DNA from: an uncultured virus (IMG/VR IMGVR_UViG_3300009784_000011)
Taxonomy: Duplodnaviria > Heunggongvirae > Uroviricota > Caudoviricetes
IMG/VR virus record: IMGVR_UViG_3300009784_000011
Span: 1-64,000 of that record
DNA length: 64,000 nt
Reading direction: 5' to 3' (one strand)
This document shows positions 1 to 64,000 of this stretch, one piece after another; positions within the stretch are counted from its first letter, which is position 1; the number at the start of each line of letters is the position of its first letter. Below the pieces are notes generated by a model. The model was not told the DNA's origin, did not search any database, and worked only from the letters and a program-made list of their open reading frames with translations. A program made the position numbers and the translations under genes.

Positions 1-2
1 AG

Positions 3-179
3 ACGGTGGAAGTGCCCAACGAGACGCGCCAGGCGTTCCGCATGGCGATCGGTGACATCGCGTGCCGCCTGGAGCTGTCCACCTACGGCCCTCCCAGTCC
101 CGTCGAGGAGATGACAATGGAGGATCAGCCGGTGAACCTGGGCCAGTCTTTCGCGCGTGGGCCCAAGCCTAATGGCTAA
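3..179 (+). CDS. hypothetical protein, 5'-truncated at window edge
   Basis: Open frame from the window start (TVEVPNETRQAFRMAIGDIACRLEL...) to TAA 177-179, overlapping the next ATG. Confidence 0.5.
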   Translation, partial: TVEVPNETRQAFRMAIGDIACRLELSTYGPPSPVEEMTMEDQPVNLGQSFARGPKPNG

Positions 180-366
180 CCGCGGCCTCAAGCGCGCCTA
201 CCCGATGGGGCCGCCGCAGCGCGACGAGCTGATCATGCGGCTACGCCACCAGGGGTTCACCTACAAGGAGATCGCCGAGCGCGTCGACATGGACGAGTCT
301 GGCGTGCGGCGCGCCGTCGAGCGAATCCGCTCCGGCGGCTTCGGCACGGGCGTTATTCGCAGCTAG
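172..366 (+). CDS. small helix-turn-helix DNA-binding protein
   Basis: RDELIMRLRHQGFTYKEIAERVDMDESGVRRAV is a sigma70-r4/LuxR-like HTH pattern; ATG 172 overlaps the upstream gene end. Confidence 0.7.
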   Translation: MANRGLKRAYPMGPPQRDELIMRLRHQGFTYKEIAERVDMDESGVRRAVERIRSGGFGTGVIRS

Positions 367-528
367 GATCATCCACACCGCGACTGCGGCCGTCAGTGCG
401 AGTACGGCCCCGGCGAACTTCAGCCACCACTCCCGCCAGTAACGCTCCCGGTGAGTGGTCACGCCATGCGACGCGCACACCCACATGTACTGCGGGTGGT
501 TCTTGCGCCAGCAGTTGCACTTACCCAT
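241..528 (-). CDS. hypothetical membrane protein
   Basis: MGKCNCWRK... with one hydrophobic segment; start coupled to upstream gene, but the 3' end overlaps the convergent HTH gene. Confidence 0.4.
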   Translation of the reverse strand: MGKCNCWRKNHPQYMWVCASHGVTTHRERYWREWWLKFAGAVLALTAAVAVWMILAANNARAEAAGADSLDGAPHARLVHVDALGDLLVGEPLVA

Positions 529-784
529 TCGTACCAGGACTAACCCTGAGTCCACCCTCATAGTCCTGTCGGGCCAGATCGACCGAGGCGACAGCGGGTA
601 TCCCCGCGTAACGCTCAAGTTGAGCGGCCAGCCACCAGATCATGCCGTACAGCTCCTGGATGGCCTCATAGACATCGCCCGAACTGCAATCCAGCATGGA
701 CTGGAGTTGGTCGTTAGCCAGCAACTTTCCCTGATCGTCTACGCAATGACCGTAGCTTCCAGCCACCGTGGTCCTTTCATCCAT
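521..784 (-). CDS. hypothetical protein
   Basis: MDERTTVAG...; part of a chain of overlapping leftward ORFs. Confidence 0.55.
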   Translation of the reverse strand: MDERTTVAGSYGHCVDDQGKLLANDQLQSMLDCSSGDVYEAIQELYGMIWWLAAQLERYAGIPAVASVDLARQDYEGGLRVSPGTNG

Positions 785-1001
785 TGACTCCGTAGTTGCG
801 GCCCTTCTGCCACTGCGCGGCGTGCAGGTTGCACACCGGCGTGCCACGACCCTCCGGCTGTGGCTCACCCTTGGAATTCACCCACTGCACGGCCTTGTTG
901 GCACAGCCCAGGTAGTTCCACATCTCCTCGTAGATCGGGCTCGACCAATCCGCGGCGTCGTACTGCAGCTTGGTGCGCGCCCGGCAGCGCAGCGCGCTCA
1001 C
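777..1001 (-). CDS. hypothetical protein
   Basis: GTG 1001 in GTGA overlap with upstream stop; Cys/His-containing. Confidence 0.5.
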   Translation of the reverse strand: MSALRCRARTKLQYDAADWSSPIYEEMWNYLGCANKAVQWVNSKGEPQPEGRGTPVCNLHAAQWQKGRNYGVNG

Positions 1002-1255
1002 TGGAGCTGCTTCCGAAACGCGATAGTCGGCTCGTCGCCGTAGCTGCACTCGGTGTTCGGGCACGACGGCGTGCTGGTGATGCTCCATTCATGGCCGTTG
1101 CTGCAGGAGTAGCCGGTGGTGGCGCGGTTGGGGTCGTGGCTGTGGTAGTTGCCATCTTCGTCGTAGTACGGCCTCCAGCCCATCAACGTCTTGGTAGTTC
1201 CGTTGATGTAGACCTTGCTGGTGTCGCCACTGAGCTGGCATCCGGGGCATTTCAT
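998..1255 (-). CDS. Cys-rich hypothetical protein (possible zinc ribbon)
   Basis: MKCPGC...CSNGH...CPNTEC; ATGA overlap with upstream gene. Confidence 0.6.
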   Translation of the reverse strand: MKCPGCQLSGDTSKVYINGTTKTLMGWRPYYDEDGNYHSHDPNRATTGYSCSNGHEWSITSTPSCPNTECSYGDEPTIAFRKQLQ

Positions 1256-1611
1256 CGGTCGCTCATGCTTCCGCGCTGCGGCATAATCTCTCGCGCACCG
1301 TCATAGGGCATGAACGCGTAGGTGGGCAGGTCATCGGGGTTGTTCATCACCGGGATGCCGTTCTCGTCCATGCCGTTGGGGATCTGCTGCAGCGCCCAGC
1401 CATACTGGAGCGCCCAGTTCACAATCCGGTCCCATAATCCCTGGTGGGCGATCACGATCTGGCGCGCTTCGAACTTGGGCGGCTCAGCGGCTTCGGGCAG
1501 CTCCAGGTCCTCGTCGGCCGGAAACCATTTGTGACAGGCCCCGCAGTACCGATTGATCTCGTCGTTGGGGTTGTGACTGGTCTTGTTGCAGTCGGGGCAG
1601 GTGAAGCTCAT
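1252..1611 (-). CDS. hypothetical protein with N-terminal zinc finger
   Basis: MSFTCPDCNKTSHNPNDEINRYCGACHKW; ATGA overlap. Confidence 0.65.
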   Translation of the reverse strand: MSFTCPDCNKTSHNPNDEINRYCGACHKWFPADEDLELPEAAEPPKFEARQIVIAHQGLWDRIVNWALQYGWALQQIPNGMDENGIPVMNNPDDLPTYAFMPYDGAREIMPQRGSMSDR

Positions 1612-1856
1612 GAGTGCCTTTCCTTGACGTGTTGGGCGACCCACTCGGCCGCCTCCTTGACGGTGGTGAACCCGGCGTAGGACTCGCCGCAGTTCTCGCA
1701 CACGACCAGCTTGTCGGTCGGGTGCGGCTCGGCGACGATCTCTACCCTTGGTGGATCTGCGGGTCGTTGCGCTGCTTCGCTCGCTGCCGATGGCTTCTTA
1801 GGCCGGCGGCCACGACCCCGAAAGCGGTTCGGGAGCCAGCCCCTCGGAGGGCTCAT
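1608..1856 (-). CDS. hypothetical protein
   Basis: CENC...H motif; ATGA overlaps at both ends. Confidence 0.55.
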   Translation of the reverse strand: MSPPRGWLPNRFRGRGRRPKKPSAASEAAQRPADPPRVEIVAEPHPTDKLVVCENCGESYAGFTTVKEAAEWVAQHVKERHS

Positions 1857-2296
1857 GGCTCCTGTTCGCCCACAGTCAGGATCGCCGGGTTGACCACTCC
1901 GCCGCTCTCGTCGGCAACGACAGCCTTTTCCTCGCTCAGATACTGCCGGTTGTGCCAGCGCCGCAGTATTTCGCCGTACGCCCAGAACCGGGCGAGCGCC
2001 TCCACCGCACAGCCGTACATGAACCCGGTGATGCCGATGTCAGCGTCGGCGTCCTGGCTGGCCTGCTCGGCGATCTCGAGGATGACCTTGGTGACGCCGT
2101 CGTGGTAGGCGGCGATCTCCTGCGAGGTCCACTGGTCGACCGGACCGCCGGGAATCAGTTCCCGGCGCCTGACCTCGGCCTCCATCAGCTCGGCCCACTT
2201 CTCGCCGTAGCGCACGACGGCCCTGCTGTAATCGTCGTCGTTGTTGACCGCGACGTAATCCTGATACTCAGCTTCCCTGCCGGCCACGATCTGCAT
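1853..2296 (-). CDS. hypothetical protein
   Basis: 147-aa ORF, GAAGGAG RBS upstream, phage-like codon usage. Confidence 0.7.
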   Translation of the reverse strand: MQIVAGREAEYQDYVAVNNDDDYSRAVVRYGEKWAELMEAEVRRRELIPGGPVDQWTSQEIAAYHDGVTKVILEIAEQASQDADADIGITGFMYGCAVEALARFWAYGEILRRWHNRQYLSEEKAVVADESGGVVNPAILTVGEQEP

Positions 2297-2305
2297 ATCA
2301 CTCCT

Positions 2306-2671
2306 TCACCATTGTTCTGACGGGTTCCCTATCTCGGCTGCCATGTCGTCGTCCTTGCGCGCCCGGCTCTCGTTGCAGTGCCGGTGCGCGGGCTGCCAGT
2401 TGGTCTCATCGAAGACCAGCTCGGGGGCCTGGCGCACCGGGATGATGTGATCCACGGTCGGGGCCCACGGGCTGCGGTAGTGCTGGCGGTAGTTGATCGG
2501 ATTGCCGCACAGCGCGCACGGCTCACCGGCGGCCTCGCAGCGGTACATGAACTGCTTGCGCAGCTGGCGGTAGGTGTTGTTGCGTCGCGGGTCGTCGCGG
2601 TCGCGGCCCTTGTGCGCCGGCCGCCACTCGCCTTCGGGGGTGTCGTCGAAGGGGTCGGCCTGCTCGGTCAC
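2306..2671 (-). CDS. HNH endonuclease (HK97 gp74-like, packaging-associated type)
   Basis: CALCG...TVDHIIPV...NWQPAHRHCNESR HNH motif; GTG 2671 overlaps upstream TGA. Confidence 0.85.
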   Translation of the reverse strand: MTEQADPFDDTPEGEWRPAHKGRDRDDPRRNNTYRQLRKQFMYRCEAAGEPCALCGNPINYRQHYRSPWAPTVDHIIPVRQAPELVFDETNWQPAHRHCNESRARKDDDMAAEIGNPSEQW

Positions 2672-2850
2672 GGAGCGGGGGTGAAGTCGAAATACTTGCT
2701 GCGCTGCGTGGCGAAGTAGCCGCTGAGTTGGAGCACCGTTTTTTCGCAGCAGGGCGGGTGCGCTGTGGAGGTTCCGGCTACCGAGATGATGTGTGGACCG
2801 CCATCGGGCACCTGGTCGCCGAATCGTGCGTTGCGCCACGCGATCTCCAC
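2668..2850 (-). CDS. hypothetical protein
   Basis: 60-aa ORF coupled to the HNH gene. Confidence 0.4.
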   Translation of the reverse strand: MEIAWRNARFGDQVPDGGPHIISVAGTSTAHPPCCEKTVLQLSGYFATQRSKYFDFTPAP

Positions 2851-2946
2851 CGCTCAAGGATAGTCACCGCCAGACCGCGAACAGCAGCAGCCACACCGCG
2901 ATCGCCAATCCGACCAGCACGCCGATGAGAACCATGTGCATGTCCA

Positions 2947-3099
2947 TCATGGCTCTTGGTTCATGTAGACGAACGCCAGCGCGCGCAGCGATAACGCGAT
3001 GTCGATGAGTGCCAGTGCGATCGCCTGTTCGGCGAGCCCTTCGCGTGCCATCTCACGCATCTCGGGCAGCTCGCCGTCCTTGTCGAGAAAGTTGGTCAT
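2947..3099 (-). CDS. small hypothetical protein
   Basis: MTNFLDKDGELPEMREMAREGLAEQAIALAL...; ATGA overlaps; read manually, below ORF-track cutoff. Confidence 0.5.
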   Translation of the reverse strand: MTNFLDKDGELPEMREMAREGLAEQAIALALIDIALSLRALAFVYMNQEP

Positions 3100-3464
3100 A
3101 TCGCGCCGGTCCTTCCCTGGACCTTCCAGATCACCTCGAAGCCCTCGAACTCGCGGGGCAGCGGGTCCATCGTCACCACGATGCAGCGACGCTGGTCGCC
3201 GTACTGGCCGGCCTGCACAGTGAAGGTCGGCCGATCGGCGATCAGCTGTGCGTAGAAGCGTTCGAGCACCTGGTTGGGTACCTGCGCCGGGGCGTAGGTA
3301 CTCCTAGGTACTTGCACGACGACAGATGGGCAGTTGCATTGGCTGCCCTGGGTTGCCCGGTAGGGCTTGCGCAACCACTTGCGTATCCAGTTGCGCCAGT
3401 TGATCGGCTTGGCCGGGTGCTTCGGACACCACTTGGTGCCGACCCGCAGATAACCCTCGGTCAC
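3096..3464 (-). CDS. hypothetical protein
   Basis: 122-aa ORF with 4-bp overlaps at both ends. Confidence 0.55.
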   Translation of the reverse strand: MTEGYLRVGTKWCPKHPAKPINWRNWIRKWLRKPYRATQGSQCNCPSVVVQVPRSTYAPAQVPNQVLERFYAQLIADRPTFTVQAGQYGDQRRCIVVTMDPLPREFEGFEVIWKVQGRTGAI

Positions 3465-3715
3465 TGCTGCGCCATCTGTTGCACCATCCGCTTACCCTCC
3501 TCGGTCATGGTCCACATCAGCTGCTGAGCGTCGATCGACCAGCCCAGCTTCATGTAGCCCTTGAGCCAGTTATCTACCAGGCCAGCCAATATCACCAGCT
3601 CCGAGAATTCATTGACAGCCTTTTCAAGCTCGGCCTCGGACAAGCCGCCTTCGTTGCTCTCCGCAATCTCGACGAGGAAACGTTTCTTTTCGTTGTCAGA
3701 TAGATACCCGCTCAC
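3461..3715 (-). CDS. hypothetical protein
   Basis: GTG 3715 (MSGYLSDNEKKRF...) overlapping upstream TGA. Confidence 0.6.
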   Translation of the reverse strand: MSGYLSDNEKKRFLVEIAESNEGGLSEAELEKAVNEFSELVILAGLVDNWLKGYMKLGWSIDAQQLMWTMTEEGKRMVQQMAQQ

Positions 3716-4011
3716 TGCGCGACCATCAGCAGTGTGCGCTTGACCTCCTGGGCCTTGCTGAAGGCTTTCATGTAGCTCAGGCCGCTGTAGATGCTGGCGG
3801 TGATGCCCAGGATGGTGATCGTCAGGTCGTAGGTGTCCGCGTCGAAGGTGTCGGGCTCGATCGTGATGCGGGCATCGGCCAGCATCTCGGGGACCTCGAT
3901 GCCCACGCGCTTGTAGAGCTTCCACAGCGGTGCGGACTGGCCGGTGGTCAGGTGGTTCTCGCGGCCGGCAGGGAAGTCCCACTCCCAGTCGGGGTAGCGA
4001 CGCATCGTCAT
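3712..4011 (-). CDS. hypothetical protein
   Basis: ATG 4011 preceded by GGAAGGA RBS. Confidence 0.65.
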   Translation of the reverse strand: MTMRRYPDWEWDFPAGRENHLTTGQSAPLWKLYKRVGIEVPEMLADARITIEPDTFDADTYDLTITILGITASIYSGLSYMKAFSKAQEVKRTLLMVAQ

Positions 4012-4099
4012 GTCTATTTTTCCTTCCATCCCATGATCAACAGAACTGTCCAGACGATGACCGCGAACGCGGTCAACGCGATCCACCACCAAGGCGGCA

Positions 4100-4342
4100 T
4101 TATTTGAGCTGATCGAGCAGTGGCACGCCGAAGTCGACGGCCTTGCAGCGCATGTGGTTGTCGGCGGCGTAACGCAGCGCGGTCAGCTCGTTGCCGAACA
4201 GCACGACCGTTCCCTCATGCTTGTTTTCCTCGTAGGCACACCAGACCACGCGGTGACGCCCGGAACCGGGCAGCTTCGGTGGCTTGGGTGGGTAATCGGT
4301 CTGAGCGGCATCGGACTTGTCCACACCCGGCATATTACGCAT
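4100..4342 (-). CDS. hypothetical protein
   Basis: First gene of the leftward block, next to the divergent intergenic gap. Confidence 0.55.
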   Translation of the reverse strand: MRNMPGVDKSDAAQTDYPPKPPKLPGSGRHRVVWCAYEENKHEGTVVLFGNELTALRYAADNHMRCKAVDFGVPLLDQLK

Positions 4343-4394
4343 GGATTAGTAATCAGACAACGGTGTGTCACCCGGCGTTAACCGGCTCCGACCG

Positions 4395-4406
4395 TATGAT
4401 CGGCCC
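4395..4406 (+). promoter_or_regulatory. -10 box (TATGAT) for probable leaderless transcript
   Basis: TATGAT 4395-4400 lies 6 nt upstream of ATG 4407, with no RBS. Confidence 0.55.
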
Positions 4407-4628
4407 ATGACGATCGGCATCGACAAGCTGGACGACCTACAGGGGCTCATGCAGGGATTACTGGGCGTGGCGGCCGCGATTCGCGACAAGCTCACGGCTA
4501 AACCGCTGGAGGCCCAGAAGCTGCACAGCATCGCGGTGACGCTGCGCAGCATCGACGATTCACTGTGCAGGATCGCCGAGTCGACGGCCATCATGTCGCG
4601 GCCCCCGAGCCCGCTCAACAACCGATGA
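4407..4628 (+). CDS. hypothetical protein
   Basis: MTIGIDKLDDLQG...; ATGA overlap with the next gene. Confidence 0.6.
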   Translation: MTIGIDKLDDLQGLMQGLLGVAAAIRDKLTAKPLEAQKLHSIAVTLRSIDDSLCRIAESTAIMSRPPSPLNNR

Positions 4629-5362
4629 CCGCCGAGCAGCTCGACTTCATCGAGCGCCAGGCCAACGCCTGGCGTGAGATCCGTCAGTGGGCCAAGGATG
4701 CGGAGGACCACCCACTGATCCCGACGCAGCCCGGCGGCAGCTGGGACGGCCCCGGCTCCACGCTGGACGGTGCGCAGGCGGTGGTGCTGTGGCTACCGAA
4801 GCTGATCACCAAGCTGGGCATCAAGACCATCCTCGACGCGCCGTGCGGAGACTGGACCTGGATGAAGCACGTCGATCTGTTCGGCGTGGACTACACCGGC
4901 TGGGACGTGGACGAGGTTCGCATCGAGAAGTGCGACAACACCGTCAACACGCCGCGCGGTAGCCGCGCCAGGACCACTGCCAAAAAGGTGCGGTTCGAGG
5001 AGGTGAACCTGCTCAAGGTCCGCGACGTGCCCAAGGTCGACCTCATCATCTGCCGCGATTTTCTGAGCTGTCTGCTCGACGAGCACATCCAGCATGTGCT
5101 GACTCGGTTCAAGCTCTCGGGCAGCACCTGGCTGCTGATCACCACCTACCCCGGCGCCAGCAACGAATACACCTACGACCCGAGCCAGCAGACCTGGGAC
5201 GGCTATCTCGAGCGGCCGGTCAATCTCGAGGGACCGCCCTGGAACTTAGAGCCGGTCGCCCGGGTACCGGAAGTCTCGGGCCCCGGCGGAGTGCTCACGA
5301 TGCCGCGCGATATGGCGCTGTTCCCGCTCAATCACGGTGCAGTGTGGACGGATGCTTCCTGA
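4625..5362 (+). CDS. class I SAM-dependent methyltransferase
   Basis: GPGST, ILDAPCGDWTWM (motif I), YTGWDVD, VDLIICRD; paralogous to 22370-23023. Confidence 0.8.
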   Translation: MTAEQLDFIERQANAWREIRQWAKDAEDHPLIPTQPGGSWDGPGSTLDGAQAVVLWLPKLITKLGIKTILDAPCGDWTWMKHVDLFGVDYTGWDVDEVRIEKCDNTVNTPRGSRARTTAKKVRFEEVNLLKVRDVPKVDLIICRDFLSCLLDEHIQHVLTRFKLSGSTWLLITTYPGASNEYTYDPSQQTWDGYLERPVNLEGPPWNLEPVARVPEVSGPGGVLTMPRDMALFPLNHGAVWTDAS

Positions 5363-5543
5363 CCAACTGAACAGGATGTTGCGGCTGGCCAATGGTGCGC
5401 TGCGCAAGATCGCCGAACGCGAGCGTATTCCCGAAGGAGCCGACGTTCACCACGACGAAGCCACCCGGCAATACTCCTGGTGGCTCGGCTACCGGCAGGC
5501 CGTCGAGGAAATGATCGAGCTGGCGCGCCAAAGCGGAAGTTAA
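5352..5543 (+). CDS. hypothetical protein
   Basis: MLPDQLNRMLRLANG..., overlaps upstream stop. Confidence 0.55.
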   Translation: MLPDQLNRMLRLANGALRKIAERERIPEGADVHHDEATRQYSWWLGYRQAVEEMIELARQSGS

Positions 5544-5564
5544 AGTTTTGGGCCCAAAACTTTA
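5541..5564. repeat. perfect 24-bp palindrome in AT-rich gap
   Basis: TAAAGTTTTGGGCCCAAAACTTTA is its own reverse complement. Confidence 0.9.
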
Positions 5565-5599
5565 TAGGTTGACCGCGATAGTAAAGGTTTCTTTATAGG

Positions 5600-5614
5600 C
5601 GCCCGAATCCGGGC
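5600..5614 (+). repeat. dispersed 15-bp motif CGCCCGAATCCGGGC, copy 1
   Basis: Exact copies also at 19030, 25649, 42352, 58860 and (reverse) 62266. Confidence 0.85.
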
Positions 5615-5620
5615 GGCGCC

Positions 5621-6121
5621 GTGGCGCTGCTGGATAGCAGCAGGCCGCTGGTTGATTATTGGATGATGACGACGAGCAAAACCGACTGGGACGAGTGGAG
5701 CGACGAGTACGGCCAGTGCTACGTCAACCCGCCCTACCTGATCCGTCAGTACCGCAGTGCCAACGGCGAGACAGTGTGGCAGCTCACCGGCGCCGGCGAG
5801 CCGGTCGAGAGCGACGACCTGTCATTTCTGCAGCGCGAGGCCGCCGAGCACCGGCGCTCGGCCAGCTCACTACCACTGACCCGGGAGCTGGGCGATCTGA
5901 GTGCGGGCGCTACTGGTGGCGGCATCGTGCGCGAGGACCGGATGATCGACACCGCGCGATACAAGACCGAGCTCACCGAGCTGCGGCACTGCGCGCGAGC
6001 GCTGGCCAGGATGGTGAGCGGGGTCAACAACATCTACCGCGAGGCCGCGGTGGTCAATAGCCGGGACGTATTGGAGTCGGTACGCGCCGATGTCCAGTCG
6101 ATATTGGACCGATTGCCCTGA
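5621..6121 (+). CDS. hypothetical protein
   Basis: 166-aa ORF; true start may be ATG 5663. Confidence 0.6.
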   Translation: MALLDSSRPLVDYWMMTTSKTDWDEWSDEYGQCYVNPPYLIRQYRSANGETVWQLTGAGEPVESDDLSFLQREAAEHRRSASSLPLTRELGDLSAGATGGGIVREDRMIDTARYKTELTELRHCARALARMVSGVNNIYREAAVVNSRDVLESVRADVQSILDRLP

Positions 6122-6141
6122 GGAACATCACACTAAGAAGC

Positions 6142-6402
6142 GTGGATAACGTGCGGATCATCCGTGCCAACGGCGAAGTCGAAGACCTGCCGGCGGGACT
6201 GCACACCGAGGAGCCCCGCTCACCGATGCGCCGGTTCATCCTGGAACTGCCCGAAGGCATCTTCGAGGGCATCGCTATGTCGGGCGGCTGGGTGGTGCTG
6301 CACCAGCTGTGCGACGCCATCTTTGTGATCTACCCCAGCGTCGGTGACCTGCTGGAGCGCAAGAACCTCAACGCCAACATCATCCGGTGGCTGGATGCCT
6401 AG
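6142..6402 (+). CDS. hypothetical protein
   Basis: GTG 6142 lies 7 nt after a CACACT -10-like box; overlaps next gene. Confidence 0.6.
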   Translation: MDNVRIIRANGEVEDLPAGLHTEEPRSPMRRFILELPEGIFEGIAMSGGWVVLHQLCDAIFVIYPSVGDLLERKNLNANIIRWLDA

Positions 6403-6829
6403 TCTGACCAAGGTTGAGCGCGAGCGCCGGGATGCGTTGATCATCAACCTGTTCCTGTCCGGCCAGCGCGAGAGTGTGATCGCCCGCCGGGTCAACCTGT
6501 CGGCCAAGCGTGTCCACCAGATCGTCGATGAGCAGCTGGCCATCGCCAGCGAACGCTTCGGCCTGATCAGCCAGAAGGCCCTGGTCGTCAGCAATGAGCG
6601 CCTCGAGATGCTGCTTAAGGGCATCTGGAACAAGGCGGTGTCCGGTGAGGACACCAAGGCCACCGAGGTTGCGCGCCGGCTTTTGGAGCAACAGGCCAAG
6701 CTCTACAACATCGCCGCCGACGTGCCCACCCGGTTCGCCCCGATGGGCGACAACGAGCTGACCGACGAAGTCGACGACCTGCGCAAGTACCGGGCACGCC
6801 ATCACCCGCAGGAGGCATCCACGGCATGA
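6395..6829 (+). CDS. HTH protein, probable terminase small subunit
   Basis: N-terminal HTH ([29 protein letters not shown]), helical body, lies upstream of terL; function inferred from position. Confidence 0.55.
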
Positions 6830-7233
6830 CCAATATTGAGTGGCCGGCAGGATCGCTGAATGAACGCCGCGCCATCTTCGTCTATGAGGTCGCACGCCTG
6901 CAGGCCGCGGCGGTTGGCGCGCCTATCGTCCCCGAGTCGTGGTCGCACCGTGACGAGGCGTTCCGGTCACAATTCCTCGGTGTCATCGAAATGATGGCCG
7001 GCGCGGACCGCAAAAGTGATCCCGAAGAACTGCACAACGACTGGTGGCGCAAGTACGAGGAGATGGGCTGGGTTTATGGCCCTGAGCGCGATCCGGTCAA
7101 AAAGACACATCCTGACATGGTGGATTTCAAGCTGCTCGGCTGGCGTGAGCGTAACAAGGACGCTGTGTTCGTCGCGCTCTGCGAGCTAGCACGTCAATGG
7201 ATCATTGACGACGATCCCGAGGAGGCGGCATGA
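6826..7233 (+). CDS. RyR-domain protein
   Basis: [43 protein letters not shown] matches the ryanodine-receptor repeat consensus (H..W......GW.YG..RD...K.HP.LV). Confidence 0.8.
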
Positions 7234-7694
7234 CCGGAAAGCTCTCCGACGAGGACGGTTATGCGTCGGCACCCGGTGTCGAGGACATGGTCGCGGCGTG
7301 CGAGAAAAACACCGCGTGGCGCCGGGTGCTGGCCACCAGCGAGCGCACCCAGATCGTGCTCATGTCCATCCCGGTGAACACCGACATCGGCGCCGAGGTC
7401 CACAAGGTGGATCAGACCATCGTCTTCGTGGCCGGCGAGGGCTACGCCGACCTGGACGGCAGCAGAACAAAGATGGGCCCGGGCTGGATCGCGTTCGTGC
7501 CCAAGGGAACCCGGCACAACTTCATCAACACCGGCATGGGGGACCTCAAGCTCTATACCGTCTACGCGCCGCCCAACCACAAGCCCGGCGACGTGGAGAA
7601 GACCAAGGCCGATGCCGCCAAGGTGCCCGACGTGCCACTGCACTCCGGGCGCACCTTCGCCTTACCGCGCCGCGATGCCTGGTATTACCAATGA
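7230..7694 (+). CDS. cupin-domain protein
   Basis: QIVLMSIP...IGAEVH..DQ...FVAGEG...[13 protein letters not shown]...[12 protein letters not shown] cupin_2 motifs. Confidence 0.85.
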
Positions 7695-9319
7695 CAGCCG
7701 CCGTCGCCGAGGCGGTCCCTACGCTGGGATCGACGCTGCCGCGCATCTATACCCCTCCCCTGCCGGAGAACTGCGATCCGTATTACGAAGGGCCACAATG
7801 CCCTTGCGGCTGCGGGCTGAATGACCAGACCAGCTGGGGCTACAGCGCGACCGACTTCCTGGAGAACCTGTGGCACTGGGAGCTGTTGCCCTGGCAGGTC
7901 TTTCTCAACTGGCACACCCTGGAGAAGCGTCCAAAGACCCACTCCGGCTTCCGATTTCCCACCACTTTGGTACTGGTTGCCCGCCAGCAGGGAAAGACCA
8001 AGTGGCTCAAGGGCATTGGCCTGTGGCGGCTGTTCATGGACGAGGGCGGTAAGTCCAGCGCGAGCTGCCCGGCCGCCAAGCTGGCGGTGATCGCGGCGCA
8101 GAACCTCGACTATGCCGAGACGATGCTGGCCGACGTGGTGGGTGAGATCCGCAGCCACCGAGTCTTCTCCCGCGAGCTCGTCAACCACCGGGTGGTCAAC
8201 GGCAAGCACCGCGCCATCCTGACCAATGACCGGCTGTGGCGCGCCGCCACCGCGAGCCGCCGTGGCGCCCGATCGCTGTCGGTGGACCTCGCCATGCTCG
8301 ACGAGCTGCGCGAGCACACCACCCATGACGCCTACAACGCGATCGCCCCGACCACCACGGTGCGGCCCTACTCCCAGGTGATCTGCACGTCCAACGCCGG
8401 CGACGTGCGCAGCGTGGTGCTCGAGGAACTGCGCGAGGTCGCCACCCGGCGCATCGTCAACAACGACACCGAGGGCGCTCAGGTGGGCCTGTGGGAGTGG
8501 AGCGTCCCGCTGGACGCCGACCCACACGACCAGCAGTTCTGGCACCTCGCGCTGCCGTCGATGGGCCGGCTCAACGAGTTCACGATCGACACCGTGCGCG
8601 GCTACTACGAGGCCATGCAGTACAAGAACATGCCCGGGTTTCGCACGGAGTTCTTATGCCAGACGGTTGACGCGCTGGAACCCGGCATCATCCCGGCCGA
8701 GCAGTGGATGGACGGCAAGGACGCCGCCAGCCGGCGTGCCGAAGGGAGCCTTGTGTATGCCGCCCTCGACATCAGCTACGACCGCAGCTATTCCTACATC
8801 GCGGTCGCGGCCCGGCGTGAGGACGGCAACATCCACATCGAGGTGATCCAGGCCGCCAATGGCACCGACTGGGTGATTCCGTGGCTGGTCGAGCGCAAAG
8901 ACAAGTTCGTCGGGGTGGCCGTGCAGAAGACCGGCGCGCCGGCGTCGAGCCTGATCCCCGAGATGATCGAGGCCGGAATCAAAGTCGTGGAATGGGGGCC
9001 GGGCTCCGAGGTCACCGGGGGCTGCTCGCTGTTCTACGACCGCATCGTCCAGGGCCAGGTTTTCCATAGGCCCAGCCTGGTCCTGGACCGGGCAGCTGCC
9101 TCCACGATCAGCCGGCGCGTCGTTGACGCGTGGGTGTTCGATCGCCGCAACTCTCCGGTGGACGCCGCGCCGCTGGTGGCGTGCGCTGCTGCGGTGTGGC
9201 TCCTGGAGCAGATTCCCGAGCCCGAGCCGATGATCCATTCTTGGCCGAGCGAGGACGAGATCGCGGCGTGGGAGCGCGAGGCAGAAGAACAAGCAAAGGA
9301 GATGGGATATGACCGATGA
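7691..9319 (+). CDS. terL: terminase large subunit
   Basis: Walker A VARQQGKT, Walker B LAMLDELRE, TSNAG motif III, C-terminal nuclease (ALDISYDR...VDAAP); ATG 7691 overlaps the cupin stop. Confidence 0.93.
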   Translation: MTAAVAEAVPTLGSTLPRIYTPPLPENCDPYYEGPQCPCGCGLNDQTSWGYSATDFLENLWHWELLPWQVFLNWHTLEKRPKTHSGFRFPTTLVLVARQQGKTKWLKGIGLWRLFMDEGGKSSASCPAAKLAVIAAQNLDYAETMLADVVGEIRSHRVFSRELVNHRVVNGKHRAILTNDRLWRAATASRRGARSLSVDLAMLDELREHTTHDAYNAIAPTTTVRPYSQVICTSNAGDVRSVVLEELREVATRRIVNNDTEGAQVGLWEWSVPLDADPHDQQFWHLALPSMGRLNEFTIDTVRGYYEAMQYKNMPGFRTEFLCQTVDALEPGIIPAEQWMDGKDAASRRAEGSLVYAALDISYDRSYSYIAVAARREDGNIHIEVIQAANGTDWVIPWLVERKDKFVGVAVQKTGAPASSLIPEMIEAGIKVVEWGPGSEVTGGCSLFYDRIVQGQVFHRPSLVLDRAAASTISRRVVDAWVFDRRNSPVDAAPLVACAAAVWLLEQIPEPEPMIHSWPSEDEIAAWEREAEEQAKEMGYDR

Positions 9320-9779
9320 CGTTCCAGTGGGCGCACGGCTGGGGTCCGAGCGGCTCTACGATGTGGACGCCGATGGCTGGCCGCGGCCATTCGAGTCGGC
9401 GCTGCGCTATGCAACGGCGGTGGCCGACACGTTGCCCGATGCCCCCGAGGAACCGCTGACCGAACCCGACGAGCCGCCGATTAGGCCCGAGGAGATCCCC
9501 GACTACATCCCCGACGCGCCGGAACGGCACCCGCCGATCGGGCTTCGCAACCACAGGCCCGCTCGCAAGGCTGTCAAACCCAAGCGCCGCAAACGTGCCC
9601 GGAAACAGGCGAACTGGCGTGAAATCCTGTCTACCCTCCTGGAGCTGTGCGGAATCGCCGCGCTGACGACTGGATCGTGGATGATCCGGGCGTGGCTCGG
9701 GGTATTGGTGCTGGGCACATGCCTAGTCTTAATGGGCATAGCTCTGTCTTTTGAGCCAGGGGGCCGAACTAGGGAGTGA
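9309..9779 (+). CDS. membrane protein between terL and portal
   Basis: Pro/acidic N-terminus, basic linker, two C-terminal hydrophobic helices. Confidence 0.65.
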   Translation: MTDDVPVGARLGSERLYDVDADGWPRPFESALRYATAVADTLPDAPEEPLTEPDEPPIRPEEIPDYIPDAPERHPPIGLRNHRPARKAVKPKRRKRARKQANWREILSTLLELCGIAALTTGSWMIRAWLGVLVLGTCLVLMGIALSFEPGGRTRE

Positions 9780-11140
9780 GCGTTCTCGCCCGACTGATGC
9801 CGCGCGGCGGCGCGATGGAGCGCCGCACGCTGGAAAGCTCTGCGTTCGTCCCACCCCCTCAAGTCGGTGTGATCGACGATTACGTCGGCGTACACCGGGC
9901 GATGAGCTCAATGACGGTGATGGCCTGCGTGCGGCTGCTCTCCGATACCATCGCCAGCCTGCCGTGGAAGGCATACCGCAAGGGCAAGGACGGCATCCCC
10001 GTCGAGGTCGACCCGCAGCCGGCGATCCTGCGCAGCCCGTTCCCCGGCTTCGACTTGTTTCAGTACAAGTGGATGATGGTGTCCTCGATGGCGTTGCGCG
10101 GCAACTTCTACGCCTACGTCACCAGCCGCGACGCCATGTTCCGGCCCACCGCGATCCTGCCTCTGCACCCCGACCTGATTTTTTTGGAGCGCCGACCCGA
10201 CATCCTGATGTGGATGGACCCCATCTACCGCATCATGGGCCAGCAGGTGCCCAGCCAGGACATGGTCCACATCCGGCGCTTCACGATGGCCGGCGAGCCG
10301 TGGGGCCTCTCCCCGGTCAAGCAGGCCGCGGCGGCGATCGGGATGAGCCTGGCCGCCGAGGAATACGGCTACCGCTATTTCCGCGAGTCGGCCAACCCTT
10401 CGGGCATGTTGATGACCGAGCAGAACCTGTCCGACGACGTGGTCAAGCGCCAGCAACAGCAGTGGATCGCCAGCCACGGTGGCCGCCGGCTGCCGGCGGT
10501 GCTCACCGGCGGCTTCAGCTTCAAGACGCTCACGATTGCGCCCAACGAGGCGCAGTTCCTAGAAACCCGTCAGTTCCAGCGGTCTGAGATCGCCATGATG
10601 TACGGGATACCGCCGCACATGATCGGCGACACCGAACGGTCCACCAGCTGGGGCACCGGCATCGAGCAGCAGTCCATTGGCGCGGTCACATTCACCTTCC
10701 GGTCCTGGGCCGCGCCGATTGAATCCGTGATGACCAACCTGCTGCCAACCGGCCAATATGTCCGGTTCGACTTCAACGAATTGACCCGAGGTGACATCAA
10801 AGCGCGCTACGACGCCTACGACCAGGCGATCCACTCCGGCTGGCTCAACGTCAACGAGGTTCGCCGCGACGAGCAACGGCCACCGATCGGACCTGATGGC
10901 GAAATCTACCTGCAGCCGGTCAACTACGCGCCGCTGGGCTTCACCCCGGTGGCAGCACCACCCAAGGCGCCGCCGGCCGTGCCCCCGAACTACCCCGAAG
11001 CTCCCGGGGTGAAAGAGCCACCCGGAAAGGCTGGGCCGCCGCAGCCGGGGAAGCCAAACGGTAAAGGCACCCGAGATGACATCGGTGAGTATTTCGGGCG
11101 CCTATATCCGTGGCTTGACCCAGAGAATCAGCGAGGATAA
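9776..11140 (+). CDS. HK97-family portal protein
   Basis: VMACVRLLSDTIASLP, LRGNFY, GLSPV, EAQFLETRQFQRSEIAMMYGIPPHMIG, GWLNVNEVR. Confidence 0.95.
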   Translation: MSVLARLMPRGGAMERRTLESSAFVPPPQVGVIDDYVGVHRAMSSMTVMACVRLLSDTIASLPWKAYRKGKDGIPVEVDPQPAILRSPFPGFDLFQYKWMMVSSMALRGNFYAYVTSRDAMFRPTAILPLHPDLIFLERRPDILMWMDPIYRIMGQQVPSQDMVHIRRFTMAGEPWGLSPVKQAAAAIGMSLAAEEYGYRYFRESANPSGMLMTEQNLSDDVVKRQQQQWIASHGGRRLPAVLTGGFSFKTLTIAPNEAQFLETRQFQRSEIAMMYGIPPHMIGDTERSTSWGTGIEQQSIGAVTFTFRSWAAPIESVMTNLLPTGQYVRFDFNELTRGDIKARYDAYDQAIHSGWLNVNEVRRDEQRPPIGPDGEIYLQPVNYAPLGFTPVAAPPKAPPAVPPNYPEAPGVKEPPGKAGPPQPGKPNGKGTRDDIGEYFGRLYPWLDPENQRG

Positions 11141-11144
11141 AGGG

Positions 11145-13325
11145 ATGGACCACAGTAATCGCGCCCGCCTGATCGACGTCCCGGAGCGCCGCACCCTCGC
11201 GATGCCACCGGAGTTGCGTAAAGACCCGGGCACCGGGCAGCTGGTGATGAGCGGCTACGCCGCGACGTGGGACCCCTACGACTGCTACGGCGGACCCGAC
11301 CACGGCGGGTGGGTGGAGAAGCTGGAACGGGCCGCGTTCGAGCGCACCCTTGACGAGAAGCCCGACATGATGCTGCTGGTCAACCACGAGGGACTGCCGC
11401 TGGCGCGCACCAAGAGCGGCACGCTGCAACTTGACACCGACCGGCGAGGTCTGACGATGCGCGCGATGCTCGATCCCGACGACCCCGACGTGCAGCGGCT
11501 GATCCCGAAGATGAAGCGCAAAGACCTCAACGAGATGAGTTTTTCGTTCCGGGTCAAAGATCAGGCGTGGAACAGCGATTACAGCCACCGCACGATAACT
11601 GAACTATCACTTCAGAAAGGGGACGTGTCGATTGTCAATTACGGCATGAACCCCAACACCCATGCGATCATGGGCGTGGAATCGCTGGCACGCGCGGACG
11701 GGAGCGCACTGATGGAGGTCCGGCGCCTGGACCGCACCGTGCTGGCCGGGGCGATGGCCAACCTGCGCCGCGCCTGGCGTGCCAACGAGGAACCCGAGCA
11801 CTGCCCCGGTGGCGCGGATTGCATGGGCGCGATGTGCCCCGACCACGGCGAGAAGGCCGGCAAGCGCCAGTCCACGCTGGTCAACTTCGATGGCGGTCAC
11901 TTGCTGCACGGCGGGGAGTGCCTGACGTGTGCGGGGGCCCGCGCCAAGACGCCGTCCCAGTACGGCAACGTCGACTACGCCGACCCCGGCTACCTGGACA
12001 GCTCGGGCAAGCAGGCCAAGGGCGGCAACGGCGTCAAGCGGTACCCGATAGATAAGACCCACGTCAAAGCGGCGTGGAGCTATATCAACATGCCCAAGAA
12101 CCAGAAGGGCTACACGCCAAGCCAGCTGGCGTCGATCAAGAACAAGATCAAGGCTGCCATGAAGAAGTTCGGGCACGATACCGACGACAGCGACTCCAAG
12201 AGCCTGCAGACCGTGGTCGATATCGACCGGGTCGAGGGCGTGCGAACCGCAACCGGCGGCCTGGCGCTGGTGGCCGTGATGACCGATGGGTCGCGCACCC
12301 CGCTGCCGTCCTTGCAGGACACTTCCAGCCCGATTTCGGGCGTTCCCAGGATGCGCAAGACCGACAACTCGGTCACCGGGTCGGGCAAGGTCAGCGGAAC
12401 GCGCGTGCCGGTCAAGGACGAGGGCGAGGACGACCCCGACGAGTTCGGCGAGCCGATCAAGGCCAGTATGCAGAACTGGAAGGACGACGAGGGCCCGAAC
12501 GACCCGCACAACGAGCCCTACAAGGCACCGGGTCGCACCGGGCCGGGACAGGCCACCGACAATTCGGTGCTGGACGCCAAGCCCAAGACCAAGGACACCG
12601 ACTTCTACGACATCTGGCCGGAGTATTCGCCCAACGATCCGCACGACGACCCGTATGACGCGCCCAGCGACGAGGGTGACAAAGACCCCGACGAGCTGCA
12701 CGGCGACCCGGCCCCCGAGCCGAGCCCCGCAGTCGGCACGGCGTTTCGGCAGGGCACCGGCCCGCGGCTGGGTGGTCACGACATTCCCACCACCGACCAT
12801 CCGTACAGCGACGATATCGGCACCGAGCCCTCCGGTGATGCCTATGGCCCGCAGAAGGAGATGGACGACGAGGCCGTCGAGGACGAGCACCACGCCAAGA
12901 CCACCAGCACCTCCAAGGAGTGGATGGAGGGCAGCGCGGCCGAGGACCCGTGGGGCAAGCGCGAGCTGCCCGAGGACAATCCCGACTTCGACGACCCGGT
13001 GAAGATCCACGCCACTGCGCGCCGCGAAGGCAAGAAGCCGCCGACCGATCCCGATGACCCGGAGTACGAGAATGAGCGCCAAGACGGCGAGTCCGAGGCC
13101 GCCCCGGACTTCGGCGGCGGCGAGGATGGCGAGTCCGATTCCGACATGTCCGACGACATGGACGACGCCACGACAGGAGATGGCGGCGATGGCGGCGGCC
13201 TGGGCGAGATGTATTCCTACCAGCCCAGCGTGACCGAGCACCTGCAGCGACTACGACGCAATGCCGAGCTGCCCGACCTGCCGACGCTTGCTGAGGCGGC
13301 GGCGTACCTGCACCAGCTGGGCTAG
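11145..13325 (+). CDS. HK97-type prohead protease with long C-terminal extension
   Basis: GYAATWD...AFERTL...LLVNHEGLPLARTKSGTL...MSFSFRV...VSIVNYGMNP protease domain, then Cys/His cluster, YADPG...RYPID..HVKAAWSY domain and acidic tail. Confidence 0.88.
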   Translation: MDHSNRARLIDVPERRTLAMPPELRKDPGTGQLVMSGYAATWDPYDCYGGPDHGGWVEKLERAAFERTLDEKPDMMLLVNHEGLPLARTKSGTLQLDTDRRGLTMRAMLDPDDPDVQRLIPKMKRKDLNEMSFSFRVKDQAWNSDYSHRTITELSLQKGDVSIVNYGMNPNTHAIMGVESLARADGSALMEVRRLDRTVLAGAMANLRRAWRANEEPEHCPGGADCMGAMCPDHGEKAGKRQSTLVNFDGGHLLHGGECLTCAGARAKTPSQYGNVDYADPGYLDSSGKQAKGGNGVKRYPIDKTHVKAAWSYINMPKNQKGYTPSQLASIKNKIKAAMKKFGHDTDDSDSKSLQTVVDIDRVEGVRTATGGLALVAVMTDGSRTPLPSLQDTSSPISGVPRMRKTDNSVTGSGKVSGTRVPVKDEGEDDPDEFGEPIKASMQNWKDDEGPNDPHNEPYKAPGRTGPGQATDNSVLDAKPKTKDTDFYDIWPEYSPNDPHDDPYDAPSDEGDKDPDELHGDPAPEPSPAVGTAFRQGTGPRLGGHDIPTTDHPYSDDIGTEPSGDAYGPQKEMDDEAVEDEHHAKTTSTSKEWMEGSAAEDPWGKRELPEDNPDFDDPVKIHATARREGKKPPTDPDDPEYENERQDGESEAAPDFGGGEDGESDSDMSDDMDDATTGDGGDGGGLGEMYSYQPSVTEHLQRLRRNAELPDLPTLAEAAAYLHQLG

Positions 13326-13327
13326 TT

Positions 13328-14680
13328 ATGATCGTCGGTGTCGGTACGGGCCGCTCAGGCACCTTGACGTTGGCACTATTGCTGGATGGTTGTCAGAACA
13401 TCCGGTGCGTGCATGAGTCCGAGCCGCTGTTGCCGTGGGAGATCGACGGCCGCGCCTACAAGGACAAGCTCGCCGAGATCAAGGCCGAGCCGGGCCGCGC
13501 CGAGGTCGGCTTCTACTGGCTGAACTACCTGCGGCCACTGCTCAAGGACGTTCCCGACGTGCGGATCGTGGCCACCCGGCGCGACCCGGTGAAGACCGCC
13601 GAGTCCTTCGCGGCCTACATGGGCCCCAAGCGCAACCACTGGCTGGATCACAAGGGTGTGGGCTGGGAGCTCGACCCGCTGTTCGACGACTGTTACCCCA
13701 CCTACGAGATACGCGACCGCCACCAGGCGATCGTGCGCTACTGCACCGAGTACAACGCCGAGGTGGACCGGCTGCGGCGCAAGTACCCCTCCCAGGTGCT
13801 GGTGGTCAAGACCGAAGACCTGGGCACCATCGCCACCCAGCAGAAGATTTTCGAGCACTGCGGCATCCCCAAGTCCGATCGCTGCTATGTCGCCGGCATC
13901 CACCACAACAAGCGCAAGGAAACCCGCGACCAGCAAGACGAGCTGGACCTCACGGCGCTGTCGACCACCGGGGACTCTCAGCGCATCCCGCTCTACGTCG
14001 GCACCTACCGCAAGCGCAAGCACATCGAGACCTGCCTGCGCAGCATCGACGCCAACGTCAAGGGCTACGACGAGATCATCTTCCTCGACGACTCCGGCGA
14101 CCGGCTGCACACCAAGTGGCTCCTGCAGTACGGGCAGGTGGTGGCACTGCCCAAAGTCGGGCACAGCGTCGCGATGCGGGCACTGTGCGCGCACGCCAAC
14201 GGGCGCCAGCTGGCCTGGATCGAGGAGGACTTCGAGATCACTGGCTCGATGGACCTCACTGAGATGAGCGAGCACCTCTACCACCGGCCCTACCTGGCGC
14301 AGATCGCGCTGCTGCGCCAGCCGTTGTGGGCCGACGAGAAGCGCCTCGGCGGCGTGCTGGAGGCGGTGGCCGCCAACGGCTGGGCGGTGCGCTATGTGCT
14401 GGGGCTGTGGGAATCGCGTGGGTGGTTCACCTGCAACCCCTCCCTGTGGCGCGGGCATGTCACCGAGCTGGGCTGGCCCAATCCCAAGCGGGTGGCCGGG
14501 CGCGACTACAGCAGCGAATGGATCAAGAGCAAAGAACTGCGCGAACTGTTCATGGGCGAGAAGCTGCCCTCGGACTGGATGGCGCCGATCAGCGAAAAGG
14601 AGCCGCGTGGCTACTCGTTCGGATTCCTCGACGGCATCCGGTGTCACCACTGGGGACACCGGGAGGGCCACGGCTATTAA
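13328..14680 (+). CDS. sulfotransferase-like / GT2 glycosyltransferase fusion
   Basis: N-terminal GTGRSGT PAPS-loop, HE and RRDP..TAES motifs; C-terminal VGTYRK...CLRSI...IIFLDDSG...WIEEDF GT-A fold. Confidence 0.75.
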   Translation: MIVGVGTGRSGTLTLALLLDGCQNIRCVHESEPLLPWEIDGRAYKDKLAEIKAEPGRAEVGFYWLNYLRPLLKDVPDVRIVATRRDPVKTAESFAAYMGPKRNHWLDHKGVGWELDPLFDDCYPTYEIRDRHQAIVRYCTEYNAEVDRLRRKYPSQVLVVKTEDLGTIATQQKIFEHCGIPKSDRCYVAGIHHNKRKETRDQQDELDLTALSTTGDSQRIPLYVGTYRKRKHIETCLRSIDANVKGYDEIIFLDDSGDRLHTKWLLQYGQVVALPKVGHSVAMRALCAHANGRQLAWIEEDFEITGSMDLTEMSEHLYHRPYLAQIALLRQPLWADEKRLGGVLEAVAANGWAVRYVLGLWESRGWFTCNPSLWRGHVTELGWPNPKRVAGRDYSSEWIKSKELRELFMGEKLPSDWMAPISEKEPRGYSFGFLDGIRCHHWGHREGHGY

Positions 14681-14726
14681 CCGGCGTCGGCTCAAGGACC
14701 GTCATCGCCAGCTTTGCGACGGGTCG

Positions 14727-14840
14727 ATGGCGGTCCCCACGGAGTACGAGGACGACGAGTACGCGATCTGCCTGGCCTGCGGCCGGCGGCTGTGGGTCGG
14801 GCGCAACGGCAAGATTCCCAACCATTGGCCGTCGAAGTGA
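14727..14840 (+). CDS. small zinc-ribbon-like peptide
   Basis: MAVPTEYEDDEYAICLACGRRLWVGRNGKIPNHWPSK; GTGA overlap with next gene. Confidence 0.45.
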   Translation: MAVPTEYEDDEYAICLACGRRLWVGRNGKIPNHWPSK

Positions 14841-15520
14841 AGCCCTCGGTGCAGGTGGTCATCCCTTGGCGGCCCAGTCCCGAGCGGATGGCCGCCTTCG
14901 AGCGGACCATGCAGTTCTGGAACTACGTCGGCTGGCCGGTGGTGTTCGGCGACTCGCCGGCCGACAAGCCGTTCTCGCTGGCCCAGGCCCGTAACCGCGG
15001 GGTGGCCAAGACCTCGGCGCAGATCGTGGTGGTGTCCGACGCCGACACCATCCCCACGCTGCAGAACGTGGTGCGCGCGGTCGATGATCCCGGTCCCGGT
15101 GTGACCTGGGTGTTTAGCCACTACCGGCGTATCCACCAGGACTGGGTGGACAAGCCCGACCTGATGGGCGCCCCGCTGATCGAGAGCTGGGAGAACGGAC
15201 TGGGCGGCTGCTATGTCTGCAAGCGGTCCACCTACTTCTACATCGGCGGCACCGATCCCCGGTTCATCGAGTGGGGCTTCGAGGACACCTCGATGTATGC
15301 GGTGGCCTCCACGCTGGCCCAGGCCCGCCGGATGCCGGGCGTGATCTTTAGCTTTGAGCACGACGGCGGTTGGACCAAGCGCGGCAACCAGGCCAACCGG
15401 CCGCTGTTCACGCCGTATTACAGCGCGCGGCGCAAGCCGTGGATGATGCGTGCGCTGCTGCGCCAGCGCGCACAGGCCGACCCCACCGACCCGGCCAACA
15501 TCTACTGGGGACGCCGGTGA
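14837..15520 (+). CDS. glycosyltransferase (GT-A; galactosyltransferase-like C-terminus)
   Basis: VVIPWR, FSLAQARNRGV, SDAD (DxD), GGTDPRFIEWGFED. Confidence 0.85.
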   Translation: MKPSVQVVIPWRPSPERMAAFERTMQFWNYVGWPVVFGDSPADKPFSLAQARNRGVAKTSAQIVVVSDADTIPTLQNVVRAVDDPGPGVTWVFSHYRRIHQDWVDKPDLMGAPLIESWENGLGGCYVCKRSTYFYIGGTDPRFIEWGFEDTSMYAVASTLAQARRMPGVIFSFEHDGGWTKRGNQANRPLFTPYYSARRKPWMMRALLRQRAQADPTDPANIYWGRR

Positions 15521-15687
15521 GCGATGTCATTCCCAATGATGGCCGCTACATCGTTGTCCGCACCGGCCAGCCGGAGGTCTTACTGGTGGCCTGCGCGGAG
15601 TGCGGTGTGCTGCTGTGGGACATCGACGCGCACTACAAACACGCACATTTCGTTCCACCCCATCCACCGCGCGGCGTGTCGCACTAA
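15517..15687 (+). CDS. small zinc-finger-like protein
   Basis: VACAECGVLL...HYKHAH; GTGA overlap. Confidence 0.5.
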   Translation: MSDVIPNDGRYIVVRTGQPEVLLVACAECGVLLWDIDAHYKHAHFVPPHPPRGVSH

Positions 15688-15835
15688 TCGCCGCGGGCGC
15701 CGTGGTAACACTGTTTCTCACGGAATCGCGTAGATAAAGCCGGCACGGCTGAAGCCGCGACTCCCACCCTGGCACAGGGGCCCTGATTGATCAGCGCCCT
15801 GTTCCGGGCGCTGAATTCCGAGTTAAGGGAATGAA

Positions 15836-17323
15836 ATGCCCGAGTTGCTAGAGGAGCGAGATCCGCTCAATCCGGCCGGGGGCATGGAGGCGTACCTCAA
15901 ACGTATGCTCCAGCGCCGGGCTCAATTAGTCCGACAGCGCGAGGCGTTGCAGGAGAAGGCCGAGGCCGTCCTGCTCGAAGCGCGCAGTGCGGGCCGCGAC
16001 CAGCTTGGTCCTGAGGAAGATTCCGAGCTGCGCAAGTACACCAAGCAGATGAAGGCCCTGGGCGCCGACATTGCCGGCCTCGACGAGCGTATCGAGGAAA
16101 CCCGGCAAGAGGTCGAGCGCACCGGCTCCATCAGCAAGAACCTCGCCAAGATTCGGCAGGCCGAGACTGCGGTCACCCGGGTCCGTGAGATGGCGGTCTA
16201 CCAGCAGGGTGACAAGCGCCGGTCCTATATGCAGGACTTGGTGAAGATGAGCCTCAACCTGGACGCCACCGGCGAGTGCCGGGAACGCCTGATGCGGCAC
16301 GCACAGGACGTTGCCACCAGCGATGACTACCGGGAGTTCCGCGACATCGACCGGGTTGACGGTACCGGCGGTTACGCCGTGCCGCCCGTCTGGCTGATGA
16401 ATCAGTACATCGAGTTGGCACGTCCGGGCCGGGCGTTCGCCAACCTGGTGCAGCGCCAGCCACTACCCGGCGGTACGGACTCGATCAACATCCCCAAGCT
16501 GTTGACCGGGACCGCGGTCGGTATGCAGACCGACAACCAGGACGTCACCGAGGTGGACCTGACGGACACCTTCGTGAACGCTCCGGTACGCACCATCGCC
16601 GGCCAGCAAGGGCTCGCCATCCAGTTGATCGACCAGTCGCCCATCGCGTTCGACGACGTGGTGTTCCGCGACCTGGTGGCCGCGCACGCCGCCGCTGTGG
16701 ACCAACAGGTTCTACAGGGCGACGGCACAGGCGGGCTTGGCCCGGGCAACCAGGCCGGCGGCCAGGTGCTCGGCGTGGACTACACCCCGGGGATTCTCAC
16801 AGTGGCAGCCGCCACGGTGGACATCCAGGGCGTGTACTCCGCGATCGCCAACGCCATCCAGCAAGTGCACACCACGCGTTTCCTGCCGCCCGAGGTGATC
16901 GTCATGCACCCGCGGCGATGGGGCTGGTTCCTGAGCCTGCTGGACACCACGCAGCGCCCGCTGTTCCTGCCCAGCGCCAACAGCCCGATGAACATCGGCG
17001 GTCTGTTGACTGCGGTGGCAAGCCAGCAGGTGGTCGGCCAGATGCACGGCCTGCCGGTGGTCACCGACCCGAACATCTCCACTGGGACGCCGCCTACCGG
17101 CGCACCGTTGGGGACGCCGGGCGATGGCGAGGACACCATCTACGTCGCACGCGTGAGCGACTTGGTTCTGTGGGAGGGTGGCATCCGCGCTCGCGTGCTG
17201 CCGGAAACCCGCGCACAGACCCTGACAGTCCTCCTGCAAATCTATTCGTACATCGCGTTCAGCGCAGGGCGGTATCCACAGTCCGTCGCGGTCATAACAG
17301 GTTTGACCCCACCGACCTTCTGA
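15836..17323 (+). CDS. major capsid protein (HK97 fold, N-terminal coiled-coil scaffold domain)
   Basis: Coiled-coil N-terminus, GGYAVPP, VDQQVLQGDG, IVMHPRRW, GLPVVTDPN. Confidence 0.93.
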   Translation: MPELLEERDPLNPAGGMEAYLKRMLQRRAQLVRQREALQEKAEAVLLEARSAGRDQLGPEEDSELRKYTKQMKALGADIAGLDERIEETRQEVERTGSISKNLAKIRQAETAVTRVREMAVYQQGDKRRSYMQDLVKMSLNLDATGECRERLMRHAQDVATSDDYREFRDIDRVDGTGGYAVPPVWLMNQYIELARPGRAFANLVQRQPLPGGTDSINIPKLLTGTAVGMQTDNQDVTEVDLTDTFVNAPVRTIAGQQGLAIQLIDQSPIAFDDVVFRDLVAAHAAAVDQQVLQGDGTGGLGPGNQAGGQVLGVDYTPGILTVAAATVDIQGVYSAIANAIQQVHTTRFLPPEVIVMHPRRWGWFLSLLDTTQRPLFLPSANSPMNIGGLLTAVASQQVVGQMHGLPVVTDPNISTGTPPTGAPLGTPGDGEDTIYVARVSDLVLWEGGIRARVLPETRAQTLTVLLQIYSYIAFSAGRYPQSVAVITGLTPPTF

Positions 17324-17351
17324 CCTGCGGTTTTACAACTAAATAGCCTCA

Positions 17352-17400
17352 AACAGCAAACTCCCCGGTAGTCAATCAGACTCCGGGGAGTTTGCTTGTT
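17352..17400 (+). terminator. long hairpin after capsid gene (probable terminator)
   Basis: AGCAAACTCCCCGG...CCGGGGAGTTTGCT inverted repeat with inner AGTC/GACT stem. Confidence 0.75.
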
Positions 17401-17472
17401 AGCAAACCTCCCAGCAAACCGATTGCGTTGTGGGACACAAAATTGTCGCAGCCCGCTGTTAAGTTGCGCGGC

Positions 17473-18165
17473 ATGGATGATTCCCTGTTCTCGTACAGCG
17501 ACCTTGATCCAGACCAACGAATCCCAGTGTGGGGGCCAGAGGGTCTGTTGCCACTGGGATTAGATGATCCTGACGTCGCGGCCGAGGGCATCCACTTCTG
17601 TCATAAGTGCAACAGAGTGAAGTTGCACTCGGAGTTCTACATTCGGCCAGGAAGTGGCCGAGTTCAATTCCCCTGCTCGGACTGTATAAGGGAGTACCAG
17701 AAGCGATACGCCGGAAACGATGAGTTCAATGCTCACCGACGAAAGCAATATGCGAATGACCCCGAGAAGCAGGCGAAGAATCGCGAGCGCCACCAACGCC
17801 TAATGCTCGATCCCGCATACCGGGCAGCGCAAGTGGAGAGGGTCAAGAAATGGGTCGATTCCAATCCCCTTCGCCGCTGGGCGACTCAGCTCAGCAGGTA
17901 CAGCATCACGCCTGATGATTACGAAAAAATCTTCGCGGCGCAGGGAAGCGTCTGTGCAGGATGCTTAGCTCCCCCGAACGGCAGGAAGCTGGCTGTGGAT
18001 CATAACCACCGGTGCTGCGACGGCGACTTCTCATGCGGGGCGTGCATCCGCGGCCTGCTATGCGATACCTGCAATCGCCGGATCTTGGGTAATGCGGAGA
18101 AGAATCGCACCGTCGAAGAAGCAACTGCGGTGCTGCGTAGGCTGGCTGACTATCTGGAGGCTTGA
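17473..18165 (+). CDS. endonuclease VII-domain protein (probable free-standing homing endonuclease)
   Basis: YSITPDDYEKIFAAQGSVCAGC...LAVDHNH...IRGLLCDTCNRRILG; N-terminal CxxC pairs; ATG 7 nt after TAAGTT -10 box; more AT-rich than flanks. Confidence 0.88.
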   Translation: MDDSLFSYSDLDPDQRIPVWGPEGLLPLGLDDPDVAAEGIHFCHKCNRVKLHSEFYIRPGSGRVQFPCSDCIREYQKRYAGNDEFNAHRRKQYANDPEKQAKNRERHQRLMLDPAYRAAQVERVKKWVDSNPLRRWATQLSRYSITPDDYEKIFAAQGSVCAGCLAPPNGRKLAVDHNHRCCDGDFSCGACIRGLLCDTCNRRILGNAEKNRTVEEATAVLRRLADYLEA

Positions 18166-18189
18166 CGCCGCCTACGTTCTGACCTGCGG
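18159..18189 (+). repeat. recoded duplicate of capsid gene 3' end (GLTPPTF-stop + CCTGCGG)
   Basis: ggc ttg acg ccg cct acg ttc tga cctgcgg vs ggt ttg acc cca ccg acc ttc tga cctgcgg at 17300-17330. Confidence 0.85.
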
Positions 18190-18197
18190 AAACGCTG

Positions 18198-18235
18198 AAA
18201 ACTGGCCGCCACGATCAAGTGGCGGCCAGTTTTTT
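18198..18235 (+). terminator. rho-independent terminator
   Basis: AAAACTGGCCGCCAC-GATCAA-GTGGCGGCCAGTTTTTT. Confidence 0.9.
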
Positions 18236-18260
18236 GTGTGGCTACCGATACCCTTAACTC

Positions 18261-18647
18261 ATGGCCGCGCCCGTTCCCAACCGCTGGGCCAACGATCCCC
18301 ACCCGCGCGGCGTCCCATTACTGCCAGCGCCCCCGCCAGTCTGGGACCCGTGTAGTCACGGTGGCGACCTGGCGGTACACGGCACCGGAGAGTGCGCTGA
18401 CTCCGCCAACCCCGCCACCGCTGTCACGGCCGAGGTTCGCTGGATGGCCGATCCCGGCCTGGGCCCCGAACCGGCCCGTGCCGCGTCAGTGCTCTATATC
18501 GCCAGCCTGGCCGCGGCCGGCAGCGGGGCGACGTTCTTTGCCCGCGACGCGATGTTCGGCGACGTGGAGCCGGTACTGCAAACCGCGCCGACGCCCACGA
18601 TGGGCAAGCTGCTGTTCTTCCCCACGGATCACAAGCGCCTCGGCTGA
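18261..18647 (+). CDS. hypothetical protein (head region)
   Basis: 128-aa ORF; ATG 6 nt after TACCCT -10-like box. Confidence 0.6.
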   Translation: MAAPVPNRWANDPHPRGVPLLPAPPPVWDPCSHGGDLAVHGTGECADSANPATAVTAEVRWMADPGLGPEPARAASVLYIASLAAAGSGATFFARDAMFGDVEPVLQTAPTPTMGKLLFFPTDHKRLG

Positions 18648-18671
18648 ACATCGACACGGACAGACCAGCCG

Positions 18672-19151
18672 GTGGCATTGCCTCCCACCGGCTGGTCCCG
18701 CGTTTACGCTTATGTCATGGCAGAGCTTTACGACATGGCCACCGAGGATGTCCGCGATCCCGATAGCGCCCGCGCCCAGGCGATCAAGACAGCGGTACGC
18801 AACTACAAAGCGGCCCACAAGAAGCCACCCGAGCACTTGCAGCGGCTGGCCGACGAGCTCAACGGCCGGCCCGAGAAGAAGCCTGAGCCGGAGCCCGAGC
18901 CCCTCCCGGAGCCAGAGCCCGAGTCCGAACCCAAGCCGCAAGATTTCAGCGTCAGTGTCGATGGCGTGGATCAAGGCCCTGGGCAGGTGGACACGCGCCC
19001 CGACGACAGTCATCCCGGTGAACAGATCACGCCCGAATCCGGGCACAGGCCCAGGTCCAAGCCCAAGCCCGACGAACCGATCTTCCATGAGTTGCCCGGC
19101 CCTCTCTCGTCCCGCCGACCCCGCCGTAAACCCAAGGAGGAAACCAAGTGA
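18672..19151 (+). CDS. hypothetical protein with (PE)n linker
   Basis: 159-aa ORF, KPEPEPEPLPEPEPESEPKP; GTGA overlap with next gene. Confidence 0.6.
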   Translation: MALPPTGWSRVYAYVMAELYDMATEDVRDPDSARAQAIKTAVRNYKAAHKKPPEHLQRLADELNGRPEKKPEPEPEPLPEPEPESEPKPQDFSVSVDGVDQGPGQVDTRPDDSHPGEQITPESGHRPRSKPKPDEPIFHELPGPLSSRRPRRKPKEETK

Positions 19152-19408
19152 CGACTGCCATCAGCACTCCCGAGGGGCCCGTCGACACCGTCAACTACAG
19201 CACCCCCGCTCCCGAGGACGGGACGATCTACCAGCGCGACCCGGCCACCGGCGACGTCTACATCGTGGCCGTCTTCGACCGCAACCCCTACAGCACCGGC
19301 CGTGGCGAGGGCGGCTGGTGCAACCAGACCATCCCGCCGCAGGTGCCACCGCGCACCCCGATTTCGGCGGGCTACACGATGGTCGACGGAAGCTGGACGA
19401 GTGGCTGA
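19148..19408 (+). CDS. hypothetical protein
   Basis: AAGGAGG RBS; overlaps both neighbours. Confidence 0.65.
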   Translation: MTTAISTPEGPVDTVNYSTPAPEDGTIYQRDPATGDVYIVAVFDRNPYSTGRGEGGWCNQTIPPQVPPRTPISAGYTMVDGSWTSG

Positions 19409-20075
19409 GGACGACGAGGAATGGATCGCGGCCCGTAAGGAAGCGGCTCTGCGTGTCCACAAGGACCCGATCCTCGACCTCATCGACACGCGCGACCCGG
19501 ACTGGAATCTCTACGTCCAGCGCGACATCCACTACCTACTGCGCGCGGCCGGCAAGACGATCCGGCAATACTGCGGGTGGCACATCTACCCCAATATCAC
19601 CGAAACGCTCTACGACCAGGAGCTGGGCTCGGGCGGTCGGATCATCCTGCCCACGCTGTTTTTGACCGACGTGCTGTCGGTGAAGCTGCGCTTCGGCTCA
19701 CCCGACCGACTGTTCGAGCTGAGTCCTCACGAGTACAGCTGGTGGCAGAACGGCTACATCATGCCTAATCGCCAGCCCTGGTCCGGGCGCGACTGGACCG
19801 GCTACTACTACGAGCCCGGGCCCACGTTCCTGCCGGTGACCCGGCCCGGCTTCGCCCACGTCACCATCTGTCACGGCTATGACCGGGTGCCTGACGACAT
19901 CCGGCAGGTGACCTTCGAGCTGGCCCGCTGGACGCAGGAGATGCCTATCGGCGGCAACGTGAGGATGATCAGCTCGCCGGGCTTCCGGCTGGCGCTCAAC
20001 CAGGGCATGGGGATGAACCTGAACCCCGACCAGAAGCTACGCCTGGGCAACTACTGCATCGGGAACTTCAAGTGA
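19401..20075 (+). CDS. head-to-tail adaptor
   Basis: LLRAAGKTIRQYCGWHIYP...LPTL...HGYDRVPDDIRQV pattern typical of actinophage adaptors; synteny. Confidence 0.75.
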   Translation: MAEDDEEWIAARKEAALRVHKDPILDLIDTRDPDWNLYVQRDIHYLLRAAGKTIRQYCGWHIYPNITETLYDQELGSGGRIILPTLFLTDVLSVKLRFGSPDRLFELSPHEYSWWQNGYIMPNRQPWSGRDWTGYYYEPGPTFLPVTRPGFAHVTICHGYDRVPDDIRQVTFELARWTQEMPIGGNVRMISSPGFRLALNQGMGMNLNPDQKLRLGNYCIGNFK

Positions 20076-20374
20076 GCCGCATGGACGTCTCCGGCTGGCA
20101 CAGCAAGGTGATCCGCGAGATAGAGCGCCAGCACGCGGCACGCCAGCATCCTCCTCTGCACTCGGGTTGGCGGGTCGCGCGTCTTGAGGTCAATGCTGAT
20201 GATTGGCAAGAGGTGGGAGCCGAGCTGAAACGCAGCGCCACCGGCGACCCGCTGTACCTGCCGCCTGATGCTGAGCTCAACGCGGCGGCGGAAGCCGGGG
20301 CGGTGGGAACGATGCACGGCATTCCCGTCTGGCTGTCGCCCACCCTCCCCCGTGGCCGGGTGGACGCTAGATGA
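20072..20374 (+). CDS. hypothetical protein
   Basis: 100-aa ORF, GTGA overlap. Confidence 0.55.
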   Translation: MSRMDVSGWHSKVIREIERQHAARQHPPLHSGWRVARLEVNADDWQEVGAELKRSATGDPLYLPPDAELNAAAEAGAVGTMHGIPVWLSPTLPRGRVDAR

Positions 20375-20470
20375 TTCCGACTCGGTGGGCTGCGCATACC
20401 GACCATAAGGCAGACGGCAAATGATAGCTTCGGCTGATGTCGCTGAACCTTTAATTCTGGGAATAACGCA

Positions 20471-20614
20471 ATGACTCCGACCCTATTCGCACGCCTCGCG
20501 ACCGCCATCCGGGCGATCCTGTTCAACATCACGCACCCGCACCGGATGCCTCAGTGCCGACACGGCTTTGCCCCTGACCAGGGGTTGGGCCTGTGGTGCC
20601 CGGCATGTCGATAA
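20471..20614 (+). CDS. small hypothetical protein
   Basis: MTPTLFARLATAIRAILFNITHPHRMPQCRHG...WCPACR; read manually. Confidence 0.4.
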   Translation: MTPTLFARLATAIRAILFNITHPHRMPQCRHGFAPDQGLGLWCPACR

Positions 20615-21012
20615 TCCCTAGCCCGTGGGCCATCGCCTACGCGCACCGGCACTTCACCGGCACCAAGGACTCGCACGGCAACAAGAAGCGCATCACCGAC
20701 CCGCCCGAGATACGGATGGTGATGAGCATCGCCCAGCCGGGCCGCTTCGGCGCCAGCCGCGAGGTCATCTCCGCCGAGAACCTGCTGCGCGACGAGACCG
20801 CGCTGATGATGGCGGTCGCCGACCCGACGATCTACTACGTCGATGACTCCATCTGGATCTTCCCCGAGTTCGACAAGTACGGCTGCCTGATCCCGGGCTC
20901 AGGCATCGCCTACTGGATCATGGGCACACCCGCCGATGACCGCCAGGGGCCGTGGCCGGATCTACTGGCCATGTTCGGCGGCGTCGTTAGATGTAAACGA
21001 GTCAGCGGCTAA
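20605..21012 (+). CDS. head-to-tail stopper (probable)
   Basis: KDSHGN N-terminal motif, ends GGVVRCKRVSG; synteny. Confidence 0.6.
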   Translation: MSIIPSPWAIAYAHRHFTGTKDSHGNKKRITDPPEIRMVMSIAQPGRFGASREVISAENLLRDETALMMAVADPTIYYVDDSIWIFPEFDKYGCLIPGSGIAYWIMGTPADDRQGPWPDLLAMFGGVVRCKRVSG

Positions 21013-21027
21013 TTAGACTTGCGGAGT

Positions 21028-21219
21028 ATGATTCGCAACTCTCTGAAAGCGATCGCCGCCGGCATCGGCGCGATCCTGAGCGTAGCCGTCGCGCTGGACG
21101 GCATCGGTTTCATCCCCGCCTCGGCCAGGGCAGTCACCAGCATCGTCATCGCCGTACTCACGCCGGTCGCCACCTGGCTGGCGCCCTACACCGCGACCGC
21201 GACCGAGACCGTTGACTGA
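21028..21219 (+). CDS. small two-helix membrane protein (holin-like)
   Basis: KAIAAGIGAILSVAVAL...IVIAVLTPVATWLAP; resembles C-terminus of 59107-59649. Confidence 0.6.
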   Translation: MIRNSLKAIAAGIGAILSVAVALDGIGFIPASARAVTSIVIAVLTPVATWLAPYTATATETVD

Positions 21220-21793
21220 GTTTGCCGGCGAGCTCGGCGAAGGCGCCTTTGGAGCGGCCGAAGCCGCCGGCGGTGACGAAGCCGAGGCCGGCGCTGGGAT
21301 CAGCCCGTGGCCAATGGACCTGGGCCACGGCAACTACATGGTGCTCGACCCGGCTGCAATCGAAGCGTTGTTCACCACCCCGCAAGCCAACGCGGCGGTA
21401 CAGGCCCGCGCCCAGTCGGTGATCGACATCGCCAACGGTCTGGCCGTGCTACACGGCGTGGTCTATGAAGCCGTGGAGATCAACACCGGGCCGTGGGCGA
21501 CGAACTTCTTTGGCGTTGAGACAACCCGGCCGGTGATCGTGGTGCGGCCCAAGAACTTCTGGGCCTATCTTGAGGAACAACAGCACTCCACCCTGATGAT
21601 CGCGGCTCACATGGCGGGCAACGACCCGAAGGTCACCTACGAGAATCTGTCACAGGGCCTTCCGCTGGACGAGTCCTTCGGCGGATTCAACACGCCGCTG
21701 GGTGTGGTGATGGGCGAGATGGAGGCGTTCTCCGAGGAGCCGGGAACCGGCGACACCGCGGGCGGCGGATTTGAGGAGGGGGCCACGACATGA
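21212..21793 (+). CDS. virion neck/tail-completion protein (putative)
   Basis: Position between stopper and terminator; LDPAAIEALF...VQARAQSV core with acidic flanks. Confidence 0.5.
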   Translation: MTEFAGELGEGAFGAAEAAGGDEAEAGAGISPWPMDLGHGNYMVLDPAAIEALFTTPQANAAVQARAQSVIDIANGLAVLHGVVYEAVEINTGPWATNFFGVETTRPVIVVRPKNFWAYLEEQQHSTLMIAAHMAGNDPKVTYENLSQGLPLDESFGGFNTPLGVVMGEMEAFSEEPGTGDTAGGGFEEGATT

Positions 21794-22302
21794 CGTCCTC
21801 CTACCCGATCACGGCGGCCATCCGGCCGTTTCCCACCATGCGGCCAATCCCGGTCGAGGACGTGGCGGTGGCCTACTTCACAGCGATGCTCGATCCGCTG
21901 GTGGTCTGCACCCGTAACCCCGAGTCGCTGCCAGGCGAAGACACGCCCGGGGAGTTCCTGAGAATTCAGGCCGGAGGTGGCCGCCAGCTGCCCAACTGGT
22001 ACTGGTTCGACATGAGTGTGATCCTGCACAGCTATGCGCCCAACGACCTGGAGACTCACGCCGAGCGCAACCTCGGCGATGCCATAGCGTGGGGCGCCAA
22101 CGCACAGGGCACGCTCGTCACCATTCCTAACGGCGACCAATACTGGATCACCTACAGCTTCGCCTCGGGCACGCTCACTCGTCTGGGCGATCCGCTGGTG
22201 GACATGATCCGTTACCGCGGCATGGTGACCTGGCGCGTGCAGGGTCACCAGCTGGCGCCCAATCCGGTGGTTCCGTCACCGGATGGCCAGCCCGCGGTAT
22301 GA
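21790..22302 (+). CDS. tail terminator (probable)
   Basis: PVEDVAVAYF...FLRIQAGGG...DPLVDMIRYRG; synteny before major tail gene. Confidence 0.65.
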   Translation: MTSSYPITAAIRPFPTMRPIPVEDVAVAYFTAMLDPLVVCTRNPESLPGEDTPGEFLRIQAGGGRQLPNWYWFDMSVILHSYAPNDLETHAERNLGDAIAWGANAQGTLVTIPNGDQYWITYSFASGTLTRLGDPLVDMIRYRGMVTWRVQGHQLAPNPVVPSPDGQPAV

Positions 22303-22369
22303 CCATCGTGATCGCGTGCGTGGCACTGGGGGTCTTCCTGGCGCTGCTACTGCACTTTGACCGTAGGGA

Positions 22370-23023
22370 ATGGTGATGGGCTTCATCGAGCAGCAGGCGA
22401 GCGCCTGGACGCAGATTGTGGACATGATGATCGAGCAGCCCACCAATGTGCTCATCAACGGGTCGATGAACGGCCCCGCAGCCAACATGGCCGGGAGCGC
22501 CAACGTGCGTCACGAGCTGCCGTTTTTGCTGCGCGAGTACAAGATCACCTCGATGCTCGACGTGCCATGCGGGGACCTGTCCTGGATTCGGCACACCGAC
22601 CTGCGCAGCCTCTATGTGTATATCGGCGTCGATGTCGACCGCCGGCTCATTGACGAGGCGCGCCGAGCGTGCCCAATGGGCGGGTTCATCTGCGCCAATA
22701 TCCTCACCCGCGAGAAGCTGCCTGTGGTCGATCTGATCCTGTGCCGGGACTTCCTCATGTGCCTGCCTGACGAGCACCTGCAGTCGGTGATCGAGAAGTT
22801 CAAATGCTCGGCGGCAGCGTACCTGTTGGCGAGTAACTACCCGGGCTCGTCGAACACCTTCGACTACCATCCCGAGCAGTTCCCTATCCTCGGTTACCTG
22901 GAGAGGCCGTACGATCTCACTGCGCCACCGTTCAACCTGGAGCAGATCGACGGCATCATCGAGAACCAAGCATCGGCAGGATTGGTGAGCAAACCGCATG
23001 AGCTGGCACTATTCAAAATCTGA
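22370..23023 (+). CDS. class I SAM-dependent methyltransferase (paralog of 4625-5362)
   Basis: SMLDVPCGDLSWI, YIGVDVD, VDLILCRDFL, YLERPYDLTAPPFNL. Confidence 0.8.
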   Translation: MVMGFIEQQASAWTQIVDMMIEQPTNVLINGSMNGPAANMAGSANVRHELPFLLREYKITSMLDVPCGDLSWIRHTDLRSLYVYIGVDVDRRLIDEARRACPMGGFICANILTREKLPVVDLILCRDFLMCLPDEHLQSVIEKFKCSAAAYLLASNYPGSSNTFDYHPEQFPILGYLERPYDLTAPPFNLEQIDGIIENQASAGLVSKPHELALFKI

Positions 23024-23035
23024 TGCAGAAATCTG

Positions 23036-23512
23036 ATGCAGCCTGAGTGGGCTGCCCGATTCTGGGCGAGGGTCGACAAGAACGGGCCCATCTCAGAGCT
23101 AGGCACTCCCTGTTGGATCTGGACAGGACCACAGGCCGGAAAGGGATACGGATATCCCTGCTTCAATGGCAAGCATGAGTACGCCCACCGGCTTGCCTGG
23201 GAACTGGCCTACGGCCCGATCGGCAATGGGCTCACTATCGACCATCGCTGTCACGTTCCGCTCTGTGTCAACGCCGAGCATCTACGCTGCGTGACGCAGA
23301 AGCAGAACATCGAAAACCAGCGAAACGGGATAAGACAGAGTGCCAACGGAGTTCGTGGAGTCACCCGAGGGAGATGGGGCGTCGGCTTCACCGCCCAGCT
23401 CAAGCATGAGGGAAAGTGCATCTACCTCGGTACATACGCCACGCTCGAGGAAGCCGAGCAGGCGGCGGTCAACGGCCGCGCAAGGCTATTCACCCATTCA
23501 GACGGACGTTAG
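23036..23512 (+). CDS. HNH endonuclease with AP2-like C-terminal domain
   Basis: RFWARVDK...CWIWTG...AHRLAWEL...IDHRCHVPLCVNAEHL...N; GVRGV...YLGTYATLEEA. Confidence 0.9.
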   Translation: MQPEWAARFWARVDKNGPISELGTPCWIWTGPQAGKGYGYPCFNGKHEYAHRLAWELAYGPIGNGLTIDHRCHVPLCVNAEHLRCVTQKQNIENQRNGIRQSANGVRGVTRGRWGVGFTAQLKHEGKCIYLGTYATLEEAEQAAVNGRARLFTHSDGR

Positions 23513-23513
23513 C

Positions 23514-23542
23514 TTGACAGGATCGCGGCCGGCTTTTAGCGT
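23514..23542 (+). promoter_or_regulatory. SigA-type promoter
   Basis: TTGACA 23514-23519, 17-bp spacer, TAGCGT 23537-23542; predicted start site at or near G23550. Confidence 0.8.
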
Positions 23543-23549
23543 GAATCGC

Positions 23550-23915
23550 GTGTAGGTAACCAATTCCGCAGGACCAGTCCCGGGCAAGCTCTATATCGCT
23601 GTCCGGGCTGATTTGTCTCCGGGGCTCGCGATGGCCCAAGCAGTCCACGCCGGTATCGACTTCAGCCTGAGATTCCCCGGGCTAGTTGAGGCATGGCATC
23701 GCGATTCCAACAATGTGGTGATCGTCGGCGCGCCCAACGAGGCGGGGCTGCTGATGCTCGACAGCCTCGCCTATTCGCTCGGCATGAAACACCAGCTCGT
23801 CACCGAGCCCGACATCGGCGACGCCGCCACCGCCATCGTCCTGGAGCCCGGCTCCCTGGCCAAGCGCATGTGCGCGGAGTTCCCGCTGGCGTTACGGGAG
23901 GACGCGGTGGCCTAA
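23550..23915 (+). CDS. Pth2-family peptidyl-tRNA hydrolase with in-frame TAG at codon 2
   Basis: GTG-TAG-GTA ACC... continues in frame as VTNSAGPVPGKLYIAVRADLSPGLAMAQAVHAG...EPDIGDAATAIVLEP; the conserved KxYIxVRxDL strand lies upstream of the first alternative start (TTG 23613). Confidence 0.8.
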
Positions 23916-23920
23916 GACCC

Positions 23921-23973
23921 GGCGGCGGGGCGCTTGCGCCCGTAAGGAGGTTCGAAGCCTTCCGCCGCCACCA
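23921..23973 (+). ncRNA. 53-nt tRNA-like RNA lacking D and anticodon arms
   Basis: GGCGGCG/CGCCGCC acceptor stem, GGGCG-CTTG-CGCCC hairpin, GGAGG-TTCGAAG-CCTTC T-arm, discriminator A and CCA. Confidence 0.7.
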
Positions 23974-24012
23974 GCCGCGAGTCATGGCGACAGATGAGGC
24001 CCTAACCCTCTA

Positions 24013-24690
24013 TCAGCCCGGTCCGATCCCGGGGCGCGGCGCTTGACCGCCCGGTTTCGGGCGCCGGTGAAACCCCGAATGCTGTGCGTAGAGGTGCTCG
24101 GGATTCACGCAACCCTCATTGCGGCAGCTGCGCAGGATGACCGTGCGCGCCGGGATGGGCCCGTAGTGCAGCTCCCAGCAGTAGCGGTGCGCCAGCATGG
24201 TCTTGCCATTGACGCCGATGGTGGGCCGGCCGCGCCAGCCCCAGCAGTTGTTCTCCGGGCTCATCTGCACGCGGTCCCAGAACCGTTCCTCGGGCGTGCG
24301 CGTGATGAAGACCTCGCCGGGATCGCCGGTCTTGAGCCACGTCATGTAGTGGCTCACGCACCAGCCCCGGCAGTGCGCCGAGCGGGTGCAGCCGTCGACG
24401 ATGCACTTGGCCCACTGGGGACGCTTGAGCTCGACATTGGCGAACTTCGCGCCGATCGAGCGCCAGTAGGACCGACGTGCCGCGGTGCTGCCGGCCTTCC
24501 AGACACGCAGGTCGGGCTCCATTGTGACCTCCACCAGCCCGCGGTCCGAGAGTGCCTTGACGGCCCGGTACGCCTGTGCGCGGGTGATGGCCAGCGCGGT
24601 GGCGATGCGACCGGTGGTCAGGTATCGGCGGGTATCGCGCTCAAGAAGCGCCAGGATGCGGCGCTGCACGGACCCGATGGAGCGGCTCAC
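24013..24690 (-). CDS. wHTH + zinc finger + degenerate HNH protein
   Basis: N-terminal HTH (LTTGRIATALAITRAQAYRAVKALSDRGLV), CIVDGC...GWCVSHY, RFWDRV...AHRYCWEL...ILRSC...CVNPEHL; GTG 6 nt after TACGGT. Confidence 0.75.
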   Translation of the reverse strand: MSRSIGSVQRRILALLERDTRRYLTTGRIATALAITRAQAYRAVKALSDRGLVEVTMEPDLRVWKAGSTAARRSYWRSIGAKFANVELKRPQWAKCIVDGCTRSAHCRGWCVSHYMTWLKTGDPGEVFITRTPEERFWDRVQMSPENNCWGWRGRPTIGVNGKTMLAHRYCWELHYGPIPARTVILRSCRNEGCVNPEHLYAQHSGFHRRPKPGGQAPRPGIGPG

Positions 24691-24822
24691 AAAAAAACCG
24701 TATAGAAGTGCACGGCTTTATGGTATTCGCCCGGTCGGTCACTGCGGTGTTTCGCCGCGACGGCGCCTTACATCGCTGTAATTCTGGGAGCCGGGCCACC
24801 CTCTATTCCAAGGAGTAGACGA

Positions 24823-25482
24823 ATGACCAGCCTGTATCCCGACGCGGGGACGCTACCGCCTACCGGACAGGGCATCGTCTCTGAAGCACAAGAGATCGTT
24901 GCCCCGTTTCCTAAGGTCACCGGCGGTGTGCTGTGGGCGCCCCTGGGCAGTCCCATTCCCACCGACTCGGTGACCCCGCTGTCTTCCGATTACGTGAGCC
25001 TGGGCCGCGTGTCCGACGTCGGTGTGATCCGAAACGAGGACCGTCCGTCCACCGACCAGCACGACTGGGGTGGCGACCTGATCGCGATCCTGCAGCAGTC
25101 CTACAGCATGACGATCAAGTTCTCCCTGTTGCAGCTGATGAACGCCGACGTGCAGGGTGCGGCGCACGGCCACAATAACGTCACTGTGACAAATGCGACC
25201 GCCACCAGCGGTACCCAGATCGCCGTGAAGTACAACAGCCAGCTGCTCGACTACGGCCAGTGGGTCATCGACGCGTACTTCATCAACATGACCATGCGGC
25301 TGTTCATCCCGTATGGGCGCCTGACCGTCATCGGTCCGATGACCTGGGTGCACAAGGCGCTGGCGATGGCCGAGCTGACGCTGCGACCGTTCCCTGACCT
25401 CAACAACAACATGGCCTATGAGTATTGGGATGACGGTGTGTTGGCCACTGCCGCAGCGGGTTCCGGTACGTCGGGCACCTAA
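24823..25482 (+). CDS. major tail protein
   Basis: GGVLWAPLG..IPTD...LGRVSDVGV...DWGGD mycobacteriophage tail-tube pattern; AAGGAG RBS; synteny. Confidence 0.85.
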   Translation: MTSLYPDAGTLPPTGQGIVSEAQEIVAPFPKVTGGVLWAPLGSPIPTDSVTPLSSDYVSLGRVSDVGVIRNEDRPSTDQHDWGGDLIAILQQSYSMTIKFSLLQLMNADVQGAAHGHNNVTVTNATATSGTQIAVKYNSQLLDYGQWVIDAYFINMTMRLFIPYGRLTVIGPMTWVHKALAMAELTLRPFPDLNNNMAYEYWDDGVLATAAAGSGTSGT

Positions 25483-25494
25483 CAGGAGGTTGAT

Positions 25495-25995
25495 TTGACC
25501 GTCATGGCGGACCGTAAAGCAACACGCAAGGCCACGCCGCCACGGAAAGCGGCCGCGCGCAAGGCTCCAGCTAAGCGCGCGGCCAAAGCCGTGCCCATCG
25601 AGATTCCCGATCTCAACGGCCAGCGCCCCCCGGAGCCCTTCCCGCCTACGCCCGAATCCGGGCAGGCCGCACCCAAGCCCGCAGTGCCCGACCATCCCTA
25701 CGGAAACGTCCCGGTCTATATCTTCCATCCCAAGGTGGTGCGGCCCGGCGACAGTATGGACCCCATCGTCTTCCCGGCGATCACCACGATCAACGCCGAC
25801 GTCGAGTTCTTCTGGGAGCTCGACGAGATGGACCCGATGCACCAGGCGTTCCGCTACATGAAGAAGGCCAACGTGCCGCGCGAAGTCCAGCGCCGGGTGG
25901 TGCGACTGCCGGAAACCGAGGCCGCGCGGTTCCTCAACGGATGGTTCAAGGGTGTGCTGCTGCCGGAGGGAGTTGAACCGCCGGGGGAATCCTGA
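25495..25995 (+). CDS. tail assembly chaperone (short form)
   Basis: Follows major tail gene, AGGAGG RBS, ends PPGES over the slippery sequence. Confidence 0.8.
   Translation: MTVMADRKATRKATPPRKAAARKAPAKRAAKAVPIEIPDLNGQRPPEPFPPTPESGQAAPKPAVPDHPYGNVPVYIFHPKVVRPGDSMDPIVFPAITTINADVEFFWELDEMDPMHQAFRYMKKANVPREVQRRVVRLPETEAARFLNGWFKGVLLPEGVEPPGES
25983..25989 (+). other. -1 programmed frameshift site G GGG GAA
   Basis: X XXX XAA-type slippery heptamer; a -1 shift enters the frame of 25995-26468. Confidence 0.8.
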
Positions 25996-26468
25996 TGGTC
26001 GGTGCGGTGATCACGCGGCACTGGCCGGCCTTGGTGCGCGATGTCCTCGCGCTGGGCTACCGGCCAACCGACCTGTTCACCAAGCTGAGCTTCTCCGAAG
26101 TCGCCTGCATCATCATCGCCTCACCTCCCAACAGCGCGGTGCGCCATTCCGTCGACAAGGGCTGGAGCCGCGAGGCGCACCTGCTGGCGAACATGGCCGA
26201 AGGTGAGGCCGGCATCGCCAAGATCAAGGAGCCCTATCAACGGCCCGGCGTGACCGAACGCCAGTCCGACGACCCCACCCAGAACCCGTTCTTCACCGCC
26301 GATGCGCTGACCTGGGAGGAATTCGACCGGCGTGAGAAAGAACGCTACGACCCCAACCGTAAGCACGTGAAACGACCCGGTAGCAGTCATTCCCGGGCGC
26401 TGCAGAGCTCGGGCCCCCGCCCGGTTCCTAAGGTCAACGAACTGAAGTTCGGCAGGAACCGTAAATGA
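25995..26468 (+). CDS. tail assembly chaperone, frameshift extension
   Basis: -1 frame ORF (HWPALVRDVLALGY...WSREAHLLANM) ending at the tape measure start. Confidence 0.8.
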   Translation: MVGAVITRHWPALVRDVLALGYRPTDLFTKLSFSEVACIIIASPPNSAVRHSVDKGWSREAHLLANMAEGEAGIAKIKEPYQRPGVTERQSDDPTQNPFFTADALTWEEFDRREKERYDPNRKHVKRPGSSHSRALQSSGPRPVPKVNELKFGRNRK

Positions 26469-29400
26469 CGGCTTTCGGCACCAACCTGTGGGTCACCGTC
26501 CTGCCCGCCCTGCAAGGGTTGCAGGAGCGGTTCCGTGAGGCCGGCCGACTGGCCGGCGTGGCGATGGGCTACGCCGCCGGCGAGCACGTCAGCAACGCGC
26601 TCATCCAGCACGCCTCGCGCGCCGGCCAGTCGGCTGGCGCAGCAGCGGCCACCGAGTTCGGCCAGAGCTTCGGCCAGGGCGTCACTGGCGGTCAGGCCAT
26701 CGGCCAGATCCAGTCCGTGCTCACCGACTCGTTCAAGGGCTTCGGCGGAAAGCTCGCCGCCGACTTCGTGGCCGACTTCAACAACGCGCTGCAGGGCAAG
26801 GGCCTCAACTTCGGCGACCTGATGAGGCCGATGGACCAGCTCGAGAACGCGATGCTGGGCCCGATCCAGCGCGTGACCGAGCACATCCCATTGATCGGCA
26901 CAGCGCTACGCGAGGTCAAGGCAGACTTCGACACCTTCCAGGCCGCCGGTATCGGCTGGCTCTCGTCGCTGACCGACATCGCCAACCGCTACCAGGAGAT
27001 CGCGCGCACGATCGCCGGCCAGACGGTGAACACCAGTGCCATCGAGCAATACACCGGGCTTGTGCGCGACATCATGGCCTCGGGCGCACTGGTGCGTGTC
27101 GAGGATCTGGGCACCGCAATTGGCCGGCTAGGCAACAACATTCGCGATCTGGACCCTACCCAGCTCGGCGAGCTTGCCAAGAACTTCGCCCAGGTCGAGG
27201 AAGTTGTCGGCAACATCGACGCCGAGAAGTTCGCCGGCGTGCTCTCGGCGTGGCAGGTGCCTGCGACGCAGGCCAACGAAACGCTGACCATGTTGGGCAA
27301 CGTCGCCCGAGATAGCGGCCAGAAGATCAACGCCACCATGTCCGAGATGATCTCGGCCGGCCCCGCGCTGCGTGCGATGGGCTACGACTTCATGCAGACG
27401 GCGATGCTGTTCTCCGAAGCTGCCAAGTACGGTGACACCGCCCAGCGCGCGGTCTATGCGTTCACCCACGCTTACAAGCAGTTCATCGACCTCAACGTCG
27501 ATCCCAAGGCCGGCATGAAGCAGGTCCTGGAAAACATCAAGGCGATGACGGAGTCCCCGGACCCGCAACTGGAACGTGCGGGTGTGCAACTCGCCGAGCA
27601 GGTGTTCGGCCAGCGCGCCGCGGCCACCCTCGTCGACATGCTCAAGAAGGGCATCCTCGACGCCGCCGATGCGATGCACGTGCCTGAGGCATTCAAGAAG
27701 GAAATGGGCGAGACGGTCGAGCAGACGGCCACGCTGGGGCAGGAATGGGAGCGCGTCGGAGCGCAGATTCAGGCCGCGCTGCAACCGGTTGGCACCGCAC
27801 TGGCGGGCTCGCTGGCGCAATCCACCCGCGGCATCTCGGAGTGGCTGGCCGAGAACCAGGCCAAGATCCTGGGCTGGGGCGAGCAGATCACCCAGGTGGT
27901 CCTGAGCGGCGTCCAGCACATGATGAGCTTCTTCGGCGAGGCGCTGCAGGCCGGGGCGACGTTCGTCAACGCCTTCAAGGAGATGGTTTACGTCGGCTTC
28001 GAGGCCATCCTGCAGCCGCTGCACGGCTTCACTGAGCTGCTGGCCAAGGCCCATGTGCCGCATTTCAAGGAGATGGCCGATGACCTCGGCCTGATCCAGC
28101 AGAAGATGAACCAGATCCACGACTTCGACGCGGGCCGGTTCACCTACAACCTGGGCACCGGACTCAAGGAGGGTGCCGACCAGGCTGAGAACATCCGGCA
28201 GTCACTGGTCAGCTCCACCGCGCTGGCCCAGCAGGTGCTCCAGCTGCACGCCGCGTTACGGATGAACATCGGCGGCCAGATGCAGGAGGGCATCGAGCAG
28301 ATCCGTGACGCGGCCGGCCATCTGATACCGCCCACCCCGGACAACCTTGAGCTGCAGCTCAAGGGCAGTGCCGCCCAGCACGAGGCGGCAGTCAAGGCTT
28401 TCGAGAACGTCGGCGCCGGCATCGAATTCGACAAGGACGGCGTGCTAGGCGGCAAGATCCGCAGGGTTTTCGCGCTCGCCGGACACAAGGGCCTCGACGA
28501 AGCCCTCAAGGTGTTCAGGGGCGAGGTCGTCAACATCCCGGTGCAGGCCGTCGACGGTTCGGGGAACGTGATCGACGCCGATCACCCGCTGGTTGGCGGG
28601 GATGCGCTGGGCGGCGGCGACATCGACGTCACTGCGGTGGGCGGGCTGGCGCCGGTCGGCGCGGTGGACGCCAGCGGGATTCCCCGCCCGAGCGGCAGTG
28701 CTTTCGGCGGACAGCCGTTGCCGGCCGGCCAAGCCCCCGCGACACCGCCGGCACCTGCCGCCGACTCAGGTGAGCAGGGCCGCGCCGGGACACCGCCACC
28801 GCCGATGCCACCGGCCTTCGGCGTGCCCAGCACCTCCGGGCTGGTGTGGGGGGATGCCGGGCCGGTCCAGACCGGCACACTAGTCAGCTGGCATCCTGAT
28901 TACGCCGGCGCGGGTGCCGCCGCCGGCGGCTTCGGTGTCAGTGAACCGCAACGGGTCCAGCTCGTCTCGATGATCTCCCAGCTGCCGCAGGCCCCGGCGA
29001 CCGGCGCCGCACCCGACCCGGGTGCCTACCGCAACTACCTCATCTCCCAGGCGCAGGCCGCCGGCCTGAGCCCGGTTGAAATCGGCATGACGCTGGCCGT
29101 CGCCCAGCATGAAACACAGTGGCAGGAACCGGGATTCATGGGTTTCGGCCCGGAGGCCACTCGGCGTGGATACAACTACGACGCCGATCCCAAGGGCGCG
29201 ATCGACCAGTTCATCCGGCAGTACACCACCCGCCTGGGACAGGCCCCGGGACTCAACCGCAACGATCCCGCCGCGGTCGCCGATTACATCTGGCACACCG
29301 TTCACGGTGCCGCCGACCCTCACTACGGTGCCTCGCTGATGTCGACCTACCAGGGCATTGGCCCGACTAGCGGGCCGCTCTCCCCGCAGGCGACCCAGGC

Positions 29401-32400
29401 GCTGGACCACGCCAGCGACACGGTCAAGGGACTGTCTGCGCAGATGCCAGTCGGGTTCGCCGACGCCCGCAGCCTGGCCGACCAGCTCCGGGGCGTCGGT
29501 TACCAATGGGGCGGTGCCGGGGACAAAGTCAACCAGTTCATGTATGACTGCTCGGGCCTGATCAGCGAGATGTACAAGACGCTGACCGGCCTGCCGGCAG
29601 GCCCGGAGGTCAAGGGCGGCCCACAGGGCGGCCGGTTCACCACCCAGACCCTGATGGACCCAAAGCAGCTCGCCGCGCTGGGATTCGTGCCGGGCTACGA
29701 CCCCACCTCGATGTTCAACATCGGCTTCAACGCGGCACACGTGGCGGGTTCGCTGGGCACCGAGGCGCAGGGCCAGCTCAACATCGAGTCCAATGCCCCG
29801 CCCGGCTACGTCCAGGTGGGCGCGGGCACCAAGGGCGCGCACGACCCGCAGTTCACCCAGTTCGCACACCTGCCCGACTGGATGGTCCGTGGTGCCGGCA
29901 CGCCGACCGGAACCCCGCAGACCATCTGGGGCACCGGCGCCGCCGGCACCCAGACGATTCCGCTGGAAGCGTGGCGAGGCTGGATCGCCGGCGGCAAGCA
30001 TTACCCGCTGGGAGTCTCTCAAGCGTCCCCGCAGTTGCAGTATCTGGCCCAGATCATCTCGATGATCCCGCAGTTCAGCGCGCTGCAGGCGACTGCGCAG
30101 GGCGGTGGGCTGGAATTTACCGGCGAGGATGCCCAGCTTCGGGCATTGCACGCCGAGCTTCAAAAATCCGGCATCCCGATGACCGAGGTCCCTGGGGCGC
30201 TGGATGTCACGGTGCCCCAAGAGCACATGCAGCGGTTGATCTACGACACGATCTCCCACTTCACGCCAGTCGGTCAGGAGGTCAGCTTCGGCGGTCCCGG
30301 CGGCGTCAACATCGAGCCGGTGCCGGCGGGGACAGCCGGAGCGCCACACGCGCCGGCCCCGCCGCATGACATGTCACAGGGCGACTGGGCGGCCCTGGGT
30401 GCCGAAACCCTGTTGGGTGGGTTGGCGGCACGGTTCATCGCGTGGCCGATGATCCGGCGCATCTTCGGGATGGCGCGCGGTCTGCGGGCCGGCGCGCGAG
30501 GGGTAACGGGGGGTGCCGGATTCGGCGGTGCCGCACGCGGTGCTGGCGGCGGCTACGCTGCCGCGTACTGGGCGATCAAGGCCGCAGAAGCTGCGCGCCA
30601 AGCACCGCGGGGCGGCTCGGAAGCTTTGCGCGCGGCAGGACTGGACGTTGACCCGATCAGCCAGCGGCTCTGGGAAAGCGGCCCCACGTTTTTCGAGCGC
30701 ATCAGTGGGCTGGACAGACTGCGCAGCATCGCGTCGATGCAGCAGTTCCTCAACCAAGCAGACATGCTCGGCGAGGCGGGTTACCCCGAGGGGCTGCTGC
30801 CCCCGGATCTGGGTGCTACAGGTATTCCCAGTCCGGCGTTAGTGCGCCGGGCGCACCGGATCGCTGCGGGCGAGTCCGCGCTGCGGCCCGGTTTCGGCGC
30901 ATTGGAACTGGGAGCCGGGCCGCTCGGTGAGAGCTTCCGTGATCCGGTCACCGGACAGTTCCTGCCGTCAGCGACCTGGGCTGCCGGTCCCGGCGGGGAG
31001 TCGCCCTACCCGTTCGACCTGATGAGCAGCATGAGCCGGTTCCAGCCCGGCCAGATCGCCACCTGGACAGGCATGGCCCGGCCCACCTTCCTCGATGATC
31101 TGGCCGCTGCTCAGCGGCAATTCCTCCGGTTGGCTCAGCTGCCGGCCGAATCCAACTGGCTCACTCAACTCAACCTCGCTCAGCAGCCTTTCGGCGCGCC
31201 GACCTACGACCGTTACCGCGGCCTGATGAGCACCCTGAGCCAGGCCGCGCCCGGCGACATCCTAGGAGCCGTCCCGGAAGCGCAGCGGATGGCGGCCGAT
31301 GCTGTCGCATTGGCCCGCAACATTGGGCTCACCTTCGGTGGGGCGCCGCGTTCGGTATCGGCCCGCGCCCAGGAACTACGCAGCCTGTTCGCGCGAGGAC
31401 CGGCGGCAACGCCGATCACCGGGGCGCTCGCCGACATCCCCGCCGACATCATGCAACGGCTCACCGGCGGGGTAGCAGGATTGCCGCTGCTCACCACGCC
31501 CGAAGCCCCAGCCGAAGCCTTGATCCGCAACATCCAGGCGATGGCGGGACAGGTCGAGCTCCGTCAGACGATGAACTGGCTCGCCGCCGAGGCGCAGGCC
31601 CTTTCTGGTGCCGGGCGCCAGTATGTGATGCCCGGTGTCGCGATGCCGCAGGGTCTTTTCTTCCAGCAGGCGCAGGCGGCAGAAGCCGCGATCCGGGCCA
31701 GGATGGCGGCCGGCGAGCTTGGCGCAGGTGTGGAGTGGGGCATCGAACGCGGGCCGCTACCCGAGGTTGATCCGCGCATCTACCCGTTGCCACCCGGCGA
31801 GATTTATCCCAGTCTCGGTGAGGGATACGACCCCACGTCGATAGCGACGGGGCAGCAGATCTATGGCCGCCCACTTCCGGGTGGCGGCATGAGCCGGGAC
31901 TACTGGATCGAAGGTAGCGGGAACTCCTGGCGGCTACACGACCTGCGCACCGGCGGCGAACCGCTCCAGCTCGGACAATACCGGACCCGCAAAGCTGCGA
32001 CGGAGGGCTTGCGTCAGCATCTGACCCAAGTGCGTCGAGCGCAGCAAGAACAGGCGATCGCCCGGGCGAACGAGGTAGCCCGGCGCGCTAGGTCGCTAAC
32101 GGGCATGGGACCGGCGCTGCGGGAATCCACGGCCGAGGTCACCGCACGAATCTCAGAAGCAGTGGCCCAGGCGGGATTCGGCAATATCCCCGAGGCTGCA
32201 ATGGCCCGGGTGTCGCGTTTTGTCCAGGACCCCGCCGAGGCGCAGCTGCTCGCCCAGATGCTCGGCATCGAGCCTGGGAAGGTTGAGCCCATCTTCGGTC
32301 CCGAGCCACCGCCGACGCCAGCGGGGATGGTGGCCGAGGCCCAGGCCGCGCTCGAGGCCGGCGAGGCGATCACCCCCAAGGCCGGTGAGGCGACTATCTC

Positions 32401-35400
32401 GAAGGCCGAAGCCGGCCAGACTTGGCGTCGGTACCGTCCCCGCACCGCCGCCGGCGAAGGCAACTTCATCATCTCGGGCAAGCGCGGCCGCTATACCGTC
32501 CGTGACCTCACCGAGCGCGGTGCCGAACGCCAGGTCGGCGGAGAGTACCGCACCGTCACCGAGGCTCGCCAGGAGCTCGAAGCCGAGGTGGAACGGATAC
32601 ACCAGGCTGCGCTCGAGGAACTGCGGGCCGGCCTGGACGCCACCCGCGCCGTGCAACGCAGCCGCGACATCGCCGACGTGATGGGGATGCTTGAGACGGG
32701 GCCGGCGTTTGACACCGGCGGCTTCGCCGACATATTGCGCGGCCTGCAGCTCCCGGCACCGCCTGCGCCCATTTCCATTCCGTACCCCCAGTTCCCGACG
32801 CCGGCAGCTCCCGTCTCCATTCCCTATCCCCAGTTCCCCGCGCCGCGACCGACTCCCCTGTTGATGCCGCGCGTGCGGCCTACGCCACCGCCGGTATCCA
32901 GCGAGACGCTCGCCGGGCGCCCAATCCTGGAAGCAGTGGGCCGGATGCCGCGCGCTTGGCCGAGCGAACTACCCGCAGGACCGCCCAGCCCGGCAATCGT
33001 GGCGAGTTATCTGGACTCTTTCCAGAAGTATTGGAACGACCTGAGCCCTATAGAGAAGTACGCGGTCTCGCAGGCTCACGCAATGGGCACCCTTCCGATG
33101 GAGGACCTGCTCGCACATGCGGGGTTCGAGAGTGCCGGCGGCTGGGACCCGGGAATGCTCAGCGCGCTCGAATCCGCCATCGCTCCCACCCTTACCACTT
33201 CCGTGCAGGACGTGATCGGAGCCCCAGCTGCCGCGGCGGCGGGGGCTCCCGCGCCAGCTGCCGCGGCAGCGGCACCTGGAACTTACGCCATCGGTCCCGG
33301 TGCCCTCGCGCCCGAAGTCCTCGCCACACCGCCACGGCCACCGGCCCCACTGGCGCCCCCCGGGCTGCTCAGTCGTCTTCTGACCGAGCGCCCCTCTGTC
33401 TCGTGGTTGCCAGCGCCGGTCCAGCGGGCGCTCGGCCAGCTCAGCGACCTCTACTCCCGGCTTCCCGCGCCGGTACGCACGGGCCTGCGGTGGGGAGGAC
33501 GCGCGCTGGAAGTCGGCCAGGTCGCCGGAGCGGGCGTCGAGGCCGCGCACGGTGTCGCCGAGCAGGACACGACGGCAGAGAAGGTTGGTGCGCTGGCCCT
33601 TACGGCGGGTGGAACGGCTTTACTGGCTGCGGCCGCGCCAGAACTCGGTACCTTCGCGGCGGTGCTGGGCGCCGCCGCCGGTGCGGCACAGTTGGACGAG
33701 CTCGTTCAGCGACACGCGCCCGGACTGGTCGCAGCGACCCAGGACTGGACTCCCGGTGCGATCGCCGACCGTCTGGGAGCAGGAACGCGACGGATTTTCG
33801 CCGGCGCTCTGCCGAGATTCTTCGGACCACCACCCACCGCTCCACCGCCAACGCAGCCGGTTGCACCCACCGGCCCACCGGCCGGTGGGCCACCACCGCC
33901 ACCGCCGGGGCTGCCCAGCGTCCTCGGAGCAGGAGGGGGTACGCCGCCAACGGTGCACGTCGTGCCACCCCCCGGCGAGGAACACCGCTGGCGCGGCATT
34001 TATCCGGCTATCTCAGGCATGCTTCCCGGCGGAGCGGACTGGGAAGCGCAATATGGCGGTAAGTCGGGAATCGAGCAGGCCCTCACCGCCGAGCTCGGCT
34101 CCGGTGGCATGACGCTAGCCAAGGATATTGTCGGCGGGATCAATAAGCTCGGCCCCACGATCGCTGACCTGATTGGTGCGGCAGGCAAGGGCATCGTCGA
34201 TCTTGCGAGGCCGCCGAGCGAGGCCGAGCGGCGGGAGTGGGGTCCGGGCTCGGAGTTCGGCGCCCTAGGCAAGGCTCGCGACGAAGCGCCCGTCGCTGAC
34301 GCCGTCTCCGATGCGGTTGGAGATGTCTCCGACGCGGGCGTGGACATTGTGCATAGTGTCGGCGATGCCTTTCATAGCTTTTGGTTCGGTTCTCCGCCCG
34401 CGAGGCCGACACCTAAGGCACCCCCGGTCACACCCCCGACAAAACCCAGCGACACAGGTGGCGACGAGGACTGGGACTCGGAGGACTTCACCGGACCCGA
34501 GGGCGTGATCCAGCCCGTCGAGGCAGCCCCGAAATGGACTGTTACAGAGGGAGTCCCCCAGCCGCTCGCCCCGAAGGATCAACCGGATCAACCGGGCGAC
34601 ACCGGCGGCGGAGGCGGCGGCGGTGGTGGCGGTGGCACCACCGATAGCGGCGACTTCGATGAGGACGACGACTTCACCGGCCCCGAGGGTGTCATCCAGC
34701 CGGCCGAGGCCCCTGCGCCACAGGCCCCGGCTCAGGGCGGTGGCGGTCCACCGCCGCCCGAGCAACAGGCCGGTGGTCCGCCCCCATTGGAACAGCCCGG
34801 TGGCGCCCCCGGGACCACTCCTGGACAGCCCCCTCCCACAACCTTCACCACCACCCCCGGCGGCAGCGGCTACGGAACTCCCGTCTTCGTCACGAACTGG
34901 CCCGGTGTGGGCGCCGGTACTGGCGCGGCGGGAGCTCCCCCACCGGCAGCCCCCGCGCCTGCTCCCGCGCCTGCTCCCGCGCCTGCGCCCGCACCCGGCG
35001 CCGAGGCGCCGCCAGTAGCCGCCGCAGCACCGGCCGCAGCACCGCCTACTGGCGCACCACCGGAGGGTGGTCCGGCGGCGCTGGCACCGTCACCGGGAGC
35101 TACGGCCGCGACGGGACCCATCCCGGCCGGAGCCAGCCCTGACCAGATGGCTTACGGAGGGCAGCCGTATGGCCCGCAGGGTCCGATCGACCTCAACTAC
35201 TTCGACCCCTATTCCCGGTATCCCGCGATGCACCAGCGGGCCTACCGGACGTGGCTGCATGAGTACGAGCGGTGGCAGATCGAAGTCAGCACCCGGTCCC
35301 CGCAGATCGAGCTGCTGAATTCAGAGCTCGCCAGCGCGAAGTCGGCTTATGACATCGAGCAGCAGAAGTGGGGTGCCATCGTCGCCCGGGGCGAGGCCGA

Positions 35401-36649
35401 GCAGCGCCTAGGGCATGGGATAGATGCGCCCACGCAAGCGGCACTGAACACGGGCAGCCACGCGATCAACTCCGCTGCAAGCAAACTCAACTCGGCCAGC
35501 ACCAAGCTGTTCGAGGCCACGGCCGACATCCCGCCGCCGCCCAAGCCTCCTGGCGCCGACGAGCGCGCCGACAAGGACGCGATCAGCCTGGGTCACGGCC
35601 TCATCCAGGGCATCTTCGAGGAACTGGGCTTCGGCAAAGGGGCCTCGGCGGTGTTCGGCGAGGCGATCACCAGCTGGGGCATCACCAAGATGCTGGGTGC
35701 GGGGCTGGACTGGTTCATCGGCGGTCCCGGCGCGGGCATGTTCGGTGAGCAGGGCGGCCTGGTCCCAGGCAAGGGCAAGCTGTTCGGGTTTGGGGGCGCA
35801 CGCGGACCGACCGGCCAGAACCTAGGCGCTGGCTTGGCGCTTGGTTTCGGTGTCCCCAAACCGTTGGTCGAAGCAGGGATGGAGCCCGGCGAAGGCGGTA
35901 TGCACCCCGGGGAAAACCTGCGGGGACCAGGACAAGTGGGCAGGCCCGGTTTACCGCAAGTTCTTGGTCCGCTGACCGCGCCTGGTGCCGCGGCTCCCGT
36001 TATCGGTCCCAACGGCGGCCCACTGCCGGTCACGCTGCAACCAGGCCACCAAATTGCGGGGTCACCCGGCGCGCCTGGCAGTACGCCCCAGAACCCGTTG
36101 CATGCCGCACTCACGCCGGGACCTGGCGGCGTGCCGCCTGGTGGCCCTCCTGTCCAGCCTGGTCAAACGCGGGGCTGGTGGCAGCCGTTGCCGGGTGGCG
36201 CTGGGCATTATGTGACAGCTGGCTGGTCGGGTGGCGCTACTGGCGCCGCACCCGACTGGCTCGACCTAGCCGAGGGCGCCGGCGGTGGTGGCCCGGTAAC
36301 CAGCGTGGGCAGTGCTCTGTTGCGCACGTTTGCGCCGATGATGCAGCGCCGCCAGCCCTACGATTACGAGGCGCTGCCATATTCACCCGGCAAGATCGCC
36401 ACAGCCGCCTATACCGCTCCCTCGTCGCAGTCGCCGACCGTTCCCGGCGGTGGACTGGCCGGTGTGGCAGGTAATTACGGCGGTGTCTCGATCCACAACT
36501 ACAACCCGACGATGATCGGGCCGCCCCATTACCAGGTGCCCGGGCAGCTCGGTGACCAGCTGAACAGCGTGCTGACCTCGATAGGCACCCAGCACACTCC
36601 GCAACTCGGCGGCGCCGCCGCCGCTGCCTCATCGTTGCCGGCGGGATAA
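26465..36649 (+). CDS. tape measure protein (3394 aa) with cell-wall hydrolase domains
   Basis: Follows chaperones; Ala/Gly-rich helical N-terminus; lysozyme-like segment (AVAQHET ~29100); NlpC/P60 motif YQWGG...DCSG...H (29501-29750); long Pro-rich regions. Confidence 0.9.
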   Translation: MTAFGTNLWVTVLPALQGLQERFREAGRLAGVAMGYAAGEHVSNALIQHASRAGQSAGAAAATEFGQSFGQGVTGGQAIGQIQSVLTDSFKGFGGKLAADFVADFNNALQGKGLNFGDLMRPMDQLENAMLGPIQRVTEHIPLIGTALREVKADFDTFQAAGIGWLSSLTDIANRYQEIARTIAGQTVNTSAIEQYTGLVRDIMASGALVRVEDLGTAIGRLGNNIRDLDPTQLGELAKNFAQVEEVVGNIDAEKFAGVLSAWQVPATQANETLTMLGNVARDSGQKINATMSEMISAGPALRAMGYDFMQTAMLFSEAAKYGDTAQRAVYAFTHAYKQFIDLNVDPKAGMKQVLENIKAMTESPDPQLERAGVQLAEQVFGQRAAATLVDMLKKGILDAADAMHVPEAFKKEMGETVEQTATLGQEWERVGAQIQAALQPVGTALAGSLAQSTRGISEWLAENQAKILGWGEQITQVVLSGVQHMMSFFGEALQAGATFVNAFKEMVYVGFEAILQPLHGFTELLAKAHVPHFKEMADDLGLIQQKMNQIHDFDAGRFTYNLGTGLKEGADQAENIRQSLVSSTALAQQVLQLHAALRMNIGGQMQEGIEQIRDAAGHLIPPTPDNLELQLKGSAAQHEAAVKAFENVGAGIEFDKDGVLGGKIRRVFALAGHKGLDEALKVFRGEVVNIPVQAVDGSGNVIDADHPLVGGDALGGGDIDVTAVGGLAPVGAVDASGIPRPSGSAFGGQPLPAGQAPATPPAPAADSGEQGRAGTPPPPMPPAFGVPSTSGLVWGDAGPVQTGTLVSWHPDYAGAGAAAGGFGVSEPQRVQLVSMISQLPQAPATGAAPDPGAYRNYLISQAQAAGLSPVEIGMTLAVAQHETQWQEPGFMGFGPEATRRGYNYDADPKGAIDQFIRQYTTRLGQAPGLNRNDPAAVADYIWHTVHGAADPHYGASLMSTYQGIGPTSGPLSPQATQALDHASDTVKGLSAQMPVGFADARSLADQLRGVGYQWGGAGDKVNQFMYDCSGLISEMYKTLTGLPAGPEVKGGPQGGRFTTQTLMDPKQLAALGFVPGYDPTSMFNIGFNAAHVAGSLGTEAQGQLNIESNAPPGYVQVGAGTKGAHDPQFTQFAHLPDWMVRGAGTPTGTPQTIWGTGAAGTQTIPLEAWRGWIAGGKHYPLGVSQASPQLQYLAQIISMIPQFSALQATAQGGGLEFTGEDAQLRALHAELQKSGIPMTEVPGALDVTVPQEHMQRLIYDTISHFTPVGQEVSFGGPGGVNIEPVPAGTAGAPHAPAPPHDMSQGDWAALGAETLLGGLAARFIAWPMIRRIFGMARGLRAGARGVTGGAGFGGAARGAGGGYAAAYWAIKAAEAARQAPRGGSEALRAAGLDVDPISQRLWESGPTFFERISGLDRLRSIASMQQFLNQADMLGEAGYPEGLLPPDLGATGIPSPALVRRAHRIAAGESALRPGFGALELGAGPLGESFRDPVTGQFLPSATWAAGPGGESPYPFDLMSSMSRFQPGQIATWTGMARPTFLDDLAAAQRQFLRLAQLPAESNWLTQLNLAQQPFGAPTYDRYRGLMSTLSQAAPGDILGAVPEAQRMAADAVALARNIGLTFGGAPRSVSARAQELRSLFARGPAATPITGALADIPADIMQRLTGGVAGLPLLTTPEAPAEALIRNIQAMAGQVELRQTMNWLAAEAQALSGAGRQYVMPGVAMPQGLFFQQAQAAEAAIRARMAAGELGAGVEWGIERGPLPEVDPRIYPLPPGEIYPSLGEGYDPTSIATGQQIYGRPLPGGGMSRDYWIEGSGNSWRLHDLRTGGEPLQLGQYRTRKAATEGLRQHLTQVRRAQQEQAIARANEVARRARSLTGMGPALRESTAEVTARISEAVAQAGFGNIPEAAMARVSRFVQDPAEAQLLAQMLGIEPGKVEPIFGPEPPPTPAGMVAEAQAALEAGEAITPKAGEATISKAEAGQTWRRYRPRTAAGEGNFIISGKRGRYTVRDLTERGAERQVGGEYRTVTEARQELEAEVERIHQAALEELRAGLDATRAVQRSRDIADVMGMLETGPAFDTGGFADILRGLQLPAPPAPISIPYPQFPTPAAPVSIPYPQFPAPRPTPLLMPRVRPTPPPVSSETLAGRPILEAVGRMPRAWPSELPAGPPSPAIVASYLDSFQKYWNDLSPIEKYAVSQAHAMGTLPMEDLLAHAGFESAGGWDPGMLSALESAIAPTLTTSVQDVIGAPAAAAAGAPAPAAAAAAPGTYAIGPGALAPEVLATPPRPPAPLAPPGLLSRLLTERPSVSWLPAPVQRALGQLSDLYSRLPAPVRTGLRWGGRALEVGQVAGAGVEAAHGVAEQDTTAEKVGALALTAGGTALLAAAAPELGTFAAVLGAAAGAAQLDELVQRHAPGLVAATQDWTPGAIADRLGAGTRRIFAGALPRFFGPPPTAPPPTQPVAPTGPPAGGPPPPPPGLPSVLGAGGGTPPTVHVVPPPGEEHRWRGIYPAISGMLPGGADWEAQYGGKSGIEQALTAELGSGGMTLAKDIVGGINKLGPTIADLIGAAGKGIVDLARPPSEAERREWGPGSEFGALGKARDEAPVADAVSDAVGDVSDAGVDIVHSVGDAFHSFWFGSPPARPTPKAPPVTPPTKPSDTGGDEDWDSEDFTGPEGVIQPVEAAPKWTVTEGVPQPLAPKDQPDQPGDTGGGGGGGGGGGTTDSGDFDEDDDFTGPEGVIQPAEAPAPQAPAQGGGGPPPPEQQAGGPPPLEQPGGAPGTTPGQPPPTTFTTTPGGSGYGTPVFVTNWPGVGAGTGAAGAPPPAAPAPAPAPAPAPAPAPGAEAPPVAAAAPAAAPPTGAPPEGGPAALAPSPGATAATGPIPAGASPDQMAYGGQPYGPQGPIDLNYFDPYSRYPAMHQRAYRTWLHEYERWQIEVSTRSPQIELLNSELASAKSAYDIEQQKWGAIVARGEAEQRLGHGIDAPTQAALNTGSHAINSAASKLNSASTKLFEATADIPPPPKPPGADERADKDAISLGHGLIQGIFEELGFGKGASAVFGEAITSWGITKMLGAGLDWFIGGPGAGMFGEQGGLVPGKGKLFGFGGARGPTGQNLGAGLALGFGVPKPLVEAGMEPGEGGMHPGENLRGPGQVGRPGLPQVLGPLTAPGAAAPVIGPNGGPLPVTLQPGHQIAGSPGAPGSTPQNPLHAALTPGPGGVPPGGPPVQPGQTRGWWQPLPGGAGHYVTAGWSGGATGAAPDWLDLAEGAGGGGPVTSVGSALLRTFAPMMQRRQPYDYEALPYSPGKIATAAYTAPSSQSPTVPGGGLAGVAGNYGGVSIHNYNPTMIGPPHYQVPGQLGDQLNSVLTSIGTQHTPQLGGAAAAASSLPAG

Positions 36650-36652
36650 GCC

Positions 36653-37756
36653 ATGACCGCCGCCTCGCCCGCCCTGCTCCCCTCCCCGCTGTTCCCGGGG
36701 AGCACGACCGCCGCCTACGTGCTGCCCGAGCTCGACGTGGGCAGCGATTTCGGGGCCCTGCCGCTCACGCTGCGCGGCATGGAGACGCGGTGCGTCTACA
36801 TCTCCCCGGCTGGCGATCTGTTCAACCTGACGGGCCCGATGGCCGGTCTGGAGGGCGTGCGGATCATCACCCAGCTCACCGGCGACCAGTCCTGGCCGAT
36901 CGAGCAGGTGCTCACCCGCTCGCCCTACATCATGGGAGCGCGGATCAACCGCACCAACGTGGGCGAACGGCACTTCCAGGCCGGGATCATGATCGGCAGC
37001 CACTCCCCGCCGCTGACCGAGTACCAGTACCGGATGGCCAACAACCACTGGTGGGCCAGCCAGGACGAGAACAACGACGGCTGGTTCGGCATGTATACCC
37101 GGTTCTCGGGATGGCGCTGGATTCCGCTGCGCATCTTCCAGACAATCAAGACCCCGCAGCGCATCGACCCGACTGCCTTCGGCAACAACGCCGCGGCCTG
37201 GGACATCAGCTGGATCGCCCAGCGGCCGTGGTTCACCAAGGTCGCGCTCTACGACAGCTTCCAGGCCAGCATGGTCACCACCCCCACACTGGCCCCAGCC
37301 GGTTCCATCTCGGGCACGCCCGAGGAAGCCGAGTATTACTGGGGCACCGTGGTGCTGGCCAACCGCGGCGATCTGCCCAGTTGCGCGCAGTTCTTCATCA
37401 CCAGCCCCGGCCAGGCCATCGTGCAGGACAACGACTCGCAGCGGCTGGTGGTGCTGCCGCTGACCACGACCAACGTCGGCACTTACATGTGCGACACGGC
37501 TCCCGGCGTGCGGACGCTGACCGCGGCCAATGACCCGTCCGACAACCTGCTGTTCGACTTCATCCGGCAGTCCACCATCCTGGACTTCTTCCTGGGCGGT
37601 ATCGCCAATGAGGGACTGCCGCTGGCGATGCAGTTCCAGAACCGCTTCATCTACCAGGTGCCACCGCAGACGGTGTGTTCGTTCACCGTGGGCCACTCCA
37701 ATCCCGGCGGCGTCATCACGGTGCTGATGCCCCAGATGTATAAGCGCGGCACATGA
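36653..37756 (+). CDS. minor tail protein (distal tail/Dit position)
   Basis: First gene after tape measure; YISPAGDLFNLTG, GWRWIPLR, NRGDLP motifs. Confidence 0.75.
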   Translation: MTAASPALLPSPLFPGSTTAAYVLPELDVGSDFGALPLTLRGMETRCVYISPAGDLFNLTGPMAGLEGVRIITQLTGDQSWPIEQVLTRSPYIMGARINRTNVGERHFQAGIMIGSHSPPLTEYQYRMANNHWWASQDENNDGWFGMYTRFSGWRWIPLRIFQTIKTPQRIDPTAFGNNAAAWDISWIAQRPWFTKVALYDSFQASMVTTPTLAPAGSISGTPEEAEYYWGTVVLANRGDLPSCAQFFITSPGQAIVQDNDSQRLVVLPLTTTNVGTYMCDTAPGVRTLTAANDPSDNLLFDFIRQSTILDFFLGGIANEGLPLAMQFQNRFIYQVPPQTVCSFTVGHSNPGGVITVLMPQMYKRGT

Positions 37757-39744
37757 CCACCGGCACCGGCGTCACCAGCACGGGTCTGGCCGGCCCGCTC
37801 ATCGGCAGCCTGCAGCAGCTGGTGGGCAACTTGCGCATCCCGGCGATCCAGTTCAACACCTGGGTCGACTCCCTGCTCAACCTGCCGGAACCGGGCGTGC
37901 CCGACCCGCTGACTTCACCGGCCAGCTGTGCCACCTACCTGTCGGCGCTGCGCCAGGTCACCGTCGAGTCGGGCTATCAGCGTCCGCTGATCCGCATCAC
38001 TGACGGCAACCTCGAGGTGATGACCGAGCTGGAAGGCGAGATCAGCTGCTCGATGCAGGACTTGAGCGCCGACACCGGGATGGTCAACCTCAAGATCAAC
38101 TTCGACAACTGGCTGGTCGACTGGATGACCAACCAGACCATGCCGGTCGAGGATCTCAACCTGCTGATCGACCCGATCGCGAGTAACCCAGACTGGAGAA
38201 CCCGCTGGGGCGGCAAGATCACCATGCTCGACGTCAAGCAGGACGACAAGGGCGTGCACAGCATCGAGATCAAGGCGATGCACTTCCGCGAGCACGCGAA
38301 ACATCTCCTGGTCGCCGCCAACCCGATCTTCCCGCCGGAGATCCAGCTTCCCCGGATGTGGGTGCTGCCCGGCCCGATGCGGACCATCGGCTTCATCACT
38401 GCGTTCGTCAACCTGGCGCGGCTGTTCATGCCGGGGTGGTCGACGATCACCAACATCGCCAACCCGGCCGGCTGGATCAACCCAGTCAGCCCTGATGCGG
38501 CCCTGAACGTGCTACCGACCTACTGGCCGATCCAGCCCGCGTTCGTGGATGTGGTGACCGATCAGTCCCGGTGGACCTCGATGGGCGCCAACTGGCAGAA
38601 CTGGCACGAGGCGTTCAAGGGGATGCTCACCGACGCGGGCTGCCAGATGCGCTTCTACACCTACCTGACCACCGACAAGGACAGCCCGAACGTGGAGCTG
38701 GCCTCGATCCTGGACCTGGCACCCGACCTGCTCTCGCTGATGGGCATCGACACCGGCAACCTCGCTGTCGACCTCACCGAGATCGCCGCCCCACAGCGCA
38801 ACGCGATCTGTGTGGCCTTCGAGAACATCTCTGGTGTCACCGGCCCGACCGGCACCGCGGTGGACGGCCTGATCAACACCGTGGCCGTCACACTGGACGA
38901 CCTGATCACGCCGTTCGCGATCGACCCCACCACCGGCAACGTGTTCGACCCGGCGCAGATCCTCAACGGCGAGCCGGTGGAATCGGCGACCGGGCTGGGC
39001 CAGACCTACCTGTTCGAGCAGCTGCTCGGGGTGGCGCCGGCGCCGCCCCAGGTGATCTGGTGGGACGGCTACTGGAACGGTCTGATGGAGACCGAGCTCA
39101 TCTGGAACAAGGGTGGCGTCAAGACCATCATGACTGGGGGCAAATCGCCCACGCTGGTCAACTCCGCCATCGACTTCTCGATAAAGTACGCGCTCGCCCA
39201 ACTATCGGCCGTATTGGACGAATGGCTGGGCGTCGCGGATTTCTCCGGCGTCATTCAAACACCGGGCACTCCGGGTTTGGACAATCTCTACAATGGACAG
39301 CTCGACAACACAATTTTAGCCTGGGAACGCTATACCGATCCTTTGCGCGCTTTATACAGCGGGGACATGGCGTGGCAGGAGCACTTCGAAAAGGGCTCCG
39401 GTACGGCCTACGTGCTGGCCAGCATCCTCACGCTGCGACTGGGCGACTGGAATACCAACCCCTATGCGGCGTTCAAGGCCAAGACGATCGACGGCTATCC
39501 CTGGATCGCCAACGTCGATTATCACGTCGGTGATCGTGTCGGTTTTGAGCGCAACGGAATTATCTGGGTCGATAATGTCATGGGAATTACCCGGGAATGG
39601 GACTGGGAAAAGCCGCTCACCACCACGGTGAAGATCGGCGACGACAAGCGCAAGGGCGACCCGATCGCGGCCGCGTTTCACACGATGGAGAACCTCTACA
39701 CATTCGTGGGAACCCTGGCCGGACAGGGGACACTGTTCCAGTGA
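37753..39744 (+). CDS. minor tail protein (baseplate hub, Gp37-like)
   Basis: RPLIRITDGN, TRWGGKI, NPIFPPEIQLPR, DYHVGDRVGFE patterns of mycobacteriophage minor tail proteins. Confidence 0.8.
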   Translation: MTTGTGVTSTGLAGPLIGSLQQLVGNLRIPAIQFNTWVDSLLNLPEPGVPDPLTSPASCATYLSALRQVTVESGYQRPLIRITDGNLEVMTELEGEISCSMQDLSADTGMVNLKINFDNWLVDWMTNQTMPVEDLNLLIDPIASNPDWRTRWGGKITMLDVKQDDKGVHSIEIKAMHFREHAKHLLVAANPIFPPEIQLPRMWVLPGPMRTIGFITAFVNLARLFMPGWSTITNIANPAGWINPVSPDAALNVLPTYWPIQPAFVDVVTDQSRWTSMGANWQNWHEAFKGMLTDAGCQMRFYTYLTTDKDSPNVELASILDLAPDLLSLMGIDTGNLAVDLTEIAAPQRNAICVAFENISGVTGPTGTAVDGLINTVAVTLDDLITPFAIDPTTGNVFDPAQILNGEPVESATGLGQTYLFEQLLGVAPAPPQVIWWDGYWNGLMETELIWNKGGVKTIMTGGKSPTLVNSAIDFSIKYALAQLSAVLDEWLGVADFSGVIQTPGTPGLDNLYNGQLDNTILAWERYTDPLRALYSGDMAWQEHFEKGSGTAYVLASILTLRLGDWNTNPYAAFKAKTIDGYPWIANVDYHVGDRVGFERNGIIWVDNVMGITREWDWEKPLTTTVKIGDDKRKGDPIAAAFHTMENLYTFVGTLAGQGTLFQ

Positions 39745-40418
39745 CGACCTACAAAGAGCGCAATCCCCGGCGCCGCGGCAGCCAGCCCAACCGGGATTCC
39801 AAGTACGCCTTCCCCGGCTCGAACCCCTACGCCCGGTCCAGCCACGCGCCGTTGCTGGAGTTCGGCGAGTGGGGCGAGCTGACGCCCAAGACGATCCAGC
39901 AGGCCGGCCTGACCGGCGAAGCCCGCAAGCGCGCCCAGGAGCTGCTCAAGGTGCAGGCCGCCTACCTGGAGATTTACCAGGCGCTGGACTTCCCCAACGA
40001 TCCCGAGGGCAACGTATGCGATCTGTCTGGCGCGCACATGACCCAGCCCAAGATCGCGATCGCCTGGACGCTGGCCCTGCTGGGCTTTCGGCGCACTGGG
40101 CGCGGCTACATCAAGAAACGCCACTACGACGTGCCCGGCGTCTACGACAACGCCTACTACTACGTCGACTCGCGCGCACCCGACGAGGCGTTCGAGGAAC
40201 TGCGTCCCGAACACCGTTCTGGCGACTACAAGCTGCCACCGGACACCCGCCGGCTGGCCGCGATGCGCGACGGCGAGGAGCCCATGCAGTTCCCGCCGGG
40301 CTGGGCGGTCAAGCCCGAGGTCAACATCGAGTACATCGACCGCGACGAGTACCGCAAACGTTGCGCGACCGAGAACGCGGAGCGCCCGGAATCGGGCAGT
40401 GAGGATGAGCAGTCATGA
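39741..40418 (+). CDS. tail-region protein (DUF2744-like)
   Basis: GTGA overlap; IAWTLALLGFRR...IKKR motif; synteny. Confidence 0.55.
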   Translation: MTTYKERNPRRRGSQPNRDSKYAFPGSNPYARSSHAPLLEFGEWGELTPKTIQQAGLTGEARKRAQELLKVQAAYLEIYQALDFPNDPEGNVCDLSGAHMTQPKIAIAWTLALLGFRRTGRGYIKKRHYDVPGVYDNAYYYVDSRAPDEAFEELRPEHRSGDYKLPPDTRRLAAMRDGEEPMQFPPGWAVKPEVNIEYIDRDEYRKRCATENAERPESGSEDEQS

Positions 40419-41650
40419 CCAGCACCCTGATCAACATCCCCGCCGCCACCACCTACGCGCCGGCCAGCAACCAGACCTCGACGGTCCCGCAGATCGGCTC
40501 GATCCTCTACATGGCCAGCTACCTGTTCCAGCTGGCGCTCTCGAGCGAGATCACCCCGCCCGACACGCCGAACATGTACTCGGGGCGCCTGGAGATCATG
40601 GGCGATCCCGGCGCGATCGACCTGTCGCCGCTGATGGGCCCGCAAGGATTTCCCGGCGATGCTTCATTCGCGCTCAGGCGCCAGGACACCCCGGTGGTCA
40701 ACAGCATCGACGAGCTGCCGACCAACCTCACCGACACCACTACCGACATCGGCAAGTATTGGCAGATCGCCACCATCACGGGCGGCGTGATCACCGCCGT
40801 GTGGTCCTACGTCTGGTACGGCGACTCCTGGCGGGTGCTGCAGATCGGCACCTTCGGCCCTCCCGGTCCCACCCCGGAGATTTCGGTGGCGTGTGAGGCC
40901 ATCCCGCCACAGAAGCTGCCGACTTACCCCGACACCACCAGCATCGTGCAGACCAGCGGGGATGCCCTGGACCCGTCGTGGATCTTCCAGCTGGCGGTCC
41001 CGGCCGGCCCACCCGGTCCGGTCGCCGCGGTGGCGACGTTCCCCGACGTGGACGAGACCAACATCGCCGTGATGGACGTGCTGGCGTTCTCCGGGCATTA
41101 CACCGACCAGGCCAAGCCGATCTTCAAGCCGTTCTCACTGACCGGCTACGCCTGCCAGTTCTACAGCGTGCCGCAGTCGATCTTCCAGTCCTACTCCGGG
41201 TTTGCCCAGCAGGCGTTCATCGGCAGCTACGCGCTGCCGCCGCAGAACTTCGAGTGGACGCCGATCGTGTGGGGCCACATCGGGGAGGGCGGCGCGATGC
41301 TGTCCACCAGCCCGTTCACCGTGGGCTGCCAGGTGCTGCTGGGCTCTGACACGATGAACACCGGCTCGAACCCCAACGCTGGCCAGCTCATCGCCCGCGG
41401 CATCGGCAACACGCTGGGCGAGGTCAACATCGTCCCGCACTACAGCTACTCCCCCTACACCGGCACCACGCTGACGCCCGAGAACGGCGTGGCGGTCGTT
41501 CCCGCTCAACACACCGGGGACGAGGGCACGATTTTTCTCAACCTTTGGAACGATGGTTTATATGGCGCCTACAACTTCCAGCCGACCAACGCGCAGCTAT
41601 TTGTGCTGGTGGTGCCCGTCGATCTGGCTGCCAGCATCCAGCCGTGGTGA
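40415..41650 (+). CDS. minor tail protein
   Basis: GPQGFPG and GPPGP short motifs, WTPIVWGHIG; paralog of 43355-45157. Confidence 0.7.
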   Translation: MTSTLINIPAATTYAPASNQTSTVPQIGSILYMASYLFQLALSSEITPPDTPNMYSGRLEIMGDPGAIDLSPLMGPQGFPGDASFALRRQDTPVVNSIDELPTNLTDTTTDIGKYWQIATITGGVITAVWSYVWYGDSWRVLQIGTFGPPGPTPEISVACEAIPPQKLPTYPDTTSIVQTSGDALDPSWIFQLAVPAGPPGPVAAVATFPDVDETNIAVMDVLAFSGHYTDQAKPIFKPFSLTGYACQFYSVPQSIFQSYSGFAQQAFIGSYALPPQNFEWTPIVWGHIGEGGAMLSTSPFTVGCQVLLGSDTMNTGSNPNAGQLIARGIGNTLGEVNIVPHYSYSPYTGTTLTPENGVAVVPAQHTGDEGTIFLNLWNDGLYGAYNFQPTNAQLFVLVVPVDLAASIQPW

Positions 41651-41656
41651 GCACTG

Positions 41657-42070
41657 ATGGCTAACGAACCGACGATCACCCAGCATGGCGACTGGCATTT
41701 GGTGCGGCTGGGCAACTGGGAGGTCAGCATCGCCCCGGACGGCCTGCTGATGCTGCCCCGGCACCTGCACCCGCGCGAGGTCCCCGAGTTCTGTGCGGCG
41801 ATCACCGCTGCTGCCGAGAAAGCGACGGAAGTCGTCTCCGGCAATGAGGAAGCCGCTGCCGCAGCTGTGCCGGCCAAGCCCACCCCGCGCGGGCGACGCC
41901 AGGCGATGGTTGCCAGTGGTGACCTGCCACCGGGTGCTCAGCGCCGAAACATTGTGGCACGCACGGAAACCGGCCGCGGGGCCATCGGGCGCAACCGGCC
42001 ACGCGATCTGCGCGAGCGCCGGGTCCCGCAGCCACCGGGACCGCCGGGGGTCACCAATGGCGGCAGATAA
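41657..42070 (+). CDS. hypothetical tail-region protein
   Basis: 137-aa ORF in operon. Confidence 0.6.
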   Translation: MANEPTITQHGDWHLVRLGNWEVSIAPDGLLMLPRHLHPREVPEFCAAITAAAEKATEVVSGNEEAAAAAVPAKPTPRGRRQAMVASGDLPPGAQRRNIVARTETGRGAIGRNRPRDLRERRVPQPPGPPGVTNGGR

Positions 42071-42431
42071 GCCGATGCGGCCCAAGAGCCCGCCGGTCCG
42101 GGTGGAAGTCCGTATCGGCGGCAAACTGCGGTTCGCCAACGACGTCTACGAACCGAGCCTTGTCAACGATGAGTTGACGGTCCTGCTCACCGCAGCCCTC
42201 AAGCCCACGATGGTGCCCGTGCAGGAGGCACCGGCGGGTAGCCAGCGTGATGAGTTCGCCGCCGACCCGCGCAACGGCACGCAGATTCTCATGCAGATCC
42301 ACAACGGCGTGCGGGAGGCCCCTGCGCCACCGCCTACGCCGACACCTGTCCCGCCCGAATCCGGGCAGACCGCCGCACCCTTGCCGGGACGGCGACCGAG
42401 CACGGCCAAGCGCACCAGGAGGAAACGATGA
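42057..42431 (+). CDS. hypothetical tail-region protein
   Basis: MAADKPMRPK...; ATGA overlap with next gene. Confidence 0.6.
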   Translation: MAADKPMRPKSPPVRVEVRIGGKLRFANDVYEPSLVNDELTVLLTAALKPTMVPVQEAPAGSQRDEFAADPRNGTQILMQIHNGVREAPAPPPTPTPVPPESGQTAAPLPGRRPSTAKRTRRKR

Positions 42432-43354
42432 CCACCCCGGTCGGGCAGTCCCTGACCTACTTCCCGGTCACCGGCGACTACCAGAGTGTCAACGCCCCAC
42501 TGCCCCAGTCCACCACCAGTGCGCCGATCATGGGCCCGATCCAGGGACTGGTCACCTTCACCCCCCGCGTGCCGGCCGGGTGGGTCGCCTACGTCGCCGA
42601 CTACCAGATCAGCCAGGACTCCAACAACACCCAGACGGTCCAGATCATCGGCGCGATCACCGGCGGTGCCTGGACGCTGGGTTTTCAGGGCGTGTGGACC
42701 GCGCCCATCGCCGCGGGTGCCACCGCCGCCGAGGTGCAGGCCGCCCTGGGCGCGCTGGAAACGGTCGGCACGCCGAACGTGACGGTCACGGGCAATGACG
42801 GCGGTCCCTACACGGTGGAGTTCGTCGGCACGCTGGCCAACCAGCCGTTGCCGCAGTTACTGTCCAGCGTGGGCACCCCGGCCACCGGTGGGCTGACCGT
42901 GTCGTCGGGGTCGCCCTACATCACCGTGGTGATGCTGCAACCCGGCTCGGTGAGCCGGGTGGCGCCATGCGCTATCGCGATCCCGCCGCTGGTGGCGCGC
43001 ATCTGGACCACCGGAGAGCTCAGCGCGATCAACGTGGCCGACTCCGCGGGCGTCGAGCTGGTCGCCAACACCGAAGTGCTCGACCTGACCTACGACCTGA
43101 TCTATGACGTCACGTTCAACAGCATCACCTACGCGGGCCAGCCGCAGTCGCTGGCGCCGTTCGCGTTCATCGCGCCCACTGACGGGACGCCGGTCTGCCT
43201 GACCGACCCCAACCTGGCGCGGATCGGCTTCGTCGGCCCGCTGGCCACCACCTGGTTCCCCGGTTGGACTCCGAGCCCGACCATCACCGGCGCGACTATC
43301 ACGCCGCTGACCGTGGTGTCGGTCGGCGCCGGAGTGTCCTCTGTGGTGGCCTAA
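42428..43354 (+). CDS. minor tail protein
   Basis: Beta-rich; TAPIAAGATAAEVQAALGAL...VTVTG..GGPYTVEF module common in actinophage virion proteins. Confidence 0.7.
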   Translation: MTTPVGQSLTYFPVTGDYQSVNAPLPQSTTSAPIMGPIQGLVTFTPRVPAGWVAYVADYQISQDSNNTQTVQIIGAITGGAWTLGFQGVWTAPIAAGATAAEVQAALGALETVGTPNVTVTGNDGGPYTVEFVGTLANQPLPQLLSSVGTPATGGLTVSSGSPYITVVMLQPGSVSRVAPCAIAIPPLVARIWTTGELSAINVADSAGVELVANTEVLDLTYDLIYDVTFNSITYAGQPQSLAPFAFIAPTDGTPVCLTDPNLARIGFVGPLATTWFPGWTPSPTITGATITPLTVVSVGAGVSSVVA

Positions 43355-45157
43355 ATGACCAGTGCCACCACCACCACAACGACGTCGGCGATCGCCGCGG
43401 TCGGCGATACCAGTTTCCTGGCGAACTACCTGATCAACGCGCGGCTGTACGCGGTGGTGGTGCCACCGGGAGCCGAGCAGGAGTTCGTGGCGACCTTCGA
43501 GGTCAACGGCAGCCAGGGCACGCTGACGATGGCGGCGATGATCGGCCCGCAGGGTCCCAAGGGCATCGACATGTTCGCCCTCTACCTGCAGACCGACGAC
43601 ATCGAGACACCGGCCGACCTGCCGACCACCCTGCAGGACACGGTGGCTGACCAGGGCAAGTTCTGGGTCTTCGACGACGTGGACAACCTGGGCAACATCA
43701 TCGGCTCCTCGGGTTACATCTGGTTCGGTACGGGCTGGCGCCGGATCATGATGGGCACCCCCGGTCCTCCCGGGGTTGTGCCGGTGATCACCCCCAGTGT
43801 GGCGCTCGTGCCACCCACCGAGGACTCCGAGGTCATCCCCGGCGGCACGGCGGCGTTCCCCACGATGGAATTCGACCTGGCCGCACCGGCGGGCCCACAG
43901 GGACCGGGCGCCGCGCTCGCGGTGGCACCCGACGTGGACCTGACCACTAACCCGCCAGTCGTGGGTGACGTGCTGGGCTGGACCGGCGCGTACACCACCG
44001 ACACCGCACTGATGAGTCCCACCAGCCTGACCGCGGTGCTCACCAGCGCCGGCTCGCTGGTGGCCGGCAGCTACAGCTATGTGGTCACCGCCGTCAACAG
44101 CTCGGGAGAGTCCACCCCGTCCAATGAGGTGAGCGTCACCCCGGCCTCGACCGGCGCGGTGGGACTGGCCTGGTCGACCGTGGTCGGCGCGACCAGCTAC
44201 AACGTCTATCGCGGGAACACCGCCGGCGGCGAGAACCTCAACCTGGCCAGCGTCACCACCCCGGCCTACACCGACGACGGCACGGCCACCGGCACGGCGG
44301 CCACGCCGCCCACGGTGAACAGCGCGACCACCCAGTACCCGATCTGGGTTCCGGTCAACGTCAGTGAGCTGATCCCCGCTCCCTTCTCCATGCCGGAGAA
44401 CGCCTTCTCCAGCTACACCGGGCTTTCCCAGCGCGCACCGATCGGCTCGTTCGCGCTGCCCGCGCAGCCCTATGCCTGGACCCCGATCGTGTGGGGCCAC
44501 ATCGGCGCGTTCGGCATCGAGCTCTCGGCCAACCCGCTGATGATCGGCTGCGAGGTGCTGCTCGGCGACACCACCACGGGCCAGCTGGTGGGCCGTGGCT
44601 TCGGCAACACGCTCGGTGAAGTCAACGTGATGCCGCACTACTCCACGCCGTCCATCCCGGCGCAGGCGATCAGCCCGACCAACGACCTGGCCGTGGTCCC
44701 GGCCAACCACACCAACCCGGCCCAAGGGACGGTCTACGTCAACCTCTACAACGACGGCGACATCGGGATCTATATGTTTTCCCCCACCGACGCCCAGCTG
44801 TTCGTCATGGTCATCCCCGTCGACCCGGCACCGACCACCGGCTCGGGCGGCTCGGGAACCACCGGCGCGCCGACAGCCACCCCCAGCCTGCTGACCTCCA
44901 TCGAAACCCTGCTCAGTGGCCTGCTGACGCTGGACCCGACCACCATCTCGGCCGACCTTTCCACCGTGATCTCCACCCTGCAGGGCTTCCTGGGCGGCGC
45001 GGTCGCCAACATCACCACGATCCCGACCACCATCGTGACCTCGATCCAGTCGGCATTGAGCGGCGTGACGAGCCTGTTCGACCCGACCACCATCACCACC
45101 GACCTTGCGGGCGCGGTGACTACGGTGCAGAACTTCCTCACCAGCATCGGCTTATAG
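43355..45157 (+). CDS. minor tail protein with FN3-like insert
   Basis: Paralog of 40415-41650; YSYVVTAVNSSGESTPSNEV...WSTVVGATSYNVYRG FN3-like segment; amphipathic C-terminal repeats. Confidence 0.75.
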   Translation: MTSATTTTTTSAIAAVGDTSFLANYLINARLYAVVVPPGAEQEFVATFEVNGSQGTLTMAAMIGPQGPKGIDMFALYLQTDDIETPADLPTTLQDTVADQGKFWVFDDVDNLGNIIGSSGYIWFGTGWRRIMMGTPGPPGVVPVITPSVALVPPTEDSEVIPGGTAAFPTMEFDLAAPAGPQGPGAALAVAPDVDLTTNPPVVGDVLGWTGAYTTDTALMSPTSLTAVLTSAGSLVAGSYSYVVTAVNSSGESTPSNEVSVTPASTGAVGLAWSTVVGATSYNVYRGNTAGGENLNLASVTTPAYTDDGTATGTAATPPTVNSATTQYPIWVPVNVSELIPAPFSMPENAFSSYTGLSQRAPIGSFALPAQPYAWTPIVWGHIGAFGIELSANPLMIGCEVLLGDTTTGQLVGRGFGNTLGEVNVMPHYSTPSIPAQAISPTNDLAVVPANHTNPAQGTVYVNLYNDGDIGIYMFSPTDAQLFVMVIPVDPAPTTGSGGSGTTGAPTATPSLLTSIETLLSGLLTLDPTTISADLSTVISTLQGFLGGAVANITTIPTTIVTSIQSALSGVTSLFDPTTITTDLAGAVTTVQNFLTSIGL

Positions 45158-45167
45158 GCAGCTGGTC

Positions 45168-48100
45168 TTGGCTGGGGCGATCGACCTCTACGCCGGCAGT
45201 CCCTCGATTGCCGGCTCCAACCTGTTCCAGATCGACCACAACCCGCTGGATCAGCTCGACCAGGGCATCCAGGACGTCATCGGGCAGGGCTCCTCGGGGC
45301 TGGGCGCCAACATCCTGACGGCGATCGAAACCGTGGCCCAGGCGATCATCGACACCATCCTGGGCCTGCCGATCGACACGCCACTGAACTTCTCCACCGA
45401 CGTCAACGCCGCGCTGGGGATGCTGGGCAGCTTCATCGACAACCTGCTCACCTTCCTGGGCGATCTCAACCCGCTGGACCCGAACTTCCTGTCCAACATG
45501 GAGCAGTACGCTGCGCAGTTCATCGAGTCCATCCTGGCGCCCACCGGCATCTTCGATCTGGCCCAGCAGATCATCGACGCGCTGACCGGCGAGAGCAACT
45601 CCTCGATCTCTGGCCTGCTCACCTGGCTCGACGGCTTCTACAACGCGCTGACCGGCGGCGCGTCCTCGACGCTGGCCGGCGTGGAGAGCTTCTTTACCAA
45701 CCTGCTCTCACTGTTCGGGCTGTCCGGCTCGGCGCTGACCGCCTCGGGCTTTGATCCGTTGACGGCGATCGAAACCTTCATCACCGACATCCTGGCGCCC
45801 AACGGACTAACCACCCTGATCACGAACCTGATCGGCAGCATCAGCACCGACCTGGGTGCGGTATGGGCGGCGATCACCGGGATCGCCGGGGCGACGGTCA
45901 CCGACGTTCAGACCCTGTTCTCCAACCTGGCGTCGCTGTTCGGCATCGACCTGTCCAGCCTGAGCAGCGGCACCTTCGATCCGCTCACGGCGATCGAGAA
46001 CTTCATCACCAACATCCTGCAACCGAACGGCCTGACCGACTGGATCACCAACCTGCTCTCGGGGCTCGGGATCAGCGCCAGTGGTATCAGCGCGACCGTG
46101 CTGACGGACTTAGAAAGCATCATCGGTGACATCGGCTCGCTTTTGACCGGCGCGAACGTACCGGCGCTGCAGACCGTGATCGACGACTTGCAGTCCGTGA
46201 TCGACGCGCTCACCGGCGGGACCGGTGTGATCGCCGACATCACGACCACGATCACGGATGCGATCAGCAGCGCGGCGTCCCTGGCCCAGGGCATCATCGA
46301 CACGCTGACCGGCAGTGCAGCAGGCACCGGCACACTCGGTGATCTGGTCACGTCGGTGCAGAGCATGGTCAGCAATGCCGTCAGCAGCGCCGTGAGCACC
46401 CTGACATCGCTGGTCCAGGGCGTCATCGACACGCTGACCGGAGCTGCCTCGGGCACCGGGACACTGGCCGACCTACAAACCTGGCTGGCCAACCTGCTCT
46501 CGATGTTCGGGGTCAACCTGACCGACCTGACCAGCGGCACGTTCGACCCGCTGACCACGATCGAGAACTTCATCACGAACATCCTGGCGCCCAACGGGCT
46601 CTCGACCATGCTCGACAACCTGCTGTCCTCGCTGGGCATCTCGAGTAGCGGCATCAGCGCCACCGTGCTCACCGACCTGTCGTCCATCGCCAACGAGATC
46701 GGGTCGCTGCTAGGGATCTCCAACATCCCCGATCTGCAAACGCTGGTAGACACCCTGACCGGCGGCTCGGGATCGGCGATCAGTGCCGTCGCCAGCATCC
46801 CGGCCGCGATCGGCGGGGTGATCGACACTCTGATGCAGGGCTGGGGCGCCACCGGCTCGGGCTACACGCTGGCCGACCTGCTCAACGCGGCGATGAGCAT
46901 CCCGTCGCAGGCCGTGGCCGGCGTGCTGGGCGGCACCAACATCGGCACCGCGATCGAGGGTGTCATCGACTCGGCCGTGCAGGCGCTGTCCAACGACGCC
47001 ACGTCGGCCGGCAACGGCCTGTCGGTGTTCACCAACCTGCTCAACGACCTGTCCAACATGCTCGGGTTCAACTCGACCGGCGCGGCACCGGCGGGCTCGC
47101 TGACCGCGATCGCGCAGACCAACTCCGAGTTCATCAACCAGCAGTCGGTGACTCAGCCGCTGTCGGCCAACGTGGACCCGACCACCGACGCGGTGTTCCC
47201 GCTGTCCAACCTCGCCAGCCTGGGAACTCCGGCCTCACTGCCGCTGGTCGCACTCACCGCCGCCAACAGCGTCGTCGGGTTCATCTCCACGGTGTACGGC
47301 GGCGTCAAGGAATCCATCGACTGGATCGGCTACCCGCAAGGCGGCAGCATCGCCGGGATGACCGGGCTCTACCTCAACATCTGGTCGATCAACACCACCA
47401 CCGGCGTTCCCACGCTGGTGTGGCAGACGCCCGCCAGCATCCTCAACCAAGTCTCCATCGACACCAAGCCGGACTGGAACGCGCTGAACCTGCCGACCGC
47501 CAACTTCATCAGCTCGGTGCAGGGCGCGATCTACGCCGTCGAGATGGTGCTGACCGGATCAGGGCAGTACAACGTGGTCGGGATGGCCAACGCGATCCCG
47601 GCCAAGACCGGCGTCATCCCGGCGATGATCGGTGCGCAGCGTGGTGGCGCGACGGCCACCGCGCCTAACAGTCTGCCGGTCATCGGCACCGCGCCCAGCT
47701 TTGTCTACGACGCCTCGACCCCGTGGTTCGGGATGAGCGGCACGGCAGGCCAGACCCAGTACGTGCCCAACCTGGTGCAGCTGTCCACACCGGCCGGGCC
47801 CACCTCGATGGTCAACCCCGCGGTGAGCAACGGATGGGCGAACTACTTCGACATCGTGGTCTGCGGTGCCGGTGGCGGCGGGTCCTCCGGCGGCCTGGTT
47901 ACCGGAGGCGACGGCGGCTCGGCGGGCCTGTGGGCGGCGGCGACGTTCACCAGGGCCCAGATGGGCACGGCCAACATCACCGTGCAGGTGGGCGCCGGCG
48001 GTGCGGGTGGTCAGGGGCCCGGTCAGAACGGGGGCAGTGCGGGCACAGCGAGCTACGTCAGCGTGCCAGGACAGGCCACCATCACCGGCGCGGGCGGCGC

Positions 48101-48344
48101 GGGCTGTGACAACGAGAGCGGAGGGCTCACGGCCGGCGCCGGTGTGGAGGCCGGCAACTACCCGCACAACACCGCACACGGCGCGACGAACACCTACTAC
48201 GGCGGCCTGGGCGGCGCGACCGGGCAGACCTACGGGGCGCAACCCGGCGGTGGCGGCGCAGGGGGAAACGCCGACATCTACGGCTCATATATCTCCGGTG
48301 GCAACGGCGGCCCCGGTGTGGTCTTTATCCTGGCATATCAATAG
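45168..48344 (+). CDS. minor tail protein with amphipathic repeats and Gly-rich C-terminus
   Basis: FDPLTAIE.FIT.IL.PNGL repeats; GAGGGG Gly-rich domain at end. Confidence 0.75.
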   Translation: MAGAIDLYAGSPSIAGSNLFQIDHNPLDQLDQGIQDVIGQGSSGLGANILTAIETVAQAIIDTILGLPIDTPLNFSTDVNAALGMLGSFIDNLLTFLGDLNPLDPNFLSNMEQYAAQFIESILAPTGIFDLAQQIIDALTGESNSSISGLLTWLDGFYNALTGGASSTLAGVESFFTNLLSLFGLSGSALTASGFDPLTAIETFITDILAPNGLTTLITNLIGSISTDLGAVWAAITGIAGATVTDVQTLFSNLASLFGIDLSSLSSGTFDPLTAIENFITNILQPNGLTDWITNLLSGLGISASGISATVLTDLESIIGDIGSLLTGANVPALQTVIDDLQSVIDALTGGTGVIADITTTITDAISSAASLAQGIIDTLTGSAAGTGTLGDLVTSVQSMVSNAVSSAVSTLTSLVQGVIDTLTGAASGTGTLADLQTWLANLLSMFGVNLTDLTSGTFDPLTTIENFITNILAPNGLSTMLDNLLSSLGISSSGISATVLTDLSSIANEIGSLLGISNIPDLQTLVDTLTGGSGSAISAVASIPAAIGGVIDTLMQGWGATGSGYTLADLLNAAMSIPSQAVAGVLGGTNIGTAIEGVIDSAVQALSNDATSAGNGLSVFTNLLNDLSNMLGFNSTGAAPAGSLTAIAQTNSEFINQQSVTQPLSANVDPTTDAVFPLSNLASLGTPASLPLVALTAANSVVGFISTVYGGVKESIDWIGYPQGGSIAGMTGLYLNIWSINTTTGVPTLVWQTPASILNQVSIDTKPDWNALNLPTANFISSVQGAIYAVEMVLTGSGQYNVVGMANAIPAKTGVIPAMIGAQRGGATATAPNSLPVIGTAPSFVYDASTPWFGMSGTAGQTQYVPNLVQLSTPAGPTSMVNPAVSNGWANYFDIVVCGAGGGGSSGGLVTGGDGGSAGLWAAATFTRAQMGTANITVQVGAGGAGGQGPGQNGGSAGTASYVSVPGQATITGAGGAGCDNESGGLTAGAGVEAGNYPHNTAHGATNTYYGGLGGATGQTYGAQPGGGGAGGNADIYGSYISGGNGGPGVVFILAYQ

Positions 48345-48352
48345 GAGGCGTC

Positions 48353-51300
48353 GTGCCGGGCCAGATCACCTTTGAGGTCATCGCCGTCCAGTCCGTCACG
48401 GCACCCTTCGACGGCATCGGCGGCTTGTCGAGCTTCTTCACCCAGGGTGCCGCCGCACCGTTTAGCGCCGAGGGCTCCCTGGACGCGTTGCAGACGGCGA
48501 TCACCGTGTTCTCCGGCGAGGGCAGCCTGACGATGGCGCTGCCGACACCGGCGCAGTTCGAGGGCGTAGGAGAGCTGTCCGGCGCGATCGCGGTGCCACT
48601 GGATGCCCAATTCGGCACCGAAGGGCTGCTCAACGACGTACCCTCCGTGGGGGTCAATCCGGTGTTCGGCGCCGAAGGTGTACTCGACGCCGAGATGATC
48701 GCCGCGCTGGACGCCCCGTTCAACTCCGAGGGCGATTTCGGCGCGATCATCCCCGTGTTCGGTGACGCCGATTTCAGCACCACCGGCACGCTCGGTGTCA
48801 CGGTCACGACGCTGGCTCCGGGTCAGGCGCTGTTCGCCGCAGTCGGTCAGCTGGGCGCCGACGTCGAGATGATCGAGTTCCTCGACGGACAGTTCTCCAG
48901 CGAAGGCTCGCTATCCGCCGAGGCGGCCGAGGGCCTTCCGGCCGAGTTCGACAGCACCGGGACGCTGGACGCCGATGTGCTGGCGATCGACGTGGTGAGC
49001 GCGCAATTCAGTGCGGAGGGCGTTTTCACCCCGGCTCCCAGCGCGGGGATGGATGCACAACTGCCCAGTTCCGGGCAGTTGTCGGTCAGCATCCTGGCCG
49101 TCGCCATCGTCGCAGCGCAGTTCAACGGCGAGGGGCAACTCGACTCGGCCCTCGTCGAGGTGATCGCCGCCGAGTTCACCGCTTCTGCTTCGCTGGCTGC
49201 CGCGGTGGTTGAGCGCGCCGAGAGCGACGGCATCTTCAGCGGTGAGGCCGCGCTGGACGGGATCTCGGGTGCGGCCCTGGACGGCGAGCTCGACGGCGCC
49301 GGCCAGCTCAGCCTCGTGGTCGTCGCCGGCATGGGAACCGCAGCGCCGTGGAGCGGCGAGGGGTCGCTCGCGGCGGTGGTGGTACCGGCGGCTGCTGGCG
49401 CGTTCGCTGGGACCGGCTCGCTGGATGCGGCCGTGGTCGGAGTCGGCCAGGCCGAGGCGCTGTTCTGCACCGTCGGTGAGCTGGGGTGCATCGTCACGCC
49501 TCGCATCGCACTGACGGCGCAGTTCACCGGAGGGGGCCAGCTGGGCGCGGCGGCGTGGGCGGGTATCGACGCCAACTTCTCCAGTGAGGGCACGCTGATC
49601 CCGCCGCGCAACCCGTACACGATTTACATCGCCGACCAGGGGTATTACACGCTAAACAGCTGGGACGGCTTTGTTTACACGACGCTGGCCGGTCCTGCCG
49701 GCGCTGGAGGCTACTACCTCGGACCCGCTTATATGGGCTCCGACCTTAGCACCGGCATGGTCTATATGGCCGACTATTTCTACCCGTATCAGATCATCAC
49801 CTGGGACGGGGCAACAGTTGGAGCGATATTGGGCGGCCTGGACACCCCTGGGGACCTGAACTACCCCAACGGTGTCGCTGCGGCCAACGGTCTGGTGTAC
49901 GTCGCTGACACGCAGAACTACCGGATCGTGACCTGGGACGGCGCCACCGAGGGGGTACTGCCGCTCACGTTGGCCGGTCCCACCGACGTGGCCGTTGACA
50001 GCAAGGGCGTTCTCTATATCGCCGATAGCTACGGCCACGCCGCGTACTCCTGGGACGGCACCACACAGCAGCCCCTGCCGCTTCCGGACGGGTTTAGTCC
50101 TATGACGCTGGCTACAGACCCGCAGGATAACGTCTACTTCCTTGCCACTTGGCCCTTAGGTGTGCAGAAGTGGGACGGATCGACCATGCAGGATGTCGAG
50201 ATCCCCGGCATAACCGCCAACTCCGGAGGTGGTGGCATCGGAGTTGACCCCGGTGGCCTCCTCTACATAGCCGACAGCAGCAACAACCGCATCGTGACCT
50301 GGGACGGCACGACGCTGACCCAGCTCCCAATCCCCTCGACTTCTTGGCCCGTTGGCCTGGCGTTCCTGCCGACAGTTCCTGCGGTAGTGGGCATCATGGC
50401 GCCACGTGAGGCCGCTGCCGAGCTCTCCGGCGTGGGCACTCTCTCAGCATCCACGGTCCCGTCCACGAGTCGCTCGGGCGCGCTGAGCGCCACCGGCACG
50501 CTGGCCGTCACCGTGGTGGCCAGGCAATTCGCCGCGCCCGCGTTCTCGGGCGGTGCGTCGCTGCAAGCCACCGCGTCCCCCAAGAGGGCCACCAATGCGG
50601 GACTGAGTGCCAGCGGGACTCTGTCGAGCACGGCCTCGGGCACGGTGACCTTCCAGCCCTTCACCGTGGAAAACACCAACCTCTACGGCCAGCCCGTTCC
50701 GGCCGGCGCAGTCGGCTGCTACGTCACCCTGATCGGCGGGGGTGGTGCCGGAGCGACTAACAGTGGCACCACAGCCGGCGGCGGTGGTGGTGGCGGTGGG
50801 ATGATCACCCGCACCTGGATTCCGGTGGCCTCACTGGGATCGACGTACTCGGTGGAACGGGGAGGTCCCTCTGTCTCGCCCGGGACCGGGGGAGGGCCAT
50901 CCTGGTTCACCTCGGGCTCGGTCAGTCTCTATGGCAACGGCGGTAGCGGAGGCGGCGATCCGACGGCTGGTGCTGGAGGCACCACCAGCGTCGCGGGAAT
51001 TACCGCGACGGCATTGACGGGCGGCGCTGGAGGAACCGGAGCCGGTAGCGGCAACGCAGCCCCTGCTGTGTCAACGGGCGCGCCTGGCGGTGGCGGTGGC
51101 GGCGGTCAGTCCAGCGTCGGGGGCGCCGGCGGCAGTAGCGCAACGGTAGCTGGCGGAGCAGCAGGAGCCGCGTCAGCCGGTGCCGGTGGCAGCCCCGCCG
51201 CCTCCGCGGCCGGTAACGGGGGAGCCGGCGGCGGAGGCGGCGGCTCGTCTCTGTCGACCGGAGCCGGTGTCGGTGGCGCGGGGGGCGCCTACGGCGGAGG

Positions 51301-51946
51301 AGGCGGCGGAGGCGGCGCAGCTCTGTCGGGAAACGCCGGGGTCGGCGGCCTTGGCGGCACCGGCTACACGCGCGTGGAGTGGGTGGATGAGACGGGTGCT
51401 CCCCCGTCCTACGCTGACACGTTTGCTCGCGCCAATGCCACCACCCTGGGCAGCGACTGGATAAATATCAGCGGAACCATGATCATCGACACCAACCGGG
51501 CCATCGGCGGGACCACGTCAACCACCTGGAACCTTGCCCGTTACTACGCGCCCGCGCCATCCGACGACATGTTTGCCGAGGCCGACTGGGGTTCTACCGA
51601 CATCGCCAACAACTCGGCTTACATCATGATCGGGGCGAACAGCACAGATACCGACTGCGCGATGCTTTATAACTGGAACAACCAGTATTTGTTCCTGAAC
51701 ACGTTCATCAACAACACGCAGACCCAACGCGCCTCGTGGGCAGGCGATCCCTCCGGTCATGTCCGGATTCAGCGCGTCGGCAACGTCTACACCGCCTTGG
51801 TTAATGGCACCGCGCGCGTCACCTGGACCGACAGCAGTAACGTGCTAACCCGAGACGTCAACCACCGCAACTTCGTCATCGGGTCCGACCGCAAGTCATC
51901 GACGGGCTACGGGTACCTGCAGAACTGGACGGCGGGAACGCCATAA
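48353..51946 (+). CDS. minor tail/fibre protein (F.GEG.L repeats, NHL-like propeller, Gly-rich, C-terminal beta domain)
   Basis: F(S/N)xEGxL repeats; YIAD/YVAD..NYRIVTWDG repeats ~49610-50370; YADTFARAN..LGSDW C-terminal domain. Confidence 0.75.
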   Translation: MPGQITFEVIAVQSVTAPFDGIGGLSSFFTQGAAAPFSAEGSLDALQTAITVFSGEGSLTMALPTPAQFEGVGELSGAIAVPLDAQFGTEGLLNDVPSVGVNPVFGAEGVLDAEMIAALDAPFNSEGDFGAIIPVFGDADFSTTGTLGVTVTTLAPGQALFAAVGQLGADVEMIEFLDGQFSSEGSLSAEAAEGLPAEFDSTGTLDADVLAIDVVSAQFSAEGVFTPAPSAGMDAQLPSSGQLSVSILAVAIVAAQFNGEGQLDSALVEVIAAEFTASASLAAAVVERAESDGIFSGEAALDGISGAALDGELDGAGQLSLVVVAGMGTAAPWSGEGSLAAVVVPAAAGAFAGTGSLDAAVVGVGQAEALFCTVGELGCIVTPRIALTAQFTGGGQLGAAAWAGIDANFSSEGTLIPPRNPYTIYIADQGYYTLNSWDGFVYTTLAGPAGAGGYYLGPAYMGSDLSTGMVYMADYFYPYQIITWDGATVGAILGGLDTPGDLNYPNGVAAANGLVYVADTQNYRIVTWDGATEGVLPLTLAGPTDVAVDSKGVLYIADSYGHAAYSWDGTTQQPLPLPDGFSPMTLATDPQDNVYFLATWPLGVQKWDGSTMQDVEIPGITANSGGGGIGVDPGGLLYIADSSNNRIVTWDGTTLTQLPIPSTSWPVGLAFLPTVPAVVGIMAPREAAAELSGVGTLSASTVPSTSRSGALSATGTLAVTVVARQFAAPAFSGGASLQATASPKRATNAGLSASGTLSSTASGTVTFQPFTVENTNLYGQPVPAGAVGCYVTLIGGGGAGATNSGTTAGGGGGGGGMITRTWIPVASLGSTYSVERGGPSVSPGTGGGPSWFTSGSVSLYGNGGSGGGDPTAGAGGTTSVAGITATALTGGAGGTGAGSGNAAPAVSTGAPGGGGGGGQSSVGGAGGSSATVAGGAAGAASAGAGGSPAASAAGNGGAGGGGGGSSLSTGAGVGGAGGAYGGGGGGGGAALSGNAGVGGLGGTGYTRVEWVDETGAPPSYADTFARANATTLGSDWINISGTMIIDTNRAIGGTTSTTWNLARYYAPAPSDDMFAEADWGSTDIANNSAYIMIGANSTDTDCAMLYNWNNQYLFLNTFINNTQTQRASWAGDPSGHVRIQRVGNVYTALVNGTARVTWTDSSNVLTRDVNHRNFVIGSDRKSSTGYGYLQNWTAGTP

Positions 51947-54900
51947 TGCCGGGCACACTGGGTTTCCAAGTCGCGATGCTCGTCAACGCCGCGAGCGAGT
52001 TCTCCGGCGAGGGCGAACTCGTCGTGGCCGGCGGCCCCGCGATCGACGCCGCGTTCAACAGCGAAGGACAGCTGAGCACCCGGGTCGAGGCCACGGCCCA
52101 ATTCAATGGCGAAGGCCAGCTCGACGCCGAGACCGAGCAGATCGCCCAGCTTGATGCGCCGTTCAACTCCGCCGGTTACCTCTCGGTCGTGGAGCTGGAG
52201 CTGCTCGACGCGCCGTTCAACGGCGAGGGCACGCTGACGGCGCAGCTCGCTGCGGCACTCAAGGCGCCGTTCTCATCGGACGGCACGCTGAGTGCGATGG
52301 TCATGGGCAGTGCGGACTTCAACGGCGAAGGCCAGCTCGACGCGGCGCTGCAGGCCACCGTCGATGCGGAGTTCAACACGGAGGGCCAACTGGCCCCGTC
52401 CGCGCTGAAGATGCTTTACCCGCAGTTCAACGGCGAGGGCACGCTGGATGCCCGTGTCGAGGAGGGTGTGGCCGCGCGGTTCGGCGCGCAGGGCTCGCTG
52501 TCGGTCGTTGTCGAGACGCTGGCGCAGTTCAGCGGCGAGGGTCAGCTCGACACTGAAGTCCAGGCCGCGTTGGGTGCCGGATTGGGCGCCGAGGGTCAGC
52601 TCAACATCGGGCTGATCCAGGGCGCGGTGATCGAGTTCGATGCCGAGGGCACGCTATCCGCGCAGGCACTGGAGGGTGCTCCGGCGGGGTTCTCGTCGGA
52701 GGGCTCACTGGATGCGCTGGTCGGCCAGCTCGCCTACCCCGAGTTCGAGGGCGAAGGATGGCTGAGCGCCGATGCCACCCAGATACGCCCCGGCGAGGCT
52801 TTGTTCTCCGGTGAGGGATCGCTACAAGTCGGTGTTGCCGCGCCGCTCGGAGCGGACTTCGGCGCCGATGCCACGTTAGGTGCATCGGCGCTCGCCGGTG
52901 CTGCCGGGCCGTTCAACGGCGAGGGCACGATGAGCACCGCCATCGCGGTGCCACTGGACGCGGAGTTTTACGCCGACGCCACTCTGGTATCTGACACCGT
53001 GCCGGTACAGCCCGGCGAGGCGCTTTTCCCGGCCGAAGGATCGCTACAGGTCACGGCGGCCGCGCAACTCGACGCGCCCTACTGCGCGACCGGGACACTG
53101 GCGACGCAGATCAGCGCCATCGTCGACATCGAGGTCGTCTGGTTCGATGCCGGTGGCACTTTGAGCGCGGCGGTGGCCGAAGAATTCGACGTGCTGTTCG
53201 AAGGCGCGGGCGTCCTTGTGTTCGACGCGGTGGAGGCGTTCCCGCGCAGTGCCGTCTTCTCATCGGCCGGCACGCTTGCGGCCGATGCCGTCGAGGCGTT
53301 CCCGCGCGACGCGGAGTTCTCGGCAATCGGCACGCCAGGCGCCGGCGCCGACGCTGGGCTGGATGCCCAGTTCCGGGCGGTCGGGGCATTGGATGCGGTG
53401 GTCGTTGCGGGGATCGCGGCGATCTTCGACGCAGAGGGCTCGTACCTGCCGCATGAGGCCGAGGTCATGCACCCCGAGTTCGGCGCCACCGGCACGCTGG
53501 ACGCGCTGGCCGAACAAACTATCGACGCGCAGTTCACCGGGACGGGGTCGGCGAATGCGAGCGCCCAGGTTGGTGTGAATGCCGCGTTCAGTGCGCAGGC
53601 AACTCTTGTCATCACCAATCTCGAATCCGAGGTCATCACCCCCGATGGAACGACGAAGACCATCGTGCTGGAGAACGTGAACGACCTGGAGGACTTCGTT
53701 CCCGATGGACTTCAGTCCTGCTACGTCACCCTCATCGGCGGCGGTGGCAGTGGTGGTAACGGCAACAACGCCGCTGTCGCCGGTGGTGCTTCGGGTGGTG
53801 GCGGCGGTGGCCGCATCGACCGGGTGTCTATTGATCCGAGCCTGCTGGGCACCACGTTCAGCGTCGTTACGGGCGTGGGGGGCAACTCGCCCAGCGGCGC
53901 TCAGGCCCACGGGATCGCGGGCAGCGCCTCCACCTTCACTTCTGGCAGCGTCGCCCTGTCAGCGGGCGGTGGTCAGGGTGGCACTGGCGGGAGCATGGCC
54001 GACCCTATTCCTGGTGGCGCGGGTGGCACCTGTTCGGCCACGGGTGTTTCGGTTACGAGCTACACGGGAGGCGCGGGGGCGGCGTCGGATACCACTACAC
54101 CGGCCGGGTCGTCGGCTCCCAGCACCTCGAATAACCAGGGCTCCGGCGGTGGCAACGGCAACTGCACCTCTGGCGCTCCACCCACCAAGGGTGGCTCGTC
54201 GCTCTATGTCGCCGGGGGCGCGCTGGGGCAGATGCCGCCCAGTGCGGGTCTAGGCAACGGCGGCGCCGGCGGCGGCGGTCAGGGCGATAGCAACAGCGCG
54301 GGTGCCCAAGGTGGCCTCTACGGCGGCGGTGGTGGTGGCGGTGGCAGCACCATCTTGCTGGGCACGCCCGGTACGGGTGGGCCCGGCGCGCAGGGGTACG
54401 CGAAGGTGGAGATGGAAGTCTTCATCCCGGCCGATGCGACACAGCTGGACCCTGTCTCGCTCGAAAACACCAATGTCGTCAACGCGCCGGTGCCAAACTG
54501 CTCGGGCATGTACGTCACCCTGATCGGCGCGGGGGGCGCCGGTACGGTGGGTCCCGGCTCCGGTGGCGGCGGCGGTGGCCGCATCGCGCGAGTGTGGATA
54601 CCGATAGCGAGCCTGGGGTCTACTTACTCGATCACCAGGGGCCTTGGGGTCGCTGGGGCAAACGGCGGGGCCTCCACCTTCACCTCTGGCGCCGTCACGT
54701 TGTCGGCCGGTGGCGGCGTGTGGGGTGGGAGCACCCACGCTGGGGGAACCTGCGTGGTCAGCGGCGTTGCGGCCAGCAGCTATCCCGGCGCTGCAGGGAG
54801 CACTGCTGCGGGTACAGCATCTGCGGCTGCCGGAGCCGGAGGCGGCGGTGGTGCCGGGTACACCGATGGCGGATCGGGCATCCTCTACGACAACGGGGGG

Positions 54901-56460
54901 AACGCCGGGGGAAACTCCACCGCATCAACTCCCGTAGTTACGGGTGGAGCAGCGGGTCAGCCCGGCAAGGCCCAGGACCCGCAGCTTGGTGGCGGCTCAG
55001 GCGGCGGCGGTGCAGGGTCGAACGCGTATGGGGCCGCCGGGTCCGGTGGACTTGGTGGTAACTACGGCGGTGGTTCGGGTGGTTCTGGGAACAGCCAGTA
55101 TGGGAACGGAGCGTCCACGCCCGGTGGCGGCGGCTACACGCTGCTGGAATACACACCCATCGCGCCGATCAACCGCAACGTGAGGTTCACCGGCGGTGGC
55201 CAGCTCGGCTTCAGCAAGTTCGTCGCCAGCACCTACATCGCCCGGCCGCAGTTCAACACGGCGGGTCAGCTGGGCGCAGCCGTTCTCAAGGGCGCACGCC
55301 CCTCGTTCAACGCTCAGGGCAGCCTCAGTGTGGATATCAAGATCGTCCAGAGATTCGGCCTCAACGCCGCCTTCAGCGCGTCCTCGCAGCTGGCGGCGGG
55401 AATGATGACCGCTTCCCACGCCGCGCAACTATCCACCTATACGGCCTCGGGCAGCTTTAGCGTTCCCGACTGGTGTGACGCCTACGACGAGATCGCGCTG
55501 GGCGGCGGCGGCGGCGGCCAGGGCGGTGGCGTGGGCTACGTCGCCGGCAGCGGCGGTGACCGGGGCGCCTGGGGTGCGCTCACGGTGGTACGCGGCCGAG
55601 ACATCACCATGACCAACAGGTCGGGAACCATCGCGGTCGGCGGTGGTGGTGCAGCCGGTGGTGATGGCGGCCAAGGGAGCAGCTCCACCGTCACTGCATC
55701 CGGCACATCTCTGACCGCGACCGGCACGGGTGGTGTGGGCGGCAAAGCAAGAAGCTCCTACGACAACAACAACGCGGGCCGGGGAGCGTATGCGCTGAAC
55801 TGGACTAACGCCTTCGGCAGCGTGGTATCCATCGCCGGGAGTGCCGACACGGGCACGGTCGGGTCTAACGCCAACGGTCAGGCTGCCAATGCTCCCGGTG
55901 GCGGTGGTGGTGGTGGTGGCGGCGGTCTTGTGGTCAACCTCGGCAACGGCATCGTGGGCGCCGCGGGGCGCTGCTTCGTCAACTTCTATCAGACCCAGCC
56001 CCGGCCCACGATCCTGATCCCGTCCACGGTGTATTACCAGAGCACGGTCTACGCGGACAACGTACCCGCCACCTGGCAATACATGAACAACTTCAACGCC
56101 GATGCCAGCAAGAACGGCGGTCAGACGGGCACCGATGACACGGGCAACGGCGAGTGGATCATGGCCGATACGAACATGTACGCCAATATCACCCACATCG
56201 TGCTGGGCTACGACTATCTCAACAACCTGGATGGCGGCTGGGGCACGAGCTACACCGAAGGCTGCACGGTCTACGGGTGCAACGATGCCGGGGTGGACTG
56301 GCCGACGAGCTGGACGCCGATCACCACCACTCCCACCTACGCCAGCACCGGCGTGCAGAACGGCCTCGTCGGTATCCGCATCAACGGGGCTTACCGCTGG
56401 ATTCTGATCGCCTCGGCCGGCTATCTCTGCCTGACCGAGTTCGAGGTGTGGCGGTCATGA
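51946..56460 (+). CDS. minor tail/fibre protein (F.GEG.L repeats, three Gly-rich modules)
   Basis: FNGEGQL repeats over ~550 aa, YVTLIGGGG modules, C-terminal YRWILI...LTEFEVW discoidin-like end. Confidence 0.75.
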   Translation: MPGTLGFQVAMLVNAASEFSGEGELVVAGGPAIDAAFNSEGQLSTRVEATAQFNGEGQLDAETEQIAQLDAPFNSAGYLSVVELELLDAPFNGEGTLTAQLAAALKAPFSSDGTLSAMVMGSADFNGEGQLDAALQATVDAEFNTEGQLAPSALKMLYPQFNGEGTLDARVEEGVAARFGAQGSLSVVVETLAQFSGEGQLDTEVQAALGAGLGAEGQLNIGLIQGAVIEFDAEGTLSAQALEGAPAGFSSEGSLDALVGQLAYPEFEGEGWLSADATQIRPGEALFSGEGSLQVGVAAPLGADFGADATLGASALAGAAGPFNGEGTMSTAIAVPLDAEFYADATLVSDTVPVQPGEALFPAEGSLQVTAAAQLDAPYCATGTLATQISAIVDIEVVWFDAGGTLSAAVAEEFDVLFEGAGVLVFDAVEAFPRSAVFSSAGTLAADAVEAFPRDAEFSAIGTPGAGADAGLDAQFRAVGALDAVVVAGIAAIFDAEGSYLPHEAEVMHPEFGATGTLDALAEQTIDAQFTGTGSANASAQVGVNAAFSAQATLVITNLESEVITPDGTTKTIVLENVNDLEDFVPDGLQSCYVTLIGGGGSGGNGNNAAVAGGASGGGGGGRIDRVSIDPSLLGTTFSVVTGVGGNSPSGAQAHGIAGSASTFTSGSVALSAGGGQGGTGGSMADPIPGGAGGTCSATGVSVTSYTGGAGAASDTTTPAGSSAPSTSNNQGSGGGNGNCTSGAPPTKGGSSLYVAGGALGQMPPSAGLGNGGAGGGGQGDSNSAGAQGGLYGGGGGGGGSTILLGTPGTGGPGAQGYAKVEMEVFIPADATQLDPVSLENTNVVNAPVPNCSGMYVTLIGAGGAGTVGPGSGGGGGGRIARVWIPIASLGSTYSITRGLGVAGANGGASTFTSGAVTLSAGGGVWGGSTHAGGTCVVSGVAASSYPGAAGSTAAGTASAAAGAGGGGGAGYTDGGSGILYDNGGNAGGNSTASTPVVTGGAAGQPGKAQDPQLGGGSGGGGAGSNAYGAAGSGGLGGNYGGGSGGSGNSQYGNGASTPGGGGYTLLEYTPIAPINRNVRFTGGGQLGFSKFVASTYIARPQFNTAGQLGAAVLKGARPSFNAQGSLSVDIKIVQRFGLNAAFSASSQLAAGMMTASHAAQLSTYTASGSFSVPDWCDAYDEIALGGGGGGQGGGVGYVAGSGGDRGAWGALTVVRGRDITMTNRSGTIAVGGGGAAGGDGGQGSSSTVTASGTSLTATGTGGVGGKARSSYDNNNAGRGAYALNWTNAFGSVVSIAGSADTGTVGSNANGQAANAPGGGGGGGGGGLVVNLGNGIVGAAGRCFVNFYQTQPRPTILIPSTVYYQSTVYADNVPATWQYMNNFNADASKNGGQTGTDDTGNGEWIMADTNMYANITHIVLGYDYLNNLDGGWGTSYTEGCTVYGCNDAGVDWPTSWTPITTTPTYASTGVQNGLVGIRINGAYRWILIASAGYLCLTEFEVWRS

Positions 56461-56536
56461 TCGCGTGCTTACCGCCAAGGGCGAGATACGATCATCGCGT
56501 GGGAAATCACACCCTTGTGATTAAGAAGGATGGACG

Positions 56537-56887
56537 ATGGCCATAGCAGTAGCAACGACCCGGCAGGCGTTGGCGAACGCCTACGTCGCGCTGGGGACCT
56601 ACATCGGGGCGGCTCCTAGCGACCCCGGCACGTCTGCCACTCCGGCCAGTGAAGCCACCGGTGGCAGCCCCGCCTACGCACGCCAGGCGACCAGCTGGAC
56701 GCCAGGCTCCGGTGGCAACGCCGCCGGCTCCGCGGTCACCCTCGACGTGCCGGCCAACGACTACAACTACATCCTGCTGTGCGGCGACGCAGCCGGGAAC
56801 ACCATGATCGACAAGGTCAGCGTGTCCCAGGTGTCGATGAGCGGCCAGGGCCAGCTTGTCATTACACCGTCGTTCGTCATCCAGTAA
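56537..56887 (+). CDS. small tail-associated protein
   Basis: AGAAGGA RBS; DPGT...EATGGSPAYARQATSW motif typical of actinophage tail proteins. Confidence 0.7.
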   Translation: MAIAVATTRQALANAYVALGTYIGAAPSDPGTSATPASEATGGSPAYARQATSWTPGSGGNAAGSAVTLDVPANDYNYILLCGDAAGNTMIDKVSVSQVSMSGQGQLVITPSFVIQ

Positions 56888-56945
56888 CCCGACACTCCCG
56901 GCGCGCGTTCACGGTTAACCCGGCCACGGGCAATACCGTGGAATT

Positions 56946-57299
56946 ATGCAGGTCGGGTCAGCGCGCGGCGCCTTTGGTGTCGTGGTATGGCCCGCCTATA
57001 TCGGCGTGGTCACCAGCGCCGGCGTCGAACCCGAATTCGGGTGGGACTACAACCGCGGCCAGATCCGCTGGAGCGTGTGCGACGGCGAGGTCATCGGCGA
57101 GGCCAGCGTCGAGGTCCCCGGCTCCGTCCTGGATTACACCCACGTCATCTACACGCATCACCCCACCAAGATGCCGTACTGGACGGTTCAGAAATTCTCC
57201 CATCCCTTTCACCTGCCGCAAGGGGGCACCATCCGGCTGTCCCGGATCACTGAACGCGACGTGACACCACTACGACCCGATCCGGTGCTCCATGACTAG
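56946..57299 (+). CDS. hypothetical protein
   Basis: ATG 6 nt after TACCGT -10-like box; DYNRGQIRW. Confidence 0.6.
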   Translation: MQVGSARGAFGVVVWPAYIGVVTSAGVEPEFGWDYNRGQIRWSVCDGEVIGEASVEVPGSVLDYTHVIYTHHPTKMPYWTVQKFSHPFHLPQGGTIRLSRITERDVTPLRPDPVLHD

Positions 57300-57444
57300 G
57301 CCGCTGTGGCTCGCGCTGCTGATCGCCTTCATCGTCCTGGCGCTCCTGGCCGCGATGGTCATCCTGGACTACCACCACTCCCTGCCGCAGCTGCCGGAGC
57401 CACAGCCCGAACCGGCTATTTACCCCGGGGCGGTGATGACATGA
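57292..57444 (+). CDS. small membrane protein
   Basis: MTRPLWLALLIAFIVLALLAAMVILDY...; overlaps both neighbours; read manually. Confidence 0.55.
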   Translation: MTRPLWLALLIAFIVLALLAAMVILDYHHSLPQLPEPQPEPAIYPGAVMT

Positions 57445-57632
57445 CCAAGGCAGGGCTCTACCTGATTCTCTGCGGGATTGTCGTGCTGATGATCGGCGCA
57501 GTGATCCTGCTCAACGCGTGCGCGCCGCCGCACCGGCCGCGCCATCTCTGCTACGACGACGCCCGGTTCTGCCCACGCGCAGCGATCCTGCACGAACAGC
57601 CCCAGCCGCTCGTCGGGTACGGGCAGCGATGA
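57441..57632 (+). CDS. small membrane protein / possible lipoprotein
   Basis: MTKAGLYLILCGIVVLMIGAVILLNAC: hydrophobic stretch ending in LNAC lipobox-like motif; ATGA overlaps. Confidence 0.55.
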   Translation: MTKAGLYLILCGIVVLMIGAVILLNACAPPHRPRHLCYDDARFCPRAAILHEQPQPLVGYGQR

Positions 57633-59110
57633 CCGAGCTGAGATTGGACTACGACCGGAGCCTGGTCCCGCAGGTCACGGCCTGGTCCTGTGGAGCGGCC
57701 GCGGCCGAGATCATCTTGGACAGCCTGGGCCGCAATCCCGGTGAGTGGCAACTCATTTCAGAAATTGGCACCCACACCGGCGGCACCGATCACATCGGAT
57801 GGATAGTAGATCGCAGCCTGCGCAAGCGGGTGCCCGAGGCTGACTACCGGGTCGTGGAGATGCCGCGCGACCCGCCGACCGACTCGCAGGCCGAGGCGCT
57901 CTGGCAACACATCACCCGCTCGATTAGGGCCGGCTTCGGGCTGCCGATGAACTGGGTGGTCCCGGCCAACAACCGCCCGCGCGGCGTCAAGGGCTCCATC
58001 AGTCCGGGTTATCCCGCGTCCACCACCTACCACTACGTCGCCTGCATGGGTTTCGCCGAACATGAGGCCGCCGCCAACGTGCCGGGTGGGCGCGCGGTGT
58101 GGATCGCCGATTCGGCCAACTTCGGCAACATCCAGGGATTCTGGATCAGCTTCTGGCAGTGCGCGACGCTGATCCCGCCCAAAGGCTACGGCTGGGCCGC
58201 GGCCTCGCCGATCGTCGTTGAGCCGCCGCCGGCGGTCGTCGCGCCGCCGGCGCCCGGTGACGTCGACCGGGTGGGGCTGCTGACCGAGCTGATGGGCAAC
58301 GCGGTGACCCGCGAGCGGTACGCGGAGCTGCTGGCGCATGTGGCCGACGCGCTGGTGCGTACCGACTGCCTGACCGTCGACCGCATAGCCATGTGGATCG
58401 CCCAGATCGGGCACGAAAGCGTCGGCTTGAAATACTTCCGCGAGCTCTGGGGGCCCACGCCCGATCAGTTGACCTACCAGGGCAGGATGGGCAACGACCA
58501 GCCCGGGGACGGGCAGCGGTACCTTGGACGGGGCCCCTTGCAGGTCACCGGGAAAAACAACTACCGAAACCTCTCGAAGTGGGCCTTCGACCGCGGTTAT
58601 ATCGAGGACCCGCAGCTGTTCGTGACCAACCCCGAGCTGCTGGAAACACCCGAGTTCGGCTTCATGGGCGCCATCTGGTACCTCACCGAATGGCATAACT
58701 GGTATTCGGGCCGCGAGCCGATCATGGTGATGGCCGACCGACGCGACATCCGGGGCGTCACGCACGCGATCAACGGCGGCTACAACGGGCTGCCCGACCG
58801 GGAGGGCCGCTACAACCGGGCGCTGGGCCGCGGTGATGCCCTCCTGGCACTGGTGAGCGCGCCCGAATCCGGGCAGGAACCGCCCGACCTGGAGCCCGAA
58901 CTGCCCTATGTGCCGCCCGGGCCGGAACCCGAGCCGGAATTGCCCTATGTGCCACCGCCCGGGCCGCCTACCACGATTCCGCTGATGCCATCGCCCGAGC
59001 AGTGGGACCAGATGATGGCGCTGCAACGCGAGACACTCGACCTGGTGCGCGACCTGGCCGAGGTCACCGTCCAGATCGCCGGACTGCTCACCGAGCAGGT
59101 GAACCGATGA
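57629..59110 (+). CDS. lysA: lysin A: C39-like peptidase + GH19 glycoside hydrolase
   Basis: QVTAWSCGAAA...HYVA...IADS (C39-like); AMWIAQIGHES...YLGRGPLQVTGKNNY...INGGYNGLPDR (GH19). Confidence 0.92.
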   Translation: MTELRLDYDRSLVPQVTAWSCGAAAAEIILDSLGRNPGEWQLISEIGTHTGGTDHIGWIVDRSLRKRVPEADYRVVEMPRDPPTDSQAEALWQHITRSIRAGFGLPMNWVVPANNRPRGVKGSISPGYPASTTYHYVACMGFAEHEAAANVPGGRAVWIADSANFGNIQGFWISFWQCATLIPPKGYGWAAASPIVVEPPPAVVAPPAPGDVDRVGLLTELMGNAVTRERYAELLAHVADALVRTDCLTVDRIAMWIAQIGHESVGLKYFRELWGPTPDQLTYQGRMGNDQPGDGQRYLGRGPLQVTGKNNYRNLSKWAFDRGYIEDPQLFVTNPELLETPEFGFMGAIWYLTEWHNWYSGREPIMVMADRRDIRGVTHAINGGYNGLPDREGRYNRALGRGDALLALVSAPESGQEPPDLEPELPYVPPGPEPEPELPYVPPPGPPTTIPLMPSPEQWDQMMALQRETLDLVRDLAEVTVQIAGLLTEQVNR

Positions 59111-59649
59111 GCATCGAGGACCTGCGCCGGGCCGCCGAGCGACTGGCGACCGCCGCACGGATACCGCCCACCGAGGCGGCGCCCCAGCTCCCCGTCACCG
59201 GCCTGGTCGCCTCCATCCAGGAGGAGCTACTGGCCCAGCCGTGGCTGCGCGAGGTGTACCCGGGCCTGTCGGTGACGGGGATACTCGACGGCGCGACCAA
59301 GGCCGCGCTCACCGAGTTCCAGGAACGTGCCGCGCAGTTCGGGGCCCAGCTCACCGCGATCCCGCTCTCACTACCCCAGCCCCAGGCGCAAATGAGCGCC
59401 CAGTGGCAGCTGCCGCCGGTGCGCGCCGCAGCGCGTCAGCCCCGCGGCTGGTTGGCCGCGGTGATCTCGCTGGTGGGGATGCTGATCACGGTGCTGACCC
59501 TGATCACCGGCCTGGGCATCCTGTCGCCCGACGCCCGCGACGCCATTGCGGTCGTGCTGGCCGTGCTGACCCCGATCGCCGTCTTCTACGCACCAACGAA
59601 GGGAGTGTCCGATGCCGTCACGACTGAGCCGCCGCCGGCTGGACCATAG
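59107..59649 (+). CDS. peptidoglycan-binding domain fused to holin-like membrane helices
   Basis: VASIQEEL...LSVTGILDGATKAALTEFQ (PG_binding_1 pattern) then two hydrophobic helices; directly after lysA. Confidence 0.65.
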   Translation: MSIEDLRRAAERLATAARIPPTEAAPQLPVTGLVASIQEELLAQPWLREVYPGLSVTGILDGATKAALTEFQERAAQFGAQLTAIPLSLPQPQAQMSAQWQLPPVRAAARQPRGWLAAVISLVGMLITVLTLITGLGILSPDARDAIAVVLAVLTPIAVFYAPTKGVSDAVTTEPPPAGP

Positions 59650-60088
59650 GCCGCTTTATCTCGCGGTCCTGATCGGGTTCGTCATCGACTCGGGGATCGT
59701 CTTGAGCCACGCCGCGCTGGGCACCGAGGCCCATGCGCGGCTGTCGACCAGCGCGAGCGACCTGATGGCACTGACGCTGGGCATCTTCTCGCTGGTCTGC
59801 CTGTTCGCCGCCGCGTCGGGAACTCGCTTTAGGCCGCACGCGGATTTGAGGGATACCTACCTGCTGCAAGCGTGGGCCCTGATCCCGGTGGTGCTGGCTG
59901 TCGGCGTGTTCGCTGTGGGCATCGTGGCCACCGTGCCCTGGATCGCCAACATCGAGACGGTGGTGGTGCTGATCTCACTCATCGTCGGGCTGGGCTGGAC
60001 GGCCGTGCACTTCTACCAGCAGGCCCACCGGCTCACGCGCGAGCTGGTCGTCCGGGCAGCCGAGGAGGCACGGCGTGAACAGCAATAA
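59612..60088 (+). CDS. four-helix membrane protein (lysis cassette)
   Basis: Four hydrophobic segments. Confidence 0.7.
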   Translation: MPSRLSRRRLDHRPLYLAVLIGFVIDSGIVLSHAALGTEAHARLSTSASDLMALTLGIFSLVCLFAAASGTRFRPHADLRDTYLLQAWALIPVVLAVGVFAVGIVATVPWIANIETVVVLISLIVGLGWTAVHFYQQAHRLTRELVVRAAEEARREQQ

Positions 60089-60362
60089 CCTCATCGAAAT
60101 ACTGACCCTGGTGTCGGGCATCATCGTGAGCGTCACCGGCGCGCTGACCACGATTCGCAACCGCCGGGCCAACGACACCGCACTCGGGGGCACCGACCTG
60201 GAGCGTGCCAAGGCCACCCAGGACATCGTGCGCGTCGACCAGAGTTACATCGAGCAGGCCGAGGCGATGCGCAAGGAGCTCATTCGGGTCCAGGCGGAGC
60301 TGGTGGCGGCGAGAGCCCGATCGTCCCAGCAGCAGCCACCGCCCACTTCTCCAGCGCCGTAA
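60075..60362 (+). CDS. single-helix membrane protein with coiled coil (lysis cassette)
   Basis: GAGGAGG RBS, N-terminal hydrophobic helix. Confidence 0.65.
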   Translation: MNSNNLIEILTLVSGIIVSVTGALTTIRNRRANDTALGGTDLERAKATQDIVRVDQSYIEQAEAMRKELIRVQAELVAARARSSQQQPPPTSPAP

Positions 60363-60513
60363 CCCGCTTGTGTAATTTGACCAGTTCAGTCCAGACCAGT
60401 GTCTCCACGCCCCAGCGCGGAGGTTTGCCGCAGGGACAGTCGATCGCCGACTCCCAGCACCAGTCTCGTGGTTCGGGTTTGCCACACTTCGAACAGACCT
60501 CGTCTTCACTCAT
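60280..60513 (-). CDS. Cys-rich hypothetical protein
   Basis: MSEDEVCSKCGK...CPCG; last gene of the leftward block. Confidence 0.5.
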   Translation of the reverse strand: MSEDEVCSKCGKPEPRDWCWESAIDCPCGKPPRWGVETLVWTELVKLHKRVTALEKWAVAAAGTIGLSPPPAPPGPE

Positions 60514-60691
60514 CGCCAAATCCTGCCAGTACCTGCTCGAAGCCGTCATCAAGGTCGGCGGGCTCCGCTATCGGCCCCCCTGGAAAACACCGGGCGACCA
60601 GCCTGCTGCGGTCGTCGGGAAAGTGAAACCAGCCCACCTCATCCGGCGTGATGAGGTGGGCGATCGGTTTCCCACAGTGCGCGCACATCAC
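60506..60691 (-). CDS. hypothetical protein
   Basis: CAHCGKPI; coupled overlaps. Confidence 0.55.
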   Translation of the reverse strand: MMCAHCGKPIAHLITPDEVGWFHFPDDRSRLVARCFPGGPIAEPADLDDGFEQVLAGFGDE

Positions 60692-61338
60692 AGCTCGATC
60701 TGCCGCCCGGTCGAAGTCCGGTCGGCGATAGGGCCGGGCTGGTCGAAGTCGATGGCCCGGGCATTGGGAGCCTCGGGCTTCGGCTTCGCCAGCTCGGCGT
60801 AGGCGATCAGCACGTTCTCCAGCTGCTGGCGGGCCCGCTCCATCGGATCGCGGCCCTCGATGGAGGCATACTTCGTGTATTCCACGCGCTCGCTGTCACG
60901 CGACCGGACCGGACCGACGCGCCGGCCGAGTTCTTCGGTGCGGTACTCGGTGCGGTACTCACCCCACATGCAGGTATTACCCGGCATCTGGCGCCACAGC
61001 GGGCCCGGCTTGTCGCGCCACACCACCTCGGCGATCCCGTGGGTGCGCACCCGCTGGGTGAGCAGCGGCTCGCCGCCCCATAAACGGAACTCGTCGCGCA
61101 CGTCGGTGACCTCGACATAGAACGCCGGCGGGTTGCGGATCTCGAGATTCGACCCGTCGTTGAACACGAACGACACGCTGCGGTACTGGTCTTCGTCGAG
61201 GTCAGACACGACCTGCTCGAACAGCTCGCCACCGGCTGCGGGCAGCCGCAACTGCCACCACCACCAGTCCGGCGGCAGGAGCGATGGCCGGCCCGCGCCC
61301 AGGTCGAGCAGCGAGGAGTAGAGCGTGACCTTGGTCAT
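60688..61338 (-). CDS. hypothetical protein
   Basis: 216-aa ORF with phage-like codon usage. Confidence 0.65.
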   Translation of the reverse strand: MTKVTLYSSLLDLGAGRPSLLPPDWWWWQLRLPAAGGELFEQVVSDLDEDQYRSVSFVFNDGSNLEIRNPPAFYVEVTDVRDEFRLWGGEPLLTQRVRTHGIAEVVWRDKPGPLWRQMPGNTCMWGEYRTEYRTEELGRRVGPVRSRDSERVEYTKYASIEGRDPMERARQQLENVLIAYAELAKPKPEAPNARAIDFDQPGPIADRTSTGRQIEL

Positions 61339-61344
61339 GTCGAG

Positions 61345-61548
61345 TTACCACACCTTGCATGATTTACAGAGACCGATTTCGTAGGAACCCTGGACGATCA
61401 TGGCAATAATGCCAGCGATAGCCGCCGTGGCCAAGATCGAAAGGACCAGTGTCGCGATCCAGAATAGGAAGTCCTCGCCGCCCATCGCCACCGCCAGTAG
61501 CACGATCATCAGCACCGCCAGGACGATCCCGGTCACGAACAGGATCAC
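61345..61548 (-). CDS. two-helix membrane protein
   Basis: VILFVTGIVLAVLMIVLLAVAM...; GTG overlapping upstream TGA. Confidence 0.55.
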   Translation of the reverse strand: MILFVTGIVLAVLMIVLLAVAMGGEDFLFWIATLVLSILATAAIAGIIAMIVQGSYEIGLCKSCKVW

Positions 61549-61847
61549 TCGCGGGCGCCCTGCTGCTTGACCTGATAGGCCCACTCGCGAGTGCCCTGCT
61601 GCTTGATCTGATAGATGCGGCCCATCGAGAGGCCCGCAGCTATATGGATCGGCACGGCGGTCAGGCCGGCGTCGAAGGCTTCCACGATCATTTTTTGCAA
61701 CCGTTCCTCGGCGGTGCGTACCACGCTGCGTTTGTGGGCCAGGTCAAGTGCGGCGGCCCGTAACTTTTTACACCAGGCGTCGACGACTTCGGCGCTCGCG
61801 CGGGAATGATGCGTCAGCACCCCACCCTGCCCGTCTACAATTTGCAT
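61545..61847 (-). CDS. HTH DNA-binding protein
   Basis: IVEAFDAGLTAVPIHIAAGLSMGRIYQIK HTH; ATG 7 nt after CATACT box. Confidence 0.65.
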   Translation of the reverse strand: MQIVDGQGGVLTHHSRASAEVVDAWCKKLRAAALDLAHKRSVVRTAEERLQKMIVEAFDAGLTAVPIHIAAGLSMGRIYQIKQQGTREWAYQVKQQGARE

Positions 61848-61920
61848 GTCCGTTAGTATGCCACCACTAGTAACCCTGCCGCGATATACGATGGTGAGAA
61901 GCCGTTGGCATAGGAGCCGG

Positions 61921-62259
61921 GTGAACGACCCCGTTGACGACCTGATCAGCCGGATCGACGCGCTGGTCGACTACCAGATGCACGGCGGCGAGGAAAACGC
62001 CGAGTGGCGCGCCCGCAACCATTATCCCGTTGATGACGCCGGCCACTGCACCTGCCCGGCGTGTAACCGCTACGCAATCCCGCCTGCCTACGCCGAGCGC
62101 CAGGCCGCGCACCACCTCGACCAATACCGCTGCTGGCAGTGCCAGAGGTATCTACCCGTGACGCGCGCCATCATCGGATTGCGACCCGGCACCTTTGGCG
62201 AGCAGGCGATTTGGTGCCAGGAGTGCCTTGATGCCTGGAGCCGAAGTCAGGGCCGATAG
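61921..62259 (+). CDS. Cys-rich hypothetical protein
   Basis: AGGAG RBS; DDLISRIDALVD, three CxxC pairs. Confidence 0.6.
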   Translation: MNDPVDDLISRIDALVDYQMHGGEENAEWRARNHYPVDDAGHCTCPACNRYAIPPAYAERQAAHHLDQYRCWQCQRYLPVTRAIIGLRPGTFGEQAIWCQECLDAWSRSQGR

Positions 62260-62291
62260 AGGAGTGCCCGGATTCGGGCGCTCAGATTCCT

Positions 62292-62693
62292 TCAGAAACC
62301 ACTGAACCGGGGCGGTTCATCCTCGTCTTTAGCCTCGGTCGGCTCTAACGGCTCTAACGGCTCGGGATCGACCACTTCGGCCTGGACGTCCTCGGCTTCG
62401 TCGAGCGGTTGCGACTCAGGTTCGAATAGCTCAGGCTCGTTTTCGGACTGCCCGGTGGATTCGGGCGTCTCGCCACCTGGAACCTCGCCAAAGTGCTCGG
62501 GCGGCTCGTGCACGTCCTCGTTCACTACGCCGTGCAGGCGCGCCACAGCGTCGCTGAGCGCGTCGACTGTCTCGGGCCTGACCTGGCCTGCGGCGACATC
62601 CTCTTTGAGCGCCTTCACCTGGTCCTGCACGGCGTCGATGCTGGCGTGCAGATTTTCAGCGATCTCGACGAGCACGTCGTCGATGTGCGACAT
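62292..62693 (-). CDS. acidic hypothetical protein
   Basis: GGAGGA RBS; coiled-coil N-terminus, E/P-rich tail. Confidence 0.65.
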   Translation of the reverse strand: MSHIDDVLVEIAENLHASIDAVQDQVKALKEDVAAGQVRPETVDALSDAVARLHGVVNEDVHEPPEHFGEVPGGETPESTGQSENEPELFEPESQPLDEAEDVQAEVVDPEPLEPLEPTEAKDEDEPPRFSGF

Positions 62694-62794
62694 GACAAAT
62701 TCCTCCATACGGCGGCGGGATACGGGCCAGAACCGGCACACGCGACAAGTATGCGGTCGCGTGATGAACATGGGGTGGATATGGGCCGACGTGT

Positions 62795-62986
62795 CTAATT
62801 CGGGCAGACCGCCAGTCGCGTGACGCACGGAATCTTACGCGGCTGGCGGTTGATCGGGTTGATGCACATGTGCCACGGGTCGGCATCGCACGTCGGGCAG
62901 CGCCACGCGATGACACGGTAGTAAGCGCGCGGCCAGCCACGCAAAACGCCCCCGAGGTCGAGGTACGGCTGACTAACGGCGTTCAC
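62795..62986 (-). CDS. small zinc-finger protein
   Basis: CPTCDADPWHMC...PCVTR; GTG 7 nt after TAAAAT. Confidence 0.6.
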   Translation of the reverse strand: MNAVSQPYLDLGGVLRGWPRAYYRVIAWRCPTCDADPWHMCINPINRQPRKIPCVTRLAVCPN

Positions 62987-63001
62987 GCCTACTATTTTAC
63001 C

Positions 63002-63556
63002 GTGGCTGTGAAGTTCCTGGAGACGCGAGAAGTCCCCGTGGGTGACCTCAAGAAACATCCCGAGAATCCCAACCGCGGCGATGTCAACACGATAGCCGAG
63101 AGCCTGGAGCAATTCGGTCAGTACCGCTCCATCGTGGCGACCAAAGACCTGACCATCCTGGCAGGTCACCACGTCGTGCAGGCCGCCAAGAACATCGGTC
63201 TGAAAACCCTGCGTGTCGACATCATCTCGGCCAACGCGCAGGACGCCAAGAGGATCATGCTGGCGGACAACCGCATCGCAGACTTGGGCCCAGGGCCCGA
63301 CATCGAGGTGCTCGTCGAGGTGCTGCGCAGCATCGAGGACCTGACCGGGACCGGCTATGACCCGGAATACCTGGAGAACTTCGAGGAAGACGACGAGCCG
63401 CAAGACGACGGGCCGGAGCCCGACGTGGTGCGCCGGCGCATCAGCTTGACCGTCGACTACCGCCTGGCGCGGGCCTGGGATGACCACCGGGCCGGTTACG
63501 ATAACGACACCGACGCGCTGGGCGCCGTGCTGAAGTGGGACGAGCAGACGGACTGA
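63002..63556 (+). CDS. ParB/Srx-like N-terminal domain protein
   Basis: LKKHPENPNRGDV..IAESLEQFGQ...ILAGHH..QAAK...IMLADNR. Confidence 0.85.
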   Translation: MAVKFLETREVPVGDLKKHPENPNRGDVNTIAESLEQFGQYRSIVATKDLTILAGHHVVQAAKNIGLKTLRVDIISANAQDAKRIMLADNRIADLGPGPDIEVLVEVLRSIEDLTGTGYDPEYLENFEEDDEPQDDGPEPDVVRRRISLTVDYRLARAWDDHRAGYDNDTDALGAVLKWDEQTD

Positions 63557-63557
63557 C

Positions 63558-64000
63558 GTGGCCTCACTGGCAGGACTCGATACCTACATCGAGGCGATGG
63601 AGTCGGTGGAGGGTTGGTTCGAGCCCGAGGACGTCTACCTGTTCGACGGGATGCTCTCGGCGCAGCAGCGCCTCATCGGCTCCGGCGACATTCTGGAGAT
63701 CGGCACCTACCGCGGCAAGAGCGCGATCGCACTCGGCTATGGGGTGAACCGGCGCAATAACGAGGAGCTGGTGATCTGCGACCCGTTCGAGCGGTTGCCC
63801 GAGCACAAGCACGCCGAGTCCAACATCGCCTCACTAAACCCGGACGGCTGCGACATCAACCACTTCGACGCGGCACATTTCCTGGCGAACTGGGATAAAT
63901 ACCATGACTGGGAGCCTGAAATCTGGAAGTGCGAGTCGGCCGAACTCAAGCTGCGCCGCCGCGTGCGGTTCGCGCACATCGACGGCTGCCACAGCTATTC
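63558..64000 (+). CDS. class I SAM methyltransferase (Methyltransf_24-like), 3'-truncated
   Basis: VEGWF...GDILEIGTYRGKSAI...CDPF...RFAHIDGCHSY read manually; runs off window. Confidence 0.8.
   Translation, partial: MASLAGLDTYIEAMESVEGWFEPEDVYLFDGMLSAQQRLIGSGDILEIGTYRGKSAIALGYGVNRRNNEELVICDPFERLPEHKHAESNIASLNPDGCDINHFDAAHFLANWDKYHDWEPEIWKCESAELKLRRRVRFAHIDGCHSY

Follow-up and report, generated by a model that had tools for sequence, protein, structure and literature searches.

A stranded second capsid gene end behind an endonuclease VII-type gene in an uncultivated actinobacteriophage, and its probable origin from an invading mobile nuclease cassette

In the uncultured virus IMGVR_UViG_3300009784_000011 (IMG/VR), the gene for the major capsid protein is followed by a gene for a nuclease, at whose stop codon the end of the capsid gene is found a second time in different codons. 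How the end of this gene came to be present twice, on either side of a nuclease gene, is the question that this locus raises. It was investigated in the window, meaning the whole stretch of DNA analysed (64,000 nucleotides, positions 1 to 64,000 of the record), with the features concerned being listed in Table 1. The source is an uncultivated actinobacteriophage, relatives of its capsid being found among Mycobacterium phages and prophages. The capsid ORF matched the Pfam family Phage_capsid (E 1e-14) and the PHROG major head protein (E 7e-72), and its C-terminal G-L-T-x-P-T-F/W was kept in every capsid relative read.

Table 1. Coordinates of the features at the capsid gene end (positions of the window)
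Feature	Position	Strand	Remarks
Major capsid protein gene (HK97 type, 495 aa)	15836..17323	+	Conserved C-terminal peptide ...ITGLTPPTF
Possible co-converted capsid segment	17165..17298	+	Lower GC3; GC3/GC drop; boundary uncertain
Copy 1: functioning last 7 capsid codons, stop and CCTGCGG	17299..17330	+	Proposed incoming allele
Hairpin T1 (GCAAACTCCCCGG...CCGGGGAGTTTGC)	17352..17400	+	-37.9 kcal/mol, z -6.5
Free-standing endonuclease gene	17473..18165	+	230 aa from ATG 17473; stop inside copy 2
Copy 2: stranded capsid end, same 7 codons, stop and CCTGCGG	18158..18189	+	Proposed displaced native end
Hairpin T2 (AAAACTGGCCGCCAC...GTGGCGGCCAGTTTTTT), then a run of six T	18197..18234	+	-38.4 kcal/mol, z -7.2
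Next gene, hypothetical, 128 aa	18261..18647	+	GC by codon position 0.72/0.60/0.81 backs the frame

The capsid ORF was found to end in ggt ttg acc cca ccg acc ttc tga cctgcgg (copy 1, 17300-17330), and the same peptide, stop and tail recur as ggc ttg acg ccg cct acg ttc tga cctgcgg at 18159-18189 (copy 2). With the preceding A included, this is a direct repeat of 32 nt at a spacing of 859 nt, identical at 27 of 32 bases. Each of the five differences lies at a third position and is synonymous, and the stop codon and the next seven bases do not differ at all, as had been described in the original prediction of a GLTPPTF-stop end repeated at the endonuclease stop with changes at third positions only. 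The stop of the endonuclease ORF (TGA, 18163-18165) falls within copy 2, which is itself part of no ORF because stops stand directly upstream in its frame (...A*AG*LSGGLTPPTF*).

Chance is excluded as the origin of this repeat. The peptide-degenerate pattern GGNYTNACNCCNCCNACNTTYTGA matched twice in the 64-kb window and in none of 100 shuffles, and local alignment of the capsid end with its own downstream 2.5 kb scored 19.5 in the window, against at most 13.5 in 77 other distinct related contexts and in all reverse-complement controls. The shortness of the repeat and the identity of its seven-nucleotide tail would be in keeping with a local duplication of the capsid end by slippage or in tandem, with a nuclease gene being taken up later and the copies then diverging, but such an origin is very improbable. 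Copy 2 has acquired neither an indel nor a stop although it lies outside any ORF, and five changes in 24 coding bases would all fall on the eight third positions with a chance of about 0.001. Decay also has a different appearance, as seen at a distant, nuclease-free locus (L153), where a stranded relic of the capsid end is decayed and carries two indels. L153 indicates that a copy can be stranded without a nuclease gene separating the two; there, an intervening nuclease gene has perhaps been lost. Given that all five differences are synonymous and that copy 2 is intact, the repeat fits the union of two alleles rather than duplication followed by decay, and since the copies differ only synonymously, they would have diverged as working ends in separate lineages before being joined. 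A 12-mer (ACCTGCGGAAAC) common to the flank of copy 2 and to the hairpin before the nuclease gene of locus L027 was deemed a coincidence, because it also occurs at unrelated places in other loci.

The gene between the copies was confirmed as an intact nuclease gene of the endonuclease VII type. The longest ORF begins with a TTG at 17392 and codes for 257 aa, with the start given in Table 1 being chosen after the homologue of locus L053 (family alignment A2). An N-terminal zinc ribbon is followed by the Endonuclease VII His-Me finger domain (PF02945, E 7e-18, 64.8 bits with a cut-off of 23.6, residues 167-256 of the 257-aa ORF), and a match to PHROG_2633 endonuclease VII was also obtained (E 9e-22). 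In endonuclease VII of phage T4, a D-H-x-H motif and an asparagine are catalytic and four cysteines bind zinc. The VDHNH motif of the window protein (176-179) aligns with D40-H41-D42-H43 of the T4 enzyme and N201 with N62, while C161, C164, C197 and C200 align with C23, C26, C58 and C61. These positions are invariant in all 11 family members of alignment A2 save 178, which is N in the window and D in the other ten. The protein thus resembles T4 endonuclease VII (gp49; PDB 1e7d, 1en7) in Pfam family, zinc cysteines and D-H-x-H...N motif. However, gp49 is a junction-resolving enzyme of 157 aa, whereas the window protein adds an N-terminal zinc ribbon and a linker and lacks the C-terminal part of gp49, the alignment covering residues 9-63 of the 157-aa chain; what they have in common is the first ~55 residues of gp49, and the window gene has the genomic behaviour of a mobile gene. 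A phmmer comparison of the two proteins is weak when taken alone (E 0.5).

The nuclease gene forms an ORF of its own, placed between the capsid gene and the gene downstream and beginning 149 nt past the capsid stop and beyond hairpin T1, with a GC of 0.57 and a GC3 of 0.65 (window 0.66). A reading as an intron was rejected, as a search of 16800-18700 with Rfam (E up to 1) returned two chance-level matches only and no group I or group II model. As originally noted, each copy is followed by a strong terminator-like hairpin; the folding of T1 and of T2 was equalled by 0 of 200 shuffles each, and neither was listed by a simple terminator scanner. T1 is terminator-like and, as a putative terminator, would insulate the nuclease gene from capsid transcription; no sigma-70-like promoter was found by a promoter scan of 15500-19500. 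T2 resembles an intrinsic terminator and is put forward as the native terminator of the capsid gene, the distance of its 5' arm (AACTGGCCGCC) from the capsid stop being equal to that in L025, a nuclease-free relative. The next gene matched no Pfam or PHROG family and has no relative in viral_contigs besides the window's own sequence. Being unique to this phage, it would leave a donor and a recipient with no homologous sequence on the right-hand side of the cassette.

Relatives were searched for in phage records (megablast and tblastn), in viral_contigs (with the capsid, nuclease and next-gene proteins and with the nuclease family alignment) and in metagenome_contigs and genome_contigs (with the capsid as query). 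The closest capsid across these phage, viral, metagenome and genome collections has 77% protein identity, and no near-identical relative free of the nuclease was found in them, the best matches being 77% for the capsid and 47% for the nuclease. The pattern TTYTGACCTGCGGAAACGC occurs at 23 loci in viral_contigs, with a capsid gene only in the window's own sequence. Six sequencing runs contain the stretch, and in all four that were compared the assembled contigs were identical to the window and had no joint skipping the cassette. This result is uninformative on nuclease-free variants, since rare variants are lost from contigs and the source sample may itself be among the runs.

Seventy-two distinct capsid-end contexts, each with at least 700 nt downstream, were counted, and in 21 of these a nuclease gene lies directly 3' of the capsid gene: thirteen of the Endonuclease_7 family, five NUMOD4/HNH_3 and three PHROG_374 HNH. 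This supports the slot behind the capsid gene as a hot spot for mobile nucleases. On the capsid tree, presence of a nuclease requires 14 changes (18 carriers among 64 rows, by an earlier carrier count), which is no fewer than with shuffled labels, these giving a mean of 15.9 and 84 of 500 shuffles being as low as 14. Carriers and non-carriers were identified as sisters in six pairs (L046/L047, L027/L025, L082/L040, L015/L013, L036/L056 and L037/L041). L053 has the closest nuclease (47% identity) yet has one of the more distant capsids (60%), and at L041 the nuclease is reduced to a remnant of 43 residues.

These distributions bear on whether the nuclease is mobile at all. With its gene intact and a domain as in T4 endonuclease VII, it could be a working enzyme of the phage, a junction resolvase or packaging helper that is not or no longer selfish, with the repeat being a functionless scar of old recombination; the variant-free assembly in all four runs, among which the source sample may be, agrees with this. 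Such a role is nevertheless improbable in view of the patchy presence of the gene across the capsid tree, the exchange of three unrelated nuclease families in one slot, the mere remnant kept by L041, the conversion tracts in close pairs described below and a gene GC below that of the genome. Furthermore, it is only the N-terminal 55 residues of the T4 enzyme that align, with the remainder having no counterpart.

Comparison of close pairs identified footprints of homing at the capsid end, among them a converted flanking tract. Between L046 (with nuclease) and L047 (without), the first ~990 of 1395 capsid bases are identical, while the last ~400 contain 58 differences, affecting 48 codons synonymously and two non-synonymously, and the last five codons including the stop are all different. 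Homology of this pair breaks off 4 nt short of the last base of the stop codon, to be regained just before the next gene. The same boundaries were found between L027 (with nuclease) and L025, of which the last nine codons including the stop are all different with the amino acids unchanged. The nucleases of L046 and L053 are not the same, but the last ten capsid codons of the two loci are identical and their terminator is shared, although 22 of the 30 codons before these differ, indicating that a replacement gene end travels with the cassette. The sequence atc acc ggt ttg acc, common to the L046/L053 group, coincides with the start of copy 2 in the window. Heavy recoding is not universal, as just two of the last eight codons differ between L082 and L040.

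Across the family, GC3 of the last seven capsid codons is 0.63 with a nuclease and 0.81 without (p 0.03), and stops other than TGA were found in 12/21 contexts with and 17/51 without (p 0.07), both values being uncorrected for phylogeny; in phylogenetically independent pairs neither was significant (median p 0.63 for low GC3 and 0.22 for a non-TGA stop). With relatedness allowed for, a family-wide link between nuclease and recoded end is therefore only a trend. The prediction that the cassette targets the capsid 3' end and brings a recoded end is partly supported, with the conversion tracts of relatives and the end shared by L046 and L053 speaking for it.

Taken together, the repeat very probably arose when a mobile nuclease cassette inserted itself into the capsid end. 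The cassette probably entered within the last capsid codons, bringing copy 1 and T1 and stranding copy 2 and T2. The incoming piece would consist of its own last seven codons, the stop, CCTGCGG, T1 and the nuclease gene, with its junction within the capsid gene at about codon 488/489, and because it brings its own last seven codons the capsid protein would be unchanged. The resident seven codons with their stop, CCTGCGG and T2 would have been displaced 859 bp downstream, where copy 2 and T2 would now serve as stop codon and terminator of the nuclease gene. In such an event, the nuclease would first cut a nuclease-free capsid allele in the conserved ...ITGLT(A/P)PTF end. The left end would then be repaired off a nuclease-bearing phage, with the capsid end, T1 and the nuclease gene being copied. 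As the gene on the right is unique, homology would be lacking there, so that end joining or a short homology would make the right junction at the break or close to it, and the two alleles would remain as a direct repeat. Being recoded, copy 1 would protect the rebuilt junction (codons to 488 and copy 1) against renewed cutting, and at copy 2 the left half of the cut site would be gone. That the synonymous differences confer immunity to cutting is proposed more tentatively, and it is doubtful that the splicing-free cassette with its recoded end is a working mobile unit rather than a one-off accident of repair. If this reading is true, both flanks of the cassette would be capsid-gene sequence, so that it could enter any phage with the conserved capsid end whatever the gene downstream; position 18158, where copy 2 starts, would be the cut or insertion point, and the five synonymous differences would be the bases giving immunity.

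The direction of the insertion has to be considered separately, as a layout of repeat, insert and repeat is silent on which repeat came in. Copy 1 and T1 could be the resident end, with the nuclease, copy 2 and T2 having been inserted as a unit carrying baggage from a like insertion in an earlier host phage. The capsid end of L019, a fairly close capsid, has two differences to copy 1 and three to copy 2 per 24 nt, and codon usage does not discriminate between the copies (log-likelihood difference -0.38) and so gives copy 2 no edge as native. This reverse direction is unlikely, however, given that a capsid end lies behind the nuclease in none of the other 20 nuclease-bearing contexts, in which no second, decayed capsid-end copy was found either, and that the order of capsid gene, T1-like hairpin and nuclease is seen in several contexts. 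It would also still require a prior insertion into a capsid end, merely in another phage. T1-like hairpins were found in 6 of the 21 nuclease-bearing contexts and 1 of the 51 others (Fisher p 0.002), the lone nuclease-free case being L153, which is also the only other locus with a stranded relic. T1 is common to only 3/12 other Endonuclease_7 cassettes, the hairpin of L053, which has the closest nuclease, being different. The link of T1-like hairpins to nucleases and the likeness of T2 to the terminator of L025 favour the displaced end as the native one, and copy 2 with T2 is accordingly held to be probably the original end of the gene.

Composition of the capsid gene was also investigated, as its last codons had been said to end in A or T more often than the rest. 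As a description this stands, with a GC3 of 0.70 in the last 30 codons and 0.84 in the whole gene; the statistical side is weak. The last 45 codons differ from the remainder (Fisher p 0.017), and the sliding GC3 comparison called for at the outset did reveal a drop, with the best change point at codon 443 (nt 17165; 0.858 to 0.712), which was not significant in a scan-corrected permutation (p 0.24), and the 5' end of the gene has a dip of equal strength. GC falls from ~0.66 to 0.54 from about 17200, with the low-GC stretch reaching from ~120 nt upstream of the capsid stop as far as T2. By analogy with the ~400-nt tract of L046/L047, a co-converted capsid tract at 17165..17298 is possible.

Nucleases of the mobile ORFs of fungal mitochondria are of the LAGLIDADG or GIY-YIG type and often lie in frame with the host gene. 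The window nuclease, having an Endonuclease_7 domain, is neither. Gene hybrids formed by such mobile ORFs are described in the consulted part of one report for atp6 of Allomyces macrogynus and for atp6, atp9, cox2 and nad3 of Glomus sp. (PMC3630166), where an essential gene is invaded in its 3' part by an endonuclease ORF with a foreign in-frame C-terminus and the native end is left downstream, the two ends differing mostly in DNA with the protein kept. The window has this layout, with a nuclease in the 3' part of a gene, an in-frame new end upstream and a displaced end downstream. It differs in that the gene is a phage capsid gene, that the duplicated part is just seven codons, and that the nuclease, an enzyme of the Endonuclease VII (His-Me) type, is encoded by a separate ORF behind a terminator hairpin rather than fused in frame. 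For Allomyces and Glomus the direction was, according to the same part of that report, checked against close relatives (PMC3630166), whereas the nearest capsid to that of the window is at 77%.

Among phages, homing endonuclease genes are described, in the consulted part of a further report, as clustering beside essential genes including capsid genes (PMC10448857), and the nuclease genes there mark exchange boundaries next to capsid genes as in the window; those nucleases are T5orf172 and IPA-HNH enzymes of ICP1 and other phages, and a retained duplicate of the target end is not described in that part of the report. Like the free-standing homing endonucleases of T4, as far as the consulted accounts of intronless homing go, the window nuclease has conserved genes on either side, is not part of an intron or intein and is patchy in close relatives, and the co-conversion of flanks known from T4 is matched in L046/L047 and L027/L025. 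The T4 enzymes, however, which are of the GIY-YIG or HNH type, are described in these accounts as cutting at a distance of hundreds to thousands of bases from the genes that encode them; the junctions in the window's family fall right at the end of the adjacent gene, and the window retains a displaced fragment of the target, as judged from sequence. In the Cluster J mycobacteriophage LittleE, a related capsid gene (43% identity) has likewise been invaded by a nuclease-bearing mobile element, annotated in its record as a group I intron with an HNH gene. LittleE keeps its capsid intact by splicing, while the window is intron-free and has a duplicate gene end instead. To our knowledge, splicing-free entry into a gene by way of a spare gene end is known from fungal mitochondria only, and no phage case was found in the literature searched.

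Homing endonucleases influence which pieces of phage genomes are exchanged, and their targets usually have to be discovered at the bench. Here, a presumed sensitive and a presumed immune target allele lie side by side in one genome, so that the sequence itself proposes the target (the ...ITGLTPPTF end), the junction and the protective changes. The locus suggests that a mobile nuclease can invade an essential gene without harm to it, with a working end in front and a stranded synonymous copy behind. At least three nuclease families compete for the few bases behind the capsid gene, and short recoded ends move with the cassettes; such contested capsid ends would bear on capsid phylogenies and on mosaic boundaries in actinobacteriophages.

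The window derives from a virus record of 73 kb, and its sequence is also contained in a longer viral contig (L004). One ORF of the window matches Pfam Phage_capsid (E 1e-14) and the PHROG family for the major head protein (E 7e-72), which makes it a major capsid gene of the HK97 type; its best named relatives are Mycobacterium phages and prophages. Its product shares 52% identity with that of prophiT37-1, 49-50% with those of Typha and Bipper and 43-44% with those of Omega and LittleE. Capsid searches also found prophage-like relatives in genomes of Mycobacterium, Mycolicibacterium and Streptomyces, with no relative above 77% capsid protein identity among viral contigs, metagenomes and genomes. 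Of the two genes directly 5' of the capsid gene (13328-15520), one encodes sulfotransferase and glycosyltransferase domains and the other glycosyltransferase domains; glycosyltransferase genes adjoin the capsid gene in relatives as well, which suggests virion glycosylation. Positions 16500-19000 were found without any difference in contigs of six public runs from four studies labelled termite gut metagenome (four runs were compared, and the window may itself derive from some of them).

The end of the capsid gene was found to be present twice, as the working last seven codons with the stop codon and following bases (copy 1) and as a synonymous repeat (copy 2), with a nuclease gene between them. 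Together with the A before it, the repeat spans 32 nt, and the copies are identical at 27 of these positions, the five differences all being third-position and synonymous. A degenerate pattern for the peptide and stop gave two matches in the window and none in 100 shuffles. Alignment of the capsid end to its own downstream 2.5 kb scored 19.5 for the window, compared with 13.5 or less for 77 other distinct contexts and all reverse-complement controls. The duplicated capsid end around the nuclease gene, noted in the original prediction, was confirmed, as was a hairpin behind each copy (T1 and T2), both of which fold far better than shuffled sequence. Copy 2 lies outside any reading frame, as stop codons occur four and seven codons upstream in its own frame, and its bases supply the TGA stop of the nuclease gene (18163-18165).

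Features of the capsid gene end and its surroundings (window coordinates unless a locus is named)
Feature	Position	Strand	Basis
Major capsid gene	15836-17323	+	Pfam Phage_capsid, PHROG major head protein
Capsid gene end, copy 1: ggt ttg acc cca ccg acc ttc tga cctgcgg	17300-17330	+	sequence
Hairpin T1, 17-bp stem	17352-17400	+	fold vs shuffles, z -6.5
Nuclease ORF, stop at 18165	longest start TTG 17392; ATG 17473 alternative	+	ATG matches N-terminus of closest homologue
Copy 2: ggc ttg acg ccg cct acg ttc tga cctgcgg	18159-18189	+	sequence
Hairpin T2, then T6 tail	18197-18234	+	fold vs shuffles, z -7.2
ORF, function unassigned, 128 aa	18261-18647	+	GC by codon position 0.72/0.60/0.81
Two capsid ends in L153	L153:4200-4790		

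The A/T-ending codons noted at the end of the capsid gene hold as a description (GC3 of 0.70 in the last 30 codons vs 0.84 overall), but the drop was not significant once the scan over positions was allowed for (p 0.24), and a comparable dip occurs at the 5' end of the gene. A low-GC stretch spans from approximately 17200 to T2.

The assignment of the intervening gene to the Endonuclease VII type was upheld, as its product contains the Endonuclease_7 domain (PF02945, 64.8 bits; cut-off 23.6), with zinc cysteines and a D-H-x-H...N motif that could be aligned to those of T4 endonuclease VII. N-terminal to this domain are a zinc ribbon of the form CxxC...CxxC and a linker. The GC content of the gene is 0.57 vs 0.66 for the window, with a GC3 of 0.65 vs 0.84 for the capsid gene. 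No intron model matched in the region. The nearest nuclease was that of locus L053 (47% identity), the capsid of which is only 60% identical to that of the window. The C-terminus (...ADYLEA) is the shortest of 11 aligned family members, which fits a junction near the natural end of the nuclease. Neither a Pfam or PHROG family nor a relative in viral_contigs was found for the unassigned ORF downstream, which has a good coding signal; it takes the place of a 61-aa ORF that in several relatives comes next after the capsid gene or the nuclease gene.

Comparison of relatives drawn from viral contigs, metagenomes and genomes showed that the slot 3' of the capsid gene is a nuclease hot spot. In 21 of the 72 distinct contexts that extend 700 nt or more downstream, the capsid gene is followed by a nuclease gene (13 Endonuclease_7, five NUMOD4/HNH_3 and three PHROG_374 'HNH endonuclease'); otherwise the usual neighbour is a HeH/SAP-domain protein, followed by a head-tail adaptor. 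Nuclease presence is scattered over the capsid tree (the 18 carriers in 64 rows require 14 changes; shuffled mean 15.9), this tree omitting the last 40 codons and predating recognition of the three PHROG_374 carriers. The NUMOD4/HNH_3 and PHROG_374 nucleases are the first ORF behind the capsid gene (L005, L011, L020, L036 and L080; L029, L030 and L042), the PHROG_374 proteins being of 246-252 aa and without a Pfam match. One of these carriers, L005, is the closest capsid relative of the window and has a recoded, A/T-rich capsid end. At L041, where an intact nuclease ORF is absent, a stretch of 43 residues located 156-263 nt past the capsid stop matches the C-terminal region of the window nuclease at 46.5% identity (tblastn E 4.6e-4) and looks like a decayed nuclease remnant. 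A hairpin-like element (GACCCCCGCACCTG.GG..ACAGGCCGGGGG.ATGGCC) is conserved directly 5' of the nuclease start in three relatives (L024:4182-4249, L082:5553-5622, L027:3690-3730); it may serve translational control of the nuclease, and is not obvious in the window.

Two close pairs of loci with and without a nuclease gene show homing footprints at the capsid gene end. Between L046 (nuclease) and L047 (none), the first ~990 of 1395 capsid bases are identical, while the remainder up to the stop contains 58 differing positions (48 synonymous and two non-synonymous codons), with the last five codons all different. Homology breaks off 4 nt short of where the stop codon ends, the L046 cassette with its own hairpin standing in for the native terminator of L047, and restarts just 5' of the next gene, so that the nuclease stop codon falls in native sequence. 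The pair L027 and L025 has the same boundaries, and its last nine codons, counting the stop codon, are all different with no amino-acid change. L046 and L053 carry different nucleases and differ in 22 of 30 preceding capsid codons, yet their last ten codons and terminator are exactly alike, which argues that a short replacement gene end and terminator travels with the cassettes. All members of the L046/L053 group share the block atc acc ggt ttg acc, and copy 2 of the window starts at that place. Hairpins of the T1 type, with stems of the form ...CAAACTCCC..., stand behind the capsid gene in 6/21 nuclease contexts vs 1/51 others (Fisher p 0.002), a count slightly inflated by L029 and L030 being near-copies of each other. 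Capsid genes of the nuclease-free pairs L152/L158 and L152/L156 are mosaic, with identical blocks beside others that hold 20-36 differences in every 100 nt; recombination within the capsid gene is therefore common even without a present nuclease gene.

The sole nuclease-free context with a T1-like hairpin, L153, is also the one further locus in which two capsid ends were found when related capsid loci were aligned to their own downstream 2.5 kb. Its working end has many A/T-ending codons followed by the hairpin, and 556 nt downstream lies a relic of 61-68 nt that shares 88.5% identity with the L157 capsid end and carries two indels. Between the two ends, a 74-aa ORF without a family and non-coding DNA were identified and no nuclease gene was found. 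L153 is read as an earlier event of this type from which the nuclease gene has since been lost; it equally shows that a stranded capsid end does not prove a present nuclease.

Local duplication followed by decay is regarded as very unlikely to be the origin of the repeat, as decay would not respect codon positions. Since copy 2 is intact with only synonymous differences, these sequences indicate that the copies must have evolved apart in separate phage lineages, each as a functional gene end, before being joined. Among relatives, the order capsid-hairpin-nuclease is the rule, and in none does a capsid end lie behind the nuclease gene. T1 belongs to the nuclease-associated hairpin type, while T2, at an equal distance from the stop, is similar to the native terminator of the nuclease-free locus L025. 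On account of these features and the low GC from approximately 17200 to T2, the direction originally predicted is favoured: the 3' part of the capsid gene, copy 1, T1 and the nuclease gene probably came in, with copy 2 and T2 being the earlier resident end. The original interpretation is supported in outline by independent comparative evidence.

In L046 and L027 the right-hand gene is common to nuclease-free relatives, so repair could end by homology on that side. The right-hand gene of the window is without a relative, which suggests that repair copied the donor through the nuclease gene and then joined it directly to the broken end. This would account for the native end being retained in the window and not in L046 or L027. 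The break site would in that case lie where copy 2 starts, ~24 nt before the capsid stop.

Cutting of the capsid gene end by the nuclease is predicted, as is immunity of the recoded allele. Joining copy 1 to capsid codons up to 488 would restore the target if copy 1 were no different, while copy 2 would be without the left half; synonymous recoding of copy 1 may protect the rebuilt junction. The fully recoded ends of the L046/L047 and L027/L025 pairs fit this idea, whereas just two of the last eight codons differ between L082 and L040. Family-wide, GC3 of the last seven codons was 0.63 beside nucleases vs 0.81 elsewhere (p 0.03, uncorrected), and non-TGA stops occurred in 12/21 nuclease contexts vs 17/51 others (p 0.07); in independent pairs, both links to nucleases were trends only. 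Codon usage did not distinguish which copy is native.

Mobile-ORF gene hybrids of fungal mitochondria (Allomyces atp6; Glomus atp6, atp9, cox2 and nad3) have the same layout as the window, with a replacement end, a nuclease and a displaced native end (PMC3630166). In searches of a limited paper collection, judged by the titles and abstract openings of the papers listed, no phage with a retained duplicate gene end was found. Nuclease genes adjoining capsid genes are reported from other phages (PMC10448857), and the related capsid gene of phage LittleE is interrupted, according to its record annotation, by a group I intron that bears an HNH gene. Free-standing endonucleases and intronless homing with co-conversion are known from T-even phages (PMC2988022), and by analogy the mechanism of the window cassette would be of this class, intronless homing by a free-standing endonuclease with co-conversion.

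What the first reader, a model, noticed from the sequence alone, without database searches (positions are those of the whole stretch)
23514..23915. Leaderless GUG-UAG start-stop gating a peptidyl-tRNA hydrolase: candidate termination-failure sensor
Seen: TTGACA-17bp-TAGCGT places the predicted transcription start at G23550, the first base of GTG, which is immediately followed by TAG and then an unbroken frame encoding a Pth2-like protein. The conserved first strand KLYIAVRADL lies between the TAG and the first usable start (TTG 23613, the final L of that motif), so a complete 121-aa enzyme needs amber readthrough or a non-canonical start. Established: leaderless translation is common in actinobacteria, UAG is read only by RF1, Pth2 enzymes recycle peptidyl-tRNA, and lambda bar minigenes link very short ORFs to Pth demand. 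Inference: the hydrolase is made only when RF1-dependent termination fails (host defence or stress) or a suppressor is present, giving a self-regulating translation-rescue or anti-defence switch.
Basis: partly seen in the sequence, partly recalled or inferred. Interest (0 to 1): 0.92.

Follow-up and report, generated by a model that had tools for sequence, protein, structure and literature searches.

The report
Amber-gated phage Pth2 gene cassette
A phage gene for a tRNA-cleaning enzyme begins with a start codon followed at once by a UAG stop, a layout kept in many unrelated phages that also carry a UAG-reading tRNA, so the enzyme is probably made only when that tRNA works.

Summary
TTGACA-17 nt-TAGCGT-7 nt-GTG-TAG is followed in frame by a Pth2-fold ORF. 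That ORF has no canonical start before its first beta strand. The sequence is identical in a complete 127-kb genome and in contigs of four runs, so it is not an assembly error.

It is not a fresh pseudogene either. Two relatives at about 70% protein identity keep ATG-TAG-GTA behind the same promoter, and the codons between TAG and the next start evolve under purifying selection.

A start codon, 0-3 codons and then TAG head Pth2-like genes in 18 phage lineages. These include cluster C mycobacteriophages, pT24, RAS14, XacN1, GAP32 and ME3. In 14 of them ARAGORN finds a tRNA(CUA), usually next to the gene; for XacN1 the paper reports two. The window itself has a sub-threshold tRNA(CUA)-like gene at 23974-24042, found with a model built from the relatives' suppressors.

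Best reading: leaderless GUG-UAG, with synthesis of the hydrolase coupled to amber suppression by the cassette's own tRNA. RF1-failure sensing is untested, and reinitiation after the start-stop remains a rival. I found no publication of this link.

The parts
23514..23519 (+). -35-like hexamer TTGACA
   Evidence: Sequence. It is conserved as TTGACA/TTGACG in L017, L018, cluster C1/C2, L151, L152, L156, L164 and L020, while flanking sequence diverges. It is the only TTGAC-N16-19-TANNNT match inside the window. The tool's stricter scan did not pick it up.
23537..23542 (+). -10-like hexamer TAGCGT (TANNNT), 17 nt after the -35 and 7 nt before the GTG
   Evidence: Relatives have TAGTTT, TAACTT, TACCGT, TACTGT, TACAGT, TATGGT, TAACCT, TATCGT or TAGGAT, 6-7 nt before their start codon. 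Function is inferred.
23550..23552 (+). GTG start codon, predicted 5' end of a leaderless mRNA
   Evidence: It is ATG in L017 and L018. A start codon sits at the same place in all early-TAG lineages.
23553..23555 (+). in-frame TAG at codon 2, followed by a purine (G)
   Evidence: It is conserved in L017 and L018 and in 15 further lineages. Contigs of 4 runs show no variant here.
23556..23915 (+). Pth2-like ORF, 119 codons plus TAA, with no ATG/GTG/TTG before codon 20
   Evidence: PF01981 E 2.7e-7. A profile against the PDB hits Bit1/PTRH2 1q7s at E 7e-9 and archaeal Pth2. The AF2 model has pLDDT 87.7, and Foldseek gives 1q7s TM 0.74/0.77. Codons 1-25 are under purifying selection.
23921..23973 (+). 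anticodon-less tRNA-like element: closing stem GGCGGCG/CGCCGCC, tetraloop hairpin, T-arm-like GGAGG-TTCGAAG-CCTTC, then ACCA
   Evidence: Fold (z -0.6; -2.6 and -2.1 in L017 and L018). It is conserved with compensatory changes in L017 and L018. Like elements lie between pth2 and tRNA(CUA) in L152, L164, Myrna, Alice, L151, L156 and L020. It gives weak hits to the tRNA model R1 (17.5 bits). Function unknown.
23974..24042 (+). candidate non-canonical amber suppressor tRNA(CUA); anticodon CTA at 24002-24004 in the loop CCCTAAC
   Evidence: Model R1, built from 15 relatives' tRNA(CUA), scores 28.3 bits with E 6e-6 and 3.9e-5. Orthologs score 45.9 bits in L018 and 24.0 bits in L017, with CUA aligned to the model anticodon. 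The acceptor and T stems covary. Its position matches the tRNA(CUA) of L152 and L164. ARAGORN misses it at default settings and finds it only at -ps80. Rfam gave no + strand tRNA match at E up to 10.
23036..23512 (+). HNH endonuclease gene flanking the cassette upstream
   Evidence: PF13392 E 1.4e-16. L017 and L018 have different sequence upstream of the promoter.
24013..24690 (-). HNH endonuclease gene with an N-terminal HTH, converging on the cassette; its last codons overlap the tRNA-like gene
   Evidence: PF13392 E 7.8e-7 plus HTH families; ORF.

Best explanation
The stretch is a small self-contained cassette inserted between the tail-terminator and major-tail genes of an actinophage-like siphovirus. 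The cassette consists of its own promoter, a leaderless mRNA beginning GUG-UAG, a 119-codon Pth2-fold hydrolase ORF in frame behind the UAG, an anticodon-less tRNA-like element and a tRNA(CUA)-like gene. Ribosomes start on the 5'-terminal GUG. The full enzyme (121 codons) is made only if the UAG at codon 2 is decoded as an amino acid. The decoder is most likely the amber suppressor tRNA encoded just downstream, probably on the same transcript. Otherwise RF1 ends translation after one residue. Hydrolase output would therefore track the activity of the suppressor tRNA. Shown: the sequence layout, its conservation, selection on the post-UAG codons, the Pth2 fold, and the co-occurrence with tRNA(CUA). 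Inferred: the transcription start, decoding of UAG by this tRNA, co-transcription, and the purpose. The purpose I think most likely is to supply a peptidyl- or N-acyl-aminoacyl-tRNA hydrolase in proportion to suppressor activity, either as clean-up of the products of suppression or as feedback on it.
For: (1) The layout is in the window, and the same DNA is in a complete genome and in 4 runs. (2) L017 and L018 (71% and 69% protein identity, dS 0.5-1.0) keep ATG-TAG-GTA and the promoter. dN/dS of the 25 codons between TAG and the internal ATG is 0.40, 0.21 and 0.08; for codons 11-25 it is 0.18, 0.04 and 0.13; for the rest of the gene it is 0.17-0.33. (3) A start codon, 0-3 codons and TAG in frame with the Pth2-like domain occur in 18 lineages: window, L017, L018, cluster C1, C2, L151, L152, L156, L164, L020, L013, L014, L158, pT24, RAS14, XacN1, GAP32 and ME3. 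The mechanical count is 17 of 21 lineages against 20 of 415 control frames, binomial 2e-19; I trust 15 of those 17. (4) In 7 lineages a Shine-Dalgarno motif (or, in pT24, simply the ATG) serves the start upstream of the TAG and no start codon follows the TAG: L013, L014, L158, pT24, RAS14, GAP32 and ME3. XacN1 has the same upstream start but also an ATG 4 codons after its TAG. (5) ARAGORN finds a tRNA(CUA) in 14 of 14 early-TAG lineages outside the window clade that I checked. In 8 locus groups it is the only tRNA held, and pT24 has only 3-4 tRNAs in all. XacN1 has two according to its paper. Three contigs with normally started Pth2-like genes have none in 111, 150 and 47 kb (0 of 1, 1 and 32 tRNAs). 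(6) The window clade has a tRNA(CUA)-like gene at the syntenic place. (7) The base after the TAG is a purine in all 18 lineages, against 12 of 20 ordinary TAG stops in this phage. From recall, a 3' purine favours amber suppression. (8) The truncated products would lack strand 1.
Against: No RNA or protein data exist for any member. The transcription start is inferred, and the tool's promoter scan did not call this site. The window's tRNA-like gene is sub-threshold for ARAGORN and Rfam. It has C instead of the near-universal U before the anticodon, a 4-bp anticodon stem, an odd T loop (TCCGATC) and a poor D arm, so it may be non-functional. TAG ends 20 of 106 coding-looking ORFs of this phage, with no clear enrichment of back-up stops, so a strong suppressor would extend a fifth of its own proteins. 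In 5 actinophage-type relatives a GTG or ATG follows the TAG directly (one codon later in L151). In cluster C1/C2 a GAAGG/GGAGG motif lies 7 nt before that codon, which fits ordinary initiation there. Lineages are not independent, and several genomes are fragments. L163 has an adjacent tRNA(CUA) but apparently a normal start.
Confidence: 0.6

Rival explanations
1. Start-stop with restart. The 5'-terminal GUG-UAG is a true one-codon ORF. RF1 terminates on it, and the same ribosome restarts on the adjacent codon (GUG or AUG in relatives, near-cognate GUA here). The hydrolase would then be made without any suppressor, and the start-stop only sets or tunes the level. The neighbouring tRNA(CUA) would serve other purposes.
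For: The codon after the TAG is GTG in C1, C2 and L164, ATG in L156 and L020, and AAG-ATG in L151. It is GTA, one transition from GTG, in all three members of the window clade, although GTA ends in A in a genome whose ORFs have about 80-90% G+C at third positions. In C1, C2, L017 and L018 an SD-like GAAGG/GGAGG/GAGGG lies 7 nt before that codon.
Against: L152 and 7 SD-type lineages have no start codon after the TAG (ACA, GGT, ATT, AAC, ATA, ACC, AAT, ATT), and XacN1 has none until 4 codons on, yet all keep the TAG. The stop is always TAG, matching the CUA anticodon next door; a plain start-stop could use any stop codon. GUA is not a known bacterial start codon (recall). The SD-like motif is absent from the window, L164, L156, L151, L152 and L020.
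Confidence: 0.2
2. The phage has no working suppressor, since the tRNA-like gene is a relic. The UAG is passed only by rare near-cognate host tRNAs, so the hydrolase rises when RF1-dependent termination fails through stress, defence or a co-infecting suppressor-bearing phage.
For: The tRNA-like gene is sub-threshold and atypical. TAG is a normal stop for 20 of 106 ORFs, which argues against strong constitutive suppression. The early UAG is conserved.
Against: The atypical features (C33, TCCGAT loop) are shared by the window and L017 at dS about 0.6, and the stems covary with L018. This looks maintained rather than decaying. Every other early-TAG lineage examined has a standard tRNA(CUA). There is no evidence on RF1.
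Confidence: 0.12
3. Truncated or dying gene. Translation starts at TTG 23613 or ATG 23631 and gives a 100- or 94-residue product, or the gene is a pseudogene.
For: Gene callers chose the 94-aa ATG form for this phage and for the two 70% relatives. TTG 23613 is the first canonical start.
Against: The codons upstream of those starts are under purifying selection as strong as in the rest of the gene. TTG is CTG in L018. The truncated forms lack strand 1 of the Pth2 fold, and the ATG form also lacks the start of helix 1. The TAG layout is kept over very distant phages.
Confidence: 0.05

Closest known systems
Phage stop-codon recoding with phage-encoded suppressor tRNAs (for example TAG- or TGA-recoded gut phages; recalled, not read here)
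   Same: A phage-encoded tRNA reads an in-frame stop codon in a phage gene, so expression depends on that tRNA.
   Different: Here the phage uses the standard code: TAG ends 20 of 106 ORFs and there is no excess of internal TAGs. Only one gene is gated, the stop sits at codon 2-4, and gene and tRNA form one small cassette. For XacN1 the authors read through 18 annotated amber stops and found no target for its two tRNA(CUA) genes (PMC5852040, passages read).
prfB (RF2) autoregulation through an early in-frame UGA (recalled)
   Same: The gene of a translation factor carries an early in-frame stop codon, so its output reports how well that stop is read.
   Different: There is no frameshift site here, the stop is UAG at codon 2, and the product is a Pth2-fold hydrolase rather than the factor that reads the stop.
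Lambda bar minigenes and bacterial start-stop mini-ORFs
   Same: A one- to three-codon ORF ends in a stop, and there is a functional link to peptidyl-tRNA hydrolase.
   Different: The mini-ORF is fused in frame to the hydrolase gene itself, always ends in UAG, and travels with a tRNA(CUA).
Canonical Pth2 / PTRH2 (PF01981; Bit1 1q7s, archaeal Pth2 2zv3, 3erj, 1xty)
   Same: Same fold (TM 0.7-0.78) and a profile match at E 7e-9. PTH2 genes are known in jumbo phages and in cluster C tRNA arrays (PMC7824862 and PMC5966550, passages read).
   Different: The phage family has a 2-residue gap where Pth2 has the G-K-G-K stretch (alignment), and its own invariant set is Q28, H31, E84, D86, T92. The substrate is unknown. 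In the passages I read, those papers do not mention the amber codon, and the word 'suppressor' occurs 0 times in either main text.
   Same: A UAG-containing leader in front of a Pth2-like operon in a large phage, proposed to need the phage's own UAG-reading tRNA; about thirty related loci.
   Different: There it is described as a leader gene before two small genes. Here the start and UAG are fused in frame to the hydrolase and the mRNA is leaderless.

Membership tests
PTH2 peptidyl-tRNA hydrolase (PF01981) | Match to the family profile above the curated cut-off | tested here: met
   31.2 bits against a cut-off of 23, E 2.7e-7, residues 11-99. A profile of 14 homologs hits 7 solved Pth2 sequences at E 7e-9 to 3e-3.
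PTH2 peptidyl-tRNA hydrolase (PF01981) | Pth2 alpha/beta fold | tested here: met
   AF2 model pLDDT 87.7, pTM 0.81. Foldseek top 11 chains are all Pth2/Bit1 or structural-genomics homologs that also match the Pth2 profile, TM 0.66-0.78, E down to 9e-7.
PTH2 peptidyl-tRNA hydrolase (PF01981) | Catalytic residues of characterised Pth2 (Lys, Asp and Thr of archaeal Pth2; recalled, not from a call) | tested here: inconclusive
   The AQxxHA motif and an acidic E-P-D stretch are kept, but the G-K-G-K stretch is a 2-residue gap (alignment; invariant columns).
PTH2 peptidyl-tRNA hydrolase (PF01981) | Hydrolysis of peptidyl- or N-acyl-aminoacyl-tRNA | not testable with these tools
   Needs an enzyme assay.
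Leaderless mRNA (actinobacterial type) | Promoter placed so that transcription starts on the A or G of an ATG or GTG | tested here: met
   The -10-like hexamer ends 6-7 nt before the start codon in the window, L017, L018, C1, C2, L151, L152, L156, L164 and L020. This rests on sequence only.
Leaderless mRNA (actinobacterial type) | Mapped 5' end at the start codon | not testable with these tools
   No run on record as RNA holds the stretch.
Suppressor-dependent (programmed read-through) gene | In-frame stop conserved among diverged homologs, with coding constraint directly behind it | tested here: met
Suppressor-dependent (programmed read-through) gene | Cognate suppressor tRNA available | tested here: inconclusive
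   Met in 14 of 14 other lineages checked with ARAGORN. In the window there is only a sub-threshold tRNA(CUA)-like gene.
Suppressor-dependent (programmed read-through) gene | Read-through protein observed | not testable with these tools
   Needs proteomics or reporters.
tRNA (for 23974-24042) | Detected as a cloverleaf by general tRNA finders | tested here: not met
   ARAGORN at default settings finds 0 in the window and in all of G001. Rfam gives no + strand tRNA match here at E up to 10. ARAGORN finds it only at -ps80.
tRNA (for 23974-24042) | Match to a model of the relatives' tRNA(CUA), CUA in a 7-nt loop, covarying acceptor and T stems, same gene order | tested here: met
   28.3 bits at E 6e-6; L018 45.9 bits; L017 24.0 bits. 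Pairs with changes on both sides appear in the T stem. The acceptor is GCCGCGA/GCGCGGC here against GCCGCAC/GTGCGGC in L018. The order pth2, tRNA-like element, tRNA(CUA) is as in L152 and L164.
Start-stop ORF with reinitiation | A usable restart codon next to the stop | tested here: not met
   GTA in the window, L017 and L018. It is met (GTG or ATG) in C1, C2, L164, L156 and L020.

The most novel reading that the evidence does not exclude
Phages of very different hosts share a portable translation cassette. In it, a Pth2-fold hydrolase is encoded behind a UAG at codon 2-4 and is co-transcribed with its own amber suppressor tRNA and, in actinophages, with arrays of anticodon-less tRNA-like minihelices ending in ACCA. 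The cassette would be a closed feedback circuit. The hydrolase is made only when the suppressor is charged and wins against RF1, and it in turn acts on the suppressor's acylated or peptidyl forms, or on charged minihelices. This would give the long-puzzling suppressor tRNAs of standard-code phages both a natural target and a regulator.
Probability: 0.25. Interest if true: 0.9.

Novelty: new variant of a known kind. Interest (0 to 1): 0.8.

Why it matters
Many standard-code phages carry amber suppressor tRNAs whose targets are unknown. The XacN1 authors looked for one and found none (PMC5852040). This locus and its relatives point to a specific conserved target, the phage Pth2-like gene, whose amber codon sits so close to the start that gene callers and annotators miss it. 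Records for pT24, RAS14, XacN1 and GAP32 and the metagenome gene calls start the gene 4 to 42 codons late. In cluster C mycobacteriophages the annotated GTG hides the ATG-TAG in front of it.

If the reading is right, it gives a natural and compact example of gene expression gated by a suppressor tRNA, including decoding of a stop at codon 2 of a leaderless mRNA. It also gives a directly testable system in Mycobacterium smegmatis phages. It links phage tRNA arrays, peptidyl-tRNA hydrolysis and termination efficiency in a single circuit. For annotation, it shows that an early in-frame stop next to a matching suppressor tRNA should not be read as a pseudogene or a late start.

Tried and rejected
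- **Near-identical DNA in the phage collection:** none found.
- **P0002 in viral contigs:** none found.
- **Collection scan for TTGACA-N17-TANNNT-N6-7-RTGTAGGTA:** 118 stretches. By eye, all but about four (L024, L073, L089, L125) belong to one abundant coding family (..DYVGTEEYF..) that reads the motif in another frame. The output was cut, so the split is approximate. The scan is not informative.
- **Second ATGTAGGTA in the window (63581-63589, - strand):** it lies in coding-looking sequence without a promoter, so I treat it as chance.
- **ATGTAGGTR elsewhere in phage Alice:** 3 matches against 3 for the reversed control. It is not a general promoter feature.
- **Global TAG recoding:** rejected. 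TAG ends 20 of 106 coding-looking ORFs. Only 4 internal-looking TAGs were seen (against 7 TGA), and each has a start codon 0-5 codons later.
- **Is the downstream tRNA-like element a decayed copy of the relatives' tRNA(CUA)?** There is no sequence likeness, and L152 and L164 have both elements. Rejected.
- **Rfam:** nothing at E up to 1 in L017 or L018, and only weak chance-level hits in the window region.
- **Covariance model of the minihelix:** the MAFFT alignment put the 5' strands out of register, so I built no model.
- **Expression:** no RNA holder is listed for this stretch.
- **Earlier notes of this scan:** nothing by place or by sequence.
- **L019 (ATG-TAG, then 14 codons, then SD and ATG) and L162 (GTG, 3 codons, TAG, far upstream):** both meet the mechanical criterion. 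I count them as chance because a normal SD and ATG start follows, and because L161, a relative of L019, has CTC-TAG there.
- **Not done:** Complex prediction, the search of protein representatives and the protein-atlas search were not used.
Full report
**1. What is in the window.** One search shows TTGACA (23514-23519), 17 nt, TAGCGT (23537-23542), 7 nt, then GTG (23550), TAG (23553) and GTA (23556). One search translates the frame as ..V*VTNSAGPVPGKLYIAVRADLSPGLAMAQAVHA.., open to TAA at 23913-23915. The first canonical in-frame starts after the TAG are TTG 23613 and ATG 23631; the public gene call for this phage is that 94-residue ATG form.

The 119 codons after the TAG match Pfam PTH2 (E 2.7e-7, 31.2 bits, cut-off 23). 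A profile of 14 homologs hits human Bit1/PTRH2 and archaeal Pth2 structures (E 7e-9 to 3e-3). An AlphaFold2 model (pLDDT 87.7) superposes on them at TM 0.66-0.78. Its first strand is residues 12-17 (LYIAVR), so products starting at TTG (residue 20) or ATG (residue 26) would lack a core strand.

The tool's own promoter scan called nothing here, because TAGCGT shares only 3 letters with TATAAT. By the looser TTGAC-N16-19-TANNNT pattern this is the only such site inside the window.

**2. Not an error and not global recoding.** The window is a fragment of a 73-kb virus record. It is identical, with 0 mismatches in 64,000 bases, to part of a complete 127,488-bp genome with terminal repeats, G001. 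Contigs of 4 of 4 runs laid carry 23400-24100 without any difference at depth 7-12; these runs may include the source sample.

TAG is an ordinary stop in this phage. It ends 20 of 106 coding-looking ORFs, including the 770-codon protease-like ORF. Internal TAGs flanked by coding signal are no more frequent than TGA (4 against 7), and each is followed within 0-5 codons by a start. The pth2-like ORF is the only coding-looking ORF of at least 80 codons in G001 that is preceded by RTG + up to 3 codons + TAG.

**3. Context.** PHROGs assigns a portal, head protease, major head, tail terminator (21790-22302), methyltransferase (22370-23023), major tail protein (24823-25482) and tail chaperone. Two HNH endonuclease genes flank the stretch. 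The cassette therefore sits in a small island inside the virion-gene block.

The portal is about 50% identical to those of roughly 110-kb Mycobacterium phages, and the G+C content is 66%. An actinobacterial host is therefore likely. This is the setting in which leaderless AUG- or GUG-initial mRNAs are common (PMC4633059, seen only as a search listing and abstract start).

**4. Close relatives keep the layout.** Two metagenome contigs, L017 and L018, encode proteins 71% and 69% identical. Both have TTGACA, a TANNNT hexamer (TAGTTT, TAACTT), 6 nt, and then ATG-TAG-GTA. Sequence upstream of the promoter is unrelated to the window's.

Synonymous divergence is 0.5-1.0. Even so, the 25 codons between the TAG and the internal ATG have dN/dS of 0.40, 0.21 and 0.08. 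For the KLY..LA part the values are 0.18, 0.04 and 0.13. The rest of the gene gives 0.17-0.33. That region is therefore translated. The TTG at 23613 is CTG in L018.

**5. The layout is widespread.** Cluster C1 mycobacteriophages (Alice, Bxz1, BadAgartude, L155, L157) read TTGACA..TAC[CT]GT-GAAGGC-ATG-TAG-GTG, with the GTG annotated as the start. Cluster C2 (Myrna, L154) reads ..TACAGT-CGGAGGC-GTG-TAG-GTG. Other actinophage-type contigs read:
- L151: GTG-TAG-AAG-ATG
- L152: ATG-ACC-TAG-ACA
- L156: ATG-TAG-ATG
- L164: ATG-TAG-GTG
- L020: ATG-CCC-GCC-TAG-ATG

Each of these lies 6-7 nt behind a TANNNT hexamer.

In phages of other hosts a Shine-Dalgarno motif serves an ATG or GTG that is followed by 1-3 codons and TAG:
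- L013: AGGAGG..ATG-GAT-TAG-GGT
- L014: GTG-ACT-TAG-ATT
- L158-160: ATG-TGT-TTA-TAG-AAC
- Tenacibaculum phage pT24: ATG-AAA-TAG-ATA
- Stenotrophomonas phage RAS14 and Xanthomonas phage XacN1: ATG-AAG-TAG-ACC
- Cronobacter phage GAP32: ATG-GCA-CAA-TAG-AAT
- Acinetobacter phage ME3: ATG-ACT-TAG-ATT

Except in XacN1, which has an ATG 4 codons after its TAG, no start codon follows the TAG before conserved residues. In RAS14 and XacN1 the TAG heads a fusion protein whose Pth2-like domain is C-terminal. Public annotations start these genes 4 to 42 codons late.

A mechanical count over 21 lineages gave 17 with ATG/GTG + up to 3 codons + TAG. The control was 20 of 415 other open frames of at least 100 codons in the same loci (4.8%), giving a binomial P of 2e-19. 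I discount two of the 17 (L019, L162) as chance, and the lineages are not independent.

The base after the TAG is a purine in all 18 early-TAG lineages. Among this phage's ordinary TAG stops it is a purine in 12 of 20.

**6. A tRNA(CUA) travels with it.** ARAGORN finds a tRNA with anticodon CUA as follows:
- 49-310 nt downstream of the gene in Alice, Myrna, L020, L151, L152, L154-L157, L158-160 and L164.
- About 90 nt upstream of the mini-ORF in L014, about 1 kb upstream in L013 and about 400 nt upstream in ME3.
- About 2.5 kb upstream in pT24, which has only 3-4 tRNAs.
- About 3 kb downstream in GAP32.
- Elsewhere in the genome in RAS14.

That is 14 of 14 early-TAG lineages outside the window clade that I examined. 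XacN1 has two according to its paper. In L013, L014, L020, L152, L158-160, L163, L164 and ME3 it is the only tRNA in the stretch held.

The converse also holds. Three contigs whose Pth2-like genes have ordinary starts carry no suppressor among 1, 1 and 32 tRNAs in 111, 150 and 47 kb; these genomes are 58%, 80% and 13% complete.

There are two exceptions. L163 has a normal-looking start but an adjacent tRNA(CUA). LR745208 has a normal GTG start and an adjacent ochre-type tRNA(UUA). Taking 18 of 18 against 1 of 6, a hand-computed hypergeometric tail is 19/134,596, about 1.4e-4. This count includes XacN1 on the paper's word and the three window-clade members on the model below.

**7. The window's own tRNA(CUA)-like gene.** ARAGORN at default settings finds no tRNA in the window or anywhere in G001. 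Rfam's tRNA model gives no match here and reaches at best 27.2 bits elsewhere in G001.

The 70 nt after the pth2 3' element nevertheless contain an invariant CTAACCC flanked by covarying stems. A covariance model built from 15 relatives' tRNA(CUA) genes matches three places over its full length:
- window 23974-24042: 28.3 bits, E 6e-6
- L017 4417-4484: 24.0 bits, E 1e-4
- L018 4421-4488: 45.9 bits, E 6e-11

In each, CUA aligns to the model's anticodon. The model also matches ordinary tRNAs, so the score shows tRNA-likeness; the anticodon comes from the alignment. ARAGORN reports tRNA(cta) at 23964-24042 only at 80% thresholds.

The acceptor stem is GCCGCGA/GCGCGGC in the window and GCCGCAC/GTGCGGC in L018. 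The loop is CCCUAAC in the window and L017, with C where U33 is expected, and UUCUAAC in L018. The D arm is poor. The gene order pth2, tRNA-like element, tRNA(CUA) is the same in L152 and L164. I rate it a candidate suppressor with about even odds of being functional.

**8. The element at 23921-23973.** It folds as a closing stem, a tetraloop hairpin and a T-arm-like hairpin, followed by ACCA. The z-scores are modest (-0.6, -2.6, -2.1). It keeps its pairs through compensatory changes in L017 and L018. One to three similar anticodon-less, ACCA-ended elements lie between pth2 and tRNA(CUA) in L152, L164, Myrna/L154, Alice/L155, L151, L156 and L020 (judged by eye and by single folds). I could not model them properly, and their role is open.

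**9. Mechanism.** In every lineage the initiation signals (a promoter placed for a 5'-terminal start codon, or a Shine-Dalgarno motif) serve the start codon upstream of the UAG. The stop is always UAG, a CUA tRNA is at hand, and the codons behind the UAG are under selection. The simplest account is therefore that the UAG is decoded by the phage suppressor, and that hydrolase synthesis is coupled to that tRNA's activity.

The position at codon 2-4 would keep the failed product tiny and the inserted residue harmless; this point is inference. The purpose of the coupling is also inferred. It may be clean-up in proportion to suppression, feedback on the suppressor, or timing.

The main rival is a true start-stop followed by restart. 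It is favoured by the GTG or ATG right after the TAG in five actinophage lineages, and by an SD-like motif 7 nt before it in clusters C1 and C2. It cannot explain the eight lineages that have no restart codon behind the TAG, nor the exclusive use of UAG. Both modes may coexist.

**10. What is known.** PTH2 genes in jumbo phages and in cluster C tRNA arrays have been noted and linked to ribosome rescue (PMC7824862 and PMC5966550, passages read; 'suppressor' occurs 0 times in either main text). Seven full-text searches found no paper that links a phage Pth2 gene to an in-frame amber codon or to a suppressor tRNA. Subscription journals are not covered.

It agrees with this reading but is not independent evidence.

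**11. Verdict.** I class this as a new variant of a known kind, with high interest.

Noticed in passing
window 23921-23973; L152:3340-3405; L164:3328-3408; L142:1540-1668; L001:1876-2124; L151, L156 and L020 intergenic stretches: Anticodon-less tRNA-like elements (acceptor-like stem plus T arm, often a tetraloop hairpin, ending in ACCA or NCCA) lie singly or in arrays of 2-3 between the Pth2-like gene and the tRNA(CUA). I found no description of them in the searches made.
   Followed up: partly
G001:8312-8504 (- strand), about 170-360 nt before the window's first base; locus L006: Behind a TTGACA-17-TACCCT promoter lie two tRNA-like pieces (RF00005 27.2 and 11.3 bits, below the cut-off) with canonical T arms, followed by a D-arm-like stretch. 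There are weak partial hits to YrlA (Y RNA-like) and to the tmRNA T arm. No CUA anticodon was seen.
   Followed up: partly
G001 97-123 kb, - strand (outside the window): Eight near-identical promoters, TTGAC[AT]-17-TA[TG]AAT, are each followed by the conserved leader [AG]GTAGTTGAAGGTTGAGAAAT. This looks like a phage-specific early promoter and leader family.
   Followed up: no
L147 (RAS14), L165 (XacN1), L146 (pT24), L166 (GAP32), L167 (ME3): The Pth2-like domain is fused to, or adjacent to, a second conserved domain (..HFPNHA..HDM.FH..FGG.ES.SFKIKFK..). The order is reversed between pT24 and RAS14/XacN1, and the two are separate ORFs in GAP32 and ME3. The early TAG stays at the 5' end of the Pth2-like ORF or of the fusion protein that contains it. 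The second domain was not identified.
   Followed up: no
L145 (LR745208.1, 485-kb uncultured phage): A Pth2-like gene with an ordinary SD and GTG start is followed 33 nt later by a tRNA with anticodon UUA (ochre-suppressor type).
   Followed up: no
Public records NC_049383.1, OP752703.1, AP018399.1, NC_019401.1, NC_041884.1: Annotated CDS starts of the Pth2-like genes lie 4 to 42 codons downstream of the TAG or split the gene into pieces. In cluster C records the annotated GTG start is immediately preceded by ATG-TAG or GTG-TAG.
   Followed up: partly
window 21790-25482: The cassette lies with a methyltransferase and two HNH endonuclease genes between the tail-terminator and major-tail-protein genes. 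This island interrupts the virion-gene block.
   Followed up: partly
window 26465-36649 (G001 35141-45325): A single 3,395-codon open frame lies downstream of the tail chaperone, presumably a very long tape-measure protein. It was not examined.
   Followed up: no

What the first reader, a model, noticed from the sequence alone, without database searches (positions are those of the whole stretch)
23921..23973. Anticodon-less 53-nt mini-tRNA directly after the Pth2 stop codon
Seen: 5 nt after the Pth2 TAA, the sequence can fold as a 7-bp acceptor stem (GGCGGCG/CGCCGCC), a G(CUUG)C tetraloop hairpin replacing the D and anticodon arms, a 5-bp T-stem with UUCGAAG loop, discriminator A and encoded CCA. 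Established: acceptor stem plus T-arm is what RNase P, EF-Tu and CCA-end enzymes recognise, as in the tmRNA tRNA-like domain; there is no G3-U70 alanine determinant here. Inference: a tRNA mimic acting as decoy for tRNA-targeting toxins, as a codon-independent A-site/peptidyl acceptor working with Pth2, or as an RNase P processing signal for the mRNA.
Basis: partly seen in the sequence, partly recalled or inferred. Interest (0 to 1): 0.85.

Follow-up and report, generated by a model that had tools for sequence, protein, structure and literature searches.

The report
Anticodon-less mini-tRNA beside phage Pth2
A 53-base RNA gene shaped like the top half of a tRNA, with a built-in CCA tail but no anticodon, is real and conserved in phages, always sitting between a peptidyl-tRNA hydrolase gene that starts with a stop codon and the suppressor tRNA that could read that stop.

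Summary
Window 23921-23973 folds as described: a 7-bp acceptor stem, a 5-bp hairpin with a CUUG tetraloop, a T arm, and A-CCA.

It is not chance. It is the only such element in the 127-kb phage genome, and none appeared in 200 shuffles once NCCA was required. Two phages with about 70% identical Pth2 keep it, with compensatory changes in the hairpin and a CUUG to UUCG tetraloop swap.

It is not a host tRNA fragment or attP core, not a canonical tRNA, and not a tmRNA.

The CCA abuts a second, compact tRNA-like gene (23974-24041) with a CUA "anticodon". The Pth2 gene begins GTG-TAG-GTA, with no other usable start codon.

The set promoter, start codon-TAG-Pth2, CCA-ended anticodon-less tRNA-likes and tRNA(CUA) recurs in 15 of 15 high-GC Pth2 loci examined. 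These include Mycobacterium cluster C1 phages such as Alice and Bxz1, where the elements are unannotated.

My best reading is that RNase P releases the element as a small RNA that acts as a generic tRNA 3'-end mimic alongside Pth2. That function is inferred, not shown. No RNA data were available.

The parts
23514..23542 (+). Promoter-like site: TTGACA (23514-23519), 17-nt spacer, TAGCGT (23537-23542), then 7 nt to the GTG start.
   Evidence: Read. A TTGACA(/G) hexamer, a TANNNT hexamer and a 6-7 nt gap to the start codon stand at the same place in L013, L014, L122, Alice, L130-L134, L136 and L140. The consensus scan tool does not call it, because the -10 matches TATAAT at only 3 of 6 positions. 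Function is inferred.
23550..23915 (+). Pth2-type peptidyl-tRNA hydrolase gene read as GTG(23550)-TAG(23553)-GTA..., stop TAA 23913-23915. The first canonical start after the TAG is TTG 23613, inside the conserved domain.
   Evidence: Pfam PF01981 E 2.7e-7, matching from residue 11 of the frame read from 23556. PDB profile hits to Pth2/Bit1, E 7e-9. Homologues align from before TTG 23613. Between the TAG and the first canonical start, L013 and L014 differ at 8 synonymous and 1 non-synonymous codons.
23553..23555 (+). In-frame TAG as codon 2 of Pth2.
   Evidence: A start codon followed within 1-3 codons by TAG is present in 17 of 20 distinct Pth2 loci examined.
23921..23973 (+). The finding: a 53-nt anticodon-less mini-tRNA. 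Acceptor 23921-27 / 23963-69; hairpin 23928-32 / 23937-41 with loop CUUG; linker GUAA; T arm 23946-50 / 23958-62 with loop UUCGAAG; A 23970; CCA 23971-73.
23974..24041 (+). Compact tRNA-like gene abutting the CCA. Acceptor GCCGCG(A)/(G)CGCGGC; 3-bp D-like hairpin; long arm with 7-nt loop CCCUAAC (CUA at 24002-24004); T arm CCCGG-UCCGAUC-CCGGG; discriminator G; no encoded CCA.
   Evidence: Cloverleaf MFE. A covariance model built from 9 ARAGORN- or record-called tRNA(CUA) genes of other cassettes hits it at 30.3 bits, E 1e-4, the only hit in the window. Compensatory changes in the acceptor and T stems against L014. Not called by ARAGORN. Position 33 is C, not U.
24048..24063 (+). GC-rich hairpin (CGCCCG-GUUU-CGGGCG) after the tRNA-like gene; a possible terminator without a U run.
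   Evidence: Read. A different GC hairpin (CCCCC-GGC-GGGGG) stands at the same place in L013 and L014. Not called by the terminator scan. Inferred.
24013..24690 (-). HTH + HNH endonuclease gene on the opposite strand. Its last 29 nt overlap the tRNA-like gene. With the HNH gene at 23036-23512 it brackets the cassette.
   Evidence: Pfam HNH_3 and PHROG HNH families. Absent from L013 and L014.

Best explanation
The element is a real, selected gene for a small tRNA-like RNA that keeps only the top half of a tRNA: a 12-bp acceptor/T-arm stack and A73-CCA. An inert tetraloop hairpin replaces the D and anticodon arms.

It belongs to a family of such CCA-encoding, anticodon-less elements (35-nt minihelices, about 53-nt mini-tRNAs and 60-105-nt forms). 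These fill the gap between a phage Pth2 gene and a dedicated tRNA(CUA) in a self-promoted, mobile cassette.

Proposed working, all inferred. The cassette is transcribed as one RNA. RNase P cuts at the 5' end of the mini-tRNA and at the 5' end of the abutting tRNA(CUA). The second cut leaves the mini-tRNA with a ready ACCA-3'OH, so neither RNase Z nor the CCA-adding enzyme is needed.

The free RNA then acts in trans as a generic mimic of the tRNA 3' end. It would be a decoy or sponge for proteins that recognise an acceptor helix plus CCA, for example host toxins that modify or clip tRNA 3' ends. Pth2 would repair blocked aminoacyl- or peptidyl-tRNA alongside it.

The neighbouring tRNA(CUA) most likely reads the TAG at codon 2 of Pth2, so that Pth2 is made only when the cassette's RNAs are expressed.
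For: SHOWN
1. Structure is present, beyond chance and conserved.
2. In the three close relatives all 50 of 50 pair cells are standard pairs. Two hairpin pairs changed on both sides, and the tetraloop changed from CUUG to UUCG. One relative lost one base pair cleanly. Slid registers pair at only 46-62%.
3. Elements of the same architecture stand at the same place with unrelated helix sequences in L122/L131, L136, L130, L132, L140 and cluster C1 phages. Examples are CGGGGCG...ACCA and CGGGGAG...ACCA. Minihelix folds have z -5.1 to -6.1, 0 of 200 shuffles.
4. Strict NCCA-ended 12-bp stacks number 16 in 2,713 nt of cassette intervals against 14 in 202,589 nt elsewhere in the same loci.
5. Encoded NCCA is found in 5 of 40 ordinary tRNA genes and 2 of 8 tRNA(CUA) genes in these loci. 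By my parse it is found in about 17 of 23 anticodon-less elements.
6. Elements abut with 0-1 nt between them (window 23973/23974; L122 3377/3378; L134 1952/1954 and 2018/2020).
7. The cassette sits in different genomic places: between tail genes and flanked by HNH genes here, and after a Nudix gene (with a helicase gene downstream in L013) in L013/L014.
8. Amber link: 16 of 17 loci with an N-terminal TAG have a tRNA(CUA) within about 400 nt, and 0 of 3 loci without the TAG do. Sequence just after the TAG evolves as coding. A low-GC phage has SD-ATG-TGT-TTA-TAG and no other start codon.

FROM PAPERS (passages read)
A mycobacterial MenT toxin modifies an isolated acceptor-stem RNA that carries CCA. 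Pth rescues tRNA blocked by GNAT toxins. Other toxins pyrophosphorylate or clip the CCA end (PMC10435456).

RECALLED, not from a call
Bacterial RNase P cleaves acceptor/T-arm minihelices and is helped by a 3' CCA. RNase Z avoids CCA-bearing precursors. Mycobacterial transcripts are often leaderless.
Against: No RNA data: no RNA-seq run holds this DNA, so transcription, processing and the 3' end are all unproven.

Nothing ties the element to any toxin; the decoy role is an inference from shape and context. A decoy would have to compete with a large pool of host tRNA.

Within the three close relatives the covariation is statistically weak: 73 of 500 shuffles reach the observed value with n = 3.

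One relative (L013) has lost the T-loop consensus (GUCACAC), so tRNA-like tertiary features are not strictly kept.

The low-GC cassette (L137-139) has Pth2 and tRNA(CUA) but no mini element, so the minis are not needed for the amber link.

The wider family was collected with a scan that demands pairing, so its 202 of 204 paired cells are partly by construction.

The promoter is below the threshold of the consensus scanner.

The window's CUA element has C33, is missed by ARAGORN, and folds no better than many shuffles (z -1.34).
Confidence: 0.4

Rival explanations
1. Cis-acting punctuation only. The tRNA-like elements are RNase P cutting signals or 3' stabilisers that separate the Pth2 mRNA from tRNA(CUA). 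The released small RNAs have no job of their own.
For: The first element always starts within a few to about 25 nt of the Pth2 stop, and the elements abut each other and the tRNA. The acceptor/T-arm stack plus CCA is what RNase P needs (recalled). Helix sequences are free to vary.
Against: The tRNA(CUA) would itself provide an RNase P site, and the low-GC cassette manages without any mini. Up to 4-5 tandem copies per cassette (L130, L134) and the strong enrichment of encoded CCA compared with ordinary tRNA genes in the same arrays are not needed for punctuation.
Confidence: 0.3
2. Codon-independent acceptor. The mini-tRNA is aminoacylated, enters ribosomes without a codon, takes over the nascent chain and falls off. 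Pth2 then hydrolyses the peptidyl-mini-tRNA. This would be a two-part rescue or release system.
For: Constant pairing with Pth2, a ready CCA end, A73 in all CCA-bearing copies, and an intact acceptor/T-arm stack, which is the part EF-Tu binds (recalled).
Against: No conserved identity set: acceptor stems differ completely between copies and none has G3:U70. No partner like SmpB turned up in the Pfam scan of 115 predicted proteins of this genome. No anticodon-stem mimic is present to trigger EF-Tu GTPase.
Confidence: 0.08
3. A decaying tRNA pseudogene left over from a tRNA array, carried along with Pth2 and without function.
For: Pth2 lies inside tRNA arrays in cluster C1 and in L122/L130. Full-length tRNA-Met-type genes with the same acceptor stem (GGCGGCG...CGCCGCC-ACCA) and similar T arms exist in viral contigs. 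HNH genes flank the cassette.
Against: All 17 pairs are intact in three diverged phages, with compensatory hairpin changes and a swap between two stable tetraloops. 39 non-hairpin positions differ at 1 (L014) and 5 (L013) sites, while the neighbouring Pth2 protein is only about 70% identical. CCA is retained. The same design recurs in distant cassettes.
Confidence: 0.07
4. A reduced tmRNA (tRNA-like domain only), like the one reported in mycobacteriophage DS6A, that titrates SmpB and blocks host trans-translation.
For: The precedent exists: DS6A carries little more than the tmRNA tRNA-like domain, and such a molecule is reported to inhibit tmRNA (passages read in PMC4131195 and PMC11915505). 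The layout is similar: acceptor, a short capped helix, T arm, ACCA.
Against: C3-G70 instead of G3:U70. No tmRNA call by ARAGORN or Rfam. The DS6A element (L124:28478-28560, which has G3:U70) is not hit by the model of this element. The unpaired D-loop-like stretch after the acceptor strand that the DS6A element shows, and which SmpB is said to contact (recalled), is absent: there are 0 nt between the acceptor and the hairpin.
Confidence: 0.07
5. Not an RNA gene at all: an attP-type core copied from a host tRNA, or simply a terminator hairpin between convergent genes.
For: It lies between convergent genes (Pth2 on +, HNH on -) and is GC-rich.
Against: Both acceptor strands are present. No integrase turned up nearby or in the Pfam scan of 115 predicted proteins. 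The exact 3' half matches no tRNA gene in 185,579 species genomes. No U run follows and the terminator scan does not call it. In L013 and L014 the next gene is on the same strand and the element is still there.
Confidence: 0.03

Closest known systems
TLD-only (coding-region-less) tmRNA of mycobacteriophage DS6A (Hudson et al. 2014, PMC4131195; PMC11915505; passages read)
   Same: A phage-encoded, anticodon-less tRNA-like RNA of an actinophage with an acceptor stem and T arm. It is thought to act as an inhibitor or sponge rather than as a decoder.
   Different: DS6A's element has G3:U70, an unpaired D-loop-like stretch after the acceptor strand and no encoded CCA (A-CUA). It is 83 nt and is not next to a Pth2 gene or a tRNA(CUA). 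The window element has C3-G70, no such stretch and an encoded CCA, and shares no detectable homology.
Bacterial Y RNA YrlA tRNA-like domain with Ro60 (Rfam RF02553; biology recalled)
   Same: A tRNA mimic without decoding function. This same phage encodes Ro60 with tRNA-like candidates beside it.
   Different: As recalled, YrlA has no free CCA-ended acceptor stem and is built on a Ro60-binding stem. The window element has no such stem and no Rfam match, and lies about 24 kb from the Ro60 gene.
Synthetic tRNA minihelices / microhelices (acceptor + T arm) used as substrates for RNase P, CCA-adding enzyme, EF-Tu and some synthetases (recalled)
   Same: The same 12-bp stack plus NCCA. The 35-nt forms in L122 and L130 are literally minihelices.
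   Different: Those are laboratory constructs. Here they are natural genes, in tandem arrays, under selection.
mascRNA / MALAT1-type tRNA-like 3' elements and plant-virus 3' tRNA-like structures (recalled)
   Same: A tRNA-like fold placed directly after a functional RNA. It is cut out by RNase P and carries CCA.
   Different: Those are eukaryotic or RNA-virus systems in which CCA is added after transcription. Here the system is a bacterial phage DNA cassette with CCA encoded, and there are several copies.
Stop-codon recoding and 'code-change modules' of phages (Borges et al., bioRxiv 10.1101/2021.08.26.457843; passages read)
   Same: A phage-encoded suppressor tRNA paired with phage genes that carry in-frame stops, proposed to gate expression.
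   Different: Here a single gene (Pth2) carries a single TAG, right after the start codon. TAG still ends 32 of 163 crudely called genes. The suppressor sits in the same cassette, and that preprint does not mention any peptidyl-tRNA hydrolase (0 occurrences of 'peptidyl' or 'hydrolase').

Membership tests
Canonical tRNA | Cloverleaf with a D arm, recognised by tRNA detectors | tested here: not met
   ARAGORN finds 0 genes in the window. Rfam tRNA gives no match at E<=10 in 23000-25000. RF00005 finds nothing in the 73-kb record.
Canonical tRNA | 7-nt anticodon loop presenting an anticodon | tested here: not met
   The only internal hairpin has a 4-nt CUUG loop here and UUCG in L013 and L014.
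Canonical tRNA | 7-bp acceptor stem stacked on a 5-bp T stem with a 7-nt T loop, a discriminator and CCA | tested here: met
tmRNA tRNA-like domain (TLD-only form) | G3:U70 alanine determinant | tested here: not met
   C3-G70. The DS6A element has G3:U70.
tmRNA tRNA-like domain (TLD-only form) | Homology to tmRNA ends | tested here: not met
   No tmRNA call by ARAGORN or Rfam. Model R1 does not hit the DS6A TLD.
tmRNA tRNA-like domain (TLD-only form) | Binds SmpB | not testable with these tools
   Needs a binding assay.
Y RNA (YrlA) | Ro60-binding stem formed by the 5' and 3' ends; gene next to rsr | tested here: not met
   No YrlA match at the element. The Ro60 gene lies outside the window, about 24 kb away.
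attP core / host tRNA 3' fragment | Exact identity of the 3' half to a host tRNA gene | tested here: not met
   The 22-nt 3' half gives 4 exact matches in 185,579 species genomes. ARAGORN finds no tRNA at any of them and none is from an actinobacterium. The true host may not be in that collection.
attP core / host tRNA 3' fragment | Integrase nearby; only the 3' part of the tRNA present | tested here: not met
   The neighbours are a methyltransferase, HNH, Pth2, HNH and tail genes. Both acceptor strands are present.
Intrinsic terminator | GC hairpin followed by a U run | tested here: not met
   The terminator scan finds none at 23921-24065. The element is followed by GCCGCG.
CCA-ended anticodon-less tRNA-like elements of Pth2-tRNA(CUA) cassettes (family proposed here) | Lies between the Pth2 stop and a tRNA(CUA) on the same strand, abutting its neighbour | tested here: met
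   Window 23916-23973/23974. The same holds in L013, L014, L122, L131, L130, L132, L133, L134, L136 and Alice/Bxz1.
CCA-ended anticodon-less tRNA-like elements of Pth2-tRNA(CUA) cassettes (family proposed here) | 12-bp acceptor/T stack, A73, encoded CCA, no 7-nt anticodon loop with U33 | tested here: met
CCA-ended anticodon-less tRNA-like elements of Pth2-tRNA(CUA) cassettes (family proposed here) | Exists as a discrete processed RNA | not testable with these tools
   No RNA run holds the stretch.
Amber-suppressor tRNA (the neighbouring element 23974-24041) | CUA at positions 34-36 of a 7-nt loop on a tRNA body | tested here: inconclusive
   The loop is CCCUAAC with CUA centred, and CUAAC is invariant in the three relatives. 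Model R2 scores 30.3 bits, E 1e-4. However, position 33 is C, ARAGORN makes no call, and the fold z is only -1.34. Homologues in L122, L130-L134, L136, L137 and L140 are called as tRNA(cta) by ARAGORN.
Pth2 peptidyl-tRNA hydrolase (the neighbouring gene) | PF01981 domain over its curated cut-off | tested here: met
   31.2 bits against a cut-off of 23. PDB Pth2/Bit1 hits, E 7e-9 to 1e-7. Enzymatic activity was not tested.

The most novel reading that the evidence does not exclude
The cassette is a self-contained RNA-plus-enzyme device for releasing nascent chains without a codon. The CCA-ended minihelices would be charged and act as natural 'RNA puromycins' that take the peptide from stalled or unwanted ribosomes. 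Pth2 would recycle them. The amber codon at the start of Pth2, read by the cassette's own tRNA(CUA), would tie hydrolase production to the cassette's RNA output.
Probability: 0.08. Interest if true: 0.95.

Novelty: new variant of a known kind. Interest (0 to 1): 0.8.

Why it matters
tRNA mimics are known (tmRNA, Y RNAs, viral 3' tRNA-like ends). A family of natural, gene-encoded tRNA minihelices with built-in CCA ends has not, as far as my six literature searches show, been described. The same holds for their fixed association with a phage peptidyl-tRNA hydrolase and an amber-suppressor tRNA.

The family is present but unannotated in the cluster C1 records I examined (Alice, Cane17, Bxz1, NoodleTree). 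About 200 Mycobacterium phage records carry this Pth2. These phages grow on a safe laboratory host, so the idea is directly testable.

If the RNAs are decoys for toxins that attack tRNA 3' ends, they would be a new class of RNA-based counter-defence. If they are only processing signals, they still show how phages build RNase-P-only maturation cassettes.

The start codon-TAG-Pth2 arrangement would be one of the smallest natural examples of gene expression gated by a co-encoded suppressor tRNA. It also implies that the annotated start of this gene in public phage records may be two codons too late.

Tried and rejected
- DNA similarity of 23000-24700 to 50,697 phage records: no match. A 131-nt query at E<=10 gave only 19-26-nt chance or T-arm matches.
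- A profile of all 14 Pth2 homologues was too diverse for the locus finder. I used 4- and 7-member alignments instead.
- The major tail protein as bait for related phages returned only the same phage.
- Pairwise alignment of the mini-tRNA and its neighbour to the 11 Alice tRNAs showed no convincing homology.
- MAFFT misaligned the L122 mini-tRNA. The model R1 alignment of 50 weak hits (A8) was too noisy to use.
- Fold: my coordinates for three L122 pieces were off, so those folds are meaningless. They were redone.
- A relaxed minihelix scan (1 mismatch allowed) gives dozens of chance hits and is uninformative.
- A scan for in-frame TAGs between high-GC3 stretches was swamped by antisense frames. 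I draw no conclusion from it about genome-wide recoding.
- Sequencing runs: 6 DNA holders (termite gut metagenomes) and no RNA holder listed. Read laying was not used, because contigs cannot show RNA ends.
- Earlier findings of this scan: three look-ups, nothing.
- The idea that the second element is a pyrrolysine tRNA came from recall and from ARAGORN's label 'Pyl'. As far as I recall, that label only reflects the cta anticodon. The Pfam scan of 115 of the 163 predicted proteins showed no aminoacyl-tRNA synthetase of any kind, so I dropped the idea.
- AAGGAGG inside the T stem looks like a Shine-Dalgarno site, but no start codon follows within range, so I rejected it.
Full report
WHAT IS AT THE COORDINATES

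The window is part of a high-GC tailed phage (GC 62-71%). A 100% identical stretch lies in a complete 127,488-bp record with terminal repeats (G001; window position = G001 position minus 8,676). The DNA is held by termite-gut metagenome runs. WhiB, DUF732 and Ku domains and the relatives of its Pth2 gene point to an actinobacterial host. That host assignment is an inference.

The TAA of the Pth2 gene is at 23913-23915 and is followed by GACCC. The element is then GGCGGCG / GGGCG-CUUG-CGCCC / GUAA / GGAGG-UUCGAAG-CCUUC / CGCCGCC / A / CCA (23921-23973). RNAfold gives this fold (MFE -30.7 kcal/mol, z -2.3). ARAGORN and Rfam do not recognise it.

IS IT CHANCE?

A strict search for a T arm abutting a perfect 7-bp acceptor stem finds this element alone on both strands of the 127-kb genome. 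Shuffled genomes give 0.255 such hits on average. None of 200 shuffles gives a hit once NCCA is also required.

CLOSE RELATIVES

Two metagenome contigs (L013, L014) encode Pth2 proteins 71% and 69% identical to the window's. Both carry the element at the same place.
- The acceptor stem, GUAA linker, T stem and ACCA are unchanged, apart from one G-U to G-C change.
- The hairpin reads GGACC-UUCG-GGUCC in L014 and GGAC-UUCG-GUCC in L013. That is two pairs changed on both sides, one pair lost cleanly, and one stable tetraloop swapped for another.
- All 50 pair cells are standard pairs, and slid registers pair at 46-62%.
- With three sequences the shuffle control is weak (73 of 500 shuffles reach the observed value), and I say so.
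- L013 has a non-consensus T loop (GUCACAC).
- The relatives' folds beat all 200 of their shuffles (z -4.7 and -4.1).

WHAT SURROUNDS IT

Three things were not in the finding.

First, the CCA is followed with no gap by a second tRNA-like element (23974-24041).
- It folds as a small cloverleaf with a 7-nt loop CCCUAAC.
- CUAAC is invariant in the three phages.
- L014 has a perfect 7-bp acceptor stem and a canonical T arm, reached by compensatory changes.
- A covariance model built from nine tRNA(CUA) genes of other cassettes hits it at 30.3 bits, E 1e-4. This is the only hit in the window. L013 scores 32.1 bits and L014 scores 48.4 bits.
- It remains atypical: C33, no ARAGORN call, and a fold z of -1.3.

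Second, the Pth2 frame (Pfam PF01981; PDB Pth2/Bit1 hits) is open back to a TAG at 23553.
- A GTG comes directly before that TAG.
- The homology to other Pth2 proteins starts well before the first canonical start codon after the TAG (TTG 23613).
- L013 and L014 read ATG-TAG-GTA.
- Between the TAG and the first later start codon they differ at 8 synonymous and 1 non-synonymous codons. So this stretch is translated.

Third, a TTGACA / 17-nt spacer / TAGCGT site ends 7 nt before the GTG, and it is conserved in the relatives. The consensus scanner does not call it.

In the window the whole unit sits between the tail terminator and the major tail gene, bracketed by two HNH genes. In L013 and L014 it sits after a Nudix gene, with a helicase gene downstream in L013. 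It therefore behaves as a movable cassette.

DISTANT RELATIVES

I obtained DNA for 20 distinct Pth2 loci.
- 17 have a start codon followed within one to three codons by an in-frame TAG: window, L013, L014, L122, L131, L130, L132, L133, L134, Alice, Cane17, Bxz1, NoodleTree, L136, L137(=138=139), L140 and L129.
- 16 of those 17 have a tRNA with a CUA anticodon within about 400 nt downstream.
- The exception, L129, is a 735-kb phage whose Pth2 has a second internal TAG. It is probably recoded as a whole.
- The three loci without the TAG (L123, L141, L003) have no tRNA(CUA).
- The first codon varies ATG/GTG, as a start codon would.
- The codon after TAG varies GTA/GTG in several lineages, which is a synonymous valine change.
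- A low-GC phage has a Shine-Dalgarno site, then ATG-TGT-TTA-TAG, and no later start codon.
- In Alice and its kin the annotated start is the GTG after the TAG.

I conclude, at about 60% confidence, that the cassette's tRNA(CUA) decodes this TAG. TAG is not reassigned genome-wide here: it ends 32 of 163 crudely called genes.

THE FAMILY OF ANTICODON-LESS ELEMENTS

In all 15 high-GC cassettes, tRNA-like elements that lack an anticodon loop occupy the space between the Pth2 stop and the tRNA(CUA).
- L122 and L131 have a 35-nt minihelix, a 54-nt mini-tRNA (CGGGGCG-ACCGG(UGUGAGG)CCGGU-CU-GGAGG(UUCGAGU)CCUCC-CGCCCCG-ACCA) and a second minihelix. Each ends in ACCA and each abuts the next.
- L136 has a 54-nt mini-tRNA plus longer forms.
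- L130 has three minihelices and two longer forms.
- Cluster C1 phages have three ACCA-ended elements of 58-77 nt in a row. Bxz1-type members have a fourth element that does not end in CCA. There are compensatory differences between Alice and Bxz1.
- L140 has a full cloverleaf whose "anticodon" arm ends in a UUCG tetraloop.
- UUCG or CUUG tetraloops recur in the window, L013, L014, L130, L132/L134 and L140.
- Folds of the minihelices have z -5.1 to -6.1.
- None of these elements matches any Rfam family at E<=1.

Strict NCCA-ended 12-bp stacks occur 16 times in 2,713 nt of cassette intervals and 14 times in 202,589 nt of the remaining sequence of the same loci. Two of the 16 are tRNA(CUA) genes and one may be spurious.

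Encoded NCCA is rare in ordinary tRNA genes of these loci (5 of 40) and in the tRNA(CUA) genes (2 of 8). It is the rule in the anticodon-less elements: about 17 of 23 by my reading.

The wider set was collected by a scan that requires pairing, so its 202 of 204 paired cells are partly by construction. The informative facts are the position, the enrichment and the unrelated helix sequences.

The low-GC cassette has no such element.

WHAT IT IS NOT

- Not a host tRNA fragment or attP core. The exact 3' half occurs four times in 185,579 species genomes, never as a tRNA gene by ARAGORN. The flanks read to me like coding DNA of Cyanobium and a Pirellulaceae genome. No integrase is nearby, and both acceptor strands are present.
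- Not a tmRNA remnant of the DS6A kind. That element (L124:28478-28560) has G3:U70 and is not hit by the model of this element.
- Not a Y RNA. The phage does have Ro60 with tRNA-like candidates beside it, but they lie 24 kb away.
- Not a terminator.
- Its acceptor stem and T arm resemble those of tRNA-Met-type genes found in viral contigs. It probably arose from a tRNA gene by loss of the D arm and anticodon loop. That is an inference.

HOW IT MOST LIKELY WORKS

The features that are kept are generic: a 12-bp stack, A73 and CCA. Everything else varies or is replaced by an inert hairpin. That argues against recognition by one particular synthetase. It argues for recognition by proteins that read any tRNA 3' end.

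The zero-to-one-nucleotide spacing means that an RNase P cut at the next element's 5' end would leave a finished CCA end. This matters because, as recalled, RNase Z avoids CCA-bearing precursors, and an RNA with no D arm lacks the usual D-loop/T-loop corner of a tRNA.

Several tandem copies suggest that dosage matters.

In mycobacteria, toxins are known that add nucleotides to, pyrophosphorylate or clip the CCA end. One of them (MenT1) accepts a bare acceptor stem with CCA. Pth reverses the damage done by tRNA-acetylating toxins (passages read in PMC10435456).

I therefore favour a trans-acting 3'-end mimic (decoy) working beside Pth2, at a confidence of about 0.4. The main rival is a purely cis-acting processing or stabilising role (0.3). 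A charged, codon-independent acceptor, a dead pseudogene and an SmpB sponge are less likely.

None of this can be settled without RNA and genetic experiments. No RNA data exist for this phage.

NOVELTY

Six full-text searches found no description of these elements or of the TAG-gated Pth2. A survey of mycobacterial tRNA arrays notes the Pth2-like gene in cluster C arrays but, in the passages I read, mentions no tRNA-like elements or suppression (PMC5966550). Supplements were not consulted. Subscription journals are outside the library, so prior description cannot be excluded.

Noticed in passing
L007:6062-7771 (-) and L005:1501-1693 (-), i.e. G001:6062-8504, just upstream of the window's first base: The phage encodes a Ro60 orthologue (TROVE + vWA domains). 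Two tRNA-like candidates lie beside it (Rfam tRNA 27.2 bits, YrlA 20 bits, and a second at 11.3 bits that looks like acceptor + D arm + T arm with no anticodon arm). These are probably Y RNAs.
   Followed up: partly
window:1856-2296 (-): The predicted protein matches Pfam Tad4, a Thoeris inhibitor (E 7e-23). This is an anti-defence gene in the same phage.
   Followed up: no
L015, L019, L021, L022, L024 and others (37 of the 80 loci fetched): Many viral contigs hold a 93-106-nt RNA-like sequence: GGCGGUG..., two T-arm-like hairpins...CGCCGCC-AACU. Rfam gives only a weak end-to-end tmRNA match (15.4 bits). It may be a strongly reduced tmRNA, or something else.
   Followed up: partly
L129:930-1400 (LR756501.1, a 735-kb uncultured phage): Its Pth2 homologue starts SD-ATG-TCG-TAG and has a second in-frame TAG inside the domain. 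This phage probably reads TAG as sense throughout.
   Followed up: no
L136:1120-1224; also L130:~1893-2000 and L132:~1942-2047: A 100-105-nt 'long tRNA-like' element with a proper D arm, a long central hairpin (GGUGAGCGCUCACC), a T arm and, in L136, ACCA. It has no Rfam match and its nature is unknown.
   Followed up: no
L001:2495-2503 (Alice) and the same site in Cane17, Bxz1 and NoodleTree: The public annotation starts the peptidyl-tRNA hydrolase gene at the GTG after ATG-TAG. The elements between this gene and tRNA(cta) carry no annotation in these records.
   Followed up: yes
L124:28478-28560 (Mycobacterium phage DS6A): The 'TLD-only tmRNA' reported in the literature lies between gp33 and gp34 and is not annotated in the record. 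It has G3:U70 and ends A-CUA.
   Followed up: partly
L008:12757-13737 (-), L009:16128-16619 (-), L009:4049-5254 (-): Elsewhere in the same phage are an RlaP-type RNA-repair nucleotidyltransferase, a PNKP-type phosphatase domain and a Ku homologue. The phage carries an unusual amount of RNA/DNA-end biology.
   Followed up: no
window:26465-36649 (+): A very long tape-measure-like ORF of 3,394 aa.
   Followed up: no
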